A stretch of 61,518 nt of DNA. Origin: Fidelibacterota bacterium. GTDB lineage: Bacteria > Fidelibacterota > Marinisomatia > Marinisomatales > Marinisomataceae. Location of the stretch: positions 1-61,518 of the forward strand of contig JAQXAG010000048.1 in the NCBI GenBank assembly GCA_029253045.1. Reading direction: 5' to 3'. The notes beneath the pieces are model-generated. The model searched no databases. It saw nothing but the letters and a program-made list of their open reading frames with translations, and was not told where the DNA came from. Positions within the stretch are counted from its first letter, which is position 1. Every line of letters begins with the position of its first letter. The translations under genes were made by a program, and so were the position numbers. This document shows positions 1-61,518 of this stretch, one piece after another.

Positions 1-738
1 ACTCACAATCCAGACAGTCAAGAAAGGTTAATTTCTTTATGGAAAGATAATTGGATAGATAAAGGTTGGGAGCCCATAATCCTCAATAATGATTATGCGA
101 AAGCTCATCACTACTATGATGAATTTGTGGAAAAAATGTCAAAATTCCATGTTCTCATAACAGGAAATAAAATTAATAAATATGGAATTTATTGTTATAC
201 TAGATGGCTAGCTTACGCAATGCTGGAATCATCCGATCAAATTTATACTTGTGATTACGATTTAATAAACAATGGATTAAAGCCGAATGAAATAAAAAAT
301 TCTGGAGGGCTGCACTTAATGTCTGAGTATTGTCCATGTTTTATTTCTGGAAATTCTAAAGATTTTTTAAGAATGGCAAAGTTTATGGCTAACATTACGG
401 AGATGAGGTATGATTTTTTAAGAAACAATGTCAAAAATATGTCTGGAATGAGGTCTGGCATATATCATGATCAAGATGTGTTAGTAAATAATATATCAAA
501 TCTTTACTGTCCTTTTGGAGTCTCAATTGCAAGCGACTTGAAGTTTAATCTTTCTACGAAATATGTAGGACAAATGGCAAGCAAAAATACTTTTGATGAT
601 TTTGTTTTCAAAAAAAAGCTTCCAAAAACTTTGCACTTCTCAAGAAACAGCATGATTAGGTTTAAAAAACAAATTGGAGAAAATCAATTAGATGATGATG
701 TCTTAAGGTGCAATATTATAGAAGAAAAATTTAGATAA
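1..738 (+). CDS. hypothetical protein, 5'-truncated at window edge (weak DXD glycosyltransferase-like hint)
   Basis: Frame 1 is open from nt 1 (THNPDSQERLISLWKDNWIDKGW...) into track ORF 127-738. The GTG at 127 is therefore internal and the gene starts upstream of the window. Stop is TAA 736-738. RWLAYAMLESSDQIYTCDYDLIN loosely resembles the sugar-binding/DXD region of GT32-type glycosyltransferases. This is weak pattern recognition only. Confidence 0.55.
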   Translation, partial: THNPDSQERLISLWKDNWIDKGWEPIILNNDYAKAHHYYDEFVEKMSKFHVLITGNKINKYGIYCYTRWLAYAMLESSDQIYTCDYDLINNGLKPNEIKNSGGLHLMSEYCPCFISGNSKDFLRMAKFMANITEMRYDFLRNNVKNMSGMRSGIYHDQDVLVNNISNLYCPFGVSIASDLKFNLSTKYVGQMASKNTFDDFVFKKKLPKTLHFSRNSMIRFKKQIGENQLDDDVLRCNIIEEKFR

Positions 739-750
739 CTTAAATTATAT

Positions 751-760
751 GGTGTAATAA
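751..760 (+). promoter_or_regulatory. GGTGTAATAA upstream element (candidate phage promoter -10 region)
   Basis: Member of the recurrent (T/G)GTGTA(T)AAT family seen in most plus-strand intergenic gaps. The -10-like TAATAA ends 5 nt before ATG 766. No Shine-Dalgarno is visible. Confidence 0.4.
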
Positions 761-765
761 AAAGT

Positions 766-3315
766 ATGCCAGTGCCAAATTCAAGAATAAAAATAAAGAC
801 TGTAGAAAATTGCGATTTTATATCCTTACCTCTTGCTAAACCTGAATATTTCGGTAGGGAAAAAACATTCAGACTTAGAATAAAATGGGGAGATGGCAGT
901 ACAAATACTTATTCAAACAATTATGACAATGCGACTTTAGATTGGAATAGGGATTACGACACAGCTGGAAAAACTAAAAATTCAGTCCCTGAATCAGATA
1001 CTTTAGTTGTCCCCTTTCATTCCTATAAGGCTCCAGGGCAATACACCATCGAAATTTTTGGGGGATTTGATTATAGCCATGGTGAAAGCGATAACGAAAA
1101 CATAGGAACATTAAAGTTTGCATTTGCAGCCGCTGAAGACAGAATGGAAATATCAACAGGAGAGGGCGAGAATAAAGTTGTAACCAGGCAATGTGTAGGA
1201 ACGCCAGATAAAATTGAAGAGATTTTTGGATTAGGAAGTGCAAATAGGCCAAGGGGAGATTTATTTATTCACGGGCAAGGTGATTTTGAAGATTTTACGA
1301 ATTTAAAAAAAATACGTTGCTCGTTAAAACTTTTAAAATCAATCAAGTCTTCTTCAGAAGATAAAACTATATCATATAGCGAAGTGGACTCAGCTAAGGT
1401 ATGTTTTATAAATACTTTTAAAAATACAGAATCTTTAGAGCAAACCAAACAAATACAAAGATTACTTTCAGGCTCTCCCCAAGTTATAAATATGGAGGGG
1501 TGTTTTGATAATTCTGCATACAATGGGTCTTTATTGTGGAACACATCTGAGGTGAAAAATTTTAATAGAACATTTAGGAAGTCTAAAAATCTTGCCCCAA
1601 TTAAATTTTCTACATCATCCGCTGTAAGTATAGATTATATGTTTGAAGATTCTTATTGCGGACGAGTTTTTAAGATATTTAAAAAGTTATATAAGGGAAC
1701 TGCTAGCGGGGGGACTTCTTTCTGGAAGTTAGTTTTAACTAATAATTCAGGAAATACACTTTGGAGTAATGACGGAAGCATAGACATTGGATCTGCAGTC
1801 GGAGAGCCTTCAGCTTCAGTAAGTCTTGTTACAGAAACAGACGGAACAACTAAAAATAATTTTACTATAGGAGCAGGGGGAATGGACCCAATCAGTCCAG
1901 ATGCATTTATAGACCCATCAAAATCTAATGATTTTTATACAGATGCAAAGTTGCACTTCTGGACTAGCGATACGGATGAAGGAAATTACACTAAACAAAG
2001 TGTAGTTGTTTTAGATTTCAACTCCCCAGGGGTTATAAGGAAAAATGTAGATTCTTTAATTGGAGAATGGACTAATGTAGTATCAGCAGTAGGAACTTTT
2101 AAAGACCATAAAAAGTTAGATCCAGATTTATTGAAAAAGGCATTTGCAGCAGACAAGGAATATCCAATTGAAACTCTTGAAGCTTGTTTTGAAGGAACAA
2201 ATTTTTGGAAAAGCAGAAGGAATTATGCATTAAGGTGGGCGAGAGCTAAACCAAAATCATTAAGCAGATATATAAGGAATTCAAGAAATGCTTTTGATAT
2301 TAGTCGTATAGACACATCAAGACTTGAAAATGTGTCTCATGTTTGTGAAGATACTGATTATAACTTAGGAATAAATTTTAATTTCGAAAATGTAACGGAT
2401 GCATCTTACGCATTCGCTGGTTGTACTGGAAATCCTAAATTAACCGAAGCATTCTGGAGAAGAGGGCCCCTTAGAAGATACAATTTCAAGCCAATTAATG
2501 CTGAAGCAATGTTTGAAGGAAGTACTGGGTGGAGCGGCCAAAATTGGGACTGGCGACATATGAAGCCAACTTCATTAGAAAGAACTTTTAAAGATTGCGA
2601 TTTTAATGGAAGATTCAGCGGGATAAACACTTCAAATTGTACAAGTTTAAATTCTACATTTAAAAATAGCTCCTTTACATCAACAGATACAAATATCACG
2701 AAGTGGAATGTGAAAAATGTAGAAGATGCTAGCTATTGCTTTGAATTAAATCAAGGAGAATGGGACTTATCCTTATGGTTTAAACCAGAAAAAAGAAAAA
2801 ATTTTAAAATTAAAAATGTTACTGGATTTTTTGAAAGTTCAAAAAATAAAACAGTATGTAATGGTTGGGCTGCAACATTTGCAAAAACAGTTGTTTCAGC
2901 AAGTGCAATGTTTAAAAACAATACAGCAATTAAATTCAACGATATATATAAAATCCTAACAAATACTAGGAAAAACTCAAAGATTGAAGATATAGATGAA
3001 ATGTTCAGAGGCATAAAATTGGAAACGGGGGAACCTACTGGAAGTCAAAAATTTGAGATGAAAAAATGGCATTTAGCCAAACCAGAATGCAATCAGCACA
3101 TAAATGTTTTTAGAGGTGTAGGAATAACAATTCCCACAGTAACGTATGGAAGATGCAGGTTTAAATCTCATGAATCTAGAGACAATATTGTCGAAGATCC
3201 AATATACGAAAAGAAAAATTTATATGCTCATTCTGAAGTTGTATATAGAACGTTATGTAGTAGGGAAATGGGCCAGCAAGGTGAATACGACACAGTATTT
3301 ATGAAAGTAAGTTAA
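766..3315 (+). CDS. DUF285/BspA-like leucine-rich-repeat protein with N-terminal PKD-like WGD module
   Basis: 849-aa ORF. IKWGDGSTNTY...FHSYKAPGQYTIEIFGG resembles the PKD beta-sandwich signature (WxxGDG...HxYxxxGxYxI). From about aa 240 to 750 there are repeated ~25-30 aa units such as LWNTSEVKNFNRTFRKSKNL, NFENVTDASYAFAGC, WNVKNVEDASYCFEL and IEDIDEMFRG, as in DUF285/BspA-type repeats. Confidence 0.65.
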   Translation: MPVPNSRIKIKTVENCDFISLPLAKPEYFGREKTFRLRIKWGDGSTNTYSNNYDNATLDWNRDYDTAGKTKNSVPESDTLVVPFHSYKAPGQYTIEIFGGFDYSHGESDNENIGTLKFAFAAAEDRMEISTGEGENKVVTRQCVGTPDKIEEIFGLGSANRPRGDLFIHGQGDFEDFTNLKKIRCSLKLLKSIKSSSEDKTISYSEVDSAKVCFINTFKNTESLEQTKQIQRLLSGSPQVINMEGCFDNSAYNGSLLWNTSEVKNFNRTFRKSKNLAPIKFSTSSAVSIDYMFEDSYCGRVFKIFKKLYKGTASGGTSFWKLVLTNNSGNTLWSNDGSIDIGSAVGEPSASVSLVTETDGTTKNNFTIGAGGMDPISPDAFIDPSKSNDFYTDAKLHFWTSDTDEGNYTKQSVVVLDFNSPGVIRKNVDSLIGEWTNVVSAVGTFKDHKKLDPDLLKKAFAADKEYPIETLEACFEGTNFWKSRRNYALRWARAKPKSLSRYIRNSRNAFDISRIDTSRLENVSHVCEDTDYNLGINFNFENVTDASYAFAGCTGNPKLTEAFWRRGPLRRYNFKPINAEAMFEGSTGWSGQNWDWRHMKPTSLERTFKDCDFNGRFSGINTSNCTSLNSTFKNSSFTSTDTNITKWNVKNVEDASYCFELNQGEWDLSLWFKPEKRKNFKIKNVTGFFESSKNKTVCNGWAATFAKTVVSASAMFKNNTAIKFNDIYKILTNTRKNSKIEDIDEMFRGIKLETGEPTGSQKFEMKKWHLAKPECNQHINVFRGVGITIPTVTYGRCRFKSHESRDNIVEDPIYEKKNLYAHSEVVYRTLCSREMGQQGEYDTVFMKVS

Positions 3316-3328
3316 TAAAAAACATAAA

Positions 3329-6300
3329 ATGAATAACACAGAACATTTATTAGAAGTAGCCAAAAAAAAGTTAAAAGATTTTAAAATATCTTCGTTAAGC
3401 TTTGTTAAAGTAGCTGATTCAGAATTTTTAATATCAGCTTCAGTTGATCAACTCATAGAAGATCTTCCAAATTCAATAGAAATTGATGGAAAGGATTATA
3501 ATATAGATCAAAACATTTCAAAAATACAATTACTTGATGATACTGAATTAGAATTTGATGGAGTAACCAAAGACGAAGGACAAAGGTTACAAAAATGGAG
3601 GGCAAAAGTTCAGGGAGAAAATAACAGGGGGATTATATTTGAAAACGATTGTAATGCAGGGGATGACGGGACTGAATACCCAGATACGACTGTAAACAAA
3701 ACAAGAACTAGACCATTAAAATGTGGATTGTCAATAAGTGCTGATAAAGCATCGCAGGGAACTCTTGGTTGTTTCGCTATAGACAATCAAGATGGAAAAT
3801 TAGTTGGACTAACTAATGCGCACGTATTAGCTGAAAGGTTTTTATTAACTTCAGAAGGTGATGAAAGTGGATATAAAGCATCAGTCGAAAACACTAAAGT
3901 TTATCAAGGAGATATGTCCAACCTTTCTGGATTAACAGATGATGATGCAATTGGAATTGTTAAAAGATATTTTCCCGTAGGGCTGCCTTACACAACTAGA
4001 AGTGGCGGACACTCAATAACAAAGGACCAATATCAAATTGATGCAGCTTTAATAGCTATAAAAAAAGGAATGATAAATGAAAATTCCTGGAAGTTGGCTG
4101 GCATAGACAATACCTCTTTTAATGAAGGAGGGGCTCCTACTTTTGCATCTTACAACGAGCATTTAAATTGGGTTTATGATAGTTTTTGGGGCGGATACAA
4201 CTCAGATGTTGGAGGGGAGCTAGATGAATTCAAAACACCGCAAGAAAGTGACATGCTGACATCTGGTGCTGGTACTGGACCTAAGGATGGAACTGTAAGT
4301 GGAGATGATAATTATAGATGGAGAATTGTTGGTCCATATAAATTTCAAGAACAAAAATTCAAAAACTCAAAAAATCCAGATGCTACTATTATAAAGTTTG
4401 CAGCAAATAATGTAGCTATAGCAAGACAACAAAATAAAGATAGATATAAAAGCGACCAATTAAATACAATCGCAAGAGGTGATTGGTACTGTGCAGATAA
4501 TTTAATACCAGGAGATTCTGGATCTGTACTTTATGCTAAAATTAGAGGCAAATGGAAAATGGTTGGATTGATTTACGCCACTAAATTTGAGCACCCAACT
4601 CCCGAAACTATAACTTACAAAGAAGGTTTAATAATACCTTTTTATTTAGTTGCAGAACTTTTGGATATAAGCCCATGGGATGGGGTAATATCAGATGATA
4701 TTTTTTCTCAAGAAAAGAGCGGAGAAATAAGAACAGATCTTATTTATGCGAAAGGAAAAAGCAATATATACAGGCACGAAGTAGATCATAGACTTGGTAA
4801 AAGGGCTTATTTTCAAGCAGGAAGTGTCGAAAGAGAAAGGAATAGACAATATACAGCAGTACAAGAAAGCTTCGGTAGCGGAGACGGTGAAATAAGGCCA
4901 ATACAGAGAAATATAAGTGAATTTATTACTTATGATGGTATAGATATTGACTTGCCTACGGAAGGGTCTTTTGATAAATCAAACAAAGAATACCAATCAA
5001 ACCCTGTTTGGTTTAAAGTAAAAAATTTAAATGTACCAAATTCCACAATTCCAGCTAATATATTAGATCCAGGGAATGGAGTGATAACTCTTGATGTGGC
5101 AGTAATTAAAGAAGATTCTTTCGAGGGATTGGGGGAGAATTATTTCAAAAAAGAAAATAGAGGGAAAATAATATATGCATCAGCTCCTATATTAGAGTTT
5201 TATGGAAGTACTATAAATGCAAGTGGCACGAATATAGACAGTTTAGCTTCAAAAGTAAGCGATTTACTAGGGGGTGCTGATAGCAATTATCAACCTGGCA
5301 AACAATTTACGAATTTAAGCAAGGTCAGGTTTGATGACGGAAGAAAAGGTAGTAGAATTTCAGTACCAGAAAACGGTTTAAATTTAAATAAAGTAACAGG
5401 TTATATTGAACATTTTCCTTGGGAACTTGGTGCTGATGGAAAATCAAAAGGAGGAGCTAGAGCTACCCCCGAAAAACTTGAAGATTGGATTGAAGAAGGC
5501 TCTATAAAGTGCTTGGTATTAACTTATATAGATAAAGACTCTGAATATATAATAGATAAAGTTGATTTAGGGGCTATAGAAACTGCCGAGCTAGGCACGT
5601 TTCCAGAGCAGAAGAATGTAGCACCTACTGGAGATAAGATAATGAGGTTTGATATTGACACATCTAAATATCTATCAGACCTTACTGTGTTCACAAATGG
5701 AACTAACCAAAATTACGATTCTTATCACTGGAAAAATGGTAACGATAGAGCGGCTAAAACGGTAATGATACCAATTTTAGAAGTTGGAGAAGGGGGTGCT
5801 ACTATAAATTGGGGAGATAACACAACCACTCAAGTCCCAGCAAATTGGAAGATGAAAAATCAAAATCAGCTGGCGACTTGCTGGAAAAATTTAAAAGCTG
5901 GAGCAACTACAAATACTACACACCATCAAGTTCACCAGGATTTAGGTTATGATAAAATCATTCACTATTATCAAACAACTGGGGTAAAACAAATTACAAT
6001 TGAAGGGGATGTTTTGAGGTTTGGTCTGGTTGGATCTTTTCAGGACGAGGCTGTTTCCGCAGGAGGAACTAATTACCCAGCATCAGAAAAAGGTTGGAAC
6101 GCAAATCACGCACGGAATATTATTGGAGGGTTAGAGTCATCAGATTTCTATGAGTATTCTCTAATGTTCTCTTGCAGAGTTACATTTATTAATAAATTTC
6201 CAAATTGGCAAAATTGTGACTTTATATATCCATTTGTATTATCAAACATCACAGGATGGAATGTAAATTCTGAATTTGCTGGATTTAGATCTGTTGGAGC

Positions 6301-9300
6301 TTTCGTTACTCATATAAAAAAGAATAGCGAGTATTCGGAGCAAGAACAAGGTTGGGTTAAAGGGGATTGGGTGTCAGAAGGTTTTTCTGATTTTACAAAC
6401 GGTAATATAGGTCCATTTGATAATTGGAAATTTGGAGAAAATTACTCTGAAGATTTTGACTTTTTTGAAAGGGTGCAATACAAAGAGGGCGAAGATGGTT
6501 TTGGGGTAAAGCAGGTAATGCCTTATGAATCCCTTTACCATACTTTTTACCCCATAATTAGAAATGGTAACATTGCTATAAAAGGGACGAATACAATATG
6601 GCCATATTACTCAACACTCACAGATAAAAAATGGGAAGGGTTAGCTGAGCCAAAAGTATTAAATACCGACTCGCCTTATTCAGAAGTAATAGGTAATATC
6701 AGATTTAATCATGATTTAAAAATAGGAGTCTTAGAAACAAACCCAGCATCTATAAACCAAGAACCTTTCTATAATTATATTTGTAATCAAGTTAATAATT
6801 CTTCAAAACAGGTAAGTGTAAAACACTTAAAGTTAGAAAATTATAAAAGTTTTAATAGAAGTGATGAAATAAATTCTGGAGTCCCGTCAAAAAGTTATGA
6901 TTGGATGTCAAGAACTAATGTCGTTTTTATAGACGATGGTAGTATTGACTTTGCTAGCGGAACTCTTCCAAAATATTCAATAATAGCAAAATTATTAGCA
7001 AAAAATTATGAATTAAGTTCTTCGGAGGGAATAGATTCTATAGAAAATATTTTTGAGTCAGCGCGTATTAACTTTGCATCATTATCTGCTTTTATGAACC
7101 GTTTTACCTTAAAAGGTTCATGCTCTTACAAGCGGGCTTTTAAAAATGCTACATTTACTACTTCTATTGATTTTAGTAAGTTTAGTTTTTCTGGCAATGA
7201 CTTAACAGAGATGTTTAAATCAGCCACTTTTAAAGCTGGCAATGTGAATTTTTCAAAAATAGAAACACCAAGCTCTATTAAAGGCTGGTTTGAAGATGCT
7301 GTGATTAGTAATGGGACTATAAAAGGTCTAGCAGGCTTAAGGACCTCAGAGTCGACTGATATAAGAAATGCATTTTTAAATTTAAAAATACAATCTGATA
7401 TTACTGATCTGCCTAGATTAAAACTTTCTGAAGGGCAAACTTTTGATTTAATAACTAGTAAATGCGAGTCATTAAGAGACGAATTAGGTAATGTTAATCC
7501 ATCCGCATTTAGAGTGGCGACCGATTCGGCAGGATCTATTACATTGCCAGAAAATTTAAATTTTGTAAATGAAATAGTAGATTATGTAAGAATGACACCA
7601 GGCACTGTCAGTAATACTACTGAAGCATCGATATTAGAGAATGAATATTCAGTTGCAATTAATAAAGGTTATCCAGATGCCTCCCGAATTGGATGGGAAG
7701 ATAATCAAATAAAACCTTCTTTTGTCAAAGCAGGAAAATATGCAATATTAGTTGACTCAGCTAGGGGAACTCCATATTCTGCAAACTCCTCAGTGTATGA
7801 AAGCGATGAAAATAATTGGGCGTCAGTATATAATTCAAATTTAGATTTAGGTTTGTATCAAAGCGAATCAGGATATTGGACTAAAAGCGATAGGCGTTTA
7901 ATTGGGGGAAAACAATTTTTCGGAAATAATGCGGACGATTCTGAAGAGGTAACTGATACAAAATACATTAAGAAGTTCAAAGCTATGGCCCTTTCGAGTA
8001 ATGAATATTACTGGATGGGAGGTAATCCTGTTGTAGGCACTTATAATAAAAATGTTTTAAGTAATTTGTTTTCTTGCAGGACTTTATTTGAGAGTATTGG
8101 CAGGCATTCATATTGGGCAATAATAACCGTGGACAAAGATGAATACCAAAAACAAGACCTTCATTTAAGATTCAAGAATACTACATTCACAAGTAAGGAT
8201 TGGGCTGAAGTGTCGGTAGAACCTTTCAGCTATGCACATAACATGCTTCATGCAGCAGAATGGAATGGGGGGTCGATAAGCTCTCCAAGGAGCTTACTAA
8301 GCAACCAAAAAGGGAAATTTTGGACTGATGCAGAGGAGTTATTAGGACAAGGAGGTTTAGCTACTCTTGATTCAGACTCAGATGGCATATTGGATATAGA
8401 TGAAAAAGGAGATGATATCACAGATCCTGACACTAAAGATTCAAAGATAACAATAACTTATGCAGATTCTGCAGAGTATAATGCAATCGCATCGGTGGAT
8501 CATGACGATCTAGGTTATCTACCACAAGGACATGAAATAGCATCCAATAAAGTAGGCATTTCATTGCAAATTGGAACAGGTGGAATAACCATAGATTGGG
8601 GAGATGACAATGACCCCGTAGCTTATACTACCTCAAACTCAGGAGTTATAGTGAAAGATTACGAATCCTCAGGCGGAGAGAAAACTATTATAATAGACGG
8701 CGATGTTACTACTTTTGGCTCAGATAACAATCATGGTGTAGCAGGTCATTATCTATACGGTTACCACACAACATCATCAGAAACAGATAAAAATGTAAGA
8801 ATCTTTCTTGGAAGCCAATTCAGAATGAAATCTTTTAAGTATGAAGGTGGCGGAGGCCTATTGAAATTTGGAAGACCTTTTGGTATTGGAAATGGGGTAG
8901 TCAATAGTCAGCAGACGCATAAGGGGAAAACCATGTTTGATCCGACCAATAATTGGGCGGCTGAAAATACAGGATTGCCAAAATCTAATTGCCAGGTAAG
9001 TGTAGATTTGTCTGGATTCAAACCATACAGTATTAATAATATATCAGGTGTCTTTAGTCAGCTTTATACTCATGATTTGGATTTATCAAGTTTGGATTTT
9101 TCAAGAATTGTATCCATGGATGAACTTTTCGCTTGTGCTATTATCACTGGAAACCTTAAAATGCCAAAAGTTGACGACTCGAATCCTGCAATGCCTGATT
9201 CTAGATATTTTAATGAACGACAAAATACTTTTGACGCTTCACGAGGAAGCCCAGCAACAAGAAAACAAGCATTAAAAGATGCTCATAGAAGAGGAGGTTA

Positions 9301-11734
9301 TAAAAGATTAAATTGGAGCGGACCTCCTTTAAAAGCTTTGGAAGATGATGAAGGGTCTGGAGAGGGTTTCATATTAGAAAATATATCTAATTGTTATAGG
9401 CAGTATAGTAGGTTATTTGTGGGCGCAGTAATTAATGAAATAACATTTGGAAATTTTAAACCAATCTTTACTAAAGCTGAAGATTATGGATTTATTCTGG
9501 GCAGAGGTAGCAATTATATAAACAAAATAGATGGTGCTATAGCAGAGCAATTTCCTAAATCAAGCATGGGTAGAGGAGGTAAGGGGCTACTACTAGCCCC
9601 TCAAACAAAAGAAATAAATATGACCGCAAGCTTTGTTTCTAAAGGGAAGCAGTATAATGAAGAAAATGCTTGGACTGGGCCTTATGATAGAGAAATAACT
9701 TATGAATTATCTCTGGGAAAAGATGATAACACTGGAAATCAGCACATTGATGTTGTGGCTGAACAGGGGATAAGCGAGCCTATGACAACAGAAGGTGAAA
9801 TATTTGATACAAGTGTAATACTTAGGCTTAAAAAGAATTCTGGTTTTGAACCAGATTCAGTTAATAATTTAAGAGAGGCTAGAGCAAGGTTTAAAGTTGT
9901 GGATGGAGATGATCCTATTAAAGTTGGCGACTATTCCTTTAATTCTACTTTTGGTTACCAACAGATAGAATATGAAATGCCAAAAACCACAACAGTACAA
10001 GGGTTGGTTAATTTTATTAATTCTGAGGGTAAGCTAGCTGCTACCGTTCTAAGTGGAAATACAAGTCAAGTTGTAAGTGCATCTGCTGAATCTTCTCAAA
10101 TGTCTTTTTATGGACATAAACTTCTGGAATTAGATTTCACTGGAGTTACTGGAGGAATTACAGTTAGTGAAATTTATAGCGCAGGTTATCTTACATTAAA
10201 CCTTTCAATAGGCAATGGAAATACAAGACAAGATATGATTGATGCAATTAATCAAGACAGCTCAATTAATTCTAAATACACGGCTTCGGCAAAAAGCTAT
10301 CATAATAATGATGATCTAAATAATGTGATTAATGTTGGATCACCTACTATGAATCGGAATAGCTTTTCCCAAAATAGCAAAACATTACTGACTAAGGGGG
10401 GGATTGATCATGCTTCTTTAGGATGGTCAAATTTTGGAGAGTGGAGGCATCGAAATACATACATTGAAAATCCTTACAATGCAAGTTCCATAAATGTATA
10501 TCCTGATAATACTTATGTGTTTGATTGGAGCGATACCAACATACCAATAAAGTTCTCCTTAACTGATGGGGGGACAGAATGGAATGATCCAGACGGTGTT
10601 ATAACAGTAAACACCACACAAAAGAAAACTACATTGAATATAAATTCTAAATTCCCATCTCACGTTAATGGAACTTCGAATTTCCCTCAAACTGAAGCGG
10701 TTTTATATGGATACGCAGAAGGAAAGTCACTCTTTTCAATGAGAATAAACTATGTAAATAATAGAGGTTTCGTTCTTAAAGGTAAGAATTCTTGGGAAAA
10801 TTTTGGATATTCCTCAAAGCCATCGTTGTACCCTTTTAATGGGTACAGTGACATTAGCGAAGATAACTGGACAGAAGTCTCAACTTTACCGTTGATGGCT
10901 GGCTTAAAGTACATTATTGATTACTCAGAATTACATGAAGCAAGTATATACGACAAGCTTGATTTACTTGGTGATAATATCTCCGCTGGTACGCATATTC
11001 AAGTTTTTAATTATTTTACTTCTCATACCGACAACAGAGAGTTAATAATAGATTTAACTGATATGACAATAGATAATTATACTTCGCCATTTGATTGGGG
11101 AAACTATTCACAACCAGTTTTTGTGAATGGTATAGAATGGAATCAGGCTGGATTGACTATAGGATCAAAAAAATACAACCAAGAGAAAAACACAGCATCA
11201 TCAAACGTTTGTCATGTTAAATTTAATAGGGGTCCAGTAGCTGATGATAATATCTTGCCTAATAACAAACTTGTATATGCACAAAAAGACACCTGGTTCT
11301 ATGGAATTTTTGAAAATCATCAGCGATACAGCACTATTAAAAATAGAGGGGATATAGAACAATGGATGCAGCCAGGAAGCTATAAAGATCTTAATCTTTT
11401 AACTACTGAATTTGAGTATAAAAAATATGAAACTACAGTTTCCAGCCTTTTCGCTGGAAAAGATGAGGTTTACAAATATAATGATGATGGAACTATTACG
11501 ACTCAATCTGCGTCGAAAGTTTCAGATACTTGGGGAAGACAATTCGGTGATGACTCTTATGAATGGAAAAGGAACACTGATTTGATTACGGATATTAATC
11601 CTGCAGAAGCCAAGTATAGAAACAGTCAATGCGGATGCATAGATAGTATGTTAAACTTAAAAACTTTCAAATACACTCAATTAACTAATTTTGATGATTG
11701 GGCTGAAAAGTATCCAGAAAAAGCTCCATCATAA
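3329..11734 (+). CDS. giant (2,801 aa) multidomain protein: trypsin-like protease + PKD-like WGD modules + DUF285/BspA-like repeats
   Basis: Uninterrupted ORF starting 13 nt after the previous stop. Domains seen: a protease triad (nt ~3716-4620); two WGD modules (INWGDNTT, W at nt 5810; IDWGDDND, W at nt 8597), each followed by HxY/xxYxxxGxxxIxIxGDV; DUF285-like repeats (e.g. nt 7080-7310 and 9000-9140); and DSDSDGILDIDEKGDDITDPD (8368-8432), a thrombospondin-type-3-like Ca-binding aspartate motif. Confidence 0.7.
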   Translation: MNNTEHLLEVAKKKLKDFKISSLSFVKVADSEFLISASVDQLIEDLPNSIEIDGKDYNIDQNISKIQLLDDTELEFDGVTKDEGQRLQKWRAKVQGENNRGIIFENDCNAGDDGTEYPDTTVNKTRTRPLKCGLSISADKASQGTLGCFAIDNQDGKLVGLTNAHVLAERFLLTSEGDESGYKASVENTKVYQGDMSNLSGLTDDDAIGIVKRYFPVGLPYTTRSGGHSITKDQYQIDAALIAIKKGMINENSWKLAGIDNTSFNEGGAPTFASYNEHLNWVYDSFWGGYNSDVGGELDEFKTPQESDMLTSGAGTGPKDGTVSGDDNYRWRIVGPYKFQEQKFKNSKNPDATIIKFAANNVAIARQQNKDRYKSDQLNTIARGDWYCADNLIPGDSGSVLYAKIRGKWKMVGLIYATKFEHPTPETITYKEGLIIPFYLVAELLDISPWDGVISDDIFSQEKSGEIRTDLIYAKGKSNIYRHEVDHRLGKRAYFQAGSVERERNRQYTAVQESFGSGDGEIRPIQRNISEFITYDGIDIDLPTEGSFDKSNKEYQSNPVWFKVKNLNVPNSTIPANILDPGNGVITLDVAVIKEDSFEGLGENYFKKENRGKIIYASAPILEFYGSTINASGTNIDSLASKVSDLLGGADSNYQPGKQFTNLSKVRFDDGRKGSRISVPENGLNLNKVTGYIEHFPWELGADGKSKGGARATPEKLEDWIEEGSIKCLVLTYIDKDSEYIIDKVDLGAIETAELGTFPEQKNVAPTGDKIMRFDIDTSKYLSDLTVFTNGTNQNYDSYHWKNGNDRAAKTVMIPILEVGEGGATINWGDNTTTQVPANWKMKNQNQLATCWKNLKAGATTNTTHHQVHQDLGYDKIIHYYQTTGVKQITIEGDVLRFGLVGSFQDEAVSAGGTNYPASEKGWNANHARNIIGGLESSDFYEYSLMFSCRVTFINKFPNWQNCDFIYPFVLSNITGWNVNSEFAGFRSVGAFVTHIKKNSEYSEQEQGWVKGDWVSEGFSDFTNGNIGPFDNWKFGENYSEDFDFFERVQYKEGEDGFGVKQVMPYESLYHTFYPIIRNGNIAIKGTNTIWPYYSTLTDKKWEGLAEPKVLNTDSPYSEVIGNIRFNHDLKIGVLETNPASINQEPFYNYICNQVNNSSKQVSVKHLKLENYKSFNRSDEINSGVPSKSYDWMSRTNVVFIDDGSIDFASGTLPKYSIIAKLLAKNYELSSSEGIDSIENIFESARINFASLSAFMNRFTLKGSCSYKRAFKNATFTTSIDFSKFSFSGNDLTEMFKSATFKAGNVNFSKIETPSSIKGWFEDAVISNGTIKGLAGLRTSESTDIRNAFLNLKIQSDITDLPRLKLSEGQTFDLITSKCESLRDELGNVNPSAFRVATDSAGSITLPENLNFVNEIVDYVRMTPGTVSNTTEASILENEYSVAINKGYPDASRIGWEDNQIKPSFVKAGKYAILVDSARGTPYSANSSVYESDENNWASVYNSNLDLGLYQSESGYWTKSDRRLIGGKQFFGNNADDSEEVTDTKYIKKFKAMALSSNEYYWMGGNPVVGTYNKNVLSNLFSCRTLFESIGRHSYWAIITVDKDEYQKQDLHLRFKNTTFTSKDWAEVSVEPFSYAHNMLHAAEWNGGSISSPRSLLSNQKGKFWTDAEELLGQGGLATLDSDSDGILDIDEKGDDITDPDTKDSKITITYADSAEYNAIASVDHDDLGYLPQGHEIASNKVGISLQIGTGGITIDWGDDNDPVAYTTSNSGVIVKDYESSGGEKTIIIDGDVTTFGSDNNHGVAGHYLYGYHTTSSETDKNVRIFLGSQFRMKSFKYEGGGGLLKFGRPFGIGNGVVNSQQTHKGKTMFDPTNNWAAENTGLPKSNCQVSVDLSGFKPYSINNISGVFSQLYTHDLDLSSLDFSRIVSMDELFACAIITGNLKMPKVDDSNPAMPDSRYFNERQNTFDASRGSPATRKQALKDAHRRGGYKRLNWSGPPLKALEDDEGSGEGFILENISNCYRQYSRLFVGAVINEITFGNFKPIFTKAEDYGFILGRGSNYINKIDGAIAEQFPKSSMGRGGKGLLLAPQTKEINMTASFVSKGKQYNEENAWTGPYDREITYELSLGKDDNTGNQHIDVVAEQGISEPMTTEGEIFDTSVILRLKKNSGFEPDSVNNLREARARFKVVDGDDPIKVGDYSFNSTFGYQQIEYEMPKTTTVQGLVNFINSEGKLAATVLSGNTSQVVSASAESSQMSFYGHKLLELDFTGVTGGITVSEIYSAGYLTLNLSIGNGNTRQDMIDAINQDSSINSKYTASAKSYHNNDDLNNVINVGSPTMNRNSFSQNSKTLLTKGGIDHASLGWSNFGEWRHRNTYIENPYNASSINVYPDNTYVFDWSDTNIPIKFSLTDGGTEWNDPDGVITVNTTQKKTTLNINSKFPSHVNGTSNFPQTEAVLYGYAEGKSLFSMRINYVNNRGFVLKGKNSWENFGYSSKPSLYPFNGYSDISEDNWTEVSTLPLMAGLKYIIDYSELHEASIYDKLDLLGDNISAGTHIQVFNYFTSHTDNRELIIDLTDMTIDNYTSPFDWGNYSQPVFVNGIEWNQAGLTIGSKKYNQEKNTASSNVCHVKFNRGPVADDNILPNNKLVYAQKDTWFYGIFENHQRYSTIKNRGDIEQWMQPGSYKDLNLLTTEFEYKKYETTVSSLFAGKDEVYKYNDDGTITTQSASKVSDTWGRQFGDDSYEWKRNTDLITDINPAEAKYRNSQCGCIDSMLNLKTFKYTQLTNFDDWAEKYPEKAPS
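3716..4620 (+). other. trypsin-like (chymotrypsin-fold) serine peptidase domain inside the 2,801-aa ORF
   Basis: GTLGCFAIDNQDGKLVGLTNAHVLA (His165, nt 3821), QIDAALIAI (Asp238, nt 4040) and IPGDSGSVLYA...WKMVGLIYA (Ser397, nt 4517). The H-D-S order and the TNxHV / GDSGS contexts are typical of S1-family peptidases. The Asp-Ser spacing is longer than usual, implying an insertion. Confidence 0.65.
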
Positions 11735-11781
11735 AAAGTTGATTTTTACACCTCTAAATAGATTATAGTTATCGAAAGATA

Positions 11782-12636
11782 ATGAATAATTTTGAAAAAA
11801 AAGTATTAAACTATCCATTTAAGTTAAAAAATAAAAAAGAAATACTAATTGATTTTTTCTTTCCTGAAAAAGATAATAATCCTAATAAACCTTTAGTTCT
11901 TTACTGTCACGGAGGGGGCTGGAGCCAAGGGGATAAAGAAAAAGCCCAAAAAGGTATTTTTAAAAAAGTTCACGAAGGATTACTTGAGAATGGATTTTGT
12001 ATTGCTTCGGTAGGGTATGATAAGGGAGAAGGAATACCCATTAGGGAATGTGTGACTGATTGTAAAGATGCATTAAGATTTATATTTTCAAAATCAAAAG
12101 AGCTAGGGGTTGACACTAAAAATATTTTTGTATTTGGAGATTCATCAGGAGGTCAAATAGCTCAAGTAATTTCTTTTACAGGAATTGAAGATTTTATCGG
12201 AGATAGTAAACTTAAAAATAATGCTTGTAGTGTGTCCGCAGTAGTGTCTTGGTATGCTCCAGTAGATTTTACGGATAAAAAATTAATGTTTAAAAATGAG
12301 CTCGCACGAAATAAAGATAGGTTTAGGGATAGAATAATGGCAGGAGCAAACCTTAAAGAAGAGCAGCAAAGAAGAGAAGAGATAAGCTCAATAACTTATT
12401 TGAGTGAATCAACTCCGCCTCTGCTTGTGATACACGGGGAGGAAGACGAAACTATTCCAGTAAAACACGCTAGGTTGATTAGAAAAAAAGCTGAAGAAAA
12501 GAATGCTAAAGTAAAAGTTTTAGTAATAAAAAATGCAGGTCATAACTGGAGAGCCACAGACGAAAAAATTTCAATTAAAAAAAATAGAATAATAAAGCAA
12601 ACTATAGATTTTTTTGTAAAAAATATCAAAAGTTAA
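11782..12636 (+). CDS. alpha/beta-hydrolase fold esterase (HGGG / GxSxG type, acetyl-esterase/lipase-like)
   Basis: 284 aa. LVLYCHGGGWSQGD (oxyanion HGGG, nt 11908-11922), FVFGDSSGGQIA (GxSxG nucleophile elbow, nt 12136-12153), LLVIHGEEDETIPV (acid) and KNAGHNW (His). No signal peptide is visible. Confidence 0.8.
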   Translation: MNNFEKKVLNYPFKLKNKKEILIDFFFPEKDNNPNKPLVLYCHGGGWSQGDKEKAQKGIFKKVHEGLLENGFCIASVGYDKGEGIPIRECVTDCKDALRFIFSKSKELGVDTKNIFVFGDSSGGQIAQVISFTGIEDFIGDSKLKNNACSVSAVVSWYAPVDFTDKKLMFKNELARNKDRFRDRIMAGANLKEEQQRREEISSITYLSESTPPLLVIHGEEDETIPVKHARLIRKKAEEKNAKVKVLVIKNAGHNWRATDEKISIKKNRIIKQTIDFFVKNIKS

Positions 12637-12676
12637 AAGTGACTTTCAAAGTTAACTTTAGACTTTCTCTCTTTGA

Positions 12677-12693
12677 GGTGTATAATATATTTA
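12677..12693 (+). promoter_or_regulatory. GGTGTATAATATATTTA candidate promoter abutting the portal start codon
   Basis: A perfect TATAAT (12681-12686) lies 7 nt before ATG 12694, with no room for a Shine-Dalgarno. A near-identical 27-nt copy, including the start codon and next two codons, lies on the minus strand at 56732-56758. Confidence 0.5.
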
Positions 12694-14724
12694 ATGAGCA
12701 AGAGAACATATACAAAAAAATCTCCATACTGGAACAAGTTTGCTTCTGGATCTTTAAATAAAGAGAATGAAGGCGAAGTAGGTATAAATGTGGAACCAGC
12801 TATGGCTGGAGACAATTACTATGTATCTAATGCATCTATGTATAATGGGGGATCGACAGGTACGACCTCAAGAAGAAAAAATTCAATATCCTCTTCAGCT
12901 AAGAATAATAGATTTTCTAACATACGGCAAGGAACATTGCCCTATACCCCAAGTTCTGATGGGGTCAATGTAAGAGACGCGATAGAGTTATGTCAAAAGG
13001 CTTATGCGAATGTTCCTATTTTTAGAAATGCGATTGACATAATGGCGGAGTTAGCAAACTCAACTATATCTGTTGAGGGTGGCAATGAGACCTCTAAAAA
13101 TTTTATAGAAAAATGGTTTTCAAAAATTAACCTATGGTCTTTAAAAGATCAGTTTTTTAGAGAGTATTATAGAAGTGGCAATGTATTTTTATATAGATTA
13201 GATGGCAAATTCTCAGCAGAAGATTTCGTAAAATTAAATAAAATATATGGATCTGAGTATCTAAAAGAAGGCTATATTCCAATAAAATATGTGTTACTAA
13301 ATCCTTATGATGTTATAGCTAATAGGTCTACTTCTTTCAAAGGTAGTGCTTATAAAAAAATACTTTCAGAATATGAGTTGGAAAAACTCCAAAACCCAAA
13401 AACAGAAGAAGATAAAGAGATTTATAATGCTCTTCCAGAAGAAACCAAAAAGAAAATAAAATCTGGAGGTTGGTCTGGAGATGGAGTATCAATGGATTTA
13501 GACGCTTCAAAATTAATACATGCTTTTTATAAAAAACAAGATTACGAACCTTTTGCAATACCGTTTGGATATCCAGTTTTAGATGATATTAACTGGAAAA
13601 TGGAATTAAAAAAGGTTGACCAAGCCATAAGTAGAACTATAGAAAATGTAATTTTACTTATAACAATGGGTACAGATCCAGACAAGGGAGGAATTAATCC
13701 AAATAATTTAAATGCCATGCAGAGCCTTTTTCAAAACGAAAGTGTTGGAAGAGTTTTAGTTTCTGATTATACAACTAAAGCTGAATTTATACTACCAGAC
13801 ATCAGTAAAGTGATTGGGCCTGAAAAATATAAAATAGTAAATGAAGATATTTCTCAAGGTTTACAGAATGTTATTGTCGGAGATGAAAAATATAAAAACA
13901 CCCAAGTTAAAGCTGAAATATTCCTAGAAAGGTTAAAGGAAGCTAGGCAATCATTCTTGCATAACTTTCTTCAACCTCAAATAAAAATGGTTTGTAAAGC
14001 TATGGGATTTAAAATATACCCAACAGCAAAGTTTGAAGAAATAGATATTAAAGACGAAGTTCAATTACAAAGAGTTGTAACTAGATTAATTGAAATGGGA
14101 ATATTGACTCCTGAGCAAGGTGTTAAAGCTATTAAAACTGGAATATATCCTGAAATTGAAGATATTGAAAAAGCACAGAAGAGATATATCGAAAAAAGAA
14201 AAGAGGGAATGTACAACCCACTAGTAGGTGGCTTGCCTATGGTTGATGTCGATGGAGATGGAACAGTAGACACCGTTCCATCAGGGAATCCTGAAGAAGG
14301 CGGAAGTTCCAATAAAACTCCCACTCCAAAAGGTTCTGGTAGGCCAGTAGGTAGACCTAGGGGAACAAAAGGCATACCTAGAACAGTGAATGCTACAGAA
14401 GATTTATATTCTAGAAAAGACATCCAAGCTATTGTTTATAAAACCCAAGAGTTGGAAAATCATATTAAAGAAGCTTTTGCAAACAAAACAAACAAAGAAG
14501 AGCTATCAGAAGAGCAAAATGAAATGTGCTCCCAACTAACAAAAAGCATAGTTATGGCAAAAGATAAAAACCAATGGAGAAGATGTGCTAATTCATGTAT
14601 AAAAGATTTTGAAAAAATAGAAAAACTTAAAGTTTTAAAAAATATTTTAGAAATATCTGAAGAGAAAAATTTAGAACTTTATGCTTCTTCATTACTTTAT
14701 CACAGTAAAAAACAAAAAACTTAA
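12694..14724 (+). CDS. portal protein (candidate)
   Basis: The track ORF starts at TTG 12673. I prefer ATG 12694 (MSKRTYTKK...) because of the promoter-like element. The protein is 676 aa and lies directly upstream of the protease/scaffold, D-position and capsid genes (lambda B-C/Nu3-D-E order). VPIFRNAIDIMAELANSTISVEG...FFREYYRSGNVFLY looks like portal-family proteins. There is a Gly/Pro/basic C-terminal extension. Confidence 0.7.
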   Translation: MSKRTYTKKSPYWNKFASGSLNKENEGEVGINVEPAMAGDNYYVSNASMYNGGSTGTTSRRKNSISSSAKNNRFSNIRQGTLPYTPSSDGVNVRDAIELCQKAYANVPIFRNAIDIMAELANSTISVEGGNETSKNFIEKWFSKINLWSLKDQFFREYYRSGNVFLYRLDGKFSAEDFVKLNKIYGSEYLKEGYIPIKYVLLNPYDVIANRSTSFKGSAYKKILSEYELEKLQNPKTEEDKEIYNALPEETKKKIKSGGWSGDGVSMDLDASKLIHAFYKKQDYEPFAIPFGYPVLDDINWKMELKKVDQAISRTIENVILLITMGTDPDKGGINPNNLNAMQSLFQNESVGRVLVSDYTTKAEFILPDISKVIGPEKYKIVNEDISQGLQNVIVGDEKYKNTQVKAEIFLERLKEARQSFLHNFLQPQIKMVCKAMGFKIYPTAKFEEIDIKDEVQLQRVVTRLIEMGILTPEQGVKAIKTGIYPEIEDIEKAQKRYIEKRKEGMYNPLVGGLPMVDVDGDGTVDTVPSGNPEEGGSSNKTPTPKGSGRPVGRPRGTKGIPRTVNATEDLYSRKDIQAIVYKTQELENHIKEAFANKTNKEELSEEQNEMCSQLTKSIVMAKDKNQWRRCANSCIKDFEKIEKLKVLKNILEISEEKNLELYASSLLYHSKKQKT

Positions 14725-14729
14725 ATTTT

Positions 14730-14739
14730 TGTGTAATCT
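14730..14739 (+). promoter_or_regulatory. TGTGTAATCT upstream element
   Basis: Same GTGTAAT core, 31 nt upstream of ATG 14770, in the 45-nt gap after the portal gene. Confidence 0.3.
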
Positions 14740-14769
14740 TCTTTTGAACAATAGCTAACACATATATAA

Positions 14770-16398
14770 ATGTACAAATATAAAACTTTTTTCTCTAGCG
14801 AAATACAAGCTTCAAGTATAGACAATAATAATACAGAATCTATTTCTAAGGCTTCTTTGCAATCATTAAAATCTTTAATGCCTGAAGGAATAGATCTTGA
14901 AGGTAATATAGATTTAATTGCTGTAGCTTTTAATGCTGCCGTAGTTAATGTATTTAATAAGAATCATGACGGAATAAATACTGAAACCGCAAAAGCTGTA
15001 TATAAATACTTTGTAAATAAACCCACAAATATAGAACATAAAAAACAAAAAGTTGTGGGTCATATCATTTCTTCTGGATTTTCAAAGTACGGAACTAATG
15101 AAATTTTAGAAGTAGAAGATATAGAACAATCATATGAGCCTTTTAATATAGCCTTATCGGCTCTAGTTTATAAAACTGTAAATCCTGAGTTTGCAGATTT
15201 AATAGAAAAGTCATCTGACGAGAACGATCCAATGCACAATGTTATTTCTGCCAGCTGGGAAATAGGGTTTAATGATTATGCAATAGCCGTTGGTAGTAAA
15301 AATTTAAAAGAAGCCGAAATTGTAACAGAAGAAAAACAAAAAGAAGAATTGAAAAAATATTTAAAAGCTTTTGATGGAGACGGCCTCATGGACGACGGAA
15401 CTGAAATATATAGATTAGTAGCGGGTGATGTTTATCCATTGGGAATTGGGTTTACCACCAATCCAGCCGCAAATGTAAAGGGAACTATCCAATTAGATAA
15501 AAAAAAAGCAGTGGAAGAAGATCAAATAAAAAACGAAGAAAAAGCTGAAAAGATAGAGGTTAACTTTGACAATTTTTTAAAAAAAATAATAAATATTAAA
15601 AAAAATTCTTCACATACGGAAAAAACGCATGTAATTTCAGACAAACCGAATTTAATCAAAACCGTTCAAAAAATGGAAACACAAGAACTCATCGATCAAC
15701 TCAAGGAAACAATCTTAGCATCAAGCTCTGATAAGTTCTCCGAAGAAGCTGTCGCAAACATCGTAAAGGTAGTATCTGATGCTATCAGAGAAAAGAGCGA
15801 TGTTTACGTTCAAGAAAAAGCTGATTTGGAAACTCAAAGACAAGAGGTAGAAGCTGCCAAAGTCGAATCCGAAAAAAAGCTAATAGAACTTGAGGAAAAA
15901 TTAACCGCTTCTGAAGAAACCTTATCTAAGATTCAGGCAGAGCAAGACGAAGCTAGAAAGCTTCAATTGTTTAATGACAGAATGTCTTCCTTAGATGAAG
16001 AATACGAACTGTCAGACGATGACAGAAAAATTTTGGCATCCGAAGTTAGTGGAGTTGAAGAAGGCGAAGAAGCTTTCGCAACTTACCAAGAAAAAATAGC
16101 GATAGTTTTCAAGCATAAGAATAAATCTTTTATTGAAGAGCAAGAAAAAACTTTTAACGAAAAAGTACTTGCTGAAGTAGAGAAAAGAATGTCGAACGAT
16201 ATTGAAGCTCATGCTTCTGAAGAGGTTGCTGAAGTAGCTGAAGAAATTTCTCAAGAAGTGGTAGAAGAAGTTCTAGAACAGATTGAGTCCAGCGAAGACA
16301 TTCCTTCTAACAATGGTGAATCCACCGAAAAAGACTTATCTCTTGCTGATAAATTTAAATCAGCTTTTAACAAAGAATCCATAACAATTAAATACTAA
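14770..16398 (+). CDS. prohead protease - scaffolding fusion protein (candidate)
   Basis: 542 aa. In the N-terminal ~240 aa, NIEHKKQKVVGHI (His90), ISASWEIGF (Ser162) and LGIGFTTNPAANVKG resemble the conserved blocks of HK97-type (S78) prohead proteases. The C-terminal ~250 aa are acidic and heptad-like (EKADLETQRQEVEAAKVESEKKLIELEEKLTASEETLSKIQAEQDEARKLQ), typical of scaffolds. Confidence 0.5.
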   Translation: MYKYKTFFSSEIQASSIDNNNTESISKASLQSLKSLMPEGIDLEGNIDLIAVAFNAAVVNVFNKNHDGINTETAKAVYKYFVNKPTNIEHKKQKVVGHIISSGFSKYGTNEILEVEDIEQSYEPFNIALSALVYKTVNPEFADLIEKSSDENDPMHNVISASWEIGFNDYAIAVGSKNLKEAEIVTEEKQKEELKKYLKAFDGDGLMDDGTEIYRLVAGDVYPLGIGFTTNPAANVKGTIQLDKKKAVEEDQIKNEEKAEKIEVNFDNFLKKIINIKKNSSHTEKTHVISDKPNLIKTVQKMETQELIDQLKETILASSSDKFSEEAVANIVKVVSDAIREKSDVYVQEKADLETQRQEVEAAKVESEKKLIELEEKLTASEETLSKIQAEQDEARKLQLFNDRMSSLDEEYELSDDDRKILASEVSGVEEGEEAFATYQEKIAIVFKHKNKSFIEEQEKTFNEKVLAEVEKRMSNDIEAHASEEVAEVAEEISQEVVEEVLEQIESSEDIPSNNGESTEKDLSLADKFKSAFNKESITIKY

Positions 16399-16404
16399 AA
16401 AACC

Positions 16405-17091
16405 ATGGCACACAGATTATTACCTTTTAGACAGTACGACGAGAATGACGTAGTCAATCTCTTCGCCCTGAATGCAAAAACCTTGGGTGTAGACCTCAAG
16501 TTGATGAAGCCTTCGGCGGATGACATTAACGCGGACGGAGTTTTAGTTTCCGTTGAAAACGGGAATATGGTTGACAATGATGTCAACTCATTTGGAGAAG
16601 ACGACAGATTCATGAATTCCTATGATTCGCCAGTCGGAAGAAACCCTTATCCAACTAACCCACTTAAGATTGCTCCAGCAGCTTCTGGAACGAGACCTCT
16701 TGGAGTTACTCTTAATCAAACTCTTGCAGTTGATGAGAATGGAGAAAGCTTGCTTTTCAATCCAGTAAAGAAGGATGAGCTTCAAGCAGTTCTTTCTGGT
16801 CAAACCGTTCCAGTTTTAGGAAAAGGAATCATCACGGTTCACCAAAGCGCTGTAGAGTACCAAGCTCAAGGAAATTACGGATTGCCAATAGTGGGAGATA
16901 GACTTATCTCTGCTGGAGGAGGAAAATTCGCATCAGTCGCACCAAATGCAGCTGCTGGAGTGAAAGCCAACCAAGCCATCGGACAAGTTTTAGCTATTGG
17001 AAGCAGAGGAGGTCCTAGCGCCAATAGACCAGTAGGTCTTCGCCCAGATTTCCAAAGCGGAAATTACTACGTAATTAAGCTTGATTGCTAA
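16405..17091 (+). CDS. head decoration / capsid accessory protein (positional candidate)
   Basis: 228 aa, in the lambda gpD position between the scaffold and capsid genes. It shares the elevated G+C and C-ending codons of the capsid gene. PIVGDRLISAGGGKFASVAPN...NQAIGQVLAIGS is reminiscent of DUF2190/decoration proteins. Confidence 0.35.
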   Translation: MAHRLLPFRQYDENDVVNLFALNAKTLGVDLKLMKPSADDINADGVLVSVENGNMVDNDVNSFGEDDRFMNSYDSPVGRNPYPTNPLKIAPAASGTRPLGVTLNQTLAVDENGESLLFNPVKKDELQAVLSGQTVPVLGKGIITVHQSAVEYQAQGNYGLPIVGDRLISAGGGKFASVAPNAAAGVKANQAIGQVLAIGSRGGPSANRPVGLRPDFQSGNYYVIKLDC

Positions 17092-17126
17092 AACTATAAC
17101 ATTTAACAAAAAAAGGTTTAACTAAA

Positions 17127-18188
17127 ATGAATATTACACTCAAAAGAACCGACGAGCAAATCGAACTGGTAAAGGCTATGGCCTCTAAGGACAGAAGTGT
17201 CGCTTACGAAGCTCAACAAGCACTTGCCGCATTCATCGGACCAGTATTGGCCGAGGTTGTAGATAACGCTCCGACATTAAGCAACTTGTTCACCGCTTTT
17301 CAATTCGCCGCTGACGACAATCCAAGTATTCCTTTGGATCTTTATCACGATGTAACTGATGACGAGTACATCAAGGTTTACACTTCTAACACTGCTGGTG
17401 GGCTTCCTTCCAGTCATGTTACTCCAACTCATAGCGAGCTTAAGCTCTCTACTTACAGGTTGGAAAGTGCAATCGACTTTGATAAGCGCTATGCTTCTCG
17501 TTCCAGACTCGACGTGGTTAGTAAGAGTATGTCAAGATTGGCTCAAGAAATCATGCTTCAACAAGAAGCAGCTTCTGCCGCTTTGATCATGGGTACTATC
17601 GCTGACAATGAAGATAAGTGCTATACTCAAGTTAAAACTGCTGGTAAACTCGATATGGATGACTTTAACGCTCTTCTCACGAAGGCTAAAAGAAACAATC
17701 CCGCATGGAATGCTGGTACTCCTGAGCGCAGTCGTGGAATTACCGATCTTATCGTTTCTCCAGAAGTCGTTCAACTTCTTAGATCTTTGGCTTACAATCC
17801 AATCTCCACAGTAGCTGGAGAAGGTATTTCAGCTCCAGACAGCATGAGAAGCACCTTGTTCTCACAAGCTGGAATGACTGAATTCTTCGGAATTTCCATC
17901 ATGGAGATCTACGAGCTTGGACCAAATGCTAAGTATCAAGAAGTTGCAAAGAAACTTATCACAGGGCACACTGGCGCAGGTAAGGATAAAGACTTTGCTC
18001 TTGCCCTTGACAGAAGCCGTGAGTCTATGCTCCGCGCAGTTGCTGTTGATGCTGAGTCAGGAACTTCCTTGACCACTAGTGCTGATGATCAGTATGTAAC
18101 TAGATCCAAGAAGATCGGTTATTACTGCGAGCTTGAGGAAGGCCGCACGATCATTAACGATAGTGCAATCATCGGATTAGGTATCTAA
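17127..18188 (+). CDS. major capsid protein (HK97-fold, lambda gpE-sized)
   Basis: 353 aa, following the portal, protease/scaffold and D-position genes. It has the strongest G+C and codon bias in the window (~48% G+C in hand-counted blocks). A strong intrinsic terminator follows immediately. Confidence 0.75.
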   Translation: MNITLKRTDEQIELVKAMASKDRSVAYEAQQALAAFIGPVLAEVVDNAPTLSNLFTAFQFAADDNPSIPLDLYHDVTDDEYIKVYTSNTAGGLPSSHVTPTHSELKLSTYRLESAIDFDKRYASRSRLDVVSKSMSRLAQEIMLQQEAASAALIMGTIADNEDKCYTQVKTAGKLDMDDFNALLTKAKRNNPAWNAGTPERSRGITDLIVSPEVVQLLRSLAYNPISTVAGEGISAPDSMRSTLFSQAGMTEFFGISIMEIYELGPNAKYQEVAKKLITGHTGAGKDKDFALALDRSRESMLRAVAVDAESGTSLTTSADDQYVTRSKKIGYYCELEEGRTIINDSAIIGLGI

Positions 18189-18210
18189 GATATCTAAAAC
18201 CCTTTTGAAA

Positions 18211-18243
18211 ACGCGGTAGCTTTTGAGTTACCGCGTTTTTTTT
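18211..18243 (+). terminator. rho-independent terminator after capsid gene
   Basis: 8-bp stem ACGCGGTA (18211-18218) / TACCGCGT (18229-18236), a 10-nt loop, and a T8 run (18236-18243). Confidence 0.8.
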
Positions 18244-18315
18244 GTGGAATTTTCTAAATGACTTTTTATAATAATGTGTGTAGACTATATATGTATATGC
18301 TAACCCTCAAACACC

Positions 18316-18717
18316 ATGGCTAATAAAAAAACAACAAAAAATAGAGCAAAGAAAACTGGAATAAAGAAAGAAATTGAATTCATTGATGGTAAAGTTGATG
18401 ACGACAAGCAAGCTCTTTCAAAAGATATCGAAGAAATTTTGATGCCGAGTAAAAATCCATTTGGAACAAATTCTTCTGAGGATTTAGAAAATAAGTTAGA
18501 GGGAATGAATTTAAGGCAAATGCAAGAACTAGCAGTTAAGGCTAGTGTTTTTCCTTCTGGCAACAAAACGACTTTAAGAAAAAAAATTAAAAAAGAATTC
18601 TCAGTTAAATTTGGAACTAAAGATGGAAGCAGAAAATACAATGCGCCAACTGAATCTCCAATCGTAGCAGATAAAGAAGTAGCCAAAGATGTTATGGCTA
18701 TTTTGAACAAGAGATAA
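18316..18717 (+). CDS. small basic protein with Rho-N/HeH (SAP-like) motif
   Basis: 133 aa with a Lys-rich N-terminus. LEGMNLRQMQELAVKASVFPSGNKTTLRKKIKKEF matches the helix-extension-helix pattern (L..m.l.eL.elA...g...s....K..LI..I). The fully overlapping minus-strand ORF 18300-18710 is hydrophobic low-complexity sequence, an antisense shadow. Confidence 0.6.
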   Translation: MANKKTTKNRAKKTGIKKEIEFIDGKVDDDKQALSKDIEEILMPSKNPFGTNSSEDLENKLEGMNLRQMQELAVKASVFPSGNKTTLRKKIKKEFSVKFGTKDGSRKYNAPTESPIVADKEVAKDVMAILNKR

Positions 18718-18741
18718 TCTTTTTAATAAAAGGTTTTTGGT

Positions 18742-19254
18742 ATGGGGGCATACAATTTTTCAGATAATGTCAATGAGATTGGAAATTTAGCTTCTGGAAT
18801 ATACAAGTATGATTTTGACGAAGATTCTTCTTTAGTTAATCCAAGCTTTGTTTCAGGATGGCTGCAGAACAATGTTGGAGAGTTAAATATTTCTATTCAT
18901 AATTGCTATAGTGGAGAAAATCCAGGAATGGGAGATGAGGAGCAAAACATATACAGGCAAATGTTCTTAAGAGATTTTTACAAAAAAACAGGTAGGAAGG
19001 CTTTAATGGGAGTCTCATACACTTCCGCTAACGAAAACGGGCTTGTAACATCCGATTGGACTGAGTTAAGAGAGGGAGATAGTGTTATAAGAAGAAGAGC
19101 TTTATTAGCTAGCCCTAGCGAGAAAATAACGGCATCCAGGCAATTCTCAGAGCTATCAAGAGAAGCTAACGAGGAATTAAAGCATCTTTTATATAAATAT
19201 AATATATCAAAAGGTGAACCTAGACAGGTTGCAGGAAAAGATTCTCCAGCTTAA
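18742..19254 (+). CDS. hypothetical virion protein (head completion/connector candidate by position)
   Basis: 170-aa ORF after the capsid block. No motif recognised. Its stop shares TTAA with the convergent minus-strand gene. Confidence 0.5.
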   Translation: MGAYNFSDNVNEIGNLASGIYKYDFDEDSSLVNPSFVSGWLQNNVGELNISIHNCYSGENPGMGDEEQNIYRQMFLRDFYKKTGRKALMGVSYTSANENGLVTSDWTELREGDSVIRRRALLASPSEKITASRQFSELSREANEELKHLLYKYNISKGEPRQVAGKDSPA

Positions 19255-20237
19255 CCTTGCCCTCCTAACTCCATTAAATCTGACATATTCAAACTGCCGC
19301 CTTTTTTCTTAGCCGCTTGAGTTATGGAATTAGTTGATTTATCCACTCCCATATATTCATAATCTTCTTTTGTCGCCCCAAATACAGTAGAAGCTCCATC
19401 TTTATCCAAGTGTTCTTTCATTTTTTCTCTGCTTTTTGAGTTACTTGCAAAATCTAAAAGAGCCGCAGGATCTTTTCTTATTTTACTTGGAATATCTTGA
19501 TTATTGTCAAAAATATTTCTAAAAATTCTACTGTAAGTTAATATAGAAAGTTGATTGTTATTTAATTCAATAGCTGGTTTACCGAAAAGCTCTGTCGGTT
19601 TTTCGCTTATATACATGAAAGGAAAAAAGAACTCTTCTAAAACAATCTTTTGTATATTCTCCTCGCAAAAAGTTGACACCATTAAATTATTCACTTTGGT
19701 ATATTCCGCAATGTCACTATAAGAAAGTTCGTTAAAATCTTGGTCTGATAAAAATCTCTTTTTGAATTTTTTATCTAAATAAAAAGAGTTCGCAACAAAA
19801 TAATCATTAATTTGCTTGGAGGCATAAGCTTCTGCCGTATTACCAAGCAATGAAATTCTTTCATTTTTCTTATTATTAAATTTTGCTTGTTCTTCGTCTA
19901 TAATTTTTTGATGACGATCTTTTTCTGATTTTAAATTTAAATTATTTTTGGTTCTCTGGAGGTTTTCTAGAAATATTTGTTGAGTCTCTAGGAAATTTTC
20001 ATCTTTTTCGGTCCATAAATCATCTTCAAATATTATTTTTAAAGCTTCCTCTTCTGTGGGCAAACCTCTTTTTTTAGCCTTACTTAAGAATGTTTCTTCC
20101 TTTTCATTTACAGCTATATAATCATTAGCATGTAAATGTTTTGCATATAAAACATTATCTTTTACTGAGGTTTTTGTATAACCCAAACAAACATCTCTAA
20201 ATACTTTTCTATAAAAATATTCATCTTTTTCATACAT
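19251..20237 (-). CDS. hypothetical protein (inverted cassette 1, gene 3)
   Basis: 328 aa. ATG 20237 overlaps the upstream minus-strand stop by 8 nt (ATGTATGA). Its stop shares the palindrome TTAA (19251-19254) with the plus-strand gene. Lys/Glu/Asn-rich, with no recognisable motif. Confidence 0.6.
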   Translation of the reverse strand: MYEKDEYFYRKVFRDVCLGYTKTSVKDNVLYAKHLHANDYIAVNEKEETFLSKAKKRGLPTEEEALKIIFEDDLWTEKDENFLETQQIFLENLQRTKNNLNLKSEKDRHQKIIDEEQAKFNNKKNERISLLGNTAEAYASKQINDYFVANSFYLDKKFKKRFLSDQDFNELSYSDIAEYTKVNNLMVSTFCEENIQKIVLEEFFFPFMYISEKPTELFGKPAIELNNNQLSILTYSRIFRNIFDNNQDIPSKIRKDPAALLDFASNSKSREKMKEHLDKDGASTVFGATKEDYEYMGVDKSTNSITQAAKKKGGSLNMSDLMELGGQG

Positions 20238-20991
20238 CGCCAGAATCTATATCTTTATTTAAATCATCAAAATCTTCCTTAGATGCATTAGAGCTAAAAT
20301 ACCAAAAACTTAAAATTGATAATATTTTATCTTTTACAAGGTCAAAAATTTCGTGACCGTTTTCATCGACATCATAATATTGATCTATTTTATCTTCAGA
20401 TTCTTGCCCATTAAAGAAAGGTTTTACATCAGAATCTTCATTTTCTTGATAATGAGAAAGGTGAACTAAATACCAAAGTATAACTTTATTTTGAGCCTTA
20501 CTATCTGCCGTATGATTGAAAAGAGAAGAGTAGGAGGTTTCCATATCTACGATATCCCTTCTTTTTTCAGCCATCTCGCCAAGAAGAGAACTTAACCTAT
20601 CTTCGTCTTTTTTTTCTTTTTTTGGTTTTGATGACAATCTGCTGTATTTGTTCTGCATTTCTCCAAGCTCCGAATACCTTCTTGTTAAAAGCTTCGCATC
20701 TTCTTCTGTCAGTAACCCACCTGTATCACTATATTTTTTAGCTAACATGGCTTTTGTTAAAATACCTCTCTTTATGCATTTACTCATTTCTATGCTATAC
20801 TCTATGTCCGCTTCTTCCAAGTCTCTTCTGTTAGGTTCCTTAAGTAATATCTTTACTGGAACTGGCTTCTTGACAGTCTCCTCTATAGAGACCTCCTCCA
20901 TTTTTCCAGTCTCTTTATTTTTTCTTTTTTTCTTGACGGTCTCTTTAACCTCTCTGTCTATATCGACACTAAAACTGTATATCTCTTTCAT
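20230..20991 (-). CDS. hypothetical protein (inverted cassette 1, gene 2)
   Basis: 253 aa, with a highly charged N-terminal half (KKKRKNKETGK...) and an acidic C-terminus. Translationally coupled to the downstream gene. Confidence 0.6.
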   Translation of the reverse strand: MKEIYSFSVDIDREVKETVKKKRKNKETGKMEEVSIEETVKKPVPVKILLKEPNRRDLEEADIEYSIEMSKCIKRGILTKAMLAKKYSDTGGLLTEEDAKLLTRRYSELGEMQNKYSRLSSKPKKEKKDEDRLSSLLGEMAEKRRDIVDMETSYSSLFNHTADSKAQNKVILWYLVHLSHYQENEDSDVKPFFNGQESEDKIDQYYDVDENGHEIFDLVKDKILSILSFWYFSSNASKEDFDDLNKDIDSGDV

Positions 20992-21005
20992 GTATTAATT
21001 AATTT

Positions 21006-21311
21006 TTACTTATAATAATTTTTAAACTTAAATTCTACAATAAATTTTTCCAAATCTTCGCTTTGACTTCTCAATGAATCATTTCCCAAATCAAGAACTC
21101 TTTTTCTAAGATATTGCATTTTTTCAAAATCAAAATAATTTGCTTGATTTATGAGCGAATTGTAAGTCTCTGGTAAAGCTTTTTTTAATTTTGCAAAATG
21201 TATATTATGCTCTTCGTTCAAATCTTCAAGCATGAATAAAAAACCCTTGAATAAGCTTTTTATATGCTTTTCATACCTGTCTTGTAATATTTCTTTATCT
21301 TCCTCGCCCAT
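21006..21311 (-). CDS. hypothetical protein (inverted cassette 1, gene 1)
   Basis: 101 aa and helical-looking. It is preceded by a 66-nt AT-rich divergent intergenic region (21312-21377). Confidence 0.55.
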   Translation of the reverse strand: MGEEDKEILQDRYEKHIKSLFKGFLFMLEDLNEEHNIHFAKLKKALPETYNSLINQANYFDFEKMQYLRKRVLDLGNDSLRSQSEDLEKFIVEFKFKNYYK

Positions 21312-21358
21312 AATAAGCTAGATATAATAATTTTCAAAAACAATTTTTCAACAAAAAG

Positions 21359-21368
21359 AGTGTAATTT
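21359..21368 (+). promoter_or_regulatory. AGTGTAATTT upstream element
   Basis: GTGTAAT core ending 9 nt before ATG 21378. It restarts plus-strand transcription after the inverted cassette. Confidence 0.4.
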
Positions 21369-21377
21369 ATATATAAG

Positions 21378-21839
21378 ATGTCCAGCCTGATACCAGATTC
21401 AGAAAAAATTCTTTTACAGAATGCTTTCGACAGTGTTCATTCGACATTCGCAAGACCTATTTATTACTTTAAAGAAGCTCAAACTGTAGTCCTGCAAACA
21501 AACCCTTCTTTTAATTCAATATATGGTCAACAAAATAATGCTGTAAATAAAACCATCAAGAAGGTTATTCAATCTGGTGTCTTTAATGCTAGAATAGCAT
21601 ACGATACAGACAAAGCGAATTCTTACATTAATGATCCTGAAATAGATTCTCAATTAAAACTTAAGCTCCCTGATGGATATGTAAGAATAAAAGTTGATTC
21701 TAGTGGATATAAAACAATAAAGGAAACTAAAAGAGTTATTTTTGACGATAGAACTTTTTCGATAGAAAGTGATGTAAGGCCACATGGTTTGTTTAAACCC
21801 TCTTATTATACATTCTTTTTACTTCCTACAGAAAAGTAA
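21378..21839 (+). CDS. head-tail adaptor / head closure protein (candidate)
   Basis: 153 aa, the first gene of the neck/tail block. RVIFDDRTFSIESDVRPHGLFKPSYYTFFL resembles the C-terminal pattern of small head-tail joining proteins. The call is weak. Confidence 0.4.
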   Translation: MSSLIPDSEKILLQNAFDSVHSTFARPIYYFKEAQTVVLQTNPSFNSIYGQQNNAVNKTIKKVIQSGVFNARIAYDTDKANSYINDPEIDSQLKLKLPDGYVRIKVDSSGYKTIKETKRVIFDDRTFSIESDVRPHGLFKPSYYTFFLLPTEK

Positions 21840-21840
21840 A

Positions 21841-22494
21841 ATGGCTACACTACCTAGAGATGTTAAAAAATCTATTAATTCTCAATTACCTAAAGAAGTG
21901 GGAAAAAAAATAGAAGCTATGGTCCTTGAGAAGTTTGAGGTTATAAAAAATGCCATGATTCAAGAGTTTGAATCCCACCCTGTAACAGTAGAAATAGATT
22001 CTGGCCCAAATAGCTCAAATATTAGTGGCACACTTGGGGGGTATGGAAATTTATTTACTTTCATAGGATTTGCTGATGGCGATAATCCAATTTCAGAAGT
22101 TAGAGATAGGTTTGAAAAAACATTAATTAGAAAAATAAATTACAAAAATGGGTTTTTTAACTTCATAACAACCGAACCTACAAAATCAGAATTGTATGCA
22201 ATGACCCCTTTGCCTTGGGCTGTCGGACAGAGAAGCTGGATGGATGGAATAGAAACTGGGTTGTCTGGACTAGGATCTTATCTATATAAAGAAGGTAAAG
22301 AAATAAGTAAATCTAGATCTGGACCCGCAATACAATTAAAAGGGGGAAAGAAATCTGAATCAGCATTTGGAGGAAGTTCTACTGGGGGAGCTATAGGATT
22401 ACAAAGATCAAGATATTCTAGAGTATCTTATATAAGCTCTATTTTAAAAAATTTTAATAAATCTATTGAGAGGTTAAGAAACAGCACACTATAA
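21841..22494 (+). CDS. hypothetical neck/tail morphogenesis protein
   Basis: The track ORF starts at 21784 (alternative start) inside the previous gene. ATG 21841 (MATLPRD...) lies 1 nt after the previous stop and is preferred. 217 aa. Confidence 0.5.
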   Translation: MATLPRDVKKSINSQLPKEVGKKIEAMVLEKFEVIKNAMIQEFESHPVTVEIDSGPNSSNISGTLGGYGNLFTFIGFADGDNPISEVRDRFEKTLIRKINYKNGFFNFITTEPTKSELYAMTPLPWAVGQRSWMDGIETGLSGLGSYLYKEGKEISKSRSGPAIQLKGGKKSESAFGGSSTGGAIGLQRSRYSRVSYISSILKNFNKSIERLRNSTL

Positions 22495-23351
22495 TGAAAC
22501 CTAATTTCGGACATACCGCAACAACTAGCTTTACCATGTGGTTTGAAAACCACCTATTGAAAGCTGGCGAAGCATATGATAATAAAACTGGAATCTTGTA
22601 CCATGTAGATGATACGAGGTTGCCAAATTCATTTTTTAGATACAGTAGCCCTTATAAACAATGGGTTACAGAAAGTGGGGTTGGAGGATCTTATGTTCCA
22701 ACAGGCATATATGACGCAAACGGTATCATAGATAAAACTAAACCAGAAAAAGGTTACTATTTTGACTTCGAAAATGGAGGTATAGTGGTAACAGGAAATG
22801 CGGCATCAAACGATATGATGTTAAGCGGGTCTTTTGCTGTAAAAGAATTTAATATATACAACACAAACCAAACGGAAGAAGCTTTAGTAATAGAAAATAA
22901 ATTTGATAATAATAGTAGGTTTGCAATTCCAGAAAGCGGAATAGTTCCATACGATATGGTAACTCCTTCGATATTTATAAATAATGAATATATAGAAAAC
23001 ACTCCGTATGCTTTTGGGGGCGAAGACAAAACATCTCTAATCTTTAAATCAGTTGTTTTAGCAGAAAATTTATATCAATTAGATGGGGTTTTATCGTTAT
23101 TCTCAGACACAAGAAACTCAACAGTTGCAGATCTAAATTTTGAAGATTATCCTATAAATGAATACGGAGATCTTAAAACTGGAAAATATTCGTACTTAGA
23201 GACTTGTCGTAAGTCCTCAAAAAATCCTTTTAATATAGAAAAAGTCTCAACGTCTAAGATAAGCGACAACGTAAGAACAAAGATATCTCCTTCTTTATAT
23301 GTTGGATTCATTGATTTTGAAATATCAAAGCCTAGATTTCCAAGAATTTAA
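22494..23351 (+). CDS. hypothetical tail protein (tail terminator/completion candidate by position)
   Basis: 285 aa. TAATG start/stop overlap with the previous gene. It lies directly upstream of the major tail gene. Confidence 0.5.
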   Translation: MKPNFGHTATTSFTMWFENHLLKAGEAYDNKTGILYHVDDTRLPNSFFRYSSPYKQWVTESGVGGSYVPTGIYDANGIIDKTKPEKGYYFDFENGGIVVTGNAASNDMMLSGSFAVKEFNIYNTNQTEEALVIENKFDNNSRFAIPESGIVPYDMVTPSIFINNEYIENTPYAFGGEDKTSLIFKSVVLAENLYQLDGVLSLFSDTRNSTVADLNFEDYPINEYGDLKTGKYSYLETCRKSSKNPFNIEKVSTSKISDNVRTKISPSLYVGFIDFEISKPRFPRI

Positions 23352-23446
23352 CAAATAAGAAAATATTTCACATTATATTATTTCTAATGTAATTTAGGAT
23401 AAACCCATTTTTCCAAAAAACATAAAAATCTAAATATTTAAATATC

Positions 23447-25189
23447 ATGGCCAGAAACAGAGTTATTTATCAAAGTGAGGCGCTTTTTGTAAGCCCAAAT
23501 GCCACAGGATCTCACTTCACATGCACAGCCGTAGTTACGGGACTAGGACCGAAAATTGGAGTTAATCCAGCAACAAATGCAGCAGGTCAGACTGGTAATG
23601 CATTAGCATTGCACACCTTGTCAAGTCCTGTAGGTCTTCAAGAAGATCCACTACTCACAAAAGGGTATGGAGAGGCTGAATTCACCGTTGCGAAATTAGC
23701 ATCAGCTCGAAATGCTGGATTAAATTACGGAAAACCTGGTGTTATAGATGTTCTTAATATTAGTGGTGCTGCAGCAGAATCCATTGGCGCGGAATTAAAA
23801 GCATTAAATGGATGGGAACCTGCAGGAGCGCCAATCTTAAACGGAGGAAATACTCAAAATGCAGCAAGAGCTACTCTTGTAGCTGATAACACTGGTCAGT
23901 TACATTTCTTTACAAGAAAAAGTCATTTTGAAAATGCGGAAGCAGCTTATTTTAAATTAGGTGATGGACCTACTACTGGACCCGCTGGAGCTATATCTGC
24001 AGCAGATAGACAAAAAACTCCTTTCTGCGCTTTTATTCAACCATGGTCTGGCGACTATGAAAATCTTGTTCAACAAATTCATAGGGTACAAAGTGCTAAT
24101 TACAGCTTTACTATTAACAGAACTGATGTTAATACTTTTGGTCAACTCGCAAGAATTGATGCCATCGCACTTGAGCCACCCACAGTAAATCTTGACTTTA
24201 CTTATTACCCAACCGATGGTTTTAATGAAAGAAATCTTGGTTTCTATGTTCAAGGAGAAGACGGTTTGGGAGCACAAATGGGAGCTGCTGCAAGAAATAC
24301 CGCAGCAGGACACATGGGCTCAGACAATGCGGGTAAGAACTTTTTTATCTTAACCACACCTGAATCAACTGATGCATTTAATTCTACCGATTCAATTTCA
24401 GAAAGAAGTGTTATTGGATTAGGTAATGGATTCCTTAGCGATTATACTATAGAAGCCTCTGTTGGATCTATACCAACCGCAAACAGTACGATTGAGCTTT
24501 ATAATGCAAAATCTGACATTGGAACCACTGGAGTATCAATCCCTGGAGTTAATCTTGTAAATGGTCTAGCTTCAACAGGAGCTAACTTCTCACTAGGTCA
24601 TCCTGAATCTTTAAGAGGAGATTTTAAGGGAGCTTCGCCAAGTACTGGTGAGTTCGGAGGCTCTTCAATTACAGCCCTTAGACCTGGAGATATTCAACTT
24701 GAACTTCCTGCAGAACTTTCAATGTTCTCTAAGGTTTCTGGAGATGGAGCAGTTCACATACAAAACTTTAGTTTAAGTATGCCATTAAGCCGTAGCCCAA
24801 TTGATAGGTTAGGAACTAGGTTTGCATTCTCTAGAGTTGTAGACTTGCCCGTAACCGCGTCTCTAAGTGTAAGTGCTTTAATGTCAGACATAGGAACTGG
24901 AAATCTTGCAGACTTACTTGATGATTGTAAGGAGCACGATGTTAAGATCAAAATGTTTGGTCTCACTTCCTGTAATCCTGGAGATGAAAAAGTTCAAGCA
25001 TTAACGGTTGACTTTAAGGGAGCAAGAATTGATAGTGAATCAATGTCATCTGATATTGGAAGCAATAAGAGTGTTGACTTAACTTTCACAACTCAAATTG
25101 GAGGCCCAGAAGATCTTCTCCATGGAGTATTCATTTCTGGCGCGAATAGGAATATTATTCCAACATACGCTGATATACCTAATCGATAA
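23447..25189 (+). CDS. major tail (tube) protein with duplicated tube-like domain (T5 pb6-like architecture)
   Basis: 580 aa, the last gene before the TMP. It has elevated G+C and a strong terminator follows. The N-terminus MARNRVIYQSEALFVS recalls T5 pb6 (LRNTRIFVST). There are two copies of a tube-type motif: VQSANYSFTINRTDVNTFGQL...PPTVNLDFTYY (nt ~24086-24206) and IQNFSLSMPLSRSPIDRLGTR...PVTASLSVSAL (nt ~24757-24880). Confidence 0.65.
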   Translation: MARNRVIYQSEALFVSPNATGSHFTCTAVVTGLGPKIGVNPATNAAGQTGNALALHTLSSPVGLQEDPLLTKGYGEAEFTVAKLASARNAGLNYGKPGVIDVLNISGAAAESIGAELKALNGWEPAGAPILNGGNTQNAARATLVADNTGQLHFFTRKSHFENAEAAYFKLGDGPTTGPAGAISAADRQKTPFCAFIQPWSGDYENLVQQIHRVQSANYSFTINRTDVNTFGQLARIDAIALEPPTVNLDFTYYPTDGFNERNLGFYVQGEDGLGAQMGAAARNTAAGHMGSDNAGKNFFILTTPESTDAFNSTDSISERSVIGLGNGFLSDYTIEASVGSIPTANSTIELYNAKSDIGTTGVSIPGVNLVNGLASTGANFSLGHPESLRGDFKGASPSTGEFGGSSITALRPGDIQLELPAELSMFSKVSGDGAVHIQNFSLSMPLSRSPIDRLGTRFAFSRVVDLPVTASLSVSALMSDIGTGNLADLLDDCKEHDVKIKMFGLTSCNPGDEKVQALTVDFKGARIDSESMSSDIGSNKSVDLTFTTQIGGPEDLLHGVFISGANRNIIPTYADIPNR

Positions 25190-25209
25190 ATAAAAGCATA
25201 AATCGATTT

Positions 25210-25241
25210 AAAAAAACCCGCCAAATGGCGGGTTTTTTTTG
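25210..25241 (+). terminator. rho-independent terminator (A-tract / GC hairpin / T-tract, potentially bidirectional)
   Basis: A7 (25210-25216), stem CCCGCC (25217-25222), loop AAAT, stem GGCGGG (25227-25232), and T8 (25233-25240). Confidence 0.85.
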
Positions 25242-25269
25242 TTTATACAAATGTCAATTATCTATGTTT

Positions 25270-25279
25270 GGTGTAATAT
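25270..25279 (+). promoter_or_regulatory. GGTGTAATAT upstream element before tape measure gene
   Basis: GTGTAAT core 21 nt upstream of ATG 25300, directly after the terminator. An AAGGA-like ribosome-binding site follows (taaggatatATG). Confidence 0.4.
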
Positions 25280-25299
25280 CTGTTAAGGAATAAGGATAT

Positions 25300-28200
25300 A
25301 TGCCATTAAAAATACCAACAGTACAAGTAGGCCTTGAAAAGTCTATACAAAAAGCTGTAAAGAATGTTAGTTCTAGAGGCGGATTAAACTTATCTCTTAA
25401 TGATAGAAATTTTACTAGACCTTTAGGGAAGATAACTGGTTCAGTAAGCGAATTCAATAAATCACTAGAAGCTTCAAATGCTAGAGTTTTAGCTTTCGGC
25501 GCATCTGTAGGGATCATAAACGGTGTACAAACTGCATTTAAAGCATTATTGCAAACTACAATACAGGTAGAAAAACAGCTTACTGAAATTAACATCGTTA
25601 TGGGATTAACTAACTCTCAGTTAGATGATTTCTCAAAAGGACTTTTTAAAGTAGCTAAGAATACAGCACAATCTTTTTCAACTGTTGCAACTGCAGCAAC
25701 AGAACTAGCAAGACAAGGTTTGACGATGGAGGAAACCTTGAAAAGAACTAATGATGCCCTTATACTTACAAGGTTGACTGGCTTAGATGCTGCTAATGCA
25801 GTAAGCGGTTTAACTGCAGCTTTAAACACATTTAATAAAGCTGGTCTAGACTCCACCAAAATTTTAAGTAAAATGGCTGCGGTTGATGTTCAATTCGCAG
25901 TTAGTACTGAAGACTTGATTGATGCCGTGTCTAGAGCTGGTGCTGTAGCTCAAGATGCTGGTGTTAGTTTCGACCAACTACTAGGTGCTGTTACCGCAGC
26001 TCAACAACAAACAGCTAGAGGCGGTAAAGTTATAGGTAATAGTTTTAAAACTATATTTACTCGTGTGCAAAGATCTAGCACCATAAGTAGATTAGAAGAA
26101 TTGGGTATAGCAGTCAGAGATATAGCAGGTAATACATTACCAGCCATAACAGTTCTTGAAAATTTATCTAAAACATATGAAACTTTAGCTGACACTACGA
26201 AAGCTGCTGTTGCAGAGCAAGTGGGTGGAGTTTTTCAAATCAACATTTTAAAAGCTGCTATAAACGATTTGTCATCAGCAAACAGTATATTAGCTAGAGC
26301 CACTCAAATATCAGCCAGTGCAACAGACGAAGCTTATAAAAAGAACGAAATTCTGAATAGGTCGCTATCCGCATTATCTTCTCAAGCGGCATCGAGCATA
26401 AAAGAGCTTGCTAATTTAGTTGGAGATATTGGGTTTTCTGACCAAATTAGAGATTATCTAACTTTTATTAGAGATCAGGTTAGCGGAATATCAGACTTCC
26501 TGGGGCAAAAAGAAGGGGAGTCAGCTGGAGCAGATTTTGCAAAAGGATTAATTGCTGGAATAGGAAACGTAATAAGTGGGCCAGGTTTATTTTTAGCTGG
26601 AGCCGTCTTAATAAAACTTTTTGCAAAAACATCTCAATTTCTTCTTGGAAGTGCTAAAGAATTAATGGGTGTTGTAAGTGCTTCTCAAAAACAAAAAAGA
26701 ATACAAGAATCAATTGTTACAGTTCTTGGTGAAAATAGCAATTTACAAAGAAGAATATTATCTCAAGAAGGCAATAGAGCAGCTCAAGAAAAAACAATAC
26801 TCACTTTGCTTCAAGCCCAAAATAGAGAGCAACAAAGAATTGCTGCCGCTGCGAAAGCAATAGGGCCTTCGGTTTTAAGAGCGGGTTTTAATACGGGATT
26901 GAGTAAAGGGAAAAGCGGAGGGCATATACCTAATTATGTGTCTGCAGAAGAAAGGATAATGGAGAAACAGGGTGCGAGATCTGGAGGTTATTCCGCTGGT
27001 TCAGTGAAATCAATGAATGTTGGAGGAAGGGGTAGGGTAGTATATAATACAGCCGAAAAAGTTAAAAAATTTCCAGGACTTAGCGAACCAGCTATAATGC
27101 CGCCCCAGCAAAGTTCTGCAGGAAAAAAATACCAAAACAGTTTTGAACAAATACATGGATTTAATCCTTATAGCAATAAGGGTATGGTTCCAAATTATGC
27201 GAATCCTAGATCTAAAGTATTCGCTAAAGAAATGGGGGGAGGTCAAGTAGGAGGTCCACCCAGACAGGTTACTTTTACATCGATGGTAGGGTCTAAAAAG
27301 TTCGTCGATGCTCAAACGATGGAAATTCCAGTATCAGGATCTGATAAAATGGGGCTACAAGTTATTTTTACTGGAGACTCTCCGCAAAGCTTGAGAGGTC
27401 AAGGATATGGAACTGAACTTTATGAGCATATGGCTGGATATGCAAAGAAGAAAGGGTATGCTGGATTATACGGCGATATGGGAACATCTATTTCTGCCAT
27501 GAGAGTTATAGATAGTATAGCTAAAAGAAAAACTTTTAAAGTTGAAAAAGCTAAAGATCTTAAATTTCATAAAGATGATTTTGAAACAGAGGGAATGTGG
27601 GGTAGTGATGATTGGACATATAAACTATCCAGTCAAGGGAAAATACCTAATTATGCACTATCTAATACTCCAGTAGGAGCTGATTTCTTACTTGGCTTAA
27701 GTGCCGCTAGTCCAGCCAACTACAAAACGAGTACAATAGCTAAGTATGAAGCGCACAAAGATCCAACAAAACTTAATGACTTATTGTCCAGCCCCCAAAG
27801 AACACTTGAGGCGTTAAAGTATTTAGATAATAAAGGCTTAAACCAAGTAAAAGACTCAATGCTGTCTACTGGATTGCTAACAGATAGAGATTGGGAGTTA
27901 GTAAAACAAGGGGTTGGTAAAAAACCCGAAGGTAATATAGCGGATATTCTTAGGAAGACACCCGCTAGAGATTTGTTAAATTACATGTCTGGAAATACAG
28001 ATAGAATAAGCGGAAATATACCAGGAACATTTCTAAGGTTAATGGATAGAGATGAAAGAGATAAAATTGCTCTTGACATGATAGGAAGAACAGGAGTCTC
28101 TGGGGTTGTTAAAAAACAAGTTGGATTAATGGGCAAAAGCAAAAACAGAATGCGAGATGCTCAAATGGAAGTTATGTCATCAGACGTGCCAAGGTTAGCA

Positions 28201-31200
28201 TACAACCCAGAAAGAGGCATAACTAAAGCTAGAAGCCAGGGCTACTTGCTGGCTCAAATGTATAGGACAGGAAACCCTAGAGCTTCTCAACCATTTTATC
28301 CAGATTCATTTATTGATAGCAAGGGCGAGCTTAAGAAATTTAGAAAATTTGGAGATTTTTCAGAAAGACAAAATAGAATAAAGAAAATAGCAGACCAAAG
28401 AAGGATTGAATCCTCTTTTAGTTCAGGGCAAGGATCTTTAATGAGAGGAGCTGCATTAAACCAAAATTCAGGAAGAAATCTGTTGCTTTCTAACTTAGCC
28501 GCAGGAGGGGTAAGAAATCAAAAAGCAGTTCAAGATTTTGAACAGTTAATCTCCAGGGAACAAAACCCTTTAACAAGTAAACAAGCAATATCAAAAATTG
28601 CACCAAGTATAACACTGAATAAAGATTTAGAAGACTATTACAAAAAACTTAGAAAAAGATCAAGAGGTAGATTTGGTTTTAGTGACGGCATGATCCCCAA
28701 TTATGCGATGCGAATAGACCCTACAAAAATATCACCTTTTGCATCAAGAGCAAGGGCGGGAAAAATTAACTCTTCAAAACACGATGGAGTTATAGGAATG
28801 TCAAAACTCTCTGAGATATTAAATGGTAGATTATTTACATCCATAAAATACCAGAAATCAGGAGGAGGGGGAACTCAAGACCTTTTTCTCTCTGGGGCTA
28901 GGTCTGGTGTTCATAAATATAAAAAAGGAGCACCGCCTCCTGCTAAGTACACAAGCTATGCAGACATGGACGCTAAAACAGGAACAACGGTTGTTCATGC
29001 AAACTCTGCGGGAGTTGGAGAGAAAGGCTACAGAAGATTAAAACTAAATAGAGTAGACAGTGTAGTCTCGCAAGGTAAGCATTTTAAAGTTGATCCTAAC
29101 ATGGCTAATGCAGGAATGGTTCCTAATTTTATGCTTGGAAAAATAAGAACAGTGGCCCAGGCAGTGGGGATGTTTAAAAAGGATACTGGTTTATTTTCTG
29201 CTCTTTCAGGTAAAAACTTTTGGAGCAGAAGAACTAATTCTATAAAATTAAGAGAAAGTAATTATGACGAAGTAAGACAATTTATTAATAGTAGGTCTTT
29301 TAGATCGCTGCCAGAAGGCGAAAGAAATAAAATATTAAAAGACTTAAAAAATCAATCTGAAAATCTAAATGTAAACGATGTAACTAGATCTTATTTTCAA
29401 TATGGAGATCCTGATTATCAAGGAAGAATTCATGCTAGCTCAGGAGCTATACCAAATTATGCAAATCTATTTTCAGGTGGAGCTTCAAAAGTATTATCAA
29501 AAAACCCTCAATATGGTGGAGCTGTAAAAGACGCAATAGCTAGAGAAGCTTCTTTTGGGCTGACTCCTAGAGTGGTACAAGCTCCATCTTTAAGAAGCTC
29601 AAGAAATCCAGGGTTAGCTGTAGTAAACCAAGAACAAGAAGGAGGCAGGTTGTCTAATGCAAGAAAGTTGCATGGAGGTTTAAACCCTAACAAGAAAAGC
29701 TCTGCAATTCCTAATTATGCAATACAACCAGTTGGTTTAAGTGAAGTAATACAATCTAGAGTAGGAGCGTTAAGAGAGGTTGATGCTCTAGGCTTAGATG
29801 CTGTATCAAAATCTGCCGAGAGAGCTTCTCAAACAATTGATGAGCTTAGCGCAAGTACTCAGAAGGGAGAAGATTTCTTAAAACAACAATCTCAACAGTA
29901 TGCAAATTCTGCAGAATTAATAAAAGAAAATAACCTAAGGGAAAAGGCAAGGCTGGGAACTCTCAAGAGAGAGAGTGTTGAGAGAAAAAAATACATGAGA
30001 GAAACCTTTAGGAAAGATGCTTTAGGTTCTCTAGCTGGAACTGATGGCCCAATGGGAGATTTAGCAAAATCCCTACAAGGAGAAGGCTTCGAAAAAAATC
30101 TAAGAACTCAAATGGGGGTCGCACAACAATCAGGAGATGTAGAGACATTAAAAGGGTTAGAAAGATTGAATGATGCTATAGATAGAAGTGCTTCATCAGC
30201 CATGGATGACCCAAAAACTCAAGCAAAATTCCTAGAAGATAGTTTGAAGAAAGCCAGTAGAGACGAAAAAAGACTGGAAAGATTTAGAGGCACAAAAGGA
30301 TACGGACAAACAGAGCTTAAAAAGTTTTTTGCTCAAGAATTTCTATCTCAAAGAGGTGTTCAAACCACAGACCAAACACAAGCCTTAAGTGTTCTAAGCT
30401 CAATGGGACGAAGAGGACAAGAAGATTTTAAAGCTTTTACTCAAGAACAAGGAGTTTTATCTTCAAATAAGGCATTAGCCAGATCAGGATTAAGGACTGG
30501 GCAATTTGGAAGTTTAGTTAAAGGTGATGGATCAAACTTTATATCTAAACTTGAAAAATTTCAAAACAAATTAGATGCTGGGGAATCAACTAGATCTTTA
30601 AGAAAAGATTTATTTAGAGAAGCAGCTAAAGTAGGGAAAAATTCTGATTCAGCTCAAACCCTTCAAGCTATGGTTGCCAATACAAGACAGCAACAAAAGG
30701 AGGATAAACAACAAAAAAGAAGAGATGCACGAGCTCGCCTTGGTCAAAGACAATTACGACAAGGGGGTGGGTTTAGAGCATCTTTTCTTTCAGGAACTGG
30801 GGGATCAAACTTAAGATCTTCAGGAATTATAGGTGGACTTGGAAATAGATTAGGAAGAACTGCTGGAGCAGCTAGGGCTGGTGCAGGTAATTTTGTGAAG
30901 AGTGGTTTTGCTGGAGGATTTGGCGGGCAAGTTGGATTAGGTTTATCCATAGTAGCCCCTATGCTTGCTGGCATGATCGCCAATCAAACTCCAAGAGAAG
31001 ATAGAGCAACATTAAAAAACGGAAGGTTTGAGGTTGGGGGAACTGGTAAAGATATGGCATCCAGCACACTCATGGGAGTGGGAATGGGAGCTATTTTCGG
31101 AGCTCCTGGAGCTATAGCTGGAGGGTTTATAGGATTTATAAACTCAATGAAGAAAGCTACCCTCACTATAGATGAGCAAATTAGAGTAAGAGAAAAAGAA

Positions 31201-34200
31201 ATAGCTTTAATAGGTCAAAACATGCAAGCCGCACAATCAATACAAAACCTTTCAACATCCAGAGCTCAAGCTTTAGCAACTGGAGATATGGATAAAGTGG
31301 CAAATGTAGATACCGCAATGAATCAAGCTTTAGCGGGAGTTAATGATATTGATACTCTTAAGAGGTTAGCTTCTGCTGGGGGAGATAATGATGCATTATC
31401 TCAAATACAAAGAGGTTTACAAGACCAAATGACTAATGCCGTCAGTGTTCAAAACTTCGGGGTAGCTCTTAAAAATTCAGACCAAGTCAAAGCTGCAAAA
31501 AATGCTGGTGTTGCAATGGGGTCAATGATTGCTCAAGCTATTAGAAATGAAGATATGGACGAAGGTACTGCATTAGAAACCTTGAGAAACATACAAACAA
31601 GTACTGCAGAAAAAGAAGGTATGGGAATGCTTGACACGAAAAGCCTTAATTCTCTAAGAAAACGAGCTGAGGGGGCTCAAGGGATGACGAGTCCAGGTAC
31701 ATTGGGAGGAGCAGGGGTTGGGCTTGCGGCAGCAGGAGGATTGGCTTTAGCGGGTGTTGCGACTGGAGGAGCAGCCTTAGTAGTTGCCGCTCTACTTGCG
31801 GGCGGCGGAGCTTTAGCTGGAAGAGGAATCGAAAGCTCTATGGCGGAAGGTGATTTGGAAGATGCGCAAAAACTTGGATTAGATGAAATAAACGAGCTTT
31901 CTAAGTTAGTTGAAGCTGGAGCTATGACCGAAGTTCAAATGCAACAATTAACGGCTGCATTCAGAGAGGGAGAAATAAGTATAGGTGATATAGCCAAAGA
32001 AGCTGAAGGAGCTGTAATAGAATTTCAAAAAATTAAAAAAGCATCAGATAGAGCTAGCGAAGCATTATTCAATATAGATCAAACTTTTAAAAGAACTATA
32101 TCTAAAATGGCGGTAAGTTTAGAGGTTGACAAAATAAGATCTGGAGCTAAATCTTCGGTAGACAGATCTAATGCTAATTTTTCCTCTCAATTCATGTCTG
32201 GTAAAGATGCCTCATCTTTTCTAGGTAGAAGGCAAAGCAAGATACTAGCAAACGATGCTTCTGCGAGAATAGGTCAATTTTCAAGAGAGACAGATATAGG
32301 ATTCTTAAGAGACGTAAAAGCAAAGAGTAAAAATTTAAACTTTGGAGGTCCTCAGATGGAATTCATAAGAAAGACCGTTGAAGAAAGTGGTGTTGCACCA
32401 ATAGAATCAATGGTAAGATCCAGAAAAATGGATGGGGTAATGAACCTTAATTTAGACACAGGAAGACTAGATGATATATTTGAAGCACTTGGTGTTCAAG
32501 GTGGAGTGGAGAAGTTTCAAGCGAATAGTAGTATCACTATGCCTGAAAATATTAATGACTTAGCAGGGTCTCTTGGAACCAATAATAAAGAAGAGCAAAA
32601 AAGAATAGTAGATGAAATAATACAAAATCTACCTGAAATCAGAAAAACAGGGGAAATGCAGACTAGTTTCACTAGGGAGCTTGCAGAGCCTGATGCAAAA
32701 ATGCTTACAGAAATCTTAGACTCAAGAAAAGAGCAGTTTCAAATAATACAAGAACAAATATTGGCTGAGAGGAAAAACTTAAGCGTTCAGATAGCTCAAA
32801 ATAATATTCAATCACACATACAAAATGATTTAGAATTACTTCAGAGGGAAATGGAAAATAGAGCTATGGCTGAAGAGACTAAACTTTTAGGAATAAAAGG
32901 AAGATCTCAAACAACCAAGTCCTTCGCTTCATTTGAAGGCGGAGAAATGTTTAGAGGAATGAATTCTGATAGTGAGGAGAATTCCAGGCAGGCAAAATTA
33001 AGAAAGCAAATTTTTGACGAGGATATGAAAGTGAGAAAGGCTGAAGCTTTAAACGCTTTGAAAAGAGAAGCTCAAAAAATACTTTCGGAGAAAAATCTTA
33101 TTAATGCATTGAACGATTTAAAAAGTTCTATAGATGAACAACTTGATGAAGCAGCAAAAGAGGGAGACATTTCTCAAGGTCAAGGAGGAGGATTATTGGT
33201 AGACAAAGGAGGGCAAGGCGGGGGAGCTGCAGGAGTTGGCAAAAGGCTTTCCGTGTTCAAGTCAGTAGAGGGTAGTTCAAAGATAAATGATCAAATACAA
33301 AAAGAAGGAACCCAAATAACAAATAAAAAGTCAGAAATAAAAACTATAAATGCAAAAAAAGAAAAACAAGTAAGCACGCAAAACAAAAAAGAAACAGAAA
33401 TAAAGACAATAACAGATTACCTGAATAGGGTTAGCTCTGCTAATAAACTGCCAGAAAATAAAGTTTTTTCAAAAAATGGGTTTAGTCTTGGTAATATACA
33501 AAGAATTAATTTAAGAGAGAGTGCTCTTGACGACATAAGAGATGACCTTAAAAGAGACCCTAAAATGAGTGCTCAGTTAGCTCAAACAACATACTCGGAA
33601 GGCGGCGATGGATTCGATGATGGAGGTGTGGTCCAAAGGACTAGAGATGCTACCGCAGGCGAAATGTCAGGCAGGCTGAAAGAATTGCTAGGCGAAAGAG
33701 AAAATGAGCTTAAGGCGGCTACCGAAAAAGTAGCAAAAAGAGATACTGACATAGCAGCACTAGAAGCTGACATACAAACAAGAGAAGAAAGAATAAAGAA
33801 ACTAGAAGAGAATTTGAGAGGTAGTGTTGTAGAATTAAGCGATGTTTTAAAAGGTCAGAACATAAAATTAGAAAAGATAAATTTAATAAACACAAAAGAG
33901 TTACAAGATAAAATTCAAGGAGCTACAAATTTAGAAGAAGTAACATCGGTTTTCGAATCAGAAATAAAAAGGCTAGGAGAAGGAAGGGTTGATGAGGTTA
34001 TTAGTGCAAGAATAAAGACATTAACCGAAGTCATGAAAAGCTTAAATTCAGGGCTGACCGAAGCAGAAAGAGGATTCAATGTAGCAGAAGCTCAAAGAGC
34101 AATGGAAGATTTTAATAGTAATTTAAATTTTTCTTCATATTCAAAATCTTCTTTTAATAGCATTAGAGGAATGGACAATGTAAATATTAGATCTATGGCT

Positions 34201-35937
34201 GGAGCAAGAGCGATGTCCAAAGTAGAAGACCAAACAAGAAGAGAGCAAGAATTTGATTTAGTACGAAACGACCCAACATCTACGAGAGCTGAAATAGCAA
34301 GGGCCGAAGCTGATATGGTGTCAAGAACGATAGGAACTAAAGATCAAAGAACTAAAATGACTGACATGAGGGGTGACTTAGCTACATATAACAGAAGTTT
34401 AAAAGGAGAAGAAGAACGTAAGTTAAATGCAATATCTACTGGAGATAAAGATTCTCAGGCTAGTGCTGAGGCGCAGATAGTAGATTTAAAGGATGCTATA
34501 TTAGAATTAGATACATCTATGGAGGATTTAGCCCTAGAGATGACTAGGACAACTCCTAGGGATAAAGGTTTTATGGGTGAATTTACAGAAAATACATCTA
34601 TGGGTTTAAAAATGGGATTTGCTGAGATAGAAGAGCAATCCGAACTAATTTATACTAGGTTGGGTAGAGATTTGCCTATGCTCTTTAGGGACGGCCTAGT
34701 TGATGCAATGCAAGCTGCAATTGACGGAAGTCAAAGCTTAGAAGATTCTTTTAGGCAAATTGGTGTCACACTTTTACAAAACATACAAAAAGCATTCTTG
34801 ACTAGCGCATCAAATAGAATAACAGGAGCTGTAGGAAATCTTTTTGACATAGATGGCTACAACTCAGGGGGATATGTAAATGGTGGCAGCGGAACTAAAG
34901 ACGATATTCCTGCTATGTTGATGGGTGGAGAATACGTAATAAAGAAAAGCGCTGTTGATAGATATGGAGTTAACTTTCTTGAAAATCTAAATAGTGGAAC
35001 TTTGCCTGGATTTAGAGATGGAGGAGGAGTTAATTTAGCTATAGGTGGGCCAAAAGTAGCAGAAAGAGAAAAATTTATTGATGAAAATAAATATGGAAAT
35101 GTTACTAGATACAAGACTACAAAAGCTGGAATAGGTATAAACAGTTCATTATCTTCATATGCCATAAATAACGATAGGTCTATTCAGAAATACTTTAGAG
35201 ATCAAGAGGGGCAATTCAATCAAGATATATCAACAAGAAATCAAGAAAAACAAAGAAAGAAACAAGAAGAGTACCAGAAAAAAGTAGAAAAAAATCAAAT
35301 GTGGAATGCGCTTATAGGCATTGCTGGCTCAGCTTTATTAAGTAAAGCTATTGATTTTGGTATGGATAAATATAATCAAACTGATTTTGCAAAAAATAGA
35401 GCGGCTAAAAAAGCTCAGCGCTCGATGGATGATAAAGGTTATGTTGACGTAAGAGGAAGAAGCATAAATAAAATTTATAAAAAACCTTCTGAAGCAGCAA
35501 AAGTTAGAAGTGAGATTAGAAGTGTTCATAGGAATAATGGGTGGGAAGCTTCTTCAGCCCTTATGAGGGATTATGGAATTGGGGGTTCTGTTGATAAGGA
35601 TGGCATAGTTATAAGAAACAAAGGGGGCGGAGTTCCATCTAGACTTACAGGCGGAGAATATGTAATGAGTCCTAGTGCTGTAAAAACTTACGGATCAACC
35701 TTAATGGAGGGCTTAAATAGCGGTTCTGTTTCAGCTCCAAGTACTTCAGGAGGAGGAGGGTCAGGGCAAGTAAGCAATATTAGTCATGGTGATGTTAATA
35801 TTAGTATTAATGTTGATGGTTCTGGGGGAACATCTGGAGGGGCTGATATTAATTCTTCAGAATTTGCAACTAAAGTTAAAAGTGCTGTAATGCAGGTGAT
35901 ATCAAAAGAAAAAAGAGTGGGAGGCACCTTAAGATAA
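25300..35937 (+). CDS. tail tape measure protein, 3,545 aa
   Basis: The N-terminal ~330 aa match the TP901-family TMP core pattern (TEINIVMGLTNSQLDDFSKGLFKVAKNTAQSFSTVATAATELARQGL...DLIDAVSRAGAVAQDAGVSFDQLLGAVTAAQQQT). There are long coiled-coil stretches and Gly/Ala-rich hydrophobic segments (nt ~26590-26650, 30880-31130, 31690-31830, 35310-35350). The canonical C-terminal motif is present twice. The gene sits between the major tail gene and the tail-tip genes. Confidence 0.9.
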   Translation: MPLKIPTVQVGLEKSIQKAVKNVSSRGGLNLSLNDRNFTRPLGKITGSVSEFNKSLEASNARVLAFGASVGIINGVQTAFKALLQTTIQVEKQLTEINIVMGLTNSQLDDFSKGLFKVAKNTAQSFSTVATAATELARQGLTMEETLKRTNDALILTRLTGLDAANAVSGLTAALNTFNKAGLDSTKILSKMAAVDVQFAVSTEDLIDAVSRAGAVAQDAGVSFDQLLGAVTAAQQQTARGGKVIGNSFKTIFTRVQRSSTISRLEELGIAVRDIAGNTLPAITVLENLSKTYETLADTTKAAVAEQVGGVFQINILKAAINDLSSANSILARATQISASATDEAYKKNEILNRSLSALSSQAASSIKELANLVGDIGFSDQIRDYLTFIRDQVSGISDFLGQKEGESAGADFAKGLIAGIGNVISGPGLFLAGAVLIKLFAKTSQFLLGSAKELMGVVSASQKQKRIQESIVTVLGENSNLQRRILSQEGNRAAQEKTILTLLQAQNREQQRIAAAAKAIGPSVLRAGFNTGLSKGKSGGHIPNYVSAEERIMEKQGARSGGYSAGSVKSMNVGGRGRVVYNTAEKVKKFPGLSEPAIMPPQQSSAGKKYQNSFEQIHGFNPYSNKGMVPNYANPRSKVFAKEMGGGQVGGPPRQVTFTSMVGSKKFVDAQTMEIPVSGSDKMGLQVIFTGDSPQSLRGQGYGTELYEHMAGYAKKKGYAGLYGDMGTSISAMRVIDSIAKRKTFKVEKAKDLKFHKDDFETEGMWGSDDWTYKLSSQGKIPNYALSNTPVGADFLLGLSAASPANYKTSTIAKYEAHKDPTKLNDLLSSPQRTLEALKYLDNKGLNQVKDSMLSTGLLTDRDWELVKQGVGKKPEGNIADILRKTPARDLLNYMSGNTDRISGNIPGTFLRLMDRDERDKIALDMIGRTGVSGVVKKQVGLMGKSKNRMRDAQMEVMSSDVPRLAYNPERGITKARSQGYLLAQMYRTGNPRASQPFYPDSFIDSKGELKKFRKFGDFSERQNRIKKIADQRRIESSFSSGQGSLMRGAALNQNSGRNLLLSNLAAGGVRNQKAVQDFEQLISREQNPLTSKQAISKIAPSITLNKDLEDYYKKLRKRSRGRFGFSDGMIPNYAMRIDPTKISPFASRARAGKINSSKHDGVIGMSKLSEILNGRLFTSIKYQKSGGGGTQDLFLSGARSGVHKYKKGAPPPAKYTSYADMDAKTGTTVVHANSAGVGEKGYRRLKLNRVDSVVSQGKHFKVDPNMANAGMVPNFMLGKIRTVAQAVGMFKKDTGLFSALSGKNFWSRRTNSIKLRESNYDEVRQFINSRSFRSLPEGERNKILKDLKNQSENLNVNDVTRSYFQYGDPDYQGRIHASSGAIPNYANLFSGGASKVLSKNPQYGGAVKDAIAREASFGLTPRVVQAPSLRSSRNPGLAVVNQEQEGGRLSNARKLHGGLNPNKKSSAIPNYAIQPVGLSEVIQSRVGALREVDALGLDAVSKSAERASQTIDELSASTQKGEDFLKQQSQQYANSAELIKENNLREKARLGTLKRESVERKKYMRETFRKDALGSLAGTDGPMGDLAKSLQGEGFEKNLRTQMGVAQQSGDVETLKGLERLNDAIDRSASSAMDDPKTQAKFLEDSLKKASRDEKRLERFRGTKGYGQTELKKFFAQEFLSQRGVQTTDQTQALSVLSSMGRRGQEDFKAFTQEQGVLSSNKALARSGLRTGQFGSLVKGDGSNFISKLEKFQNKLDAGESTRSLRKDLFREAAKVGKNSDSAQTLQAMVANTRQQQKEDKQQKRRDARARLGQRQLRQGGGFRASFLSGTGGSNLRSSGIIGGLGNRLGRTAGAARAGAGNFVKSGFAGGFGGQVGLGLSIVAPMLAGMIANQTPREDRATLKNGRFEVGGTGKDMASSTLMGVGMGAIFGAPGAIAGGFIGFINSMKKATLTIDEQIRVREKEIALIGQNMQAAQSIQNLSTSRAQALATGDMDKVANVDTAMNQALAGVNDIDTLKRLASAGGDNDALSQIQRGLQDQMTNAVSVQNFGVALKNSDQVKAAKNAGVAMGSMIAQAIRNEDMDEGTALETLRNIQTSTAEKEGMGMLDTKSLNSLRKRAEGAQGMTSPGTLGGAGVGLAAAGGLALAGVATGGAALVVAALLAGGGALAGRGIESSMAEGDLEDAQKLGLDEINELSKLVEAGAMTEVQMQQLTAAFREGEISIGDIAKEAEGAVIEFQKIKKASDRASEALFNIDQTFKRTISKMAVSLEVDKIRSGAKSSVDRSNANFSSQFMSGKDASSFLGRRQSKILANDASARIGQFSRETDIGFLRDVKAKSKNLNFGGPQMEFIRKTVEESGVAPIESMVRSRKMDGVMNLNLDTGRLDDIFEALGVQGGVEKFQANSSITMPENINDLAGSLGTNNKEEQKRIVDEIIQNLPEIRKTGEMQTSFTRELAEPDAKMLTEILDSRKEQFQIIQEQILAERKNLSVQIAQNNIQSHIQNDLELLQREMENRAMAEETKLLGIKGRSQTTKSFASFEGGEMFRGMNSDSEENSRQAKLRKQIFDEDMKVRKAEALNALKREAQKILSEKNLINALNDLKSSIDEQLDEAAKEGDISQGQGGGLLVDKGGQGGGAAGVGKRLSVFKSVEGSSKINDQIQKEGTQITNKKSEIKTINAKKEKQVSTQNKKETEIKTITDYLNRVSSANKLPENKVFSKNGFSLGNIQRINLRESALDDIRDDLKRDPKMSAQLAQTTYSEGGDGFDDGGVVQRTRDATAGEMSGRLKELLGERENELKAATEKVAKRDTDIAALEADIQTREERIKKLEENLRGSVVELSDVLKGQNIKLEKINLINTKELQDKIQGATNLEEVTSVFESEIKRLGEGRVDEVISARIKTLTEVMKSLNSGLTEAERGFNVAEAQRAMEDFNSNLNFSSYSKSSFNSIRGMDNVNIRSMAGARAMSKVEDQTRREQEFDLVRNDPTSTRAEIARAEADMVSRTIGTKDQRTKMTDMRGDLATYNRSLKGEEERKLNAISTGDKDSQASAEAQIVDLKDAILELDTSMEDLALEMTRTTPRDKGFMGEFTENTSMGLKMGFAEIEEQSELIYTRLGRDLPMLFRDGLVDAMQAAIDGSQSLEDSFRQIGVTLLQNIQKAFLTSASNRITGAVGNLFDIDGYNSGGYVNGGSGTKDDIPAMLMGGEYVIKKSAVDRYGVNFLENLNSGTLPGFRDGGGVNLAIGGPKVAEREKFIDENKYGNVTRYKTTKAGIGINSSLSSYAINNDRSIQKYFRDQEGQFNQDISTRNQEKQRKKQEEYQKKVEKNQMWNALIGIAGSALLSKAIDFGMDKYNQTDFAKNRAAKKAQRSMDDKGYVDVRGRSINKIYKKPSEAAKVRSEIRSVHRNNGWEASSALMRDYGIGGSVDKDGIVIRNKGGGVPSRLTGGEYVMSPSAVKTYGSTLMEGLNSGSVSAPSTSGGGGSGQVSNISHGDVNISINVDGSGGTSGGADINSSEFATKVKSAVMQVISKEKRVGGTLR
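26920..29721 (+). repeat. seven-fold G-x-(I/V)-P-N-(Y/F)-A motif array within the TMP (protein-level repeat)
   Basis: GHIPNYV 26920-26940; GMVPNYA 27181-27201; GKIPNYA 27637-27657; GMIPNYA 28687-28707; GMVPNFM 29113-29133; GAIPNYA 29443-29463; SAIPNYA 29701-29721. All are in the TMP frame, at aa 541, 628, 780, 1130, 1272, 1382 and 1468. Confidence 0.85.
27208..27560 (+). other. GNAT-like N-acetyltransferase module embedded in the TMP (candidate)
   Basis: MGLQVIFTGDSPQSLRGQGYGTELYEHMAGYAKKKGYAGLYGDMGTSISAMRVIDSIAKRKTFKV fits GNAT motif A (beta4, then R/Q-x-x-G-x-G/A, then helix; RGQGYG at nt 27394-27411). It is followed by beta5-alpha4-beta6-like segments. The module is bounded by IPNYA motifs 2 and 3 (~145 aa). 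Confidence 0.4.
34867..35724 (+). other. two copies of the canonical C-terminal TMP motif (IPxxLxxGEYV...AV..YG...LE.LNSG)
   Basis: GGYVNGGSGTKDDIPAMLMGGEYVIKKSAVDRYGVNFLENLNSG (34867-34998) and NKGGGVPSRLTGGEYVMSPSAVKTYGSTLMEGLNSG (35617-35724). I recognise this as a motif common near the C-termini of siphovirus TMPs. Confidence 0.7.
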
Positions 35938-35938
35938 T

Positions 35939-36772
35939 ATGGCAATAGGATATGTTCATAATGCTGACCAAGAATTTCACATAAACGGATTACAAGTTTC
36001 TGGAGTTTCTTCTTTAAATGCATCTTATAACATCCCAACGGAAAATAATGATTACTTGGGGTATGTAGGTCCAGCTGAGTTTTTTCAAAACGCACCTGGA
36101 GTATGCAATCTTTCATTTGAAAGATCTATGATTACTGACGACAAGCCCATAACTGAATTAATAGGTTCTACTAGTGGGTTTGATGGCGGATTAAGTTTTA
36201 ACTCTAAGAATTTTAATTTTCAAAGCGGTTTCATTAATTCTTACCAATGCTCTTTTTCTGTGGATAATATTGCAGAGTCTAGTATATCAATATCAGCTTT
36301 TGGGGAAGTAGGCCCTAATGTAGAGATAAAAAAACATACACAGACACAAAATGAATTATTCATTCCCACTAGTAGTGGTATAAATATTGAGTGCGACGGA
36401 AGAGAAAGCAATAGAGTACTAAGTTTTTCTTTTAATACTCAAATTGATAACGAACCAATATATAAAATAGGATCTATATTCCCATGCGAAGTTACGGTTA
36501 GGACCCCATTAAAACAATCTTTTTCAATAGAAATGGAAATAGATGATTTCGATGCAAAAAATGTATATGATTACATGAGAACAGGTATACATTTAGAAGA
36601 TATAAGAGTTACATTAAGAAGCCAATGCGGGTCACAAAAAGAAGTGGAATATCTTTTTAAAAATGCTCACTTATTATCTCAAAAAATTAATACAGATGCA
36701 GATAACAACACTAAAGTTGAAATGTCTTATTCTACAGTTTCTAGATACAAACCTGATATTTTTTATAGATGA
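35939..36772 (+). CDS. tube-fold tail protein paralogue A (distal tail / tube-initiator candidate)
   Basis: 277 aa, with ATG 1 nt after the TMP stop. Two tube-type motifs: VSSLNASYNIPTENNDYLGY...GVCNLSFE and NRVLSFSFNTQIDNEPIYKIGSIFPCEVTV...QSFSIEME. It aligns by eye with the next gene. Confidence 0.5.
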   Translation: MAIGYVHNADQEFHINGLQVSGVSSLNASYNIPTENNDYLGYVGPAEFFQNAPGVCNLSFERSMITDDKPITELIGSTSGFDGGLSFNSKNFNFQSGFINSYQCSFSVDNIAESSISISAFGEVGPNVEIKKHTQTQNELFIPTSSGINIECDGRESNRVLSFSFNTQIDNEPIYKIGSIFPCEVTVRTPLKQSFSIEMEIDDFDAKNVYDYMRTGIHLEDIRVTLRSQCGSQKEVEYLFKNAHLLSQKINTDADNNTKVEMSYSTVSRYKPDIFYR

Positions 36773-37530
36773 AATATATAAGACATCAAGAATGCGAAGT
36801 AGAAATAAATGGAGAAAAAATTTTTGCAAAAAATGCTTCTCTATCCTCATCTAGCTCTACTAAATCAAATAGAACATATGGGGGAGGTCTAAGACCTTAC
36901 AACTCTACAGATCCCGTAAGCTCATCAGTTCAGTTTTCATATTATATAACAGGTAAAGAAGATTCAATAGATTTATTAACAGGATCTCATCCATGCTCTG
37001 GAAGATTTTGCGGTATAGAATTTTCGGGAGCATACCTCACTAATTACGGGGTTGAGATCGAACCTTACAGGCCAGTTCAGTTTTCAGCATCTTTTGATAT
37101 TTATAGCGGATTTAATCAAGAAACTAAAACAGGTTCTTTTGGGGGAGCGTCAAGTGGACTAGCCAATGGAGCATATACAGAACTATTAAATTTTAATAAA
37201 AATAATATTGGTTTAGATTTTCCGCAAAGAATATCTTACTCTATAGATTGCGAAAGAACACCTAATTATGTTATAGGTTTAGAGCATCCCGTGGACGTAA
37301 GGCATGGAAAAATATCTAAAAATCTTTCTATACAAGGCGAGAATATCGGCAGTGTAATGAATTATTCAGGAAAAGGTTTTGCTAAAATTGAGATCTCCCC
37401 AAGAAATATAGACTATGCAGCAAGAGGTAGAACCCTGAATTGCGAAGGAGTTATAAATAGTCAAAACTTAAGCGTAAGCTCTAGAGGACTATTAAATGGA
37501 TCTATAGATGTCATGGAGAGTGTGAGATGA
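36769..37530 (+). CDS. tube-fold tail protein paralogue B
   Basis: 253 aa, ATGA overlap with the previous gene. EVEINGEKIFAKNASLSSSSS...SSVQFSYYI and PQRISYSIDCERTPNYVIGLEHPVDV...KNLSIQGE parallel the motifs of paralogue A. Confidence 0.5.
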   Translation: MKYIRHQECEVEINGEKIFAKNASLSSSSSTKSNRTYGGGLRPYNSTDPVSSSVQFSYYITGKEDSIDLLTGSHPCSGRFCGIEFSGAYLTNYGVEIEPYRPVQFSASFDIYSGFNQETKTGSFGGASSGLANGAYTELLNFNKNNIGLDFPQRISYSIDCERTPNYVIGLEHPVDVRHGKISKNLSIQGENIGSVMNYSGKGFAKIEISPRNIDYAARGRTLNCEGVINSQNLSVSSRGLLNGSIDVMESVR

Positions 37531-38495
37531 GCGATGTAGTTAATAAAAAACACTTCTGGAATTTAGATAAAGATTTTTATGATACAACAGAAAACTCTGG
37601 AGGGGGTTATTATAATTCATATTCGGATTTTGTTAAAAATTCTAAGATAGAAACTAACTTAAAAAACTTTAAATACAAAAACCCTTTTAGTTTTATTCCT
37701 TCGTATGGAGCTTCAGTATCTATTAATTTTTTAAATAAAGTAAGTAATTACGGAAATAATTATTTAATGGTAGAAGAAAATGGGCTAAATAGAATTATAA
37801 TTACTTTTGAACTTGGTTTCGAGAACAGGGGCGACGATGAATCGGATAATATAATCAGTTATATAAATTCAAAAGGTGGTGCTAAATATTTTCCTTTGCA
37901 GTTTATAGAGAGAGATGGGCTGTCTCTTGAAAATGCCTACAAATCATTATTTTCAATAAACCCCTATATGATTCAAGAGTTTAAATGTAGTTCTATTAGT
38001 TCTAGTTCAAATTATGTAGATAGTAATTCTATTAAACTGGATCTAATAAATGATTTAGCTACTAAATTTAACTCTAGAAATATTATTTACTCAGAATCCT
38101 TGCCGCAAAAAGATAAAGATGTTATAAATGATTATTGGGGCAAAAGCTCTTTAGACATTCAACCTTCATATCCTTTATCCAGAGATGAAGATTTTAATGT
38201 AAAAGAATTAAAATTAGGTAATTCGAAATCTCATTCTGAAGAAGATGGAATAAATGCAAAATTAATGTCTTTATCTTTAAAGTTTGAAGCTATAAACGAC
38301 GAAACATTATTAAAATTATTATCGTTTTTTATATCAAAACATGGAACTGAAACCTTTGAATTTGAATTACAAAGGCCAGAAAGAAAAACTGTTAACTTTA
38401 TGTGCTCTCAAATAAATCATACTTTTTTGTATATGGGATCGCATGATTTGACGGTAAGGGTTAGCGAAGTGCCAATTAAAAGAAAACTTTTATAA
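37527..38495 (+). CDS. minor tail protein (lambda gpM position)
   Basis: 322 aa, ATGA overlap, directly upstream of the L-like gene. The C-terminal FEFELQRPERKTVNFMCSQINHTFLYMGSHDLTVRVSEV is vaguely gpM/DUF2460-like. The call is mainly positional. Confidence 0.35.
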   Translation: MSDVVNKKHFWNLDKDFYDTTENSGGGYYNSYSDFVKNSKIETNLKNFKYKNPFSFIPSYGASVSINFLNKVSNYGNNYLMVEENGLNRIIITFELGFENRGDDESDNIISYINSKGGAKYFPLQFIERDGLSLENAYKSLFSINPYMIQEFKCSSISSSSNYVDSNSIKLDLINDLATKFNSRNIIYSESLPQKDKDVINDYWGKSSLDIQPSYPLSRDEDFNVKELKLGNSKSHSEEDGINAKLMSLSLKFEAINDETLLKLLSFFISKHGTETFEFELQRPERKTVNFMCSQINHTFLYMGSHDLTVRVSEVPIKRKLL

Positions 38496-38535
38496 ATCTC
38501 AATCGAAAAAAATACAAAAAATAATATAATATATA

Positions 38536-39441
38536 ATGGCTTTCTTAAAAAAAGAATCTGTAAATGCTGAACTTTTTAATCACACAAAAAGTGCTCATGT
38601 AGAATTTTTAGAAATATCTGAAATACCAAACTCTGGAGATGTCATTAGACTTCACGGCGGAGTTAACTCAATAAATGAATCAATTTTTTTTGGGGGTAAA
38701 GAGTATTTTTATATTCCATATGAAGGTGTAGACTTTGGAAGTAGGTCTGACGGAAGAGTATCAAGACCCACTATAAAAATAATTAATTATAGCGGATTTC
38801 TTTCGAAGTTCATGTTAGGAAAAGATGATTTAATAAGATCAAGAGTAACTAGAATAAGAACTTTTTTTAGATTTTTAGATAAAGAAAACTTTTTAAATTA
38901 TGATGCTGATAAAGGTTTTTGGGATAAAATGGGAATATCCCCAGATCCAGATGCAAGACTTAGGCCAGATGTATGGTACATAAATCAAAAGATAGAAGAG
39001 AATAAATTTTACATTGAATATGAATTATCCAATGCTCTTGATTTAGAGGGCGCCGTTTTACCCAGAAGGCAAATATTGAATAATTATTGTACATGGAAAT
39101 ACAGAGGAAAAGGTTGCAAGTATAGCGGAGGAGTAGCAGCTGATTCAAACGATGTTAAATTTGATAAAACTTCATTGAACCCAAGAGGTGAGTGGGCTGT
39201 TGGTGAAAATTATATTTTGGGAGATGTTGTTTATGTATGGACTAGGGAGGGGCAGGATCAAAGATCAATAATGTATGTATGCACAGAGCCTCATACATCA
39301 TCAAAAGGACTAAGACCGTCTATAAATACGTCGAATTGGGCTATGGATGCTTGCTCGAAGACCCTAAACGGCTGCAGATTAAGATTCGGTGAAGATAATG
39401 AGCTTCCTTTTGGCGGGTTTCCTTCAAGCAGGCTTTATTAA
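38536..39441 (+). CDS. minor tail protein, lambda gpL-like (Cys-cluster type)
   Basis: 301 aa. NNYCTWKYRGKGCKYSGG (nt ~39081-39130) and the C-terminal CSKTLNGCRLRFGEDNELPFGGFPSSRLY (39351-39438) match the gpL/BR0599-type cysteine cluster and the LPFGGFP ending. Confidence 0.8.
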   Translation: MAFLKKESVNAELFNHTKSAHVEFLEISEIPNSGDVIRLHGGVNSINESIFFGGKEYFYIPYEGVDFGSRSDGRVSRPTIKIINYSGFLSKFMLGKDDLIRSRVTRIRTFFRFLDKENFLNYDADKGFWDKMGISPDPDARLRPDVWYINQKIEENKFYIEYELSNALDLEGAVLPRRQILNNYCTWKYRGKGCKYSGGVAADSNDVKFDKTSLNPRGEWAVGENYILGDVVYVWTREGQDQRSIMYVCTEPHTSSKGLRPSINTSNWAMDACSKTLNGCRLRFGEDNELPFGGFPSSRLY

Positions 39442-39824
39442 TGAAAAGTGAAATTTTAAATAAAATTAAAAAGATTTCAGAATCCCAAAAAGAAGAAGAA
39501 ATTTGCGGGTTTATTGTAGAAGATAAAGGTAAAGAACATTTGGTTGAATGTGAAAATGTGTCTTTTCATAAAAAAGGTAATTTTGAGATATCACAAAAAA
39601 AATTTGTAGAAGTTTTTGAGCAAAATAAAATTTTAATTATTTACCATTCCCATCCAGAAAATACAGAACAGTTTTCAAAAGAAGATATAAATCTTAGTGA
39701 ATCTTTGATTCTGCCAATTATAGTTTATAGTAATCAAACTGAAAAATTTAACATACATATTCCCAAGGGGGTGAAAAGAAATAAATCATTAAACAGGGTG
39801 GAAAAAAGTGTAGTTACTTATTAG
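39441..39824 (+). CDS. JAB/MPN (JAMM) metallopeptidase-domain tail protein, lambda gpK N-terminal-like, without NlpC/P60 domain
   Basis: 127 aa. EEICGFIVE (upstream Glu) plus HSHPENTEQFSKED equals H-x-H-x7-S-x2-D (nt 39645-39686), a complete JAMM motif. It sits between the L-like and I-like genes. Confidence 0.8.
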   Translation: MKSEILNKIKKISESQKEEEICGFIVEDKGKEHLVECENVSFHKKGNFEISQKKFVEVFEQNKILIIYHSHPENTEQFSKEDINLSESLILPIIVYSNQTEKFNIHIPKGVKRNKSLNRVEKSVVTY

Positions 39825-39836
39825 GGAATAAGGTTT

Positions 39837-40547
39837 ATGAAAATATTTTTACATGGAGAGATTGGAAAGAAATTCGGAAAAGAATGGGATCTTAATGTAA
39901 AGTCTCCTAACGAGGCTTTAAGAGCTATAAATGCGAATACAGATAACTTTTTTAAATTCTTATCTAGCAAAGAGAACGAAAATATACACTACAGACTATA
40001 TGTAAACAAAAAACCTGTAAAAAATCAAGATGAACTCGGTTTAGAATCTAAAAATATAAAGAACCTACATTTATTTCCCGTCATTAAAGGGGCTGGAAGT
40101 AATGATAAAGAGGCTTATAGATACATGGGGTATGGAGCCGCTGGGCTTGGATTATCTTATGGAATAGATGCTCTCGGCGACTATGTGGGAGGAACATGGG
40201 GAAAGGTTTTAGGATTTATAGCTGATATCGGTTATGAAATAAGTGGGGCATTAATAACGCAAGGAGCTATAATGCTATTACAAAAAGACCCTCCAGCTCC
40301 TCCTGCAGAGGATGTAGCCCCAGCACAAAAAAATACTTCTTCTTTTACTTTTGCGAGACCTTTAAATAATACAACTCAAGGAGCTCCTATTCCAATTGGT
40401 TATGGTCGATTAAGAATAGGAACTCATGTTGTATCCTCTCATCTCATGAACACTAGGCTCGTGGCTTTTAATCAAGTCAGGGCAGAAGTGATTGACGAAA
40501 ACAACCAAATGGTCGGAGCTATAAACGTAGATCATTACACACTGTAA
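39837..40547 (+). CDS. tail assembly protein, lambda gpI-like
   Basis: 236 aa. The N-terminus MKIFLHGEIGKKFGKEWDLNVKSPNEALRAINANTDNF is beta-grasp-like as in gpI. There is a Gly-rich hydrophobic middle. The C-terminal NNTTQGAPIPIGYGRLRIGTHVVSS matches the gpI C-terminal signature. Confidence 0.8.
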   Translation: MKIFLHGEIGKKFGKEWDLNVKSPNEALRAINANTDNFFKFLSSKENENIHYRLYVNKKPVKNQDELGLESKNIKNLHLFPVIKGAGSNDKEAYRYMGYGAAGLGLSYGIDALGDYVGGTWGKVLGFIADIGYEISGALITQGAIMLLQKDPPAPPAEDVAPAQKNTSSFTFARPLNNTTQGAPIPIGYGRLRIGTHVVSSHLMNTRLVAFNQVRAEVIDENNQMVGAINVDHYTL

Positions 40548-40550
40548 GCT

Positions 40551-43500
40551 ATGCCTTTTAATTTATATTGCAATGCTTCAGACACAACTCCTAGAGTTTT
40601 CAGGAGAGATATTAGAGGTTCTTACAATCCGTCTGATGCGGATAAAGAAAAATTGCAATCTACAGCTTTTGTAAAGTCTTTAGACTTGTTGTGCGAAGGT
40701 CCAATCGAGGGTTTAGTTGATGCAACAGGAAAATTAGTAAAAGGAAATGACATATTAAAGGGTGTCTATTTAAATGAAGTCCCAGTTCAATTAACTAGCA
40801 ATTCCGCTTCACCTATATATAATTTTAGAAATATATCTTTGGCATATAAAAAAGGCACAGAAACCCAGACCCCTTTTTATAATAATCAAGATGATAATTT
40901 TTATTGGTTAAGAGATTTTTCCTATACATCTAAAACCGTTAGTATTGGCGTTGATTTAAATAATCAAACCGTACTTGAAGCCGATGCTCAAGCAAAAAAA
41001 TTAAATGCACAATCCTCTTATTCTGTAATTGATCAAGATGTAGATTTTCTTGGATTAACTTTGAATGTCAGTCAATGTTATAATACAGACGAAGAAGGAA
41101 TCCATCAGCCAAATGAAGGTGGGTTTCAGATATGGGGAGATATAACTGGAGTCGCTCATAGGAGTTTAGGAGAATTTGAAGTTGCTCCAATTATTGATGA
41201 TGGGGTTAATGAGTATAATGTAAATGTAACATTCAAAGGGTTAGCTTTATCTCCTTACAAAGAAGACATATTTTTAAAACTAAAAGATGCTAAAGATATT
41301 GGTTCTAGTAGACCTAGACATGTACATATAAGAAATACAACAACCCAATCTTTAAATTTTAGAACAAAGTTTGCGGCTTCTTTAGATGCAGCAACAGAAA
41401 TAGTAGATGTAAATCTAAAAAACCCCAACTCCGCTATGGTTGCAGCCGTAACTAGTGCGGAGAATTTTTCGAGCCCACCTACTAGAACATTTGATGTAAA
41501 GCTTAAAAAGGTAAAATTACCAAGTAATTATGTAGATAAATTAGAGGGGCCAGATGGACCTACTAAAAAAAGAGCATATGCATCTTCGTATGGAGCGGCA
41601 GGATCTGAAGCAGAAAGTGAAAATAGACACGAGGGCTATTGGGATGGAAATTTTAAAGAAGAACTAGAATGGACGGATAATCCTGCTTGGATACTATATG
41701 ATTTACTCACCAATGATAGGTATGGATTGGGAGAATATATAAAAAATGCAGATGTAGATAAATGGGAGCTATTTAAGATAGCTAAGTATTGCGATGATTT
41801 AGTTCCGACATCAATGGGTAATTCATCTAATGATGGATTCATAAAAGAAAGAAGGTTTTCATGTAATATATTATTAACAAATGCTTCTGATGCATATCAA
41901 ACTTTAAATGAAATAGCATCAATATTTAGAGGTATAGCATATTTTAATAATTTAGAAATATTTTTAGCTAGCAATACTTTAAAAGAGTCAATAACTACAT
42001 TTACTAATGACAATGTAATAGATGGTATGTTTAGATACGGAGGAGCTCCAGAACATACAAAATTTACCGCAATAAAAGTAGCATACAAAGACAAAACAGA
42101 CTCTTTCTTACCAAAGTATACATACATAGAAGACGCAGAAGGGATAATAAGATACGGTTTAAGGCTTAAAGAAATGACAGCAGTAGGCTGTACATCAAGA
42201 GATCAAGCTTTAAGGTTAGGAAGGTGGACTTTGCTTACGTCCAACCTAGAAGAAGAAACAGTAAATTTCGCAACAGATAGACAAGCAGATTATTTACAAC
42301 CTGGAGAGGTTTTTACAATTCAAGACGATTTAAGAAAAGAATTTAAAATAGCAGGAAGGGTAAAACATGTAGAGAATCACCACAGTTCTGTAGATAAAAA
42401 TTTTATATTATTAGATAGAGAAATAGAAACTGATAAATACGACTTAACCTCTATATCTTTTTTAATTCCAAGCGAAGACTATCAAGAAGATGGCTCTACA
42501 GAACAATTCAAAGAATTTGTTCATAGGAATGGTTATAATATAGGGGGGCAAGATAATGGAGATAGAGTGCCTCCTTACTTTTCTCCAGTTATTCCCCTGC
42601 ACTCAACAACTTCCCTAAACTCATCATTACATAATTATATAGAAAACACAGCTTCTGGCGCTAAAATATTAACAGACGAAGATGAAGATTTAGTTTTAAT
42701 AAAACCTATTTCTGGATCAGAGATAAGTAATCAAGCTAGAAATAAAACATTCAATGATTATTTCTTGCAAAGTGGAGTTTTAAAGAATTTAAGAAATGGT
42801 ACAGAAAGATCCGAAGTAAGAGATAAAATAAGAGACGGTGCGATATATTTAATACACGGTGTAGCAAAAGACGGAAGCTCTACAGATTTTGAGGGCAAAG
42901 ATTATCAACTACTGTCAAAAGTAGAGAATGAAGATGGAACATATTCTATATCAGCTTTAGAGTATGACTCTGGTAAGTTTGATAAAACAGATGCCCTGTC
43001 CACAATATACACTGAAACAGATTACAATTATGAGCCAGGAGATGGAAATCCAGGAGGCCCTGGAAGCGGACCTCCGCCCCCGTCTCAACCGCCTGTAGAT
43101 GCTCCAGTTACCCAAGTCATAAACCTTGGATACCCTAAAGTTAATACAGTAGATTTAACTGTTCAGAGCAGCGGGGTGGTAAACTCACAAGGAGAAGTAA
43201 GATCTAAGGTAAAATATTACTTTCATAACACCGCAGAAAATCAAGATTATTACAGAAACAAGTTATCAAATGGATATTATGGATTTAGACTTTCTCAAAT
43301 ATCAGATGATTATTACGGAAAATTATTAACAGCTTTAGATAATTCAGAAAAAGTTTTACAGCATGGTCAATATATAATTTCTGGAATTCAAGATTGCGGA
43401 GATTATAGAGTAATTTACGATAACACATCTCCAGGAAATGATTATCACAAAACTCCAAGTGGTAAAGCAGTAATAGGGGGAACAGACAATTTATCTGTAG

Positions 43501-46500
43501 CACTATCCACCTTTAAGGTTTCTGATTTTACTCCATTTCTGGAGGTAGAAAGACCTAGAGCCACAAATGAATTTGGTGATTTAAAAGTAGAAGGCTGCAC
43601 CGTATTTGATACAACATACGAAAATAAAGAATTAAATGGAGTATTATCTGGCGAATTTGAACTACCAGATCCTGATGCTTATTATCAATTGAGATGGTAC
43701 GAAGCAAATTCCTTTGGAAGAAGTCCTGAAAAAATAATGATATTTAAAGGGGCTAAAGATTTAAAACCACCAGCAATACCCACAAACTTTAATGTATCAA
43801 TAAATGATCTTTTCCCTAATTTAATTAATTTTGAATGGGACCATCAAGAATCTAAAGATTCTGACTTAATAGGATTTAGAATTTACACTGGACATGAAGA
43901 CTCCGCAGATCCAAGTTTAAAATTTACAAATTATTCAGATGAGATAAATCCTTTCAATCAATACTACACCCCAAAACAAGGATCTTCATTCGCAGAAGTT
44001 GTTGGGAAAAATGCAAGATATTTTACGTACGAAGCTGACACATCGGATGGAACATTAAGGAACAACAAAGGTCAAGCTATAGGTTTTGGAGAAAAAGCGG
44101 CTTTCCATATTAGAGCTTTTGACTATTCAGAAAACTTAAGCGACGCAGATAATAGTAACATACTTTCTCTCTTGAGTGTATCAGCCGCTCCTGATTTATA
44201 TTTATCTGGAGAAATAGCTGAAGAGGGAGTGGGGACCGATAATTATAGATGGACTCCTACTATGCATGTTTTTTATTCTGGTTCATATCATGAATATAAA
44301 TCTTTTAGGAATTATCATTTAAAAATGACTGACGAAACATACGGGTTTGGTGCTCCTAGATCCTATGTAATAAATAAACAAGACATTAAAGTAGCCCCAC
44401 AAAGATTTGGAGCGGGAGCTTCTGGGTATTATGAATTAAGAGAGGTTTTGCCCGAAGCAACTTATTACGGAGAAATATATGCCGTAATGAATGATGGAAG
44501 AGAATCAAAAGAAGGAAATTATAGAGCATCAATACCTAAAGACCTTTTTCCTCCAGCAAAATTAAGTGACTTTAGGGTATCTAAACAATTTTCTAATTTT
44601 AGATTTTCTTGGGAGGTTCCAGAAGAAAGGGATGTAGAAAAAGTTTTGCTATATACTGGAAGCGGTCATTCTAATTGGGGGGTAAGCCTAACTGACGAAG
44701 ATACCACCACCAACTTAACTAATCCAGAATTTACTCCTCAAGTTCCCCATTTTATAGTCTCTGATCCTACGGATTTCCCTTCATCGCCTATTGATAAGTT
44801 TAGAGAATTTGGTCAAGAATCATGGGAGAAAACTAAATTTCCATTTCATGCTGTTCCAGTCGATACATCTAACAACACTGGCATGTATAGCAATTATACA
44901 TATAGGTATGTTAATTTGGCTGGGCCAGAGGTACATACTAGTGGACAAGCTCATCCTGACGGAAGATCTTTAATTCATGTATTTTACTCTGGTATTGGGC
45001 AGAATGATGAATCTTTTAAATTTTACGAAACAGAATATCAAGATGTAAGCTCTGACGATTCATTTTTAATAAACTCTTATCCAGACTCTAAAAAAGCTCA
45101 ATTAGATTATCCTTCAATAGGTAAAGGTTCTGGGCATTTTAGCTTTGAAGCTTTAGGTAACCATTTATACGAAGTAAGAACAAGAGTAGTCTTTGATTCA
45201 TTTGAGTCACAATTTTCTGATGATGTTAGACTAACAAATTATAAGCATGGAATAACATCAAAATATATATATGCTCCGCCTGATAGAATCCCACCAGGAA
45301 GACCAGAATGGATAGCTTCTCAAAAGAACGGTCCGAATGCATTTTTATCATGGGACAATCCCCCTGATAAAGATTTAAAATCAATACTTTTATATACTGG
45401 TTATGAAAATTTTACAGGCGAAGAAGATGGAACTTATTTGCATCAAAATTCATTAACTAATGTTGATGTAATACCCTTAAAAGATTTTAGAAAAAATTCT
45501 CAGAATGATTTGTATTTTTGGTTAAGAGGTGTTGATACATCAAATAATACTGGAGATTGGAGCATAGGAAATACTGCAATAGGTAATCCAGATCAAAAAG
45601 ATTTACAAGGAAGATATTATAATAGTGGTCAAAGAATTGGTATAGGTAAACCAGAACCGTTATACAGAGAGCATATTACAGCTACTACTGGAATAGAAAT
45701 GGACGATAAGGGAGATGGCTCTTCTAAAGCATTTATATCCTATGTTATAACGGGAAAATTAGATTATCAAAGAGCATACTATAAAGTAGATTTATCTAAA
45801 AAAAGCAATTATAAAATATTAAGAGGGTCTCAAAATATAGATATTGAACATGACCCTTTAACAAATACTATGACTGGAAGTGGAGTCTTTTCTGACTTAG
45901 TGTCCGATGAAGACTTTTATTTAAGAGCTAGGTATCAAGAATTTGATGGAAGAGTCAGTGATTATACTGATTGCATACAGAACCCTATAAGAACTCCTAA
46001 GGATTCAACTCCACCCCAAAATCCAACAAATTTTGTTATAGTATCTGGTCCTAAACAGAATATAATAAACTGGAAATGGAACCAAGGAGTATCAAAAGAT
46101 TTAGCTTCATTATTAGTATATAAAACTGGCATACCAACAGGAAGAATAAATAAGGATTCTGATGAAAATAATTGCTGGCATTCTAGAGATATTAGTGGAT
46201 ATTTTGAAAAATACCCTGAAGAATATGAATTTCAATTAGCTCCTTCTACATCTTTTATTGATAATGATGTTATTACTGGCTTGAATTACAATTGGGGTTC
46301 ACCAGGAAATGTTTACGGGAAATATGAGCGTCCGCTAGAAACAGTATACTATCATTACTTTATAAAAACAATAGATAGATCTGGGAATACAGGAATAGGA
46401 TTTGTTTCTGGAGTATCTCAAGACACTCATACTTCTTATCCAATAAATGCATCCAAAACTGTTCACACATCTCATGCCAATGATAGATATGCACAGACAC

Positions 46501-49193
46501 CGCATAACCAAGGTTATGTAACTGGAGGAGCAATAAGCGCGAGTTATATTTCTAATGTTTATGCTGGAGATATAATATCTTCAAAAATCACTTCTACAGA
46601 TTTTATTTTAGCGCACCCTAGTGGAAGAATATTAAGTGATTCCATTCATACACTGGGGCCTTCATACGGACCTAATCCTGGACCAAATGTACATGAATAT
46701 GACTACTTAGCAGGACCTGGTTTATACATGGATCATAAAATGTTCAGAATTGGAGATCCTGATGGATTTGGAATGTTTTGGACTGGAGAAAAACTTGTAG
46801 ACGGATCATTTAAACAACCGACTTTCAGGCATGATGCTGATGGATGGCATGCTATAGATATAGACCCTAATACTCTTGAGATCAGGGGCAATCTAACTGC
46901 TGGAACTATACAGATAGGAGCTAATAAACAAGCCGCATTAGATGTTGATCAGTATGGTAATTTAAGCATAGGAGATCAAAGAAAAAATATAAAAGGGTTT
47001 TTTACTGGCACCCTAGGATATAGTGGAGTATTAGCTGATGAGGTTGGAATGACCGAACCTGCACCTCTTGTGCCTGGAATAACAGATGATGCAGGTAAGG
47101 CATATGTGCAACTTAATCTAGAAGATTACCAAAATTACGAATTATCTGATTTAGCTGGTGGAGGAATGTTTATAGAATTGCATTGGCAGAGAGATGGCGG
47201 GGTTTATAATGGAATAGAAACCAGACAGGTTCTAGATATCGATCTCAGGCCAGATAGAGATTACACTCAAGGGTTTGGTAAAGTAAGGTTAGGTGGCGCC
47301 GCTGGCTCTTTTGACGGTGTAGATTTTACAACTAGATTTGGAAATACATATAATTTCAAAGGAGTAACAACTACTGGAGCTTTAATATATTACGATCAAG
47401 AAAGCGATAAAGATAATCCGCTATACTCTTTACCAAAAGATAGGGATTGGTTTCAAATACATAATGCTAAATTTAAAGTTTTAAATGATGGTTCTGTTTT
47501 TGCAGATAGCGCTCAAATAGGAGGTGTAGTAAAAGCAGATTCTTTCCAAGCAGGAAACAACATCACATTAGGAGACCAAGAAAACCAATATAATACAATG
47601 ATATCCAGTTTTGGATTCGTTGATGATCTTCCATGCAAAGACCCAACCCAAGATGGAAGAGGTTGGGGAATAAAGGGTGACGGGCATGCAGTATTTAAAA
47701 GTATAGATATTAGATCAGGAATGATAAGTGGTGTATCTATTGCCGCTGGAGATTGTGATAGTAGAGATCATTTTAGAGTAAATACACGTGGAGATATATC
47801 AGTTGGGCCAAGCAATGATTATGCGAGTAATAATTTCTATGTAACAAGACGGGGAGAGCTTCATGCAACAGATGCATTCTTCTCTGGAGATGTTACTATT
47901 ACTGGGATATTGGATGTTGGAGAAGGACTTCAGATAGCTACAGAGGTAATAGGTCATGACGATGGAGACCCCGATACATTTCATGCTGAAGGCACAAAAG
48001 GCATACTCATAACAAAAGACGACATAAGATCTACTAATTACGATGATTCTAATTTTACCTTGCCTCCAATGGTTGGGCATGGCGCACCGCAAAATAGAGG
48101 GTGGAAAATAACAAATGATGGTAATGCTGTATTTTTTGGAGCATATGTAACTGGCGGTTTTCTAAGCGGTAATTCTATAATAGCTGGAGAAGGAACTCCT
48201 GATCATCCATATTTTAAAATATCATCAGATGGAGAAATGCAGGTAGGTGCATTCGGGCCTGGGGTAACAGCTGCTTCAGCACCAACATCAGGTCAAGGGC
48301 TACACATTGATAGAAAAGGAAGGCTTTATGCTCAAGATGCATATATAAGAGGTAACATAACAGGAGATGCAGGAAAAATAGGATCCTTATATATAGCTAG
48401 AAATTATTTAGCAACATACGATCATAGTACAAAAGGAAAAAATACTAGAAGTAATGTTAAATGGCAAGAAGGAAAAACTGGAATATATCTCGGAAAGAAT
48501 GGTGACATATCTATAGCTAACGAAAAAGGATTAATATTTGCCTATGATCCAGATCAAAATTCTGATTATGTTACCATAACTGGATTAGCTTCTAGTAGCA
48601 ATAAAGCATCTGAGTTAGCCGCATTAACTAATCAAAACGATCAAACACCTTGGGCTGGAGATGGAAAAGGTAAGGGATTTGTATTTGCAGGAGATGGAGA
48701 TAACTGGTTGGCAAATTTTACAACAGATCCATATAGTGCTTCTGGAATAGCTAGACAGGTAGAAACTCAAATTAATGGAGACATACAAAGCCCGCAAAAA
48801 GATAAAGACTATACTGTTATGGCAAAATCTCCAATTGGATATACTGTTTTAGGTATATATATGGAAACTGACGCTGGAGATTGTACTGTTGCTTGGAGTA
48901 AAAATGCACCAAAAACAACAGTTCGAAGTATGTTGGGTTTAGATAAAGCTGGAGCTGGATATATTAATATGAGTGTTGACGATAACGGATCGTACCATAA
49001 TTTTACAGATATAGAATATAAACATGGAACGGCAAATACTGTAGTTCCAACAAACACAACAGCAGCTAATGTAATAAATCCTTTAAGTAACGATTGTTAT
49101 ATAGTTTGTACTCCTACGGCTGTAGGCACAACAACTTCATTAAGATTTAGAATAGACTTAAAAAGAAGTGGAAGTGAAGACACAAAAAATTAG
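40551..49193 (+). CDS. host-specificity / central tail fibre protein, lambda gpJ-like, 2,880 aa
   Basis: LDLLCEGPIEGLVD, GVYLNEVPV and NPAWILYDLLTNDRYGLGEYI (nt 41679-41741) are typical gpJ blocks. There is a Pro-rich linker GNPGGPGSGPPPPSQPPVDAP (~43040-43110), four FN3-like modules, and a long C-terminal extension with repeated beta-helix-like units. Confidence 0.85.
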   Translation: MPFNLYCNASDTTPRVFRRDIRGSYNPSDADKEKLQSTAFVKSLDLLCEGPIEGLVDATGKLVKGNDILKGVYLNEVPVQLTSNSASPIYNFRNISLAYKKGTETQTPFYNNQDDNFYWLRDFSYTSKTVSIGVDLNNQTVLEADAQAKKLNAQSSYSVIDQDVDFLGLTLNVSQCYNTDEEGIHQPNEGGFQIWGDITGVAHRSLGEFEVAPIIDDGVNEYNVNVTFKGLALSPYKEDIFLKLKDAKDIGSSRPRHVHIRNTTTQSLNFRTKFAASLDAATEIVDVNLKNPNSAMVAAVTSAENFSSPPTRTFDVKLKKVKLPSNYVDKLEGPDGPTKKRAYASSYGAAGSEAESENRHEGYWDGNFKEELEWTDNPAWILYDLLTNDRYGLGEYIKNADVDKWELFKIAKYCDDLVPTSMGNSSNDGFIKERRFSCNILLTNASDAYQTLNEIASIFRGIAYFNNLEIFLASNTLKESITTFTNDNVIDGMFRYGGAPEHTKFTAIKVAYKDKTDSFLPKYTYIEDAEGIIRYGLRLKEMTAVGCTSRDQALRLGRWTLLTSNLEEETVNFATDRQADYLQPGEVFTIQDDLRKEFKIAGRVKHVENHHSSVDKNFILLDREIETDKYDLTSISFLIPSEDYQEDGSTEQFKEFVHRNGYNIGGQDNGDRVPPYFSPVIPLHSTTSLNSSLHNYIENTASGAKILTDEDEDLVLIKPISGSEISNQARNKTFNDYFLQSGVLKNLRNGTERSEVRDKIRDGAIYLIHGVAKDGSSTDFEGKDYQLLSKVENEDGTYSISALEYDSGKFDKTDALSTIYTETDYNYEPGDGNPGGPGSGPPPPSQPPVDAPVTQVINLGYPKVNTVDLTVQSSGVVNSQGEVRSKVKYYFHNTAENQDYYRNKLSNGYYGFRLSQISDDYYGKLLTALDNSEKVLQHGQYIISGIQDCGDYRVIYDNTSPGNDYHKTPSGKAVIGGTDNLSVALSTFKVSDFTPFLEVERPRATNEFGDLKVEGCTVFDTTYENKELNGVLSGEFELPDPDAYYQLRWYEANSFGRSPEKIMIFKGAKDLKPPAIPTNFNVSINDLFPNLINFEWDHQESKDSDLIGFRIYTGHEDSADPSLKFTNYSDEINPFNQYYTPKQGSSFAEVVGKNARYFTYEADTSDGTLRNNKGQAIGFGEKAAFHIRAFDYSENLSDADNSNILSLLSVSAAPDLYLSGEIAEEGVGTDNYRWTPTMHVFYSGSYHEYKSFRNYHLKMTDETYGFGAPRSYVINKQDIKVAPQRFGAGASGYYELREVLPEATYYGEIYAVMNDGRESKEGNYRASIPKDLFPPAKLSDFRVSKQFSNFRFSWEVPEERDVEKVLLYTGSGHSNWGVSLTDEDTTTNLTNPEFTPQVPHFIVSDPTDFPSSPIDKFREFGQESWEKTKFPFHAVPVDTSNNTGMYSNYTYRYVNLAGPEVHTSGQAHPDGRSLIHVFYSGIGQNDESFKFYETEYQDVSSDDSFLINSYPDSKKAQLDYPSIGKGSGHFSFEALGNHLYEVRTRVVFDSFESQFSDDVRLTNYKHGITSKYIYAPPDRIPPGRPEWIASQKNGPNAFLSWDNPPDKDLKSILLYTGYENFTGEEDGTYLHQNSLTNVDVIPLKDFRKNSQNDLYFWLRGVDTSNNTGDWSIGNTAIGNPDQKDLQGRYYNSGQRIGIGKPEPLYREHITATTGIEMDDKGDGSSKAFISYVITGKLDYQRAYYKVDLSKKSNYKILRGSQNIDIEHDPLTNTMTGSGVFSDLVSDEDFYLRARYQEFDGRVSDYTDCIQNPIRTPKDSTPPQNPTNFVIVSGPKQNIINWKWNQGVSKDLASLLVYKTGIPTGRINKDSDENNCWHSRDISGYFEKYPEEYEFQLAPSTSFIDNDVITGLNYNWGSPGNVYGKYERPLETVYYHYFIKTIDRSGNTGIGFVSGVSQDTHTSYPINASKTVHTSHANDRYAQTPHNQGYVTGGAISASYISNVYAGDIISSKITSTDFILAHPSGRILSDSIHTLGPSYGPNPGPNVHEYDYLAGPGLYMDHKMFRIGDPDGFGMFWTGEKLVDGSFKQPTFRHDADGWHAIDIDPNTLEIRGNLTAGTIQIGANKQAALDVDQYGNLSIGDQRKNIKGFFTGTLGYSGVLADEVGMTEPAPLVPGITDDAGKAYVQLNLEDYQNYELSDLAGGGMFIELHWQRDGGVYNGIETRQVLDIDLRPDRDYTQGFGKVRLGGAAGSFDGVDFTTRFGNTYNFKGVTTTGALIYYDQESDKDNPLYSLPKDRDWFQIHNAKFKVLNDGSVFADSAQIGGVVKADSFQAGNNITLGDQENQYNTMISSFGFVDDLPCKDPTQDGRGWGIKGDGHAVFKSIDIRSGMISGVSIAAGDCDSRDHFRVNTRGDISVGPSNDYASNNFYVTRRGELHATDAFFSGDVTITGILDVGEGLQIATEVIGHDDGDPDTFHAEGTKGILITKDDIRSTNYDDSNFTLPPMVGHGAPQNRGWKITNDGNAVFFGAYVTGGFLSGNSIIAGEGTPDHPYFKISSDGEMQVGAFGPGVTAASAPTSGQGLHIDRKGRLYAQDAYIRGNITGDAGKIGSLYIARNYLATYDHSTKGKNTRSNVKWQEGKTGIYLGKNGDISIANEKGLIFAYDPDQNSDYVTITGLASSSNKASELAALTNQNDQTPWAGDGKGKGFVFAGDGDNWLANFTTDPYSASGIARQVETQINGDIQSPQKDKDYTVMAKSPIGYTVLGIYMETDAGDCTVAWSKNAPKTTVRSMLGLDKAGAGYINMSVDDNGSYHNFTDIEYKHGTANTVVPTNTTAANVINPLSNDCYIVCTPTAVGTTTSLRFRIDLKRSGSEDTKN
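43764..46404 (+). repeat. four fibronectin-type-III-like modules in the J-like protein (protein-level repeat)
   Basis: PPAIPTNFNVSINDLFPNLINFEWDH...IRAFDYSENLSD; FPPAKLSDFRVSKQFSNFRFSWEVP...HAVPVDTSNNTG; IPPGRPEWIASQKNGPNAFLSWDNP...LRGVDTSNNTGDWS; STPPQNPTNFVIVSGPKQNIINWKWN...IKTIDRSGNTGIG. Confidence 0.65.
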
Positions 49194-49201
49194 TATAATA
49201 T

Positions 49202-49366
49202 ATGAACATTAGAGAATTAGATGAATTAAATATAAAAGCAATGCTTTGCGACATTTTGCTTGAAAAAGAAAATATAGAAAAAAATATAGATATATTAAAA
49301 GCAGAATTAGAAAGAAGAGAAAACGACAGAAAAGTTAAAGTTCAAAGCGGACCAGGAGGAAAGTAA
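49202..49366 (+). CDS. small coiled-coil protein (54 aa), not in ORF track
   Basis: ATG 49202, TAA 49364-49366. MNIRELDELNIKAMLCDILLEKENIEKNIDILKAELERRENDRKVKVQSGPGGK. It fills the gap between the J-like and fibre genes, and the next gene starts 6 nt later. Confidence 0.35.
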   Translation: MNIRELDELNIKAMLCDILLEKENIEKNIDILKAELERRENDRKVKVQSGPGGK

Positions 49367-49372
49367 TAAATT

Positions 49373-52300
49373 GTGCCATTCGATCAAATCTATTGGAATA
49401 ACTATGGATCTGGAGACTTTGCGGATCCAGGATATACTGATGTTGGAACATCTGGTGATGTCAGATTTGGAGTAACAAGTACAGCAGATTGTCACAGCAC
49501 ATTTTCTTTTTACGGAAAAAGAAGAAAGAGGTTTGGGTCTTTTTGGAATTGTTTATATAGAGATAAAAAATTTCCGTATGATTCTAATAATTTTGGATCA
49601 TATGGAACGGGGGGATTTTGGGAAAATAGCCCCAGCTCTGGGTCCCCTGATCCAGCATTACCAAACCCTAATACTGGGAGTACTGCAGGGTCTTGTAATG
49701 AGTCTAATGGATGGATAGATAGTGGATACAGTGGAATATGTAAACCCAGGAGAGAATGGCAAGTACAGGTTGGAGATACCATTGTTTATAGTTGGCCTGG
49801 GATAGAGAGCTATACATATTCTAATTTTAATGTCAATGACATGCAGAAAACTGGAAACGCTGGAAACAATATAGCAAATGTATACACTACACCTACTGAT
49901 GATCATTTATTTCAATCACAAAATAGAGAAAGTTGTCATAATATATCAAACACAGCAAGAGTAAAAGATGCTACCAATACATTCATAGGTATACATAAAG
50001 ATTATCCCTTGTCGGTTACAACCACTAAGGCGATGAGAGGATTCTATTTAATATTAAAAAGAAAAAGATTTATTTATAATGAGTATGCTAGTAAACACAC
50101 TGAGCAGTATGGAACTTCTGGAGGTGATCATTACCAAAAAGGAGGCGGAATAAAATGGACTCACATAGATTCTAGACAAGGTAATTATTTAGAATTAAAA
50201 GATCTACTTGATAATACAGTAGACATAAAAAAACCATGGACTGATGAATATGCTGTATTAAAATCAGAATTTGAAAGTGGAGACGTGGGTAGAGATATAA
50301 TAGCATTAGAAACTAATGCAACAATCGGCTTAGTTAAAGATTCTACTTATAAAATAACACAATTTGTTGATGTAGACAATATGAAGATAAATGCTTCATC
50401 TGGGACTAAAAATATAGAATATGACGATGTTAGGGATAAATGGAATTGGATAAATTCTAAAGGCCAGATAACTCCAGGTCACGGAGGGACAGAAACAACA
50501 GATAATATTACAAATGTATTATCATCGCCATTAGGAGCTCCTCTGTCACAAAATAGAGACTATCAAGAAGTGATTCTTCTTGGAAAAAAAGTTGGCACCA
50601 CGGGTTACAATTGGAGGGCTGCGGGTGAGAATACTGCAGCGCAAACAGAATTAGAAGATCTTAAAGGATTATTTAGAAGTAAGGTTCCATGGAAAAATTT
50701 ATTCAGCCTTCCTTTAGATAATTTAGATGAAGATATAAATGAATGGTTTTACCTTTTTAACAGAACTGAGGCGAATAGACTTTATCAACAAGCAATTGTG
50801 AATAGTGCAACAGTATTACAAAATACAGCAACACAAAATTACAATACAGACCTAGCCGATACAGATGCAAAGTATGCAACATCACAAGCTGCTTCGAATA
50901 CTAGAGATGATGCAGTAAATGAGTGGAATAGATTAAAAGCAATTAATGATACAAAAGCGGCAACTAGACAGCAAGAAAAAGATACAATGGATACTTTAAA
51001 TGATGCTGAAGTCGCTGCATTAGCTGCTCTTAATACAGCTTTAACCAATAAAAATACTGCAACAGATACATACAATACAGCTTTACAAAGTTTTACATCA
51101 TGGGATAATTATTGTTATGCATGGGAAAATGCATCAGGCTGGACTGCTGAATTATCATTTTCATGGAGATGTGGACAAACATTTCCTGGATCGGCTGGTC
51201 AAGAGTCAACCTACGGGTGGCAGGCAGGAAATTATAATAATTACGTAAACTCATCGAATAATTTTACTGCTGCTGAAACTGCCTCTAATGCCGCTGATGC
51301 AGCTTATACGGCAGCAGATGCAGCTCATACCTCTGCTTTAAGTGCTTATAATGCACAAGTAATTATTTTTAATGCAGCAGATGCAGCTGCAACAGCTGCC
51401 TCTAATGCCGTAGATGCACAACTAACAGTAAAGGATACTGCGCTAGCTGCATTTAATACAGCAGAAGGAATATGGCAAGCTGCAAAAGCAATATCAGACG
51501 CTTCAGAAACGGTAATGAATACAACAATAGCAGCGACAGAAGTTGCTCAAACTTTGTACGATATATATGCCACTGCGATAGCAGCATATCCTAATAATGC
51601 AGGAGCTGCAATGACAGATAGAATACTGAATCCCATTTATTATGGAGATACCCGTTTGAATTGGAGGCAGGCTCAGATTGCAAATCTTGCAAATAATTTT
51701 AATACTGAGCTGGATAGAAGTGATCCACTTGGGGAAGATCACGATGGAAGTGTTGATCTTATAGATGCCGTAATACACCCGAACTTTGTTCCAAGAGAAA
51801 GGGCCGAAACAGGCTCTGTTTATATAAAAAATATAACAATAAAAAAGAATGGAACGGTAATTAAAGCTGAAGACGATTCCGTTGGTGAATTTATTGAAGT
51901 TCCTAGCTCTGAAATATATACAGATCAGTCTGGGGAAATACAAGCTACTGGAACTAAAGATCAGCCATGGGTAACATTTTCAAACTTATATTATAATAAA
52001 ACTAATATTATACATAGATATATATCTGAAAATTTTAAAATAAGGTTTCCAGAAGCTGGGCTTTATGAAATAGATGAAGTTCAAGCTGCTGGCAATAGAA
52101 TTAAACTAAAAACAAATTTGACAAAAGCTATAAGTAATAAAAGTTTTACACTATCAGTTCCACGAGGTTCTACTAATCCAGATTATACTTGGGGAGAAAT
52201 ACAATTAACAGAATTTGATACTGATACATATGAAACAACCAGTACTGTTGACATGACTCAACAACATAAAATTTATACCCAAAGTGGAATGACAACCATG

Positions 52301-53554
52301 CCGACAAGCGGAACTTATGGAATAGATTTTTTAAATGAATATGACGCAACATACGATGATCACTTTTTACATGTCATCAGCGATAGTATGAGCCCTTTTC
52401 TTAGAGATTTGTTTAGAGCAACTAGTTCAGACAAAAGCCATAAAACATTAGGCCAACTATATAATAGTGCAAGTTTTGGAATGAGTGCTGGCCATTTGGG
52501 TAAAGCCGTAAGGCACCCTTTCTTTTCTAACGAATTATCTGAAAGTCTACACATAAGAAATGATTTCTTTAGTTGGGCTTATTATGAGTATTTATATTTT
52601 GGAGCTTCTTCTGGGCAAGGGGGGCATGTATCTTCAAAAGTAAAAGGAGATGTAACTTGGGATAAATATAAATGGGTTAATTATTGGGAAAGAACGAGGA
52701 CCAGTGTCTCAATGCAGACTGAGGCTTTAGCAGAATTTGCTGATAGTGGGTTTACTAATTTAAATGAATCTGAATTTGACGGGTTTGTGACTTATACAGA
52801 TACAGGAGGAAATCAAACACAAACAAAAGCTAAACAATTTTTTTATGGAGGAATTGATAAAGCATCATCTGCCGTTTGGCCTTGTTATGAAAATAATATA
52901 CCCGCATTAAGTCAACTTCATTTTAATCAATCTTTTACATCTCATTACAGTAGTTGGGTGGATGAATTCACAGAAGCATACACAAATCACAATCACTCAT
53001 TAAGGGGAATAAATCTAGGGGCAAGTGTAAACAATACACCTTCTGTGCAAAAGATTTTAGACAGACCTTGGTTCAGTTATTGTGCTTTTTCTCAAAACCC
53101 TGGATTAAAGGTTAATATAACAAATAGCTTGGGAAGAACCACAGAAAGAAGCATTATGCAGCTAGCCATGACACACAGAAATATCAATTCAGCAAATAAC
53201 ACAAAAAGAGCTGAGCCGTGGATAAGTATGCAAAATGCAAAGTACGAAAAAATATTAAAAAGACCTTATGTTTTAGCCCAGTATGGTTATGCTGGAGATA
53301 TGTTTGGATATAGCACTGCCGATGTAGGGTTTGCTAATAATGATTGGGCAGATCATCATATTACTATATATGAAAGCAGTAATGTGATATCCGCTGGAAC
53401 ACAATTTGAAATATCACTACAACAAGCTGGATCTGAATTTAATGATGATGTTAGGAATGAAAAAGAAGAAAGAGTTGTGGATGACAATTTCGTAGGAGAC
53501 GGAAGGTCAAAAATATCGTTGGACAATTACACTCTTTATGCAGTAGCAAAGTAA
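49373..53554 (+). CDS. tail fibre protein (candidate), 1,393 aa
   Basis: GTG start; the first in-frame ATG is more than 150 codons downstream. It lies after the J-like gene. The central Ala/Thr/Asn-rich helical region (nt ~50821-51620) has reiterated AADAA / YNTAL-type units. Confidence 0.5.
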   Translation: MPFDQIYWNNYGSGDFADPGYTDVGTSGDVRFGVTSTADCHSTFSFYGKRRKRFGSFWNCLYRDKKFPYDSNNFGSYGTGGFWENSPSSGSPDPALPNPNTGSTAGSCNESNGWIDSGYSGICKPRREWQVQVGDTIVYSWPGIESYTYSNFNVNDMQKTGNAGNNIANVYTTPTDDHLFQSQNRESCHNISNTARVKDATNTFIGIHKDYPLSVTTTKAMRGFYLILKRKRFIYNEYASKHTEQYGTSGGDHYQKGGGIKWTHIDSRQGNYLELKDLLDNTVDIKKPWTDEYAVLKSEFESGDVGRDIIALETNATIGLVKDSTYKITQFVDVDNMKINASSGTKNIEYDDVRDKWNWINSKGQITPGHGGTETTDNITNVLSSPLGAPLSQNRDYQEVILLGKKVGTTGYNWRAAGENTAAQTELEDLKGLFRSKVPWKNLFSLPLDNLDEDINEWFYLFNRTEANRLYQQAIVNSATVLQNTATQNYNTDLADTDAKYATSQAASNTRDDAVNEWNRLKAINDTKAATRQQEKDTMDTLNDAEVAALAALNTALTNKNTATDTYNTALQSFTSWDNYCYAWENASGWTAELSFSWRCGQTFPGSAGQESTYGWQAGNYNNYVNSSNNFTAAETASNAADAAYTAADAAHTSALSAYNAQVIIFNAADAAATAASNAVDAQLTVKDTALAAFNTAEGIWQAAKAISDASETVMNTTIAATEVAQTLYDIYATAIAAYPNNAGAAMTDRILNPIYYGDTRLNWRQAQIANLANNFNTELDRSDPLGEDHDGSVDLIDAVIHPNFVPRERAETGSVYIKNITIKKNGTVIKAEDDSVGEFIEVPSSEIYTDQSGEIQATGTKDQPWVTFSNLYYNKTNIIHRYISENFKIRFPEAGLYEIDEVQAAGNRIKLKTNLTKAISNKSFTLSVPRGSTNPDYTWGEIQLTEFDTDTYETTSTVDMTQQHKIYTQSGMTTMPTSGTYGIDFLNEYDATYDDHFLHVISDSMSPFLRDLFRATSSDKSHKTLGQLYNSASFGMSAGHLGKAVRHPFFSNELSESLHIRNDFFSWAYYEYLYFGASSGQGGHVSSKVKGDVTWDKYKWVNYWERTRTSVSMQTEALAEFADSGFTNLNESEFDGFVTYTDTGGNQTQTKAKQFFYGGIDKASSAVWPCYENNIPALSQLHFNQSFTSHYSSWVDEFTEAYTNHNHSLRGINLGASVNNTPSVQKILDRPWFSYCAFSQNPGLKVNITNSLGRTTERSIMQLAMTHRNINSANNTKRAEPWISMQNAKYEKILKRPYVLAQYGYAGDMFGYSTADVGFANNDWADHHITIYESSNVISAGTQFEISLQQAGSEFNDDVRNEKEERVVDDNFVGDGRSKISLDNYTLYAVAK

Positions 53555-53555
53555 T

Positions 53556-54626
53556 TTATTTACATTTATCTTTTCCGCAAAAAGACTGAGATGTTGGTGT
53601 AGATCCAGGACTAGGAGGACTGTATTGGCTGTAAGAAGGGGTGTTTGTTCCGTTATTAGTTGTCTCGTTACAGCAATTTTCTCCACTACTGGTTGTAGCA
53701 TGCCCACTTCTTCCAGGGAAATATAATCTGCTTTTTTGTTTAGGCATATATGGATTAAGCATGGGCATAATTATTGAATTATAACCAGGATGTTGCATTC
53801 TTCTATTTTTTAAAGCATGGAATATGAAACCTTTATTTGGTTTTAATTTAACATCTCTATAAAAAAAGTTTGCTGGATTTTGATACTGTAAAGTTTCAAT
53901 TGATTTTAAATCAATTGATCTTCCGTGAGCATAAAAAACATTCTCTTCTTTTACAAAAGAAAAAACTCTAGGTATTAATCTTTTACTTTGACCTTGTACT
54001 TTATGATTTACTTGAGGTTGATTTAATAATTCATTAACACTTTTGCTTTGGATTTCAGTGTCATATTCGCTTAGATAATCTTCTATAGTTTGCCTATTTC
54101 CTTGCATAGAGTCTCCTAATCTAGTATGCATAGGCTGACCCTTATAGGCACTTTGAATCTGCATTTCTATAGGTGAATCATATATAATTTCTGATGCAAG
54201 TTTTCCATTTTTAGGGTAAAATATTCTGAATCTAGTATTGACTGGGTCACCTCTATAAGCTATAATATTGCATTTATTGAAAACTAGTTCACCATCATCT
54301 CCGTCACATTCTAAAAAAAGCTCGACGAACACAACCTCTCCTGCTTTTATATTTGATATTTTTAATAGCGGTGTCTGGCTTTTATGAGATCCGATCCAGT
54401 CAACCTCAACATTAGTTTGAAAATCAACAGAGTTCTTGTAGTTGCTATGTATCCCAATTACTTGCCAATCCCAATTAATTGGATTAAAATTAAGTGCATG
54501 ATATTTAGGTATAACATGTACAAAATCAGAAGACGTTCCGTCGTAGTCCTCTACAGTTCTATATAAAGAATTATTTAAGTTTAAAAAAGGTTTCCAAACT
54601 GCTTTTTGCTCTTCCGTTAATGCCAT
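53556..54626 (-). CDS. hypothetical protein (inverted cassette 2, gene 2)
   Basis: 356 aa. Its stop lies 1 nt from the convergent stop of the 1,393-aa gene. The Ser/Thr/Pro/Asn-rich C-terminal tail ends in a Cys-rich CCNE...FCGKDKCK. Confidence 0.6.
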   Translation of the reverse strand: MALTEEQKAVWKPFLNLNNSLYRTVEDYDGTSSDFVHVIPKYHALNFNPINWDWQVIGIHSNYKNSVDFQTNVEVDWIGSHKSQTPLLKISNIKAGEVVFVELFLECDGDDGELVFNKCNIIAYRGDPVNTRFRIFYPKNGKLASEIIYDSPIEMQIQSAYKGQPMHTRLGDSMQGNRQTIEDYLSEYDTEIQSKSVNELLNQPQVNHKVQGQSKRLIPRVFSFVKEENVFYAHGRSIDLKSIETLQYQNPANFFYRDVKLKPNKGFIFHALKNRRMQHPGYNSIIMPMLNPYMPKQKSRLYFPGRSGHATTSSGENCCNETTNNGTNTPSYSQYSPPSPGSTPTSQSFCGKDKCK

Positions 54627-54638
54627 AATAAATTATTG

Positions 54639-56741
54639 TTAATCATCTGAGCTATAACTAGATGAACTATTATTTTGAGATGATGAAGTTGAATTATCTC
54701 TTCCATAGTATGACATATCCAACATAGATTCAACTGCGCCAGGTCCTATTTGTGCTTCTGTATCTAAAAAGATTTGTTTCACATGGTCGAAATTAGGAAT
54801 ATAATTCCCGTTTATATTATACTTTTCATCGGTGTAATCTAAGTCAACTCTCCAACCTTTTAATTCTAGCCTTTCAACTAATGCTAGTATATTGTTGTTT
54901 AAATCATAAGTTGGAGCATTTTCATACTTTGGATTTTCCTCAAAAGTCAAATTATCTGACAGCATGTAAGCATCTGGTCTGCCAGTAACACTAACTAGTG
55001 CCCCCATTGGGCCAATATAATCATGAACACCTGTATAAATTACAGCATTCTCTGGGCCATTCCTTGTCTCTTGATCTTTAGCATTAAAATAACCATTTGT
55101 CCTATTGCAGTGTAAAGCTGATTTTAATGCATGGTAAATTCCAGTTTGATTTAATTTATTTGAACCTAAATTAAGCAGCTTCAATTTTTTATTTGATATG
55201 AAAAAAGGAGGGCATCCATTTGGAAAAAACTCATCTTTTGGGAGGTCAACTTCTAAACCATTATAATAAGGACATCTAGCATGAACAGGCGGTTGATTAA
55301 ATATATGTCTCCATTCGTGCTTGGTATCGTGATTTTCATTTTTTGGGCTCAAATTGTGATAATCATTCAACCAGTCGGTTCCGCACCCAGAAATAATAAA
55401 AGTTTTTACATTAGGAAATGAGTGAGGATGAAAATATATATATTCAAGGTTGGGACAGTCAGTAAACATTAAAGATGTAGCTCTTCGTGTACTACCCATG
55501 TGTTGAGCTGGTATTCTAAAAGATTTTAGTTGATGACTATCATCTATCCTTATGAAATCAAAAACGTCATATTTATGCCCCCAGAAACAAAATGGAGCTC
55601 CATATTGATGGTGGTATAAATTTTTATAATTTTTTCGATCAGCCCAAAGCTCAGTAGGTATAGTTCCGTTTTCATATAAACTAGCTTCTTGAATTCTTTC
55701 TCTATTAATAGAATCAGTGGCATTAGTTATTTTAATTTCTTTTGTACTATCTTGGTCGTCAAGAACACTATCAAAATGAACTTTCATACTTCGCGTCATT
55801 TCGTCTTTATAAATAGTATGTGGAATGACCATTGTATTTGCAGGCTCCCAAATCGCTCCAGTGCCACGGTATTCTCCTCCGTTCTCTGCATTTTTAGTGA
55901 AATACCTAACTATACTACTTCTTTTATTTTGATAAGTTACCGCCCCTATCGCAAGGTCATAAACCAAACAATCAAAATTCATGCTTGTCGTTATGTCCGC
56001 TCTAAGTTCTCTCGCAAAACCTTCTACTTCAATTTCTTGAATACCAGTTTTATGATAAGTTATATCAAGAGTCGCATATTCATTAGGGTCTCCTCGGTAG
56101 CCGCCCATAGATCCGCTTATAAAACTAGGATCGGTTTGAAGTTCAGGACGAATATAAATTTCATTTCGCACTCCTTTAGATTTAGATTGAAGAATGAAGG
56201 GACCATACCTAGGTTCAGTTAAATCACCCATTTTTGATACATAAAATCCGCTTGATCCACTAACCAAATCTTCATCTATTATTGTTTGTATTTCTTGGGC
56301 GGTAAAACTATATCTTATTGGTCTGGTTAATTTTTCGTTACCATCGATTTCTAGATAAGATATTTGATAAAAATTACTCCTGTATTGCTCTAGATATTCT
56401 TTTGAGCTTTTACATATTTGTCCATATAAATTACCTCTTAAAATCTCTCTGTATGTTAAAACTTCTGGCCTTACAGAGGCCTCAGTATCATTATTAGGAT
56501 TTTTAAATCCTTTTTTATTGTTATAATCTAAAAGAAGAGGATCTTTTTGATCGTTTAGTTTATTATAATTTAAATTAAAATATTTTGCGGTTTTATCTAA
56601 GTAATAATTAGGTCGATCAATCAAGTCTTTTAAGGTTAATTTATCCGAAGTGCTTCTCCAGGGTTTGATTTGATTATCAAAAACCCCTTGCCCTGGGCTA
56701 AAAGTACCCCCACCGAGTTGAAAATTCTTAGTCTTACTCAT
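54639..56741 (-). CDS. LRR-like hypothetical protein (inverted cassette 2, gene 1)
   Basis: 700 aa from ATG 56741 (the track uses TTG 56744). A portal-type promoter copy lies directly upstream. The C-terminal half has LRR-like segments (CPNLEYIYFHPHSFPNVKTFIISGCG; NKKLKLLNLGSNKLNQTG). It ends in STSSSQNNSSSSYSSDD. Confidence 0.6.
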   Translation of the reverse strand: MSKTKNFQLGGGTFSPGQGVFDNQIKPWRSTSDKLTLKDLIDRPNYYLDKTAKYFNLNYNKLNDQKDPLLLDYNNKKGFKNPNNDTEASVRPEVLTYREILRGNLYGQICKSSKEYLEQYRSNFYQISYLEIDGNEKLTRPIRYSFTAQEIQTIIDEDLVSGSSGFYVSKMGDLTEPRYGPFILQSKSKGVRNEIYIRPELQTDPSFISGSMGGYRGDPNEYATLDITYHKTGIQEIEVEGFARELRADITTSMNFDCLVYDLAIGAVTYQNKRSSIVRYFTKNAENGGEYRGTGAIWEPANTMVIPHTIYKDEMTRSMKVHFDSVLDDQDSTKEIKITNATDSINRERIQEASLYENGTIPTELWADRKNYKNLYHHQYGAPFCFWGHKYDVFDFIRIDDSHQLKSFRIPAQHMGSTRRATSLMFTDCPNLEYIYFHPHSFPNVKTFIISGCGTDWLNDYHNLSPKNENHDTKHEWRHIFNQPPVHARCPYYNGLEVDLPKDEFFPNGCPPFFISNKKLKLLNLGSNKLNQTGIYHALKSALHCNRTNGYFNAKDQETRNGPENAVIYTGVHDYIGPMGALVSVTGRPDAYMLSDNLTFEENPKYENAPTYDLNNNILALVERLELKGWRVDLDYTDEKYNINGNYIPNFDHVKQIFLDTEAQIGPGAVESMLDMSYYGRDNSTSSSQNNSSSSYSSDD

Positions 56742-56758
56742 CAAATATATTATACACC
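56742..56758 (-). promoter_or_regulatory. GGTGTATAATATATTTG candidate promoter (inverted copy of the portal promoter)
   Basis: The reverse complement of 56732-56758 is GGTGTATAATATATTTGATGAGTAAGA. The portal copy at 12677-12703 is GGTGTATAATATATTTAATGAGCAAGA, giving 25/27 identical. TATAAT (56754-56749) lies 7 nt before ATG 56741. Confidence 0.5.
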
Positions 56759-56782
56759 AAAACGGAGAAAAAACTATTTTAA

Positions 56783-56792
56783 TGTGTAAATT
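56783..56792 (+). promoter_or_regulatory. TGTGTAAATT upstream element (divergent partner)
   Basis: GTGTAAAT core ending 6 nt before ATG 56799. It lies back to back with the minus-strand promoter in a 57-nt intergenic region. Confidence 0.4.
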
Positions 56793-56798
56793 ACATAC

Positions 56799-57950
56799 AT
56801 GGGAGAAAACTCCATATTAAGGTATAATTCAGCTAGGTTATTTGGGCAATCTAGAACTGCGGGCGAGACTATAAATCCTATATCCTTGGTTACTGATTTT
56901 GATTTTGGATTTAGCCTTAATAGGCAGTTAATAAAATCAGTCGGATATAGTGAAATAATAAGACCTGTAGTTTCAAATCAAAGACCTTATTTTAATTTTT
57001 CATATTTTCTTTCTGATGTGGATAATGAAAAGCTATTCAGGATGCCTGTAACAGCAGACGAGGCCGTTCATGCAAAAATACCTATATTCACTGGTTTAGA
57101 AACAATGGATTTTATGTTTTTATCTTCAGAGAGTGGTCAGGATTTTGTAAATATAGATGAAAATGAACTTTCTGCATGTTTTTTTACAGGAGCATTCATG
57201 ACCTCCTATAATCTAGAAATATTAAATTCTGGAGTTATAAAAATAAGCACATCATGGGAGGCGGATAATGTAAGATTTGAAAAATTTAAAAACATATCTG
57301 AATATAAATTTATAGATTTTGATGTAGAAGATTTAGAAATGACTACTCAAAGCACATTTGAATTAAACGACGGAAAAGAAGAAATAAATTTAGACGTTGG
57401 GGGTTTTGGCACTCAGGGCAGGATGCAAAGTTTTAGTTTTTCAGCAGACATTCCGACAAAAACACTTTATGACTTTGGGCAATATGCACATAAAAAAGAT
57501 ATAAAATTTCCAATAGAAGGAAGAATTTCCACCAGAGCATTCGTAAACAAACAAATAGAAGGACGATTGGATAATATTTTGTGCTCAGACAAGGGCGTGG
57601 ATTTTTTGTTTTCAAATTTTAGAAACTCATGTAAAAAAGGCAATATAAAAAATGATAAGTCAGGTTTTTTATTTAAAGATGCAAAAATAGAATCACAGAA
57701 ATATTCATTAAGCACGAGCAAAGGAAACTATTTTGTAGCAGATTTAGAGTTTACAGTTTATATAACGAGAGAAAAAGGGGTTTATATAGCAAAACACATA
57801 ACCCCAGCGACCGATGCTATTTTTCAGGGAGAAGATGGTTTTGAGATATTAAATTTAATGTTGGAATCTGAAGGTGGAGCTGGAGGTATTTTAAGTGAAG
57901 TTGCTGGAGATATGATATCCAGCATGAAGGATTTAAGAAACAAAGTGTAA
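56799..57950 (+). CDS. tube-fold-like structural protein (third paralogue class)
   Basis: 383 aa. The N-terminus ILRYNSARLFG recalls tube-protein N-termini. Two tube-type motifs: TDFDFGFSLNRQLIKSVGY...PYFNFSYF and MQSFSFSADIPTKTLYDFGQ...FPIEGRIS. Confidence 0.4.
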   Translation: MGENSILRYNSARLFGQSRTAGETINPISLVTDFDFGFSLNRQLIKSVGYSEIIRPVVSNQRPYFNFSYFLSDVDNEKLFRMPVTADEAVHAKIPIFTGLETMDFMFLSSESGQDFVNIDENELSACFFTGAFMTSYNLEILNSGVIKISTSWEADNVRFEKFKNISEYKFIDFDVEDLEMTTQSTFELNDGKEEINLDVGGFGTQGRMQSFSFSADIPTKTLYDFGQYAHKKDIKFPIEGRISTRAFVNKQIEGRLDNILCSDKGVDFLFSNFRNSCKKGNIKNDKSGFLFKDAKIESQKYSLSTSKGNYFVADLEFTVYITREKGVYIAKHITPATDAIFQGEDGFEILNLMLESEGGAGGILSEVAGDMISSMKDLRNKV

Positions 57951-57959
57951 TTAAATACG

Positions 57960-60900
57960 ATGGCTATAGATAGAAAAATATCGGACTTAGATAATATCCC
58001 AGGGTTGGCAACAACACCTCCTAAAGAAGGGGATTACTTCCTTATAGCTAGAGAAGACGTAAACAACTATAAGCTTAGTTATACTAGGTTAGACGATCTA
58101 GTTAGAAGAGATGTTGTTTTTACAACTGGAGATCAAACAATAGATGGTCAAAAAAGTTTTGACAAAGCTATAATAGGTAATTTACAAGGGTTCTCCAAAT
58201 ATGTATACGAAGGAATGTATATTACTGGCGATCAAACAGTTGCTGGAATAAAAACATTTGATGAATTTATATTAGGTAATGTTAGTGGAAACCTATCTGG
58301 AACAGCTCAATATGTAGTAAGTGGGGTATATCAAACTGGTGATCAAACCATATATGGAATAAAATCTTTTGAAGACGATATTTTTATAAGTGGGAAATCT
58401 TTAGACTCTCACATAAAATATGTGATATCAAACGCTACATCTGATATAAGAGAGGATGTAGAAGGGCTAAAATCGAGTGGAGTTTTTATTACTGGAAATC
58501 AGTACATAAGTGGTATAAAAAGCTTTGATTCGTTTATCTCAGGTAATGTTAGTGGTAATCTTTCAGGAACTGCGAGATATGTACAAGATGGAGTTTACCT
58601 AACTGGCAATCAAGTCATATCAGGAGTTAAAACTTTCGATGATTTTCTCGTAGGAAATGTAAGCGGCAACCTTTCGGGCACATCTCTGTATGTAAAAAGC
58701 GGGGTTTATACCAGCGGAGACCAGAAAATTGAAGGTACTAAAGATTTTGTAGGCGATATTTACCTAAGCGGAAAGCCTATAGTTTCTATGGTAGCAGACG
58801 CCATAGATAATGTTGCTTACATTACTGGGGACCAAAACATTTCTGGAATAAAAACATTTGAATCTTTTATTAGTGGAAATGTTAGCGGTAATTTGTCTGG
58901 GACCGCTCTTTATGTTCAGAGTGGTGTTTACACTAGCGGCAATCAAAACATAGAGGGTGTTAAAGATTTCGTAGGAGATCTTTACATCAGCGGAAAGCCG
59001 TTTACAGACTACAGTACGAAACTTTCAGAAGAAGAAGTTTTATTTATCACAGGTTACGATCAGGTAATAACTGGTAAAAAGATTTTTTATGATTATTTAA
59101 TTCCATCTGGAGGGATAACTACCACGGGCGATTCACAATCACTAGTATTAAAAGGTGATCCGTACAAAATTATAGATGCGCCAACTGGAGCCTTAACTAT
59201 ATCTTTCGAAAACGGCGTTTATATAACAGGATCAGATTTACATGTTCAGGGAAAAATCTTTGCTGATGAAATTCAATCTGTTGATTCTATAGCTGGAAAT
59301 TCTGGATCTATGGTTCTCACCGATGGTAGGGATCCTGCGCTATTTGAAGGTCCAGACGAAAGCCTCTCTATGGCATTCAAAAGTGGGGTATTCATTACTG
59401 GTGGTGCCGATCTCCATGTTGAGGGTAAAATCTTTGCTGACGAAATCGAAGCTCTCGATTCTATAGCAGGGGAATCTGGAGCTATGGTTCTTACCGATGG
59501 TAGGGATCCTGCGCTATTCGAAGGTCCAGATGAGAGTCTTTCTTTAGCCTTCAAAAGCGGTGTTTACATAACAGGATCGAGCTTTTACATAGATGAAAAT
59601 TTATATATAAGTGGGAAAAATTTCAAGTCTTACATTCCAGAAGATATATTTTATATAACAGGAGATCAGACGGTTGGTGGAGAAAAAGTTTTTTCAAATT
59701 TTATAACGGCTGATATTAGCGGAAATTTATCTGGGACAGCAAGCAATGTAGTAAGTGGGGTATATACGAGTGGAAATCAACAAATAAAAGGTATAAAAGA
59801 TTTTGTAGGTGATTTACTTGTGAGTGGAAAGCCTTTTAATAGTTACGCAAGCCCCTCATTAAATAATAATAATCAACATGTAGAACCAAATGTTTTTTAC
59901 GAAACTATAAATTCTAATTTTTGGTGGTCATCCTCAAGTTCAAAAGTTTATATTCCATTGTCTAATGCAGAAACTGCATGCTCTTCTAATTGCACCAATT
60001 CAGAAGAAAGTGGAAAAATGAATATGCAGCATGTAAAATTGATGCCCAACAAAGGGAAAGTCAAAAAAATAAATTTTTCAATAACTAAAACAAATCCCCA
60101 CGGAATACCAAACCCTCAATTTAATATAATAAGCGGAAAAGCTATTGATTATGATTGCGATTCAAGTGTAGATTCTGAATGCTCAAGCAAGTTATATTTC
60201 ATTGATGATATTGGAGAGGAAGTGAAGAATAAAGTAGGATCAACTAATTTTCAATATTCACAATGGGAGGATACATACCATGTATATGCAAGAATGGGAA
60301 GCTCATATCCAAGCCATTCCTGCTGCTATCCAAGCTCTTCATTTAATCCTAATACAGGGTGGACACCTAGTGAGGACTATAACAGTTCCGATTTAAAATT
60401 ATGGCTGGATGCTTCGGACCTCACCACTGCAGGAGCAACTTGGAATGACAAGAGTGGAAATGAAAACCACGCCACCAAATACAACACCCCAACTGTGGTA
60501 CCCGATGCTCAAAATGGTCTATCCCTAATGCGATATGATAGAGCTTCGGCGGCCGCGAGTACCGACTACCACGAATGGAACGATATTAATGATATCCGTA
60601 CCATATTTGCAGTGTTTAAAAGGGATAGTGGAAACAACGGATCAATACTGACAGACGATTCAGTTTACCCTTTCTTCTCCAATGGAGACTCATTGCTCAG
60701 TAACAATCATGGTGATGATAATATTAAAAATGGTCTCTATAAGTTAAACGGCTCTTCCATCACCCCAACCTCAACTGAGTACCCTGCAAACTTATCAATT
60801 GTTGCAATACGTTCTTTAGATACTGTGGAATCTAGTCGAATTGGTAGAGATAGGGAGGCGAACAATTACCATTTCGATGGTGATTACGGCGAACTCCTTA

Positions 60901-61247
60901 TCTTTAATACTGCCCTAAGCGACGCTGATATCGAAAAAATCGAAGGCTACCTCGCTCACAAATGGGGGCTTGAAGGCGAGTTACCAAACGATCATGGGTG
61001 GAAATCAACCCCCCCTTCTTCTGTTGTATCTTTTAATACCTCTGCAATTCCTGTAACTCCTCAAAAATTTAGAACCCCTCAGAAATATATAACTTATTCA
61101 TATGAATTACCTGAAGAAAATCATTATGAAGAAGGAACATATTTAGCTATTGAAATGGATAATGGAGGAACCAATGGAGAAAAGTGTTACGAAGGAAATA
61201 TAAATCAAGCGATTTTTATATCAGTATTAATTGAGAATAAAATTTAA
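57960..61247 (+). CDS. tail fibre with GDQxIxGxKxF repeats and C-terminal LamG/concanavalin-like lectin domain
   Basis: 1,095 aa. About 11 units of V(Y/F)xTG(D/N)QxIxGxKxFxxFxxGNVSGNLSGTAxYVxSG, a 58-aa tandem duplication, and a C-terminal LamG-like domain. Confidence 0.75.
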   Translation: MAIDRKISDLDNIPGLATTPPKEGDYFLIAREDVNNYKLSYTRLDDLVRRDVVFTTGDQTIDGQKSFDKAIIGNLQGFSKYVYEGMYITGDQTVAGIKTFDEFILGNVSGNLSGTAQYVVSGVYQTGDQTIYGIKSFEDDIFISGKSLDSHIKYVISNATSDIREDVEGLKSSGVFITGNQYISGIKSFDSFISGNVSGNLSGTARYVQDGVYLTGNQVISGVKTFDDFLVGNVSGNLSGTSLYVKSGVYTSGDQKIEGTKDFVGDIYLSGKPIVSMVADAIDNVAYITGDQNISGIKTFESFISGNVSGNLSGTALYVQSGVYTSGNQNIEGVKDFVGDLYISGKPFTDYSTKLSEEEVLFITGYDQVITGKKIFYDYLIPSGGITTTGDSQSLVLKGDPYKIIDAPTGALTISFENGVYITGSDLHVQGKIFADEIQSVDSIAGNSGSMVLTDGRDPALFEGPDESLSMAFKSGVFITGGADLHVEGKIFADEIEALDSIAGESGAMVLTDGRDPALFEGPDESLSLAFKSGVYITGSSFYIDENLYISGKNFKSYIPEDIFYITGDQTVGGEKVFSNFITADISGNLSGTASNVVSGVYTSGNQQIKGIKDFVGDLLVSGKPFNSYASPSLNNNNQHVEPNVFYETINSNFWWSSSSSKVYIPLSNAETACSSNCTNSEESGKMNMQHVKLMPNKGKVKKINFSITKTNPHGIPNPQFNIISGKAIDYDCDSSVDSECSSKLYFIDDIGEEVKNKVGSTNFQYSQWEDTYHVYARMGSSYPSHSCCYPSSSFNPNTGWTPSEDYNSSDLKLWLDASDLTTAGATWNDKSGNENHATKYNTPTVVPDAQNGLSLMRYDRASAAASTDYHEWNDINDIRTIFAVFKRDSGNNGSILTDDSVYPFFSNGDSLLSNNHGDDNIKNGLYKLNGSSITPTSTEYPANLSIVAIRSLDTVESSRIGRDREANNYHFDGDYGELLIFNTALSDADIEKIEGYLAHKWGLEGELPNDHGWKSTPPSSVVSFNTSAIPVTPQKFRTPQKYITYSYELPEENHYEEGTYLAIEMDNGGTNGEKCYEGNINQAIFISVLIENKI
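58114..59003 (+). repeat. fibre repeat block (about 8 units of ~35-40 aa; 2-3 more at 59044-59100 and 59644-59845)
   Basis: Examples: MYITGDQTVAGIKTFDEFILGNVSGNLSGTAQYVVSG; VFITGNQYISGIKSFDSFISGNVSGNLSGTARYVQDG; VYLTGNQVISGVKTFDDFLVGNVSGNLSGTSLYVKSG; VAYITGDQNISGIKTFESFISGNVSGNLSGTALYVQSG. These alternate with VYTSG(D/N)QxIEGxKDFVGDxYxSGKP units. Confidence 0.8.
59250..59597 (+). repeat. tandem duplication, 2 x 174 nt (58 aa)
   Basis: GKIFADEIQSVDSIAGNSGSMVLTDGRDPALFEGPDESLSMAFKSGVFITGGADLHVE (59250-59423) and GKIFADEIEALDSIAGESGAMVLTDGRDPALFEGPDESLSLAFKSGVYITGSSFYIDE (59424-59597). A 26-nt core, accgatggtagggatcctgcgctatt, is identical in both copies. Confidence 0.9.
60390..60985 (+). other. 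LamG / concanavalin-A-like lectin domain (Laminin_G_3 type) at fibre C-terminus
   Basis: DLKLWLDASDLTTAGATWNDKSGNENHAT...IRTIFAVFKRD...GDYGELLIFNTALSDADIEKIEGYLAHKWGL matches the L.LWLDA....W.D.SGN.NHA ... GxIxExxIF...LS....IE.YLA.KWGL pattern. Confidence 0.75.
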
Positions 61248-61429
61248 CTAAGCTTCTTGCAAACTCCTAAAAATAAATAGGAGAATAAAGGCCAAGAAAA
61301 GGTTCCAGCTAATATAATTAAAGGCGAGCAACCCGATAATGAACATATAATTAGACCTGTAATCCAAGATATGTGAGTAGCTAGACAGAGAGGACATATA
61401 AAAAGTTCACCTAACTTTCCTCCATTCAT
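61244..61429 (-). CDS. small membrane protein with CxxC motif (DUF1360-like?)
   Basis: 61 aa. ELFICPLCLATHISWITGLIICSL and LIILAGTFSWPLFSYLFLGV form two hydrophobic helices. Its stop shares TTAA (61244-61247) with the convergent fibre gene. Confidence 0.4.
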   Translation of the reverse strand: MNGGKLGELFICPLCLATHISWITGLIICSLSGCSPLIILAGTFSWPLFSYLFLGVCKKLS

Positions 61430-61518
61430 AGCTAAATAATCTTCTAGGTCGTCAGCCGTGTAGATAGAATCATTTTTTTTTTTATTTTATAAAATTTTAT
61501 AAAAATAAACAGATATGT

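What the first reader, a model, noticed from the sequence alone, without database searches (positions are those of the whole stretch)
27208..27560. GNAT-like acetyltransferase module embedded inside the tape measure protein
The module between IPNYA copies 2 and 3 contains LQVIFTGDSPQSLRGQGYGTELYEHMAGYAKKKGYAGLYGDMGTSISAMRVIDSIAKRKTFKV. This fits the acetyl-CoA-binding motif A of GNAT enzymes: beta4, then (R/Q)xxGx(G/A), then helix alpha3, followed by beta5/alpha4/beta6-like segments. TMPs are known to carry embedded peptidoglycan hydrolase or Rpf-like motifs and to be ejected ahead of the DNA. I am not aware of an acetyltransferase embedded in one. If real, it would be an enzyme delivered into the envelope or cytoplasm at the moment of infection. 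Candidate roles are counter-defence, modification of the envelope, or modification of a host protein or aminoacyl-tRNA as in GNAT toxins.
Basis: inference. Interest (0 to 1): 0.7.

Follow-up and report, generated by a model that had tools for sequence, protein, structure and literature searches.

The report
Swappable acetyltransferase-fold cassette in phage tape measure
A giant tail tape-measure protein of an uncultured marine phage carries a small domain with the fold of a GNAT acetyltransferase. It is one of several interchangeable modules separated by a conserved short linker, so this phage may deliver an enzyme into its host together with its tail-length ruler.

Summary
The quoted peptide lies at aa 686-748 of a 3545-aa ORF (25300..35937, +). 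That ORF has a PhageMin_Tail domain and sits at the lambda gpH position, upstream of gpM-, L-, K- and J-like genes.

The GNAT reading is supported at fold level:
- RGQGYG (motif A) is invariant in 15 homologues.
- All 13 tested homologues give weak PF00583 hits. The window copy is sub-threshold (17.4 vs 20.7 bits).
- hhalign links the module family to GNAT repeats of phage polyvalent proteins (98.3%, E 1.3e-14).
- An AF2 model (pLDDT 72, pTM 0.74) retrieves almost only GNATs from PDB and BFVD.

The domain is a minimal GNAT; the alpha1-alpha2 arm is predicted to be missing.

Beyond the finding, TMP aa 543-1470 is an array of six modules separated by [SN]xGx[IV]PN[YF] linkers. Relatives carry the same module families in different orders. 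The GNAT cassette shows dN/dS 0.10 and 0.36 in two pairs. It has been swapped between TMPs as a unit, with junctions at the linkers. More distant TMPs lack it.

Catalysis, acetyl-CoA binding, cleavage at linkers and delivery to the cytoplasm are all untested. GNATs in injected polyvalent phage proteins are known, so I rate this a new variant of a known kind.

The parts
25300..35937 (+). Tape measure protein ORF, 3545 aa, the host of the module
   Evidence: Single ORF. PF10145 PhageMin_Tail at aa 118-310, E 1.9e-25. PHROG tape-measure families, up to E 2e-55. 25-31% identity to annotated TMPs of Bacillus phages. The gene lies directly upstream of gpM/L/K/J-like genes.
25651..26229 (+). PhageMin_Tail (PF10145) domain of the TMP, aa 118-310
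26545..26646 (+). First hydrophobic glycine-rich segment (aa 416-449), upstream of the cassette array. The next ones are at aa 1874-1896, 1926-1947 and 2133-2178.
   Evidence: Kyte-Doolittle scan
26926..29718 (+). Cassette array, aa 543-1473. Six modules (B, D, C, A, I, E) are delimited by seven [SN]xGx[IV]PN[YF] linkers.
26926..27186 (+). Module B (aa 543-629, 87 aa). It is the first module in every TMP of the D-containing group that has its N-terminus.
27187..27642 (+). Module D (aa 630-781), the GNAT-fold cassette. It includes its 5' linker motif VPNY (27187-27198).
27214..27633 (+). Predicted folded GNAT core (aa 639-778): beta1, beta2, beta3, beta4, alpha3, beta5, alpha4, beta6, beta7, with no alpha1-alpha2
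   Evidence: AF2 DSSP elements E10-16, E27-34, E37-48, E55-62, H74-88, E94-96, H102-114, E117-121, E145-149. Foldseek matches to GNATs.
27394..27411 (+). Motif A pyrophosphate-binding loop RGQGYG (aa 699-704). R699, G702, Y703 and G704 are invariant.
   Evidence: Aligned to PF00583 positions 70-93.
27466..27528 (+). beta5-alpha4 region LYGDMGTSISAMRVIDSIAKR (aa 723-743). L723, G725, D726, T729, M734, S739 and K742 are invariant. This is the motif-B equivalent.
27643..27654 (+). Linker motif IPNY (copy 3), which closes the GNAT cassette
   Evidence: Recombination junctions map here in relatives.
27643..28692 (+). Module C (aa 782-1131), function unknown. It is the most divergent module (23-48% identity between relatives).
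28693..29118 (+). Module A (aa 1132-1273), conserved, with no recognisable fold
29119..29448 (+). Module I (aa 1274-1383), found in only some relatives
29449..29706 (+). Module E (aa 1384-1469). It is the last module in every TMP of the D-containing group whose array end was captured.
37527..38495 (+). gpM-like minor tail protein (context for the gpH position)
   Evidence: PF05939, E 1.4e-15; phrog_14
38536..39441 (+). gpL-like minor tail protein
   Evidence: PF05100, E 1e-44; phrog_18
39441..39824 (+). gpK-like JAB/MPN-domain protein of the tail tip. It is the only peptidase-like domain seen near the TMP.
   Evidence: PF14464, E 2.8e-10
40551..49193 (+). gpJ-like central tail fibre/tip protein, 2880 aa
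   Evidence: PF13550, E 2.1e-17

Best explanation
Module D (TMP aa ~639-778) is a minimal GNAT-fold domain. It is related to the GNAT repeats found in phage and plasmid 'polyvalent' proteins. It is built into the tape measure protein of an uncultured marine lambda-like siphophage as one accessory cassette in a shuffled array.

Shown here:
- The fold assignment.
- Strict conservation of the CoA-pyrophosphate loop RxxGxG.
- Purifying selection on the module.
- Its location inside the TMP.
- The modular array with conserved [IV]PN[YF] linkers.
- Exchange of the GNAT cassette as a unit between TMPs.
- Its absence from more distant TMPs of the same kind.

Inferred mechanism: the TMP leaves the tail ahead of the DNA at infection. 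The cassette region lies between the hydrophobic segments at aa 416-449 and aa 1874-1896. It refolds in the host, possibly after cleavage at the linkers. The GNAT domain then uses host acyl-CoA, which is available only in the cytoplasm, to acylate a host target. That target is most likely a protein amine, as proposed for the related polyvalent-protein GNATs. The effect would favour early infection through counter-defence or takeover of transcription or translation.

The confidence of 0.55 is for the whole statement, including the inferred delivery and catalysis. For the fold assignment and the cassette architecture alone I would give about 0.9.
For: - Sequence. RGQGYG plus 10 further invariant positions in 15 homologues. 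13/13 homologues hit PF00583, 9/13 hit PF14542 and 6/13 hit PF13508.
- Exhaustive phmmer. Besides 13 true homologues, the search returns multi-GNAT polyvalent proteins carrying Zeta-toxin, ART-PolyVal, NUDIX, mCpol and ParB_N domains.
- Profile-profile comparison: 98.3%, E 1.3e-14. The bridging set is validated against Pfam.
- Structure. AF2 pLDDT 71.7, pTM 0.74. Foldseek top hits in the PDB (best 5u08, E 1.3e-4, TM about 0.5) and in BFVD are GNATs. Module A, run the same way as a control, gives no match.
- Selection. Module D is 54-74% identical between relatives, against 23-48% for module C and 34-58% for the C-terminal 1900 aa. dN/dS is 0.10 and 0.36 in the two unsaturated pairs.
- Mobility. 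Nucleotide identity jumps to 90-100% exactly across D and drops at both linkers in L004/L007 and in L011/L012, where the neighbouring modules differ.
- Accessory status. There is no D module in the captured 880-2656 aa of L021-L027.
- TMP identity.
- Precedent. GNATs in injected polyvalent proteins are assigned to the RimI-like clade and predicted to act on proteins (PMC5512222). The phiKMV Rac GNAT acetylates the RNAP alpha subunit (PMC7824862).
Against: - The window copy alone does not reach the Pfam gathering score (17.4 vs 20.7 bits).
- PDB sequence-profile hits to GNATs are all non-significant (E 0.27-2).
- No named NCBIfam family matches.
- The alpha1-alpha2 arm, which normally walls the acceptor site, is predicted to be absent.
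- No conserved Glu/Tyr catalytic pair can be assigned. The alpha4 position that is often Tyr is Val here and Trp/His in the polyvalent relatives.
- Some structural matches are to the GNAT-like C-terminal domain of M. tuberculosis ICL2. From my own knowledge, that domain binds acetyl-CoA without catalysing transfer.
- From general knowledge of siphophage tails, three or more folded 16-kDa domains would not fit side by side in a ~4-nm tail-tube lumen. The domain must therefore be unfolded or staggered in the virion.
- There is no evidence that any TMP segment of this phage reaches the cytoplasm or is cleaved.
- The host is unknown.
Confidence: 0.55

Rival explanations
1. The module is a non-catalytic GNAT-fold domain. 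It would be a pseudoenzyme or a CoA/acyl-CoA-binding or protein-binding module. It could serve as a sensor, a decoy, or a folding or anchoring element of the ejected TMP, without transferring an acyl group.
For: The alpha1-alpha2 arm is missing. No assignable general base or acid is conserved across the wider family. Structural matches include the acetyl-CoA-binding regulatory domain of ICL2. In the related polyvalent proteins the domain occurs 2-5 times in tandem, which is unusual for an enzyme. Neighbouring cassettes have no enzyme signature.
Against: The pyrophosphate-binding RxxGxG loop and the motif-B Ala are strictly kept, so cofactor binding at least is probably retained. D726 at the end of beta5 is invariant in the TMP family. 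Minimal GNATs lacking the N-terminal arm (PF14542 type, hit by 9/13 members) are reported to be active; that is from my own knowledge of At1g77540.
Confidence: 0.25
2. The domain is an active acyltransferase, but it works in the producing cell during tail assembly. It would acylate the TMP itself or another virion protein, for example to neutralise the lysines of the basic cassette region. It would not act on the next host.
For: Acetyl-CoA is available where the TMP is synthesised. The cassette region is lysine/arginine-rich (K+R 15.8%). A folded domain is hard to accommodate in the tail tube.
Against: The cassette is dispensable for building this kind of tail, because more distant TMPs with the same linkers lack it. 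Its position in the array is free. That pattern suits an accessory payload better than an assembly factor. Its relatives sit in polyvalent proteins interpreted as injected effectors (PMC5512222).
Confidence: 0.1
3. The resemblance is due to chance, or to an assembly or ORF-calling artefact. On this view the RxxGxG match is fortuitous, or the module really belongs to a separate gene fused by error.
For: The direct Pfam hit is short (24 residues) and sub-threshold. One relative (L001, a polished long-read assembly) has the TMP broken into many ORFs.
Against: The same module lies inside uninterrupted 3356-4140-aa ORFs on more than 10 independent contigs from different samples. Profile-profile and fold evidence agree. 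The module A control gives no fold match.
Confidence: 0.03

Closest known systems
GNAT domains of phage and conjugative-element polyvalent proteins (Iyer, Burroughs, Anand, de Souza, Aravind 2017, PMC5512222). Examples found here: P0015, P0018, P0020-P0022, and the 1479-aa 'NUDIX hydrolase' of Myxococcus phage Mx1.
   Same: They are detectably homologous (hhalign 98.3%, E 1.3e-14). They share the signature [RW]G[KT]G.G..LY...AK..G...(S/G)(D/G)...(S/T)..A. Both sit inside very large multi-module proteins encoded among virion genes and thought to enter the host with the DNA.
   Different: The carrier here is the tape measure protein, not a MuF/portal-associated head protein or a T4SS substrate. 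The text search of that paper found no occurrence of 'tape measure'. No ART, NUDIX, Zeta-toxin, mCpol or MPTase partner domain is present. There is one copy per protein instead of 2-5. The modules are separated by a conserved PN[YF] linker that is absent from those proteins.
Enzymatic motifs embedded in tape measure proteins: Rpf-like and peptidase M23 motifs of mycobacteriophage TMPs (e.g. TM4), and the muralytic C-terminus of T5 pb2 (from my own knowledge of Piuri and Hatfull 2006 and Boulanger et al. 2008)
   Same: An accessory catalytic-type domain is carried inside the TMP. It is dispensable for tail building and is delivered at the cell envelope during infection.
   Different: Those domains hydrolyse peptidoglycan and need no cofactor, so they can act in the periplasm or cell wall. 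A GNAT needs acyl-CoA and so implies cytoplasmic action. No shuffled multi-cassette array with conserved linkers has been described for those TMPs, to my knowledge.
Minimal GNATs of the PF14542 (Acetyltransf_CG / COG2388) type, e.g. Arabidopsis At1g77540 (own knowledge)
   Same: A short GNAT core lacking the canonical N-terminal alpha1-alpha2 arm. 9 of 13 module homologues give weak PF14542 hits.
   Different: All those hits are far below the PF14542 cut-off (best E 0.014; 14 bits for the window copy against a cut-off of 30). Those proteins are free-standing cellular proteins.
phiKMV Rac, a free phage GNAT that acetylates the host RNA polymerase alpha subunit (as summarised in PMC7824862)
   Same: It is a phage GNAT used early in infection against a host protein. 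It is the kind of role proposed here.
   Different: Rac is a separately expressed early gene product, not a virion component. No sequence relationship was tested or seen here.
C-terminal GNAT-like regulatory domain of M. tuberculosis isocitrate lyase 2 (PDB 6edz, 6ee1, 9obo)
   Same: It is among the best structural matches (E 4e-4 to 2e-3, TMq 0.47-0.53). It is a GNAT fold embedded in a larger protein.
   Different: It binds acetyl-CoA as an allosteric ligand without transferring it (own knowledge). Sequence identity is only 7-9%.

Membership tests
GNAT superfamily (fold level) | Motif A, the (Q/R)-x-x-G-x-(G/A) pyrophosphate-binding loop at the beta4-alpha3 junction | tested here: met
   RGQGYG at aa 699-704. 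R, G, Y and G are invariant in 15 homologues. The motif aligns to PF00583 positions 70-93.
GNAT superfamily (fold level) | Mixed beta-sheet core in the order beta2-beta3-beta4-alpha3-beta5-alpha4-beta6-beta7, structurally similar to solved GNATs | tested here: met
   AF2 model with pLDDT 71.7 and pTM 0.74 has that element order. Foldseek top-50 PDB hits are nearly all GNAT-fold proteins, best E 1.3e-4, TM about 0.5. BFVD top hits are mostly annotated acetyltransferases. This is a prediction, not an experimental structure.
GNAT superfamily (fold level) | N-terminal beta1-alpha1-alpha2 arm forming the acceptor-site wall | tested here: not met
   No helix is predicted before alpha3. Only about 10 residues lie between the first and second strands. 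This makes the domain a minimal or truncated GNAT variant.
GNAT superfamily (fold level) | beta-bulge in beta4 and the V-shaped beta4/beta5 splay that holds the pantetheine | not testable with these tools
   Model coordinates cannot be inspected. An experimental structure, or a co-folded model with acetyl-CoA, is needed.
GNAT superfamily (fold level) | Acyl-CoA binding and acyl transfer to an amine | not testable with these tools
   This is a biochemical property. Conservation of the cofactor loop is the only indirect support.
Pfam PF00583 Acetyltransf_1 (family level) | Score at or above the curated gathering cut-off (20.7 bits) | tested here: not met
   17.4 bits for the excised module and 12.8 bits in the whole TMP. 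All 13 homologues hit the family, but weakly; the best E is 2e-4. The module is therefore filed at superfamily level, not as a PF00583 member.
Polyvalent-protein GNAT family (Iyer et al. 2017) | Sequence homology to GNAT domains that reside in polyvalent proteins | tested here: met
   phmmer hits to P0015, P0018 and P0020-22, E 7e-10 to 9e-4. hhalign gives 98.3%, E 1.3e-14 over 61 columns. 9/14 bridging segments pass PF00583 at E<=1e-3.
Polyvalent-protein GNAT family (Iyer et al. 2017) | Co-occurrence in one polypeptide with other conflict domains (ART, NUDIX, Zeta toxin, MPTase, MuF and others) | tested here: not met
   Pfam finds only PhageMin_Tail and the weak GNAT hit in the TMP. The other cassettes have no Pfam domain.
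Polyvalent-protein GNAT family (Iyer et al. 2017) | Membership of the RimI-like clade, implying a protein substrate | not tested
   No phylogeny was made. NCBIfam gives no RimI or other named hit, only a weak STAT hit in 4/15 members.
Phage tape measure protein (the carrier) | TMP-type domain content | tested here: met
   PF10145, E 1.9e-25. PHROG TMP families, E down to 2e-55. tblastn hits to annotated TMPs. Hydrophobic glycine-rich segments. Two C-terminal GGEYV...LNSG motifs.
Phage tape measure protein (the carrier) | Gene position between the tail-tube genes and the distal tail genes | tested here: met
   The gene is followed by gpM- (PF05939), gpL- (PF05100), gpK-like JAB (PF14464) and gpJ-like (PF13550) genes. 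The upstream 580-aa ORF is unassigned.
Phage tape measure protein (the carrier) | Sets tail length and is ejected before the DNA | not testable with these tools
   This needs virions of an uncultured phage.
GNAT toxins of toxin-antitoxin systems (TacT/AtaT/ItaT) | Sequence membership and an adjacent antitoxin gene | tested here: not met
   No NCBIfam or Pfam hit to these families. The module is internal to a structural gene, with no antitoxin-like partner.

The most novel reading that the evidence does not exclude
The tape measure protein of this marine phage group is a modular effector-delivery scaffold, a 'polyvalent tape measure'. On this reading, the conserved [SN]xGx[IV]PN[YF] linkers are both the recombination joints through which cassettes are exchanged and processing sites at which the ejected TMP is cut. 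Cutting would be by a protease, or by Asn-mediated self-cleavage as in nodavirus and tetravirus capsid proteins. It would release several independent effectors into the host cytoplasm, one of them an acyl-CoA-dependent acyltransferase. The other cassettes (A, C, F, G, H, J ...) would then be new effector families.
Probability: 0.2. Interest if true: 0.85.

Novelty: new variant of a known kind. Interest (0 to 1): 0.62.

Why it matters
Two ideas are already established separately: tape measure proteins can carry cell-wall hydrolases, and some phages inject multi-enzyme 'polyvalent' proteins. This locus joins the two. A cofactor-dependent, cytoplasm-type enzyme fold sits inside the tail ruler, within an array of cassettes that are demonstrably swapped between phages at a conserved linker.

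If the domain is active, part of a siphophage TMP must reach the cytoplasm in a refoldable state. Where TMPs go after ejection is an open question, and this would make it testable. It would also add the TMP to the list of effector-delivery vehicles.

The cassette array is also a natural example of domain shuffling with defined junctions. Its unassigned modules (A, C, F, G, H, J) are candidates for new anti-host functions in abundant marine phages.

Tried and rejected
- tblastn of the module against 50,697 GenBank phages gave no match. No cultured relative carries it.
- The first word-indexed protein search found only one homologue. The exhaustive search was needed.
- phmmer and profile searches against PDB sequences gave only non-significant hits. 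Five of the ten profile hits were GNATs at E 0.27-2. I treat these as weak corroboration only.
- P0013, P0014, P0016 and P0019 from the exhaustive search are repeat proteins whose score is a sum of many very weak stretches. I rejected them as spurious.
- A scan of 185,579 GTDB genomes found no prophage copy, so there is no host clue.
- Pfam scans of the other cassettes (A, C, F, G, H, I, J, L, M, B) and of distant TMPs found nothing except a sub-threshold PGDYG hit in module L of L008.
- For module A, the PDB profile search gave zero hits. The AF2 model was poor (pLDDT 61) and Foldseek gave nothing below E 0.37.
- Literature searches for the linker peptide (IPNYA etc.) returned only irrelevant text matches.
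- Searches for tape measure plus GNAT, acetyltransferase or polyvalent found no paper describing such a fusion.
- I considered the linker as a general prohead-protease site. This is unlikely, because the motif is absent from all other proteins of the window.
- NCBIfam gave no named GNAT subfamily.
- Most pairwise dS values are saturated, so dN/dS is informative only for the two recently exchanged pairs.
Full report
**1. Observation**

That peptide begins at residue 686 of a 3545-aa ORF, 25300..35937.

The ORF carries seven [IV]PN[YF] motifs, at aa 543, 630, 782, 1132, 1274, 1384 and 1470. Shuffling the protein gives 0.02 per shuffle, with a maximum of 1 in 5000 shuffles. The remaining ~16,500 aa encoded in the window hold a single stray match. 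The module lies between copies 2 and 3, as stated.

**2. The carrier is a tape measure protein**

- Residues 118-310 match PF10145 PhageMin_Tail, E 1.9e-25.
- The N-terminal 629 aa match many PHROG tape-measure families, best E 2.3e-55.
- tblastn finds annotated TMPs of Bacillus, Lactococcus and Staphylococcus phages at 25-31% identity.
- Downstream lie gpM-like (PF05939), gpL-like (PF05100), gpK-like JAB (PF14464) and gpJ-like (PF13550) genes. The ORF therefore sits at the lambda gpH position of a siphovirus tail module.
- It has glycine-rich hydrophobic segments at aa 416-449, 1874-1896, 1926-1947 and 2133-2178.
- It has two C-terminal GGEYV...LNSG motifs.

Most other proteins of the window have no Pfam or PHROG match. 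Homologues come from TARA Oceans and IMG/VR contigs of up to 180 kb. None was found in 185,579 GTDB genomes. This is an uncultured marine phage lineage with about 35% G+C.

**3. Is the module a GNAT?**

Directly, Pfam gives only a 24-residue sub-threshold hit to PF00583. It scores 17.4 bits against a cut-off of 20.7, plus a weaker hit to PF14542. PDB sequence searches are non-significant.

An exhaustive phmmer search of 1.84 billion representatives found 22 proteins at E<=1e-3:
- 13 are true homologues (P0001-P0012, P0017). Most are parts of 3200-3800-aa proteins with the same linkers.
- 4 are repeat proteins that I reject.
- 5 (P0015, P0018, P0020-22) are multi-domain proteins with two to five Pfam-significant GNAT domains. 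They also carry Zeta-toxin, ART-PolyVal, NUDIX, mCpol or ParB_N domains. These are 'polyvalent proteins' in the sense of PMC5512222.

Further support:
- All 13 members of the module alignment hit PF00583 (best E 2e-4), 9 hit PF14542 and 6 hit PF13508.
- A 15-sequence alignment of the module family (A2) has invariant R699, G702, Y703 and G704, which form the RxxGxG loop. Also invariant are L707, Y708, G719, L723, G725, D726, T729, M734, S739 and K742.
- hhalign of A2 against 14 GNAT segments of the polyvalent proteins (A3) gives 98.3% probability, E 1.3e-14, over the end of beta4 through beta6. Nine of those 14 segments hit PF00583 at E<=1e-3 on their own; the best scores 28.9 bits.
- AlphaFold2 with the 13-sequence alignment gives pLDDT 71.7 and pTM 0.74. 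The element order is four strands, helix (aa 703-717), strand (723-725), helix (731-743), strand, strand. This matches beta1-4, alpha3, beta5, alpha4, beta6 and beta7 of a GNAT.
- Foldseek against the PDB returns AAC(3)-I enzymes, Naa50, IAA acetyltransferase, Hpa2, GCN5 and the ICL2 C-terminal domain throughout the top 50. The best hit has E 1.3e-4 and TM about 0.5.
- BFVD returns phage and giant-virus acetyltransferases, and a RadC-JAB polyvalent protein.
- As a control, module A was treated the same way and gave no match below E 0.37.

I conclude that the module has a GNAT fold (about 0.9). It is not a member of any curated family at threshold. It lacks the canonical alpha1-alpha2 arm.

**4. 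What surrounds it: a shuffled cassette array**

I segmented 12 related TMPs at the linkers and clustered the segments. This gave module families A-M. Six more proteins were classified. The module orders are:

| TMP | Module order |
|---|---|
| window | B-D-C-A-I-E |
| L004 | B-F-G-C-A-D-E |
| L007 | B-C-A-D-E |
| L009 | B-A-D-C-I-E |
| L011 | B-G-H-C-A-D-E |
| L015 | B-G-A-C-D-M-E |
| P0004 | B-A-C-D-E |
| P0005 | B-G-D-H-A-C-E |

- B is always first and E always last where the ends are present.
- D, the GNAT module, occurs once and at variable positions.
- The linker consensus from 78 junctions is [SN]-x-G-x-[IV]-P-N-[YF]-[ASG]. At DNA level it is a 22-26-nt imperfect repeat.
- D is 54-74% identical between relatives. 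That is as conserved as B and E, and much more than C (23-48%) or the C-terminal 1900 aa (34-58%).
- In L004/L007 and L011/L012, D has dS 0.31 and 0.14 with dN/dS 0.10 and 0.36. The flanking modules in the same pairs have dS 1.2-1.9.
- Sliding nucleotide identity rises to about 90-100% across D and falls to 35-76% within about one 45-nt window of the two linkers. In L011/L012 the neighbouring modules are different families.

The GNAT cassette has therefore been exchanged as a unit, with junctions at the linkers.

A search seeded with module B found more distant TMPs (L021-L027, 38-42% identity). They have the same kind of linkers, but no D module in their first 880-2656 aa and no other Pfam domain. 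The cassette is accessory.

**5. Mechanism**

Shown: the fold, the conserved cofactor loop, purifying selection, cassette mobility, dispensability and residence in the TMP.

Inferred:
- The TMP is expelled ahead of the DNA (general knowledge of siphophages).
- The cassette region between the hydrophobic segments refolds in the host.
- The domain uses cytoplasmic acyl-CoA to modify a host target, probably a protein. This is by analogy with the related polyvalent-protein GNATs (PMC5512222) and with phiKMV Rac (PMC7824862).
- The linkers may also be cleavage sites. Lambda gpH is processed during assembly (general knowledge), and a JAB-domain gpK-like protein is encoded nearby. Nothing here tests this.

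Difficulties:
- No catalytic residues can be assigned.
- The acceptor-site arm is missing.
- Several folded domains would not fit side by side in a tail tube.
- A non-catalytic GNAT fold (ICL2-like) remains a serious rival.

**6. Comparison with what is known, and novelty**

GNAT domains in injected polyvalent proteins are known, and this module is homologous to one such family. Enzymatic motifs in TMPs are also known (peptidoglycan hydrolases). In the held literature I found no report of a GNAT, or of a polyvalent-type cassette array with conserved linkers, inside a tape measure protein. Absence from that library is not proof of absence.

I rate this a new variant of a known kind, with interest 0.62. 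The more ambitious reading is that the TMP is a cleavable multi-effector delivery scaffold. I give that a probability of about 0.2.

Noticed in passing
window 26926-29718 (TMP aa 543-1473); L002-L017, L021-L027: The TMP contains an array of modules separated by a conserved [SN]xGx[IV]PN[YF][ASG] linker. Relatives hold the same module families in different orders and numbers (5 to at least 10). B is always first and E always last. The function of the linker (recombination joint, cleavage site or docking motif) is unknown.
   Followed up: yes
L004 vs L007 and L011 vs L012, module D +/- 450 nt: Nucleotide identity is 90-100% across the GNAT cassette only, with sharp drops at both linkers. Flanking modules have dS 1.2-1.9. 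This points to recent lateral exchange of a single cassette between tape measure genes.
   Followed up: yes
window 28693-29118 (module A, TMP aa 1132-1273): Module A was found in every sufficiently complete related TMP examined. It has 30 invariant positions in the 7-sequence alignment, for example IG..L, KKGA..P and S.G.G. It has no Pfam, PDB-sequence or fold match, and the AF2 model is poor (pLDDT 61). It is an unassigned conserved domain.
   Followed up: partly
window 27643-28692 (module C): This 350-430-aa module is present in all relatives of the D-containing group that were examined beyond the first few modules. It is very divergent (23-48% identity, dN/dS about 0.3-0.56) and has no family match.
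   Followed up: partly
window 39441-39824: This 127-aa JAB/MPN-domain protein (PF14464, E 2.8e-10) lies at the lambda gpK position. It is the only peptidase-like domain near the TMP and a candidate for TMP processing.
   Followed up: no
window 34924-35090 and 35650-35810 (TMP aa ~3190-3245 and ~3430-3485): There are two copies of a C-terminal motif, (D/G)xxP(A/S)xLxGGEYV(I/M)..SAV..YG...(L/M)E.LNSG, about 240 aa apart. It looks like a duplicated TMP C-terminal element.
   Followed up: no
window 3329-11734, 40551-49193, 49373-53554: The window holds further giant ORFs of 2801, 2880 and 1393 aa. The 2801-aa and 1393-aa proteins have no Pfam match at all. The 2880-aa protein has only a gpJ-like PF13550 domain at aa 443-597.
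   Followed up: partly
window 766-3315 and 57960-61247: An 849-aa protein has DUF285 (BspA-type repeat) stretches, E 5.7e-14. A 1095-aa protein has a BppL_N lower-baseplate N-terminal motif (E 4.8e-24), with weak fibre and sialidase-N signals. Both are probably host-recognition proteins.
   Followed up: no
window 23447-25189 to 25300: No tail-assembly-chaperone pair (lambda G/GT type) lies between the 580-aa upstream ORF and the TMP; the gap is only 110 nt. The 580-aa ORF itself has no family match, so the tail tube protein is not identified.
   Followed up: no
L028 (Myxococcus phage Mx1, OR576727.2 24404-28843); Tunturiibacter phage Tunturi_5, PP885688.1 ~229267-229767: Cultured phages carry relatives of the bridging GNAT family inside large proteins annotated as 'NUDIX hydrolase'. 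In Mx1 this protein is 1479 aa and lies close to the major capsid gene. These are probably polyvalent proteins whose GNAT parts are not annotated.
   Followed up: partly
L001 (ENA ERZ28548087 contig, 84,991 bp): In this polished long-read assembly the homologous TMP is split into about 20 short ORFs. This is most likely due to residual frameshift errors rather than biology. P0001 ends in out-of-frame sequence.
   Followed up: no

What the first reader, a model, noticed from the sequence alone, without database searches (positions are those of the whole stretch)
25300..35937. Tape measure protein of 3,545 aa implies either a ~0.5 um tail or a largely non-ruler TMP
A single uninterrupted ORF of 10,638 nt has a recognisable TMP N-terminal core and C-terminal motifs. 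The established ruler relation is about 0.15 nm of tail per TMP residue; lambda gpH has 853 aa and lambda has a tail of about 150 nm. Applied here, it predicts roughly 530 nm if all residues are length-determining, or about 390 nm if the 930-aa IPNYA region is excluded. Either outcome is unusual for a siphovirus-type tail.
Basis: partly seen in the sequence, partly recalled or inferred. Interest (0 to 1): 0.6.

Follow-up and report, generated by a model that had tools for sequence, protein, structure and literature searches.

The report
Giant phage tail ruler with cargo bay
This is a real, intact 3,545-residue tail tape-measure gene of an uncultured marine long-tailed phage; it predicts a tail of roughly 0.4-0.55 micrometres, which is long but has cultured precedents, and about a quarter of the protein is a swappable block of non-ruler modules.

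Summary
Window 25300-35937 (+) is one uninterrupted 3,545-codon frame. It has a TP901-type tape-measure core (PF10145, aa 118-310) and C-terminal tape-measure motifs, and lambda-like tail-tip genes (M/L/K/I/J homologues) lie downstream.

Mis-assembly is unlikely. Independent metagenomes hold intact homologues of 3,300-4,850 aa with the same layout, and the ORF contains no long DNA repeats.

The protein has three parts:
- A length-invariant N-core of 540-546 aa in 28 relatives.
- A cassette array (aa 543-1474) of six modules, each ending in G-x-(I/V)-P-N-(Y/F). It is shuffled between relatives, varies from 680 to 2,143 aa, is only 25% helical, and includes one GNAT-fold domain.
- A roughly 2,075-aa region that is about 75% helical and nearly constant in length (2,002-2,389 aa, CV 3.4%), with hydrophobic Gly-rich segments.

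"Largely non-ruler" is not supported: about 74% of the protein looks like ruler.

A tail of about 0.5 µm is not exceptional. Lactococcus phages 949 and phiL47 have 3,275-aa TMPs and 480-500 nm tails. Thermus P23-45 has a 5,002-aa TMP and an 800 nm tail. The scan has already noted many giant TMPs on other DNA.

Predicted tail length is about 390 nm plus 30-140 nm from the array.

The parts
25300..35937 (+). Tape measure protein gene, 3,545 codons plus stop
   Evidence: Full-length homologues.
25211..25299 (+). Upstream control region: GC hairpin CCCGCC-AAAT-GGCGGG followed by a T run (terminator-like), a GGTGTAATAT element at 25270-25279, and an AAGGA ribosome-binding-like site before the ATG
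   Evidence: Read directly. The element was also noted by the earlier scan.
25300..26925 (+). N-core, aa 1-542. It includes PF10145 (aa 118-310, nt 25651-26229) and the first hydrophobic Gly-rich segment (aa 417-442, nt 26548-26625)
   Evidence: Length is 540-546 aa in 28 relatives at 68-91% identity.
26926..29721 (+). Cassette array, aa 543-1474: six modules (M1-M6), each ending in G-x-(I/V/M)-P-N-(Y/F). The motif hits start at nt 26920, 27181, 27637, 28687, 29113, 29443 and 29707
27214..27552 (+). GNAT-fold domain inside module M2 (aa 639-751; R-G-Q-G-Y-G at aa 699-704)
   Evidence: AF2 pLDDT 77-88. All 50 top Foldseek PDB matches are GNAT acetyltransferases. The Pfam Acetyltransf_1 match is only E=0.005, below the cut-off.
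29722..35934 (+). Post-array ruler-like region, aa 1475-3545. It consists mainly of long alpha-helices
   Evidence: AF2: aa 1475-2930 is 73% helix, with helices up to 85 aa. Length is 2,002-2,389 aa in 28 relatives, CV 3.4%. It is collinear in relatives.
30925..31830 (+). Three hydrophobic Gly-rich segments (aa 1876-1894, 1929-1947, 2135-2177), candidates for membrane insertion
   Evidence: Hydropathy scan. Invariant Gly/Pro columns in alignment A2. Low-confidence coil in AF2.
34825..35739 (+). Two copies of the C-terminal tape-measure motif (…GGEYV…L-N-S-G), at aa 3209 and aa 3451
   Evidence: PHROG tape-measure C-terminal matches to aa ~3176-3250.
23447..25189 (+). 580-aa gene directly upstream, presumed major tail (tube) protein by position only
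   Evidence: No family or PDB match. It is syntenic in relatives.
37527..49193 (+). Lambda-like tail-tip genes: gpM-like 37527-38495 (PF05939), gpL-like 38536-39441 (PF05100), gpK-like 39441-39824 (JAB), gpI-like 39837-40547 (phrog_32), gpJ-like 40551-49193 (PF13550, 2,880 aa)

Best explanation
The ORF is the genuine, intact tape measure protein of an uncultured marine siphovirus-type phage. The contig looks like a fragment of a genome of roughly 200 kb that was binned with a ~1-Mb Marinimicrobia-like genome.

How it most likely works, inferred from lambda, TP901-1 and T5:
- The C-terminal motifs seat in the lambda-like tip complex.
- The tube protein polymerises along a TMP trimer until it reaches the conserved N-core.
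- On infection the TMP is expelled, and its Gly-rich hydrophobic segments help form the conduit through the envelope.

The protein is a composite of three parts:
- The N-core, aa 1-542.
- A swappable 'cargo bay', aa 543-1474, made of six modules. One module has a GNAT fold. Each module ends in the linear motif G-x-(I/V)-P-N-(Y/F).
- A ~2,070-residue, mostly alpha-helical ruler.

The two flanks together (about 2,610 aa) give about 390 nm at 0.15 nm per residue. The array sits between two essential ends, so it must travel inside the tube. It adds somewhere between about 30-60 nm if compacted and about 140 nm if extended or helical as in TM4. The predicted tail is therefore about 0.42-0.53 µm.

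Shown here: the ORF, the domains, the three-part architecture, the length statistics, the predicted secondary structure, and the calibrators. Inferred: trimer stoichiometry, orientation in the tail, how the array packs, and delivery of the modules into the host.
For: - TMP identity: PF10145, PHROG tape-measure matches to the N-terminus and the C-terminus.
- Position: between a presumed tail gene and gpM/L/K/I/J homologues. No sheath-family match in the bin.
- Architecture across 28 full-length relatives: N-core 540-546 aa (CV 0.2%), array 680-2,143 aa with 5-13 motifs (CV 32%), post-array 2,002-2,389 aa (CV 3.4%). Total length correlates with array length at r=0.99.
- Modules M2-M5 change order and presence between relatives. 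M1 is always first, M6 always last, and C1-C5 are collinear.
- AF2: the array is 25% helix and 67% coil or low confidence, with a confident alpha/beta domain. There is a sharp switch to long confident helices at aa ~1480, and aa 1475-2930 is 73% helix.
- GNAT fold for M2.
- Array modules were found only inside giant TMP-like proteins among 1.84 billion representatives: 326 clusters, lengths up to 5,198 aa.
- Calibrators: phiL47 3,275 aa and 480 nm; 949 3,276 aa and 500 nm. P23-45 5,002 aa and 800 nm, with an N-terminal RNAP present in virions as part of full-length TMP. Deleting the 114-aa embedded motif in TM4 shortened tails from 200 to 180 nm.
- TP901-1: the N-terminal 154 aa and the C-terminal 60 aa are essential, and deletions elsewhere shorten tails linearly.
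- Lumen-volume estimate for the lower bound on the array's contribution (4-nm tube bore from PMC9022992).
Against: - No virion of this phage or of any close relative has been seen. The closest cultured TMPs are only 25-31% identical, and only over the core.
- No tail-assembly-chaperone pair was recognised upstream of the TMP, and the tube protein is assigned by position only.
- Array length and post-array length do not compensate each other (r=+0.37 to +0.51). Either total tail length is free to vary, or the array is not measured at all. The data cannot separate these.
- AF2 confidence is low for modules M3 and M4 because the alignment is shallow, so 'non-helical' there is not established.
- aa 2931-3545 and aa 1-530 were not modelled.
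- Read-level verification was impossible.
Confidence: 0.8

Rival explanations
1. Ruler-skipping. Only the length-conserved flanks measure the tail, which is then about 390 nm and the same in all close relatives. The array is excluded from the ruler: looped, folded at the head-proximal end, or removed before tube polymerisation.
For: The flanks are length-invariant although pieces C1, C3 and C4 are only 24-46% identical. The array varies three-fold and is shuffled. There is no negative length compensation between the array and the ruler. The array is non-helical and contains a folded GNAT domain too wide for three copies to sit side by side in a 4-nm bore.
Against: The array lies between the two ends that are essential in TP901-1, so the tube has to pass over it. 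In TM4 an embedded enzymatic motif counts fully. P23-45 gives 0.16 nm/aa only if its RNAP domain is counted. The ratio of net to total indel columns in the post-array region (0.23-0.29) is not clearly below random expectation, so selection on length is suggestive rather than proven.
Confidence: 0.3
2. Polyprotein. The TMP precursor is cut at the G-x-I-P-N-Y-A motifs, for instance by a phage protease such as the serine-protease unit of the 2,801-aa protein at 3329-11734. This would release free cargo proteins and separate the N-core from the ruler, so that the mature ruler is only about 2,070 aa and the tail about 310 nm.
For: The motifs sit in low-confidence, linker-like stretches at every module boundary. 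They are 150-fold over-represented and confined to the TMP. C-terminal processing of TMPs is known for lambda gpH and T5 pb2 (general knowledge, not checked here). An earlier scan note reports a protease unit on the same contig (not tested here).
Against: There is no evidence of cleavage. The N-core is the most conserved part (68-91% identity, length +/-3 aa), and a TP901-type N-terminus is needed for tail assembly. That is hard to reconcile with cutting it off the ruler before assembly. In P23-45 the fused enzyme stays part of full-length TMP in virions.
Confidence: 0.12
3. Assembly or annotation artefact: two or more genes fused by a chimeric or collapsed assembly.
For: The sequence comes from a metagenome bin of 108 contigs. 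Read mapping could not be run.
Against: The same architecture, with the same boundaries, is found in at least 28 protein clusters and at least 9 distinct contigs from independent samples. There are no internal long repeats. The e^-250 chance of an open frame rules out accident.
Confidence: 0.02

Closest known systems
Tape measure proteins of Lactococcus phages 949 and phiL47 (Audreyjarvisvirus): 3,276 and 3,275 aa, with tails of 500 and 480 nm
   Same: They carry a PF10145 TP901-type core and are of almost the same size. They belong to siphoviruses with genomes over 100 kb. Globular domains are embedded in the ruler: SLT at aa 2374-2462 and LysM at aa 3130-3176 in phiL47. They follow about 0.15 nm per residue.
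   Different: Identity is only about 28% over the core. There is no IPNY motif array and no GNAT module. The PF10145 domain sits at aa 701-899 rather than 118-310. The hosts are Gram-positive and the tip genes are different.
Thermus phage P23-45 gp96 (and P74-26): a 5,002-aa TMP with an N-terminal virion RNA polymerase and a tail of 800 nm or more
   Same: A giant TMP that carries a fused enzyme, presumably delivered with the TMP. The enzyme part lies towards the N-terminus and membrane segments lie downstream.
   Different: No DxDxD signature is present here. The cargo here is internal, lying after a conserved 542-aa core. It is multi-modular, shuffled between relatives, and punctuated by a repeated linear motif.
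Mycobacteriophage TM4 gp17 TMP with an embedded peptidoglycan-hydrolase motif
   Same: A small enzymatic motif sits inside a ruler. It provides the only experimental answer to the question 'do embedded motifs count?': deleting 114 aa shortened the tail by about 20 nm.
   Different: It has a single short motif with a cell-wall function. Here there is an array of about 930 aa and no recognisable wall hydrolase.
TP901-1 TMP (founder of PF10145) and lambda gpH with its M-L-K-I-J tip module
   Same: The PF10145 core is shared, and so are hydrophobic segments, essential N- and C-termini, and the ruler mechanism. The downstream gpM, gpL, gpK, gpI and gpJ homologues are in lambda order.
   Different: This TMP is about 4 times longer. 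Two extra genes (277 and 253 aa) lie between the TMP and the gpM homologue. No G/GT chaperone pair was recognised between the tail gene and the TMP, and a terminator-like hairpin sits there instead.

Membership tests
TP901-family phage tail tape measure protein (PF10145) | PhageMin_Tail domain above the Pfam gathering score | tested here: met
   90.4 bits against a cut-off of 33.2, aa 118-310. 98 bits in the genome search.
TP901-family phage tail tape measure protein (PF10145) | Gene located in the tail module, upstream of the distal-tail/tip genes | tested here: met
   gpM, gpL, gpK, gpI and gpJ homologues lie at 37527-49193. The same order is seen in a relative on a 198-kb contig.
TP901-family phage tail tape measure protein (PF10145) | Predominantly long alpha-helical body with hydrophobic (membrane-type) segments | tested here: met
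   73-76% helix in aa 1475-2930, with helices up to 85 aa. Four hydrophobic Gly-rich segments. The 932-aa array is not helical.
TP901-family phage tail tape measure protein (PF10145) | Conserved C-terminal tape-measure motif | tested here: met
   aa ~3176-3250 matches the C-terminal ends of PHROG tape-measure families 3547, 23013, 973, 10030, 934 and others. The motif is present twice.
TP901-family phage tail tape measure protein (PF10145) | Tail assembly chaperone pair (G/GT, -1 frameshift) immediately upstream | tested here: inconclusive
   None of the upstream ORFs at 21378-25189 has a family match. The gap at 25190-25299 holds a terminator-like hairpin and no ORF. Divergent chaperones elsewhere cannot be excluded.
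TP901-family phage tail tape measure protein (PF10145) | Protein length determines tail length (deletions shorten the tail) | not testable with these tools
   This needs virions or recombinant tails. Only analogue calibrators are available.
TMP-fused virion RNA polymerase (P23-45 gp96 type) | Two-barrel RNAP with a DxDGD metal-binding signature in the N-terminal part | tested here: not met
   No D-x-D-x-D motif occurs anywhere in the 3,545 aa. The N-terminus is the PF10145 core.
GNAT acetyltransferase (module M2 only) | GNAT alpha/beta fold | tested here: met
   AF2 domain at aa 639-751 with pLDDT 77-88. The top 50 Foldseek PDB hits are all GNATs, with target TM-scores of 0.19-0.48 (0.36 or higher in all but two), probability 0.91-1.0 and E from 1.6e-3 to 4e-2.
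GNAT acetyltransferase (module M2 only) | Sequence-family membership and an acetyl-CoA motif A (R/Q-x-x-G-x-G/A) | tested here: inconclusive
   PF00583 gives E=0.0048 at 17.6 bits, below the 20.7 cut-off, and covers motif A only. R-G-Q-G-Y-G is present at aa 699-704. Activity is untested.
Lambda-like siphovirus tail tip | gpM, gpL, gpK (JAB), gpI and gpJ homologues in order, with no sheath | tested here: met
   PF05939, PF05100, PF14464, phrog_32 and PF13550. No PF04984 sheath match in the bin. A divergent sheath cannot be formally excluded.

The most novel reading that the evidence does not exclude
The IPNY-delimited array is a plug-and-play cargo bay. Pre-made effector domains (a GNAT-fold enzyme and others of unknown fold) would be stored in the tail lumen and injected ahead of the DNA. 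The G-x-I-P-N-Y-A motif would act as the docking or cleavage signal and as the in-frame recombination joint. The tube would 'skip' the bay, so that tail length is set by the constant flanks alone. This would be a ruler that ignores up to 2,100 residues of its own chain.
Probability: 0.3. Interest if true: 0.7.

Novelty: new variant of a known kind. Interest (0 to 1): 0.42.

Why it matters
Giant tape measures and half-micrometre tails are already known, so size alone is not news.

What is useful is the natural experiment this family offers. Dozens of related phages keep an invariant N-core and a ruler of about 2,080 residues, yet carry anywhere from 680 to 2,143 residues of shuffled, non-helical modules in between.

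This bears directly on an open question stated in the structural literature (PMC9022992): what the TMP looks like inside the tube, and whether embedded folded domains are measured. If the modules are injected effectors, this is also a general route by which marine phages deliver ready-made proteins, similar in principle to the P23-45 TMP-fused RNA polymerase but modular and exchangeable.

Tried and rejected
- Megablast of the ORF against GenBank phages found no match. tblastn of the N-core found only 25-31% identity to Bacillus, Flavobacterium and Lactococcus phage TMPs, so no cultured relative has a measured tail.
- The genome-contig scan with the N-core found no relative. Only 1 of 37 same-genus genomes holds a relative, so the host assignment stays weak.
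- Pfam and PHROGs on the array and on the middle ruler pieces found nothing, apart from the weak GNAT hit. A PDB sequence search of the array found nothing.
- The attempt to show compensated indels in the post-array region was inconclusive. Indels average about 172 columns against a net change of about 39, but that ratio (0.23-0.29) is close to what a random walk of 20-30 events would give. I do not use it as evidence of selection.
- The first fragment alignment for AF2 (A1) had misplaced rows at 13-25% identity. I rebuilt it without them as A3. As a result, modules M3 and M4 remain unmodelled.
- The 580-aa upstream gene could not be identified as a tube protein by Pfam, PHROGs or PDB.
- Literature searches for a tape measure with an acetyltransferase domain, and for Marinimicrobia phages, found nothing relevant.
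- A P23-45-type RNAP was rejected because there is no DxDxD motif.
Full report
**Observation**

Window 25300-35937 (+) is a single ATG-initiated frame of 3,545 codons with no stop. The open frame begins only two codons upstream. In DNA of about 37% G+C a stop-free run of this length has a probability of about e^-250.

The 110 nt upstream hold three signals:
- a GC hairpin followed by a T run, CCCGCC-AAAT-GGCGGG-T8;
- a GGTGTAATAT element;
- an AAGGA ribosome-binding-like site.

The gene therefore looks like the start of its own transcription unit.

The ORF contains no direct repeat longer than 34 nt. The only recurrent DNA words are the 20-22-nt stretches that encode the IPNY motifs.

**Identity**

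- PF10145 (PhageMin_Tail, the TP901-type tape-measure core) matches aa 118-310 at 90 bits, against a cut-off of 33.
- Seven PHROG tape-measure families match aa 13-578.
- The C-terminal piece at aa ~3176-3250 matches the C-terminal ends of about a dozen PHROG tape-measure families. The motif (…GGEYV…LNSG) occurs twice, at aa 3209 and 3451.
- Downstream lie homologues of lambda gpM (PF05939), gpL (PF05100), gpK (JAB), gpI (phrog_32) and a 2,880-aa gpJ (PF13550).
- No sheath-family match exists in the bin.

This is a lambda-like non-contractile tail module, and the ORF is its tape measure.

**Not an assembly artefact**

- The search for homologous proteins returned 107 clusters of 2,007-4,877 aa. 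P0002 (3,580 aa) is 59% identical over 100% of the query.
- IMG/VR holds 15 loci. In nine or more distinct contigs from different metagenomes the homologous frame is uninterrupted over 3,324-4,266 codons.
- A relative sits on a 198-kb contig with exactly the same gene order on both sides.

**Anatomy**

Comparison with 28 full-length close relatives splits the protein into three parts.

1. *N-core.* This runs from aa 1 to the first motif. It is 540-546 aa in every relative (CV 0.2%) at 68-91% identity.

2. *Array, aa 543-1474.* It comprises six modules, each ending in G-x-(I/V/M)-P-N-(Y/F).
   - Seven motif copies are present where 0.047 are expected from composition, and none occurs elsewhere in the window.
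   - In relatives the array ranges from 680 to 2,143 aa with 5-13 motifs (CV 32%). It accounts for nearly all the variation in total length (r=0.99).
   - Module M1 is always first and M6 always last. M2-M5 change order and come and go. For example, the GNAT-like M2 starts at aa 640, 1161, 1425, 784, 1401 or 1188 in different relatives.

3. *Post-array region, aa 1475-3545.* It is 2,002-2,389 aa long (mean 2,093, CV 3.4%; SD 40 aa without one outlier). It is collinear in all relatives, even though pieces C1, C3 and C4 are only 24-46% identical in all relatives but the closest.

In the wider family the post-array part ranges from about 1,000 to 2,900 aa, so ruler length does evolve between clades.

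**Predicted structure**

AF2 on aa 1731-2930 (10-sequence alignment) gave a mean pLDDT of 65. Long helices of up to 85 residues are interrupted by low-confidence Gly-rich hydrophobic stretches and a few hairpins.

AF2 on aa 531-1730 (22 rows) showed the following:
- The array is only 25% helix, 8% strand and 67% coil or low confidence.
- It contains one confident alpha/beta domain (aa 639-751, pLDDT 77-88) and a smaller helix-hairpin unit in M6.
- At aa ~1480 there is an abrupt switch to long helices with pLDDT 80-97.

Overall, aa 1475-2930 is 73% helix.

All 50 best Foldseek PDB matches of the array model are GNAT acetyltransferases. The sequence-level Pfam match is sub-threshold. M2 therefore has a GNAT fold, but activity is unproven.

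Four hydrophobic Gly-rich segments lie at aa 417-442, 1876-1894, 1929-1947 and 2135-2177. They are conserved.

A phmmer search of the array against 1.84 billion representative proteins found 326 clusters. Essentially all are giant TMP-like proteins of up to 5,198 aa, or obvious fragments of them, with M1 at about residue 550-650. The modules are thus specific to this TMP family.

**Calibration of the ruler rule**

| Phage | TMP | Tail | nm per aa | Source |
|---|---|---|---|---|
| phiL47 | 3,275 aa (includes SLT and LysM domains) | 480 nm | 0.147 | |
| 949 | 3,276 aa | 500 nm | 0.153 | |
| P23-45 gp96 | 5,002 aa | 800 nm | 0.16, counting its ~1,100-aa N-terminal RNA polymerase, which stays part of full-length TMP in virions | |

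Two experiments bear on the rule. Deleting a 114-aa embedded hydrolase motif from the TM4 TMP shortened tails from 200 to 180 nm. In TP901-1 the N-terminal 154 and C-terminal 60 residues are essential, and internal deletions shorten tails linearly.

Applied here:
- all residues: 521-567 nm;
- without the array: 384-418 nm;
- post-array region only: 304-331 nm.

**Which estimate?**

The array lies between the two ends that a TP901-type TMP needs, so the growing tube must pass over it. It therefore most likely sits in the lumen and adds some length.

A trimer packed as tightly as folded protein in a 4-nm bore (bore from PMC9022992) would need only about 0.03-0.06 nm per residue. That is 30-60 nm for the array. 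An extended or helical state, as in TM4, would add about 140 nm. This gives roughly 0.42-0.53 µm.

The alternative is that the array is skipped entirely, giving about 390 nm in all relatives. Two observations favour it: the contrast between rigid flanks and a free array, and the absence of any negative length compensation (r=+0.37 to +0.51). The experimental precedents disfavour it. I give it about 30%.

Cleavage at the motifs remains possible but has no direct support. An earlier scan note reports a phage protease unit at 3329-11734.

The TMP call, the coordinates, the array and the arithmetic are right. 'Largely non-ruler' is wrong, because about 74% of the chain is ruler-like. 'Unusual either way' is overstated, because cultured phages with 3,275-aa TMPs and 0.5-µm tails have been known since the 949 group was described. 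P23-45 and P74-26 go well beyond that. This scan has itself recorded dozens of giant TMPs, including one of about 8,200 codons (not checked by me).

**Context**

The window is the whole 61.5-kb contig C97 of a 961-kb, 108-contig bin. The bin's RpoB is 85-86% identical to that of a single-cell genome labelled Candidatus Marinimicrobia.

The contig carries only phage-like genes. Its tetranucleotide profile correlates a little less well with the bin than most of the bin's other long contigs do (r=0.977 against about 0.99 for most). A relative is present in only 1 of 37 same-genus genomes. It is therefore a co-binned phage fragment rather than a prophage, and the host assignment is tentative.

Relatives reach 192-198 kb on four independent contigs. 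This suggests a genome near the 'jumbo' threshold.

**Novelty and interest**

As a giant TMP this is a new member of a known kind. The conserved three-part design, with a motif-punctuated and shuffled cargo array that includes a GNAT fold, is in my judgement a new variant. I found no description of it in the searchable literature.

Interest is moderate. The size-to-tail inference is ordinary. The family would nevertheless be a good system for asking whether embedded domains are measured by a protein ruler.

Noticed in passing
P0204 (protein); also P0032 and P0006: The same TMP family contains a 5,198-aa member with nine IPNY motifs. That is longer than the 5,002-aa P23-45 TMP usually cited as the giant. 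Members of 4,877 and 4,845 aa also exist.
   Followed up: partly
The phage is probably a ~200-kb, near-jumbo siphovirus, and the 61.5-kb window is only a fragment of it.
   Followed up: partly
window 35939-36772 (+): The 277-aa protein directly after the TMP has a weak, sub-threshold Hcp/TssD (tube-fold) match at aa 196-263 (E=0.009). Together with the next 253-aa gene, it is an extra pair between the TMP and the gpM homologue that lambda lacks.
   Followed up: no
window 25211-25299: A strong terminator-like hairpin (CCCGCC-AAAT-GGCGGG-T8) and a GGTGTAATAT element separate the presumed tail-tube gene from the TMP. No G/GT chaperone genes lie in the canonical position.
   Followed up: partly
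window 21378-21839 and 21784-22494 (+): Two ORFs of 153 and 236 aa overlap by 56 nt in different frames. In the relative L019 the equivalents are adjacent and do not overlap (6073-6531 and 6533-7177). They could be a displaced chaperone pair, but this was not tested.
   Followed up: no
whole bin G000; contig C14 1987-5718: The bin's RpoB is 85-86% identical to a SAG labelled Candidatus Marinimicrobia (AH-287-F08). The genus has genomes of only 0.7-1.1 Mb, whereas order-level relatives have 1.5-3.3 Mb. It is a strongly streamlined lineage.
   Followed up: partly
L102 7099-17004 (Lactococcus phage PMBT69, PQ036876.1): The 3,301-aa tape measure gene of this cultured 949-like phage is annotated only as 'hypothetical protein' in GenBank.
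   Followed up: no
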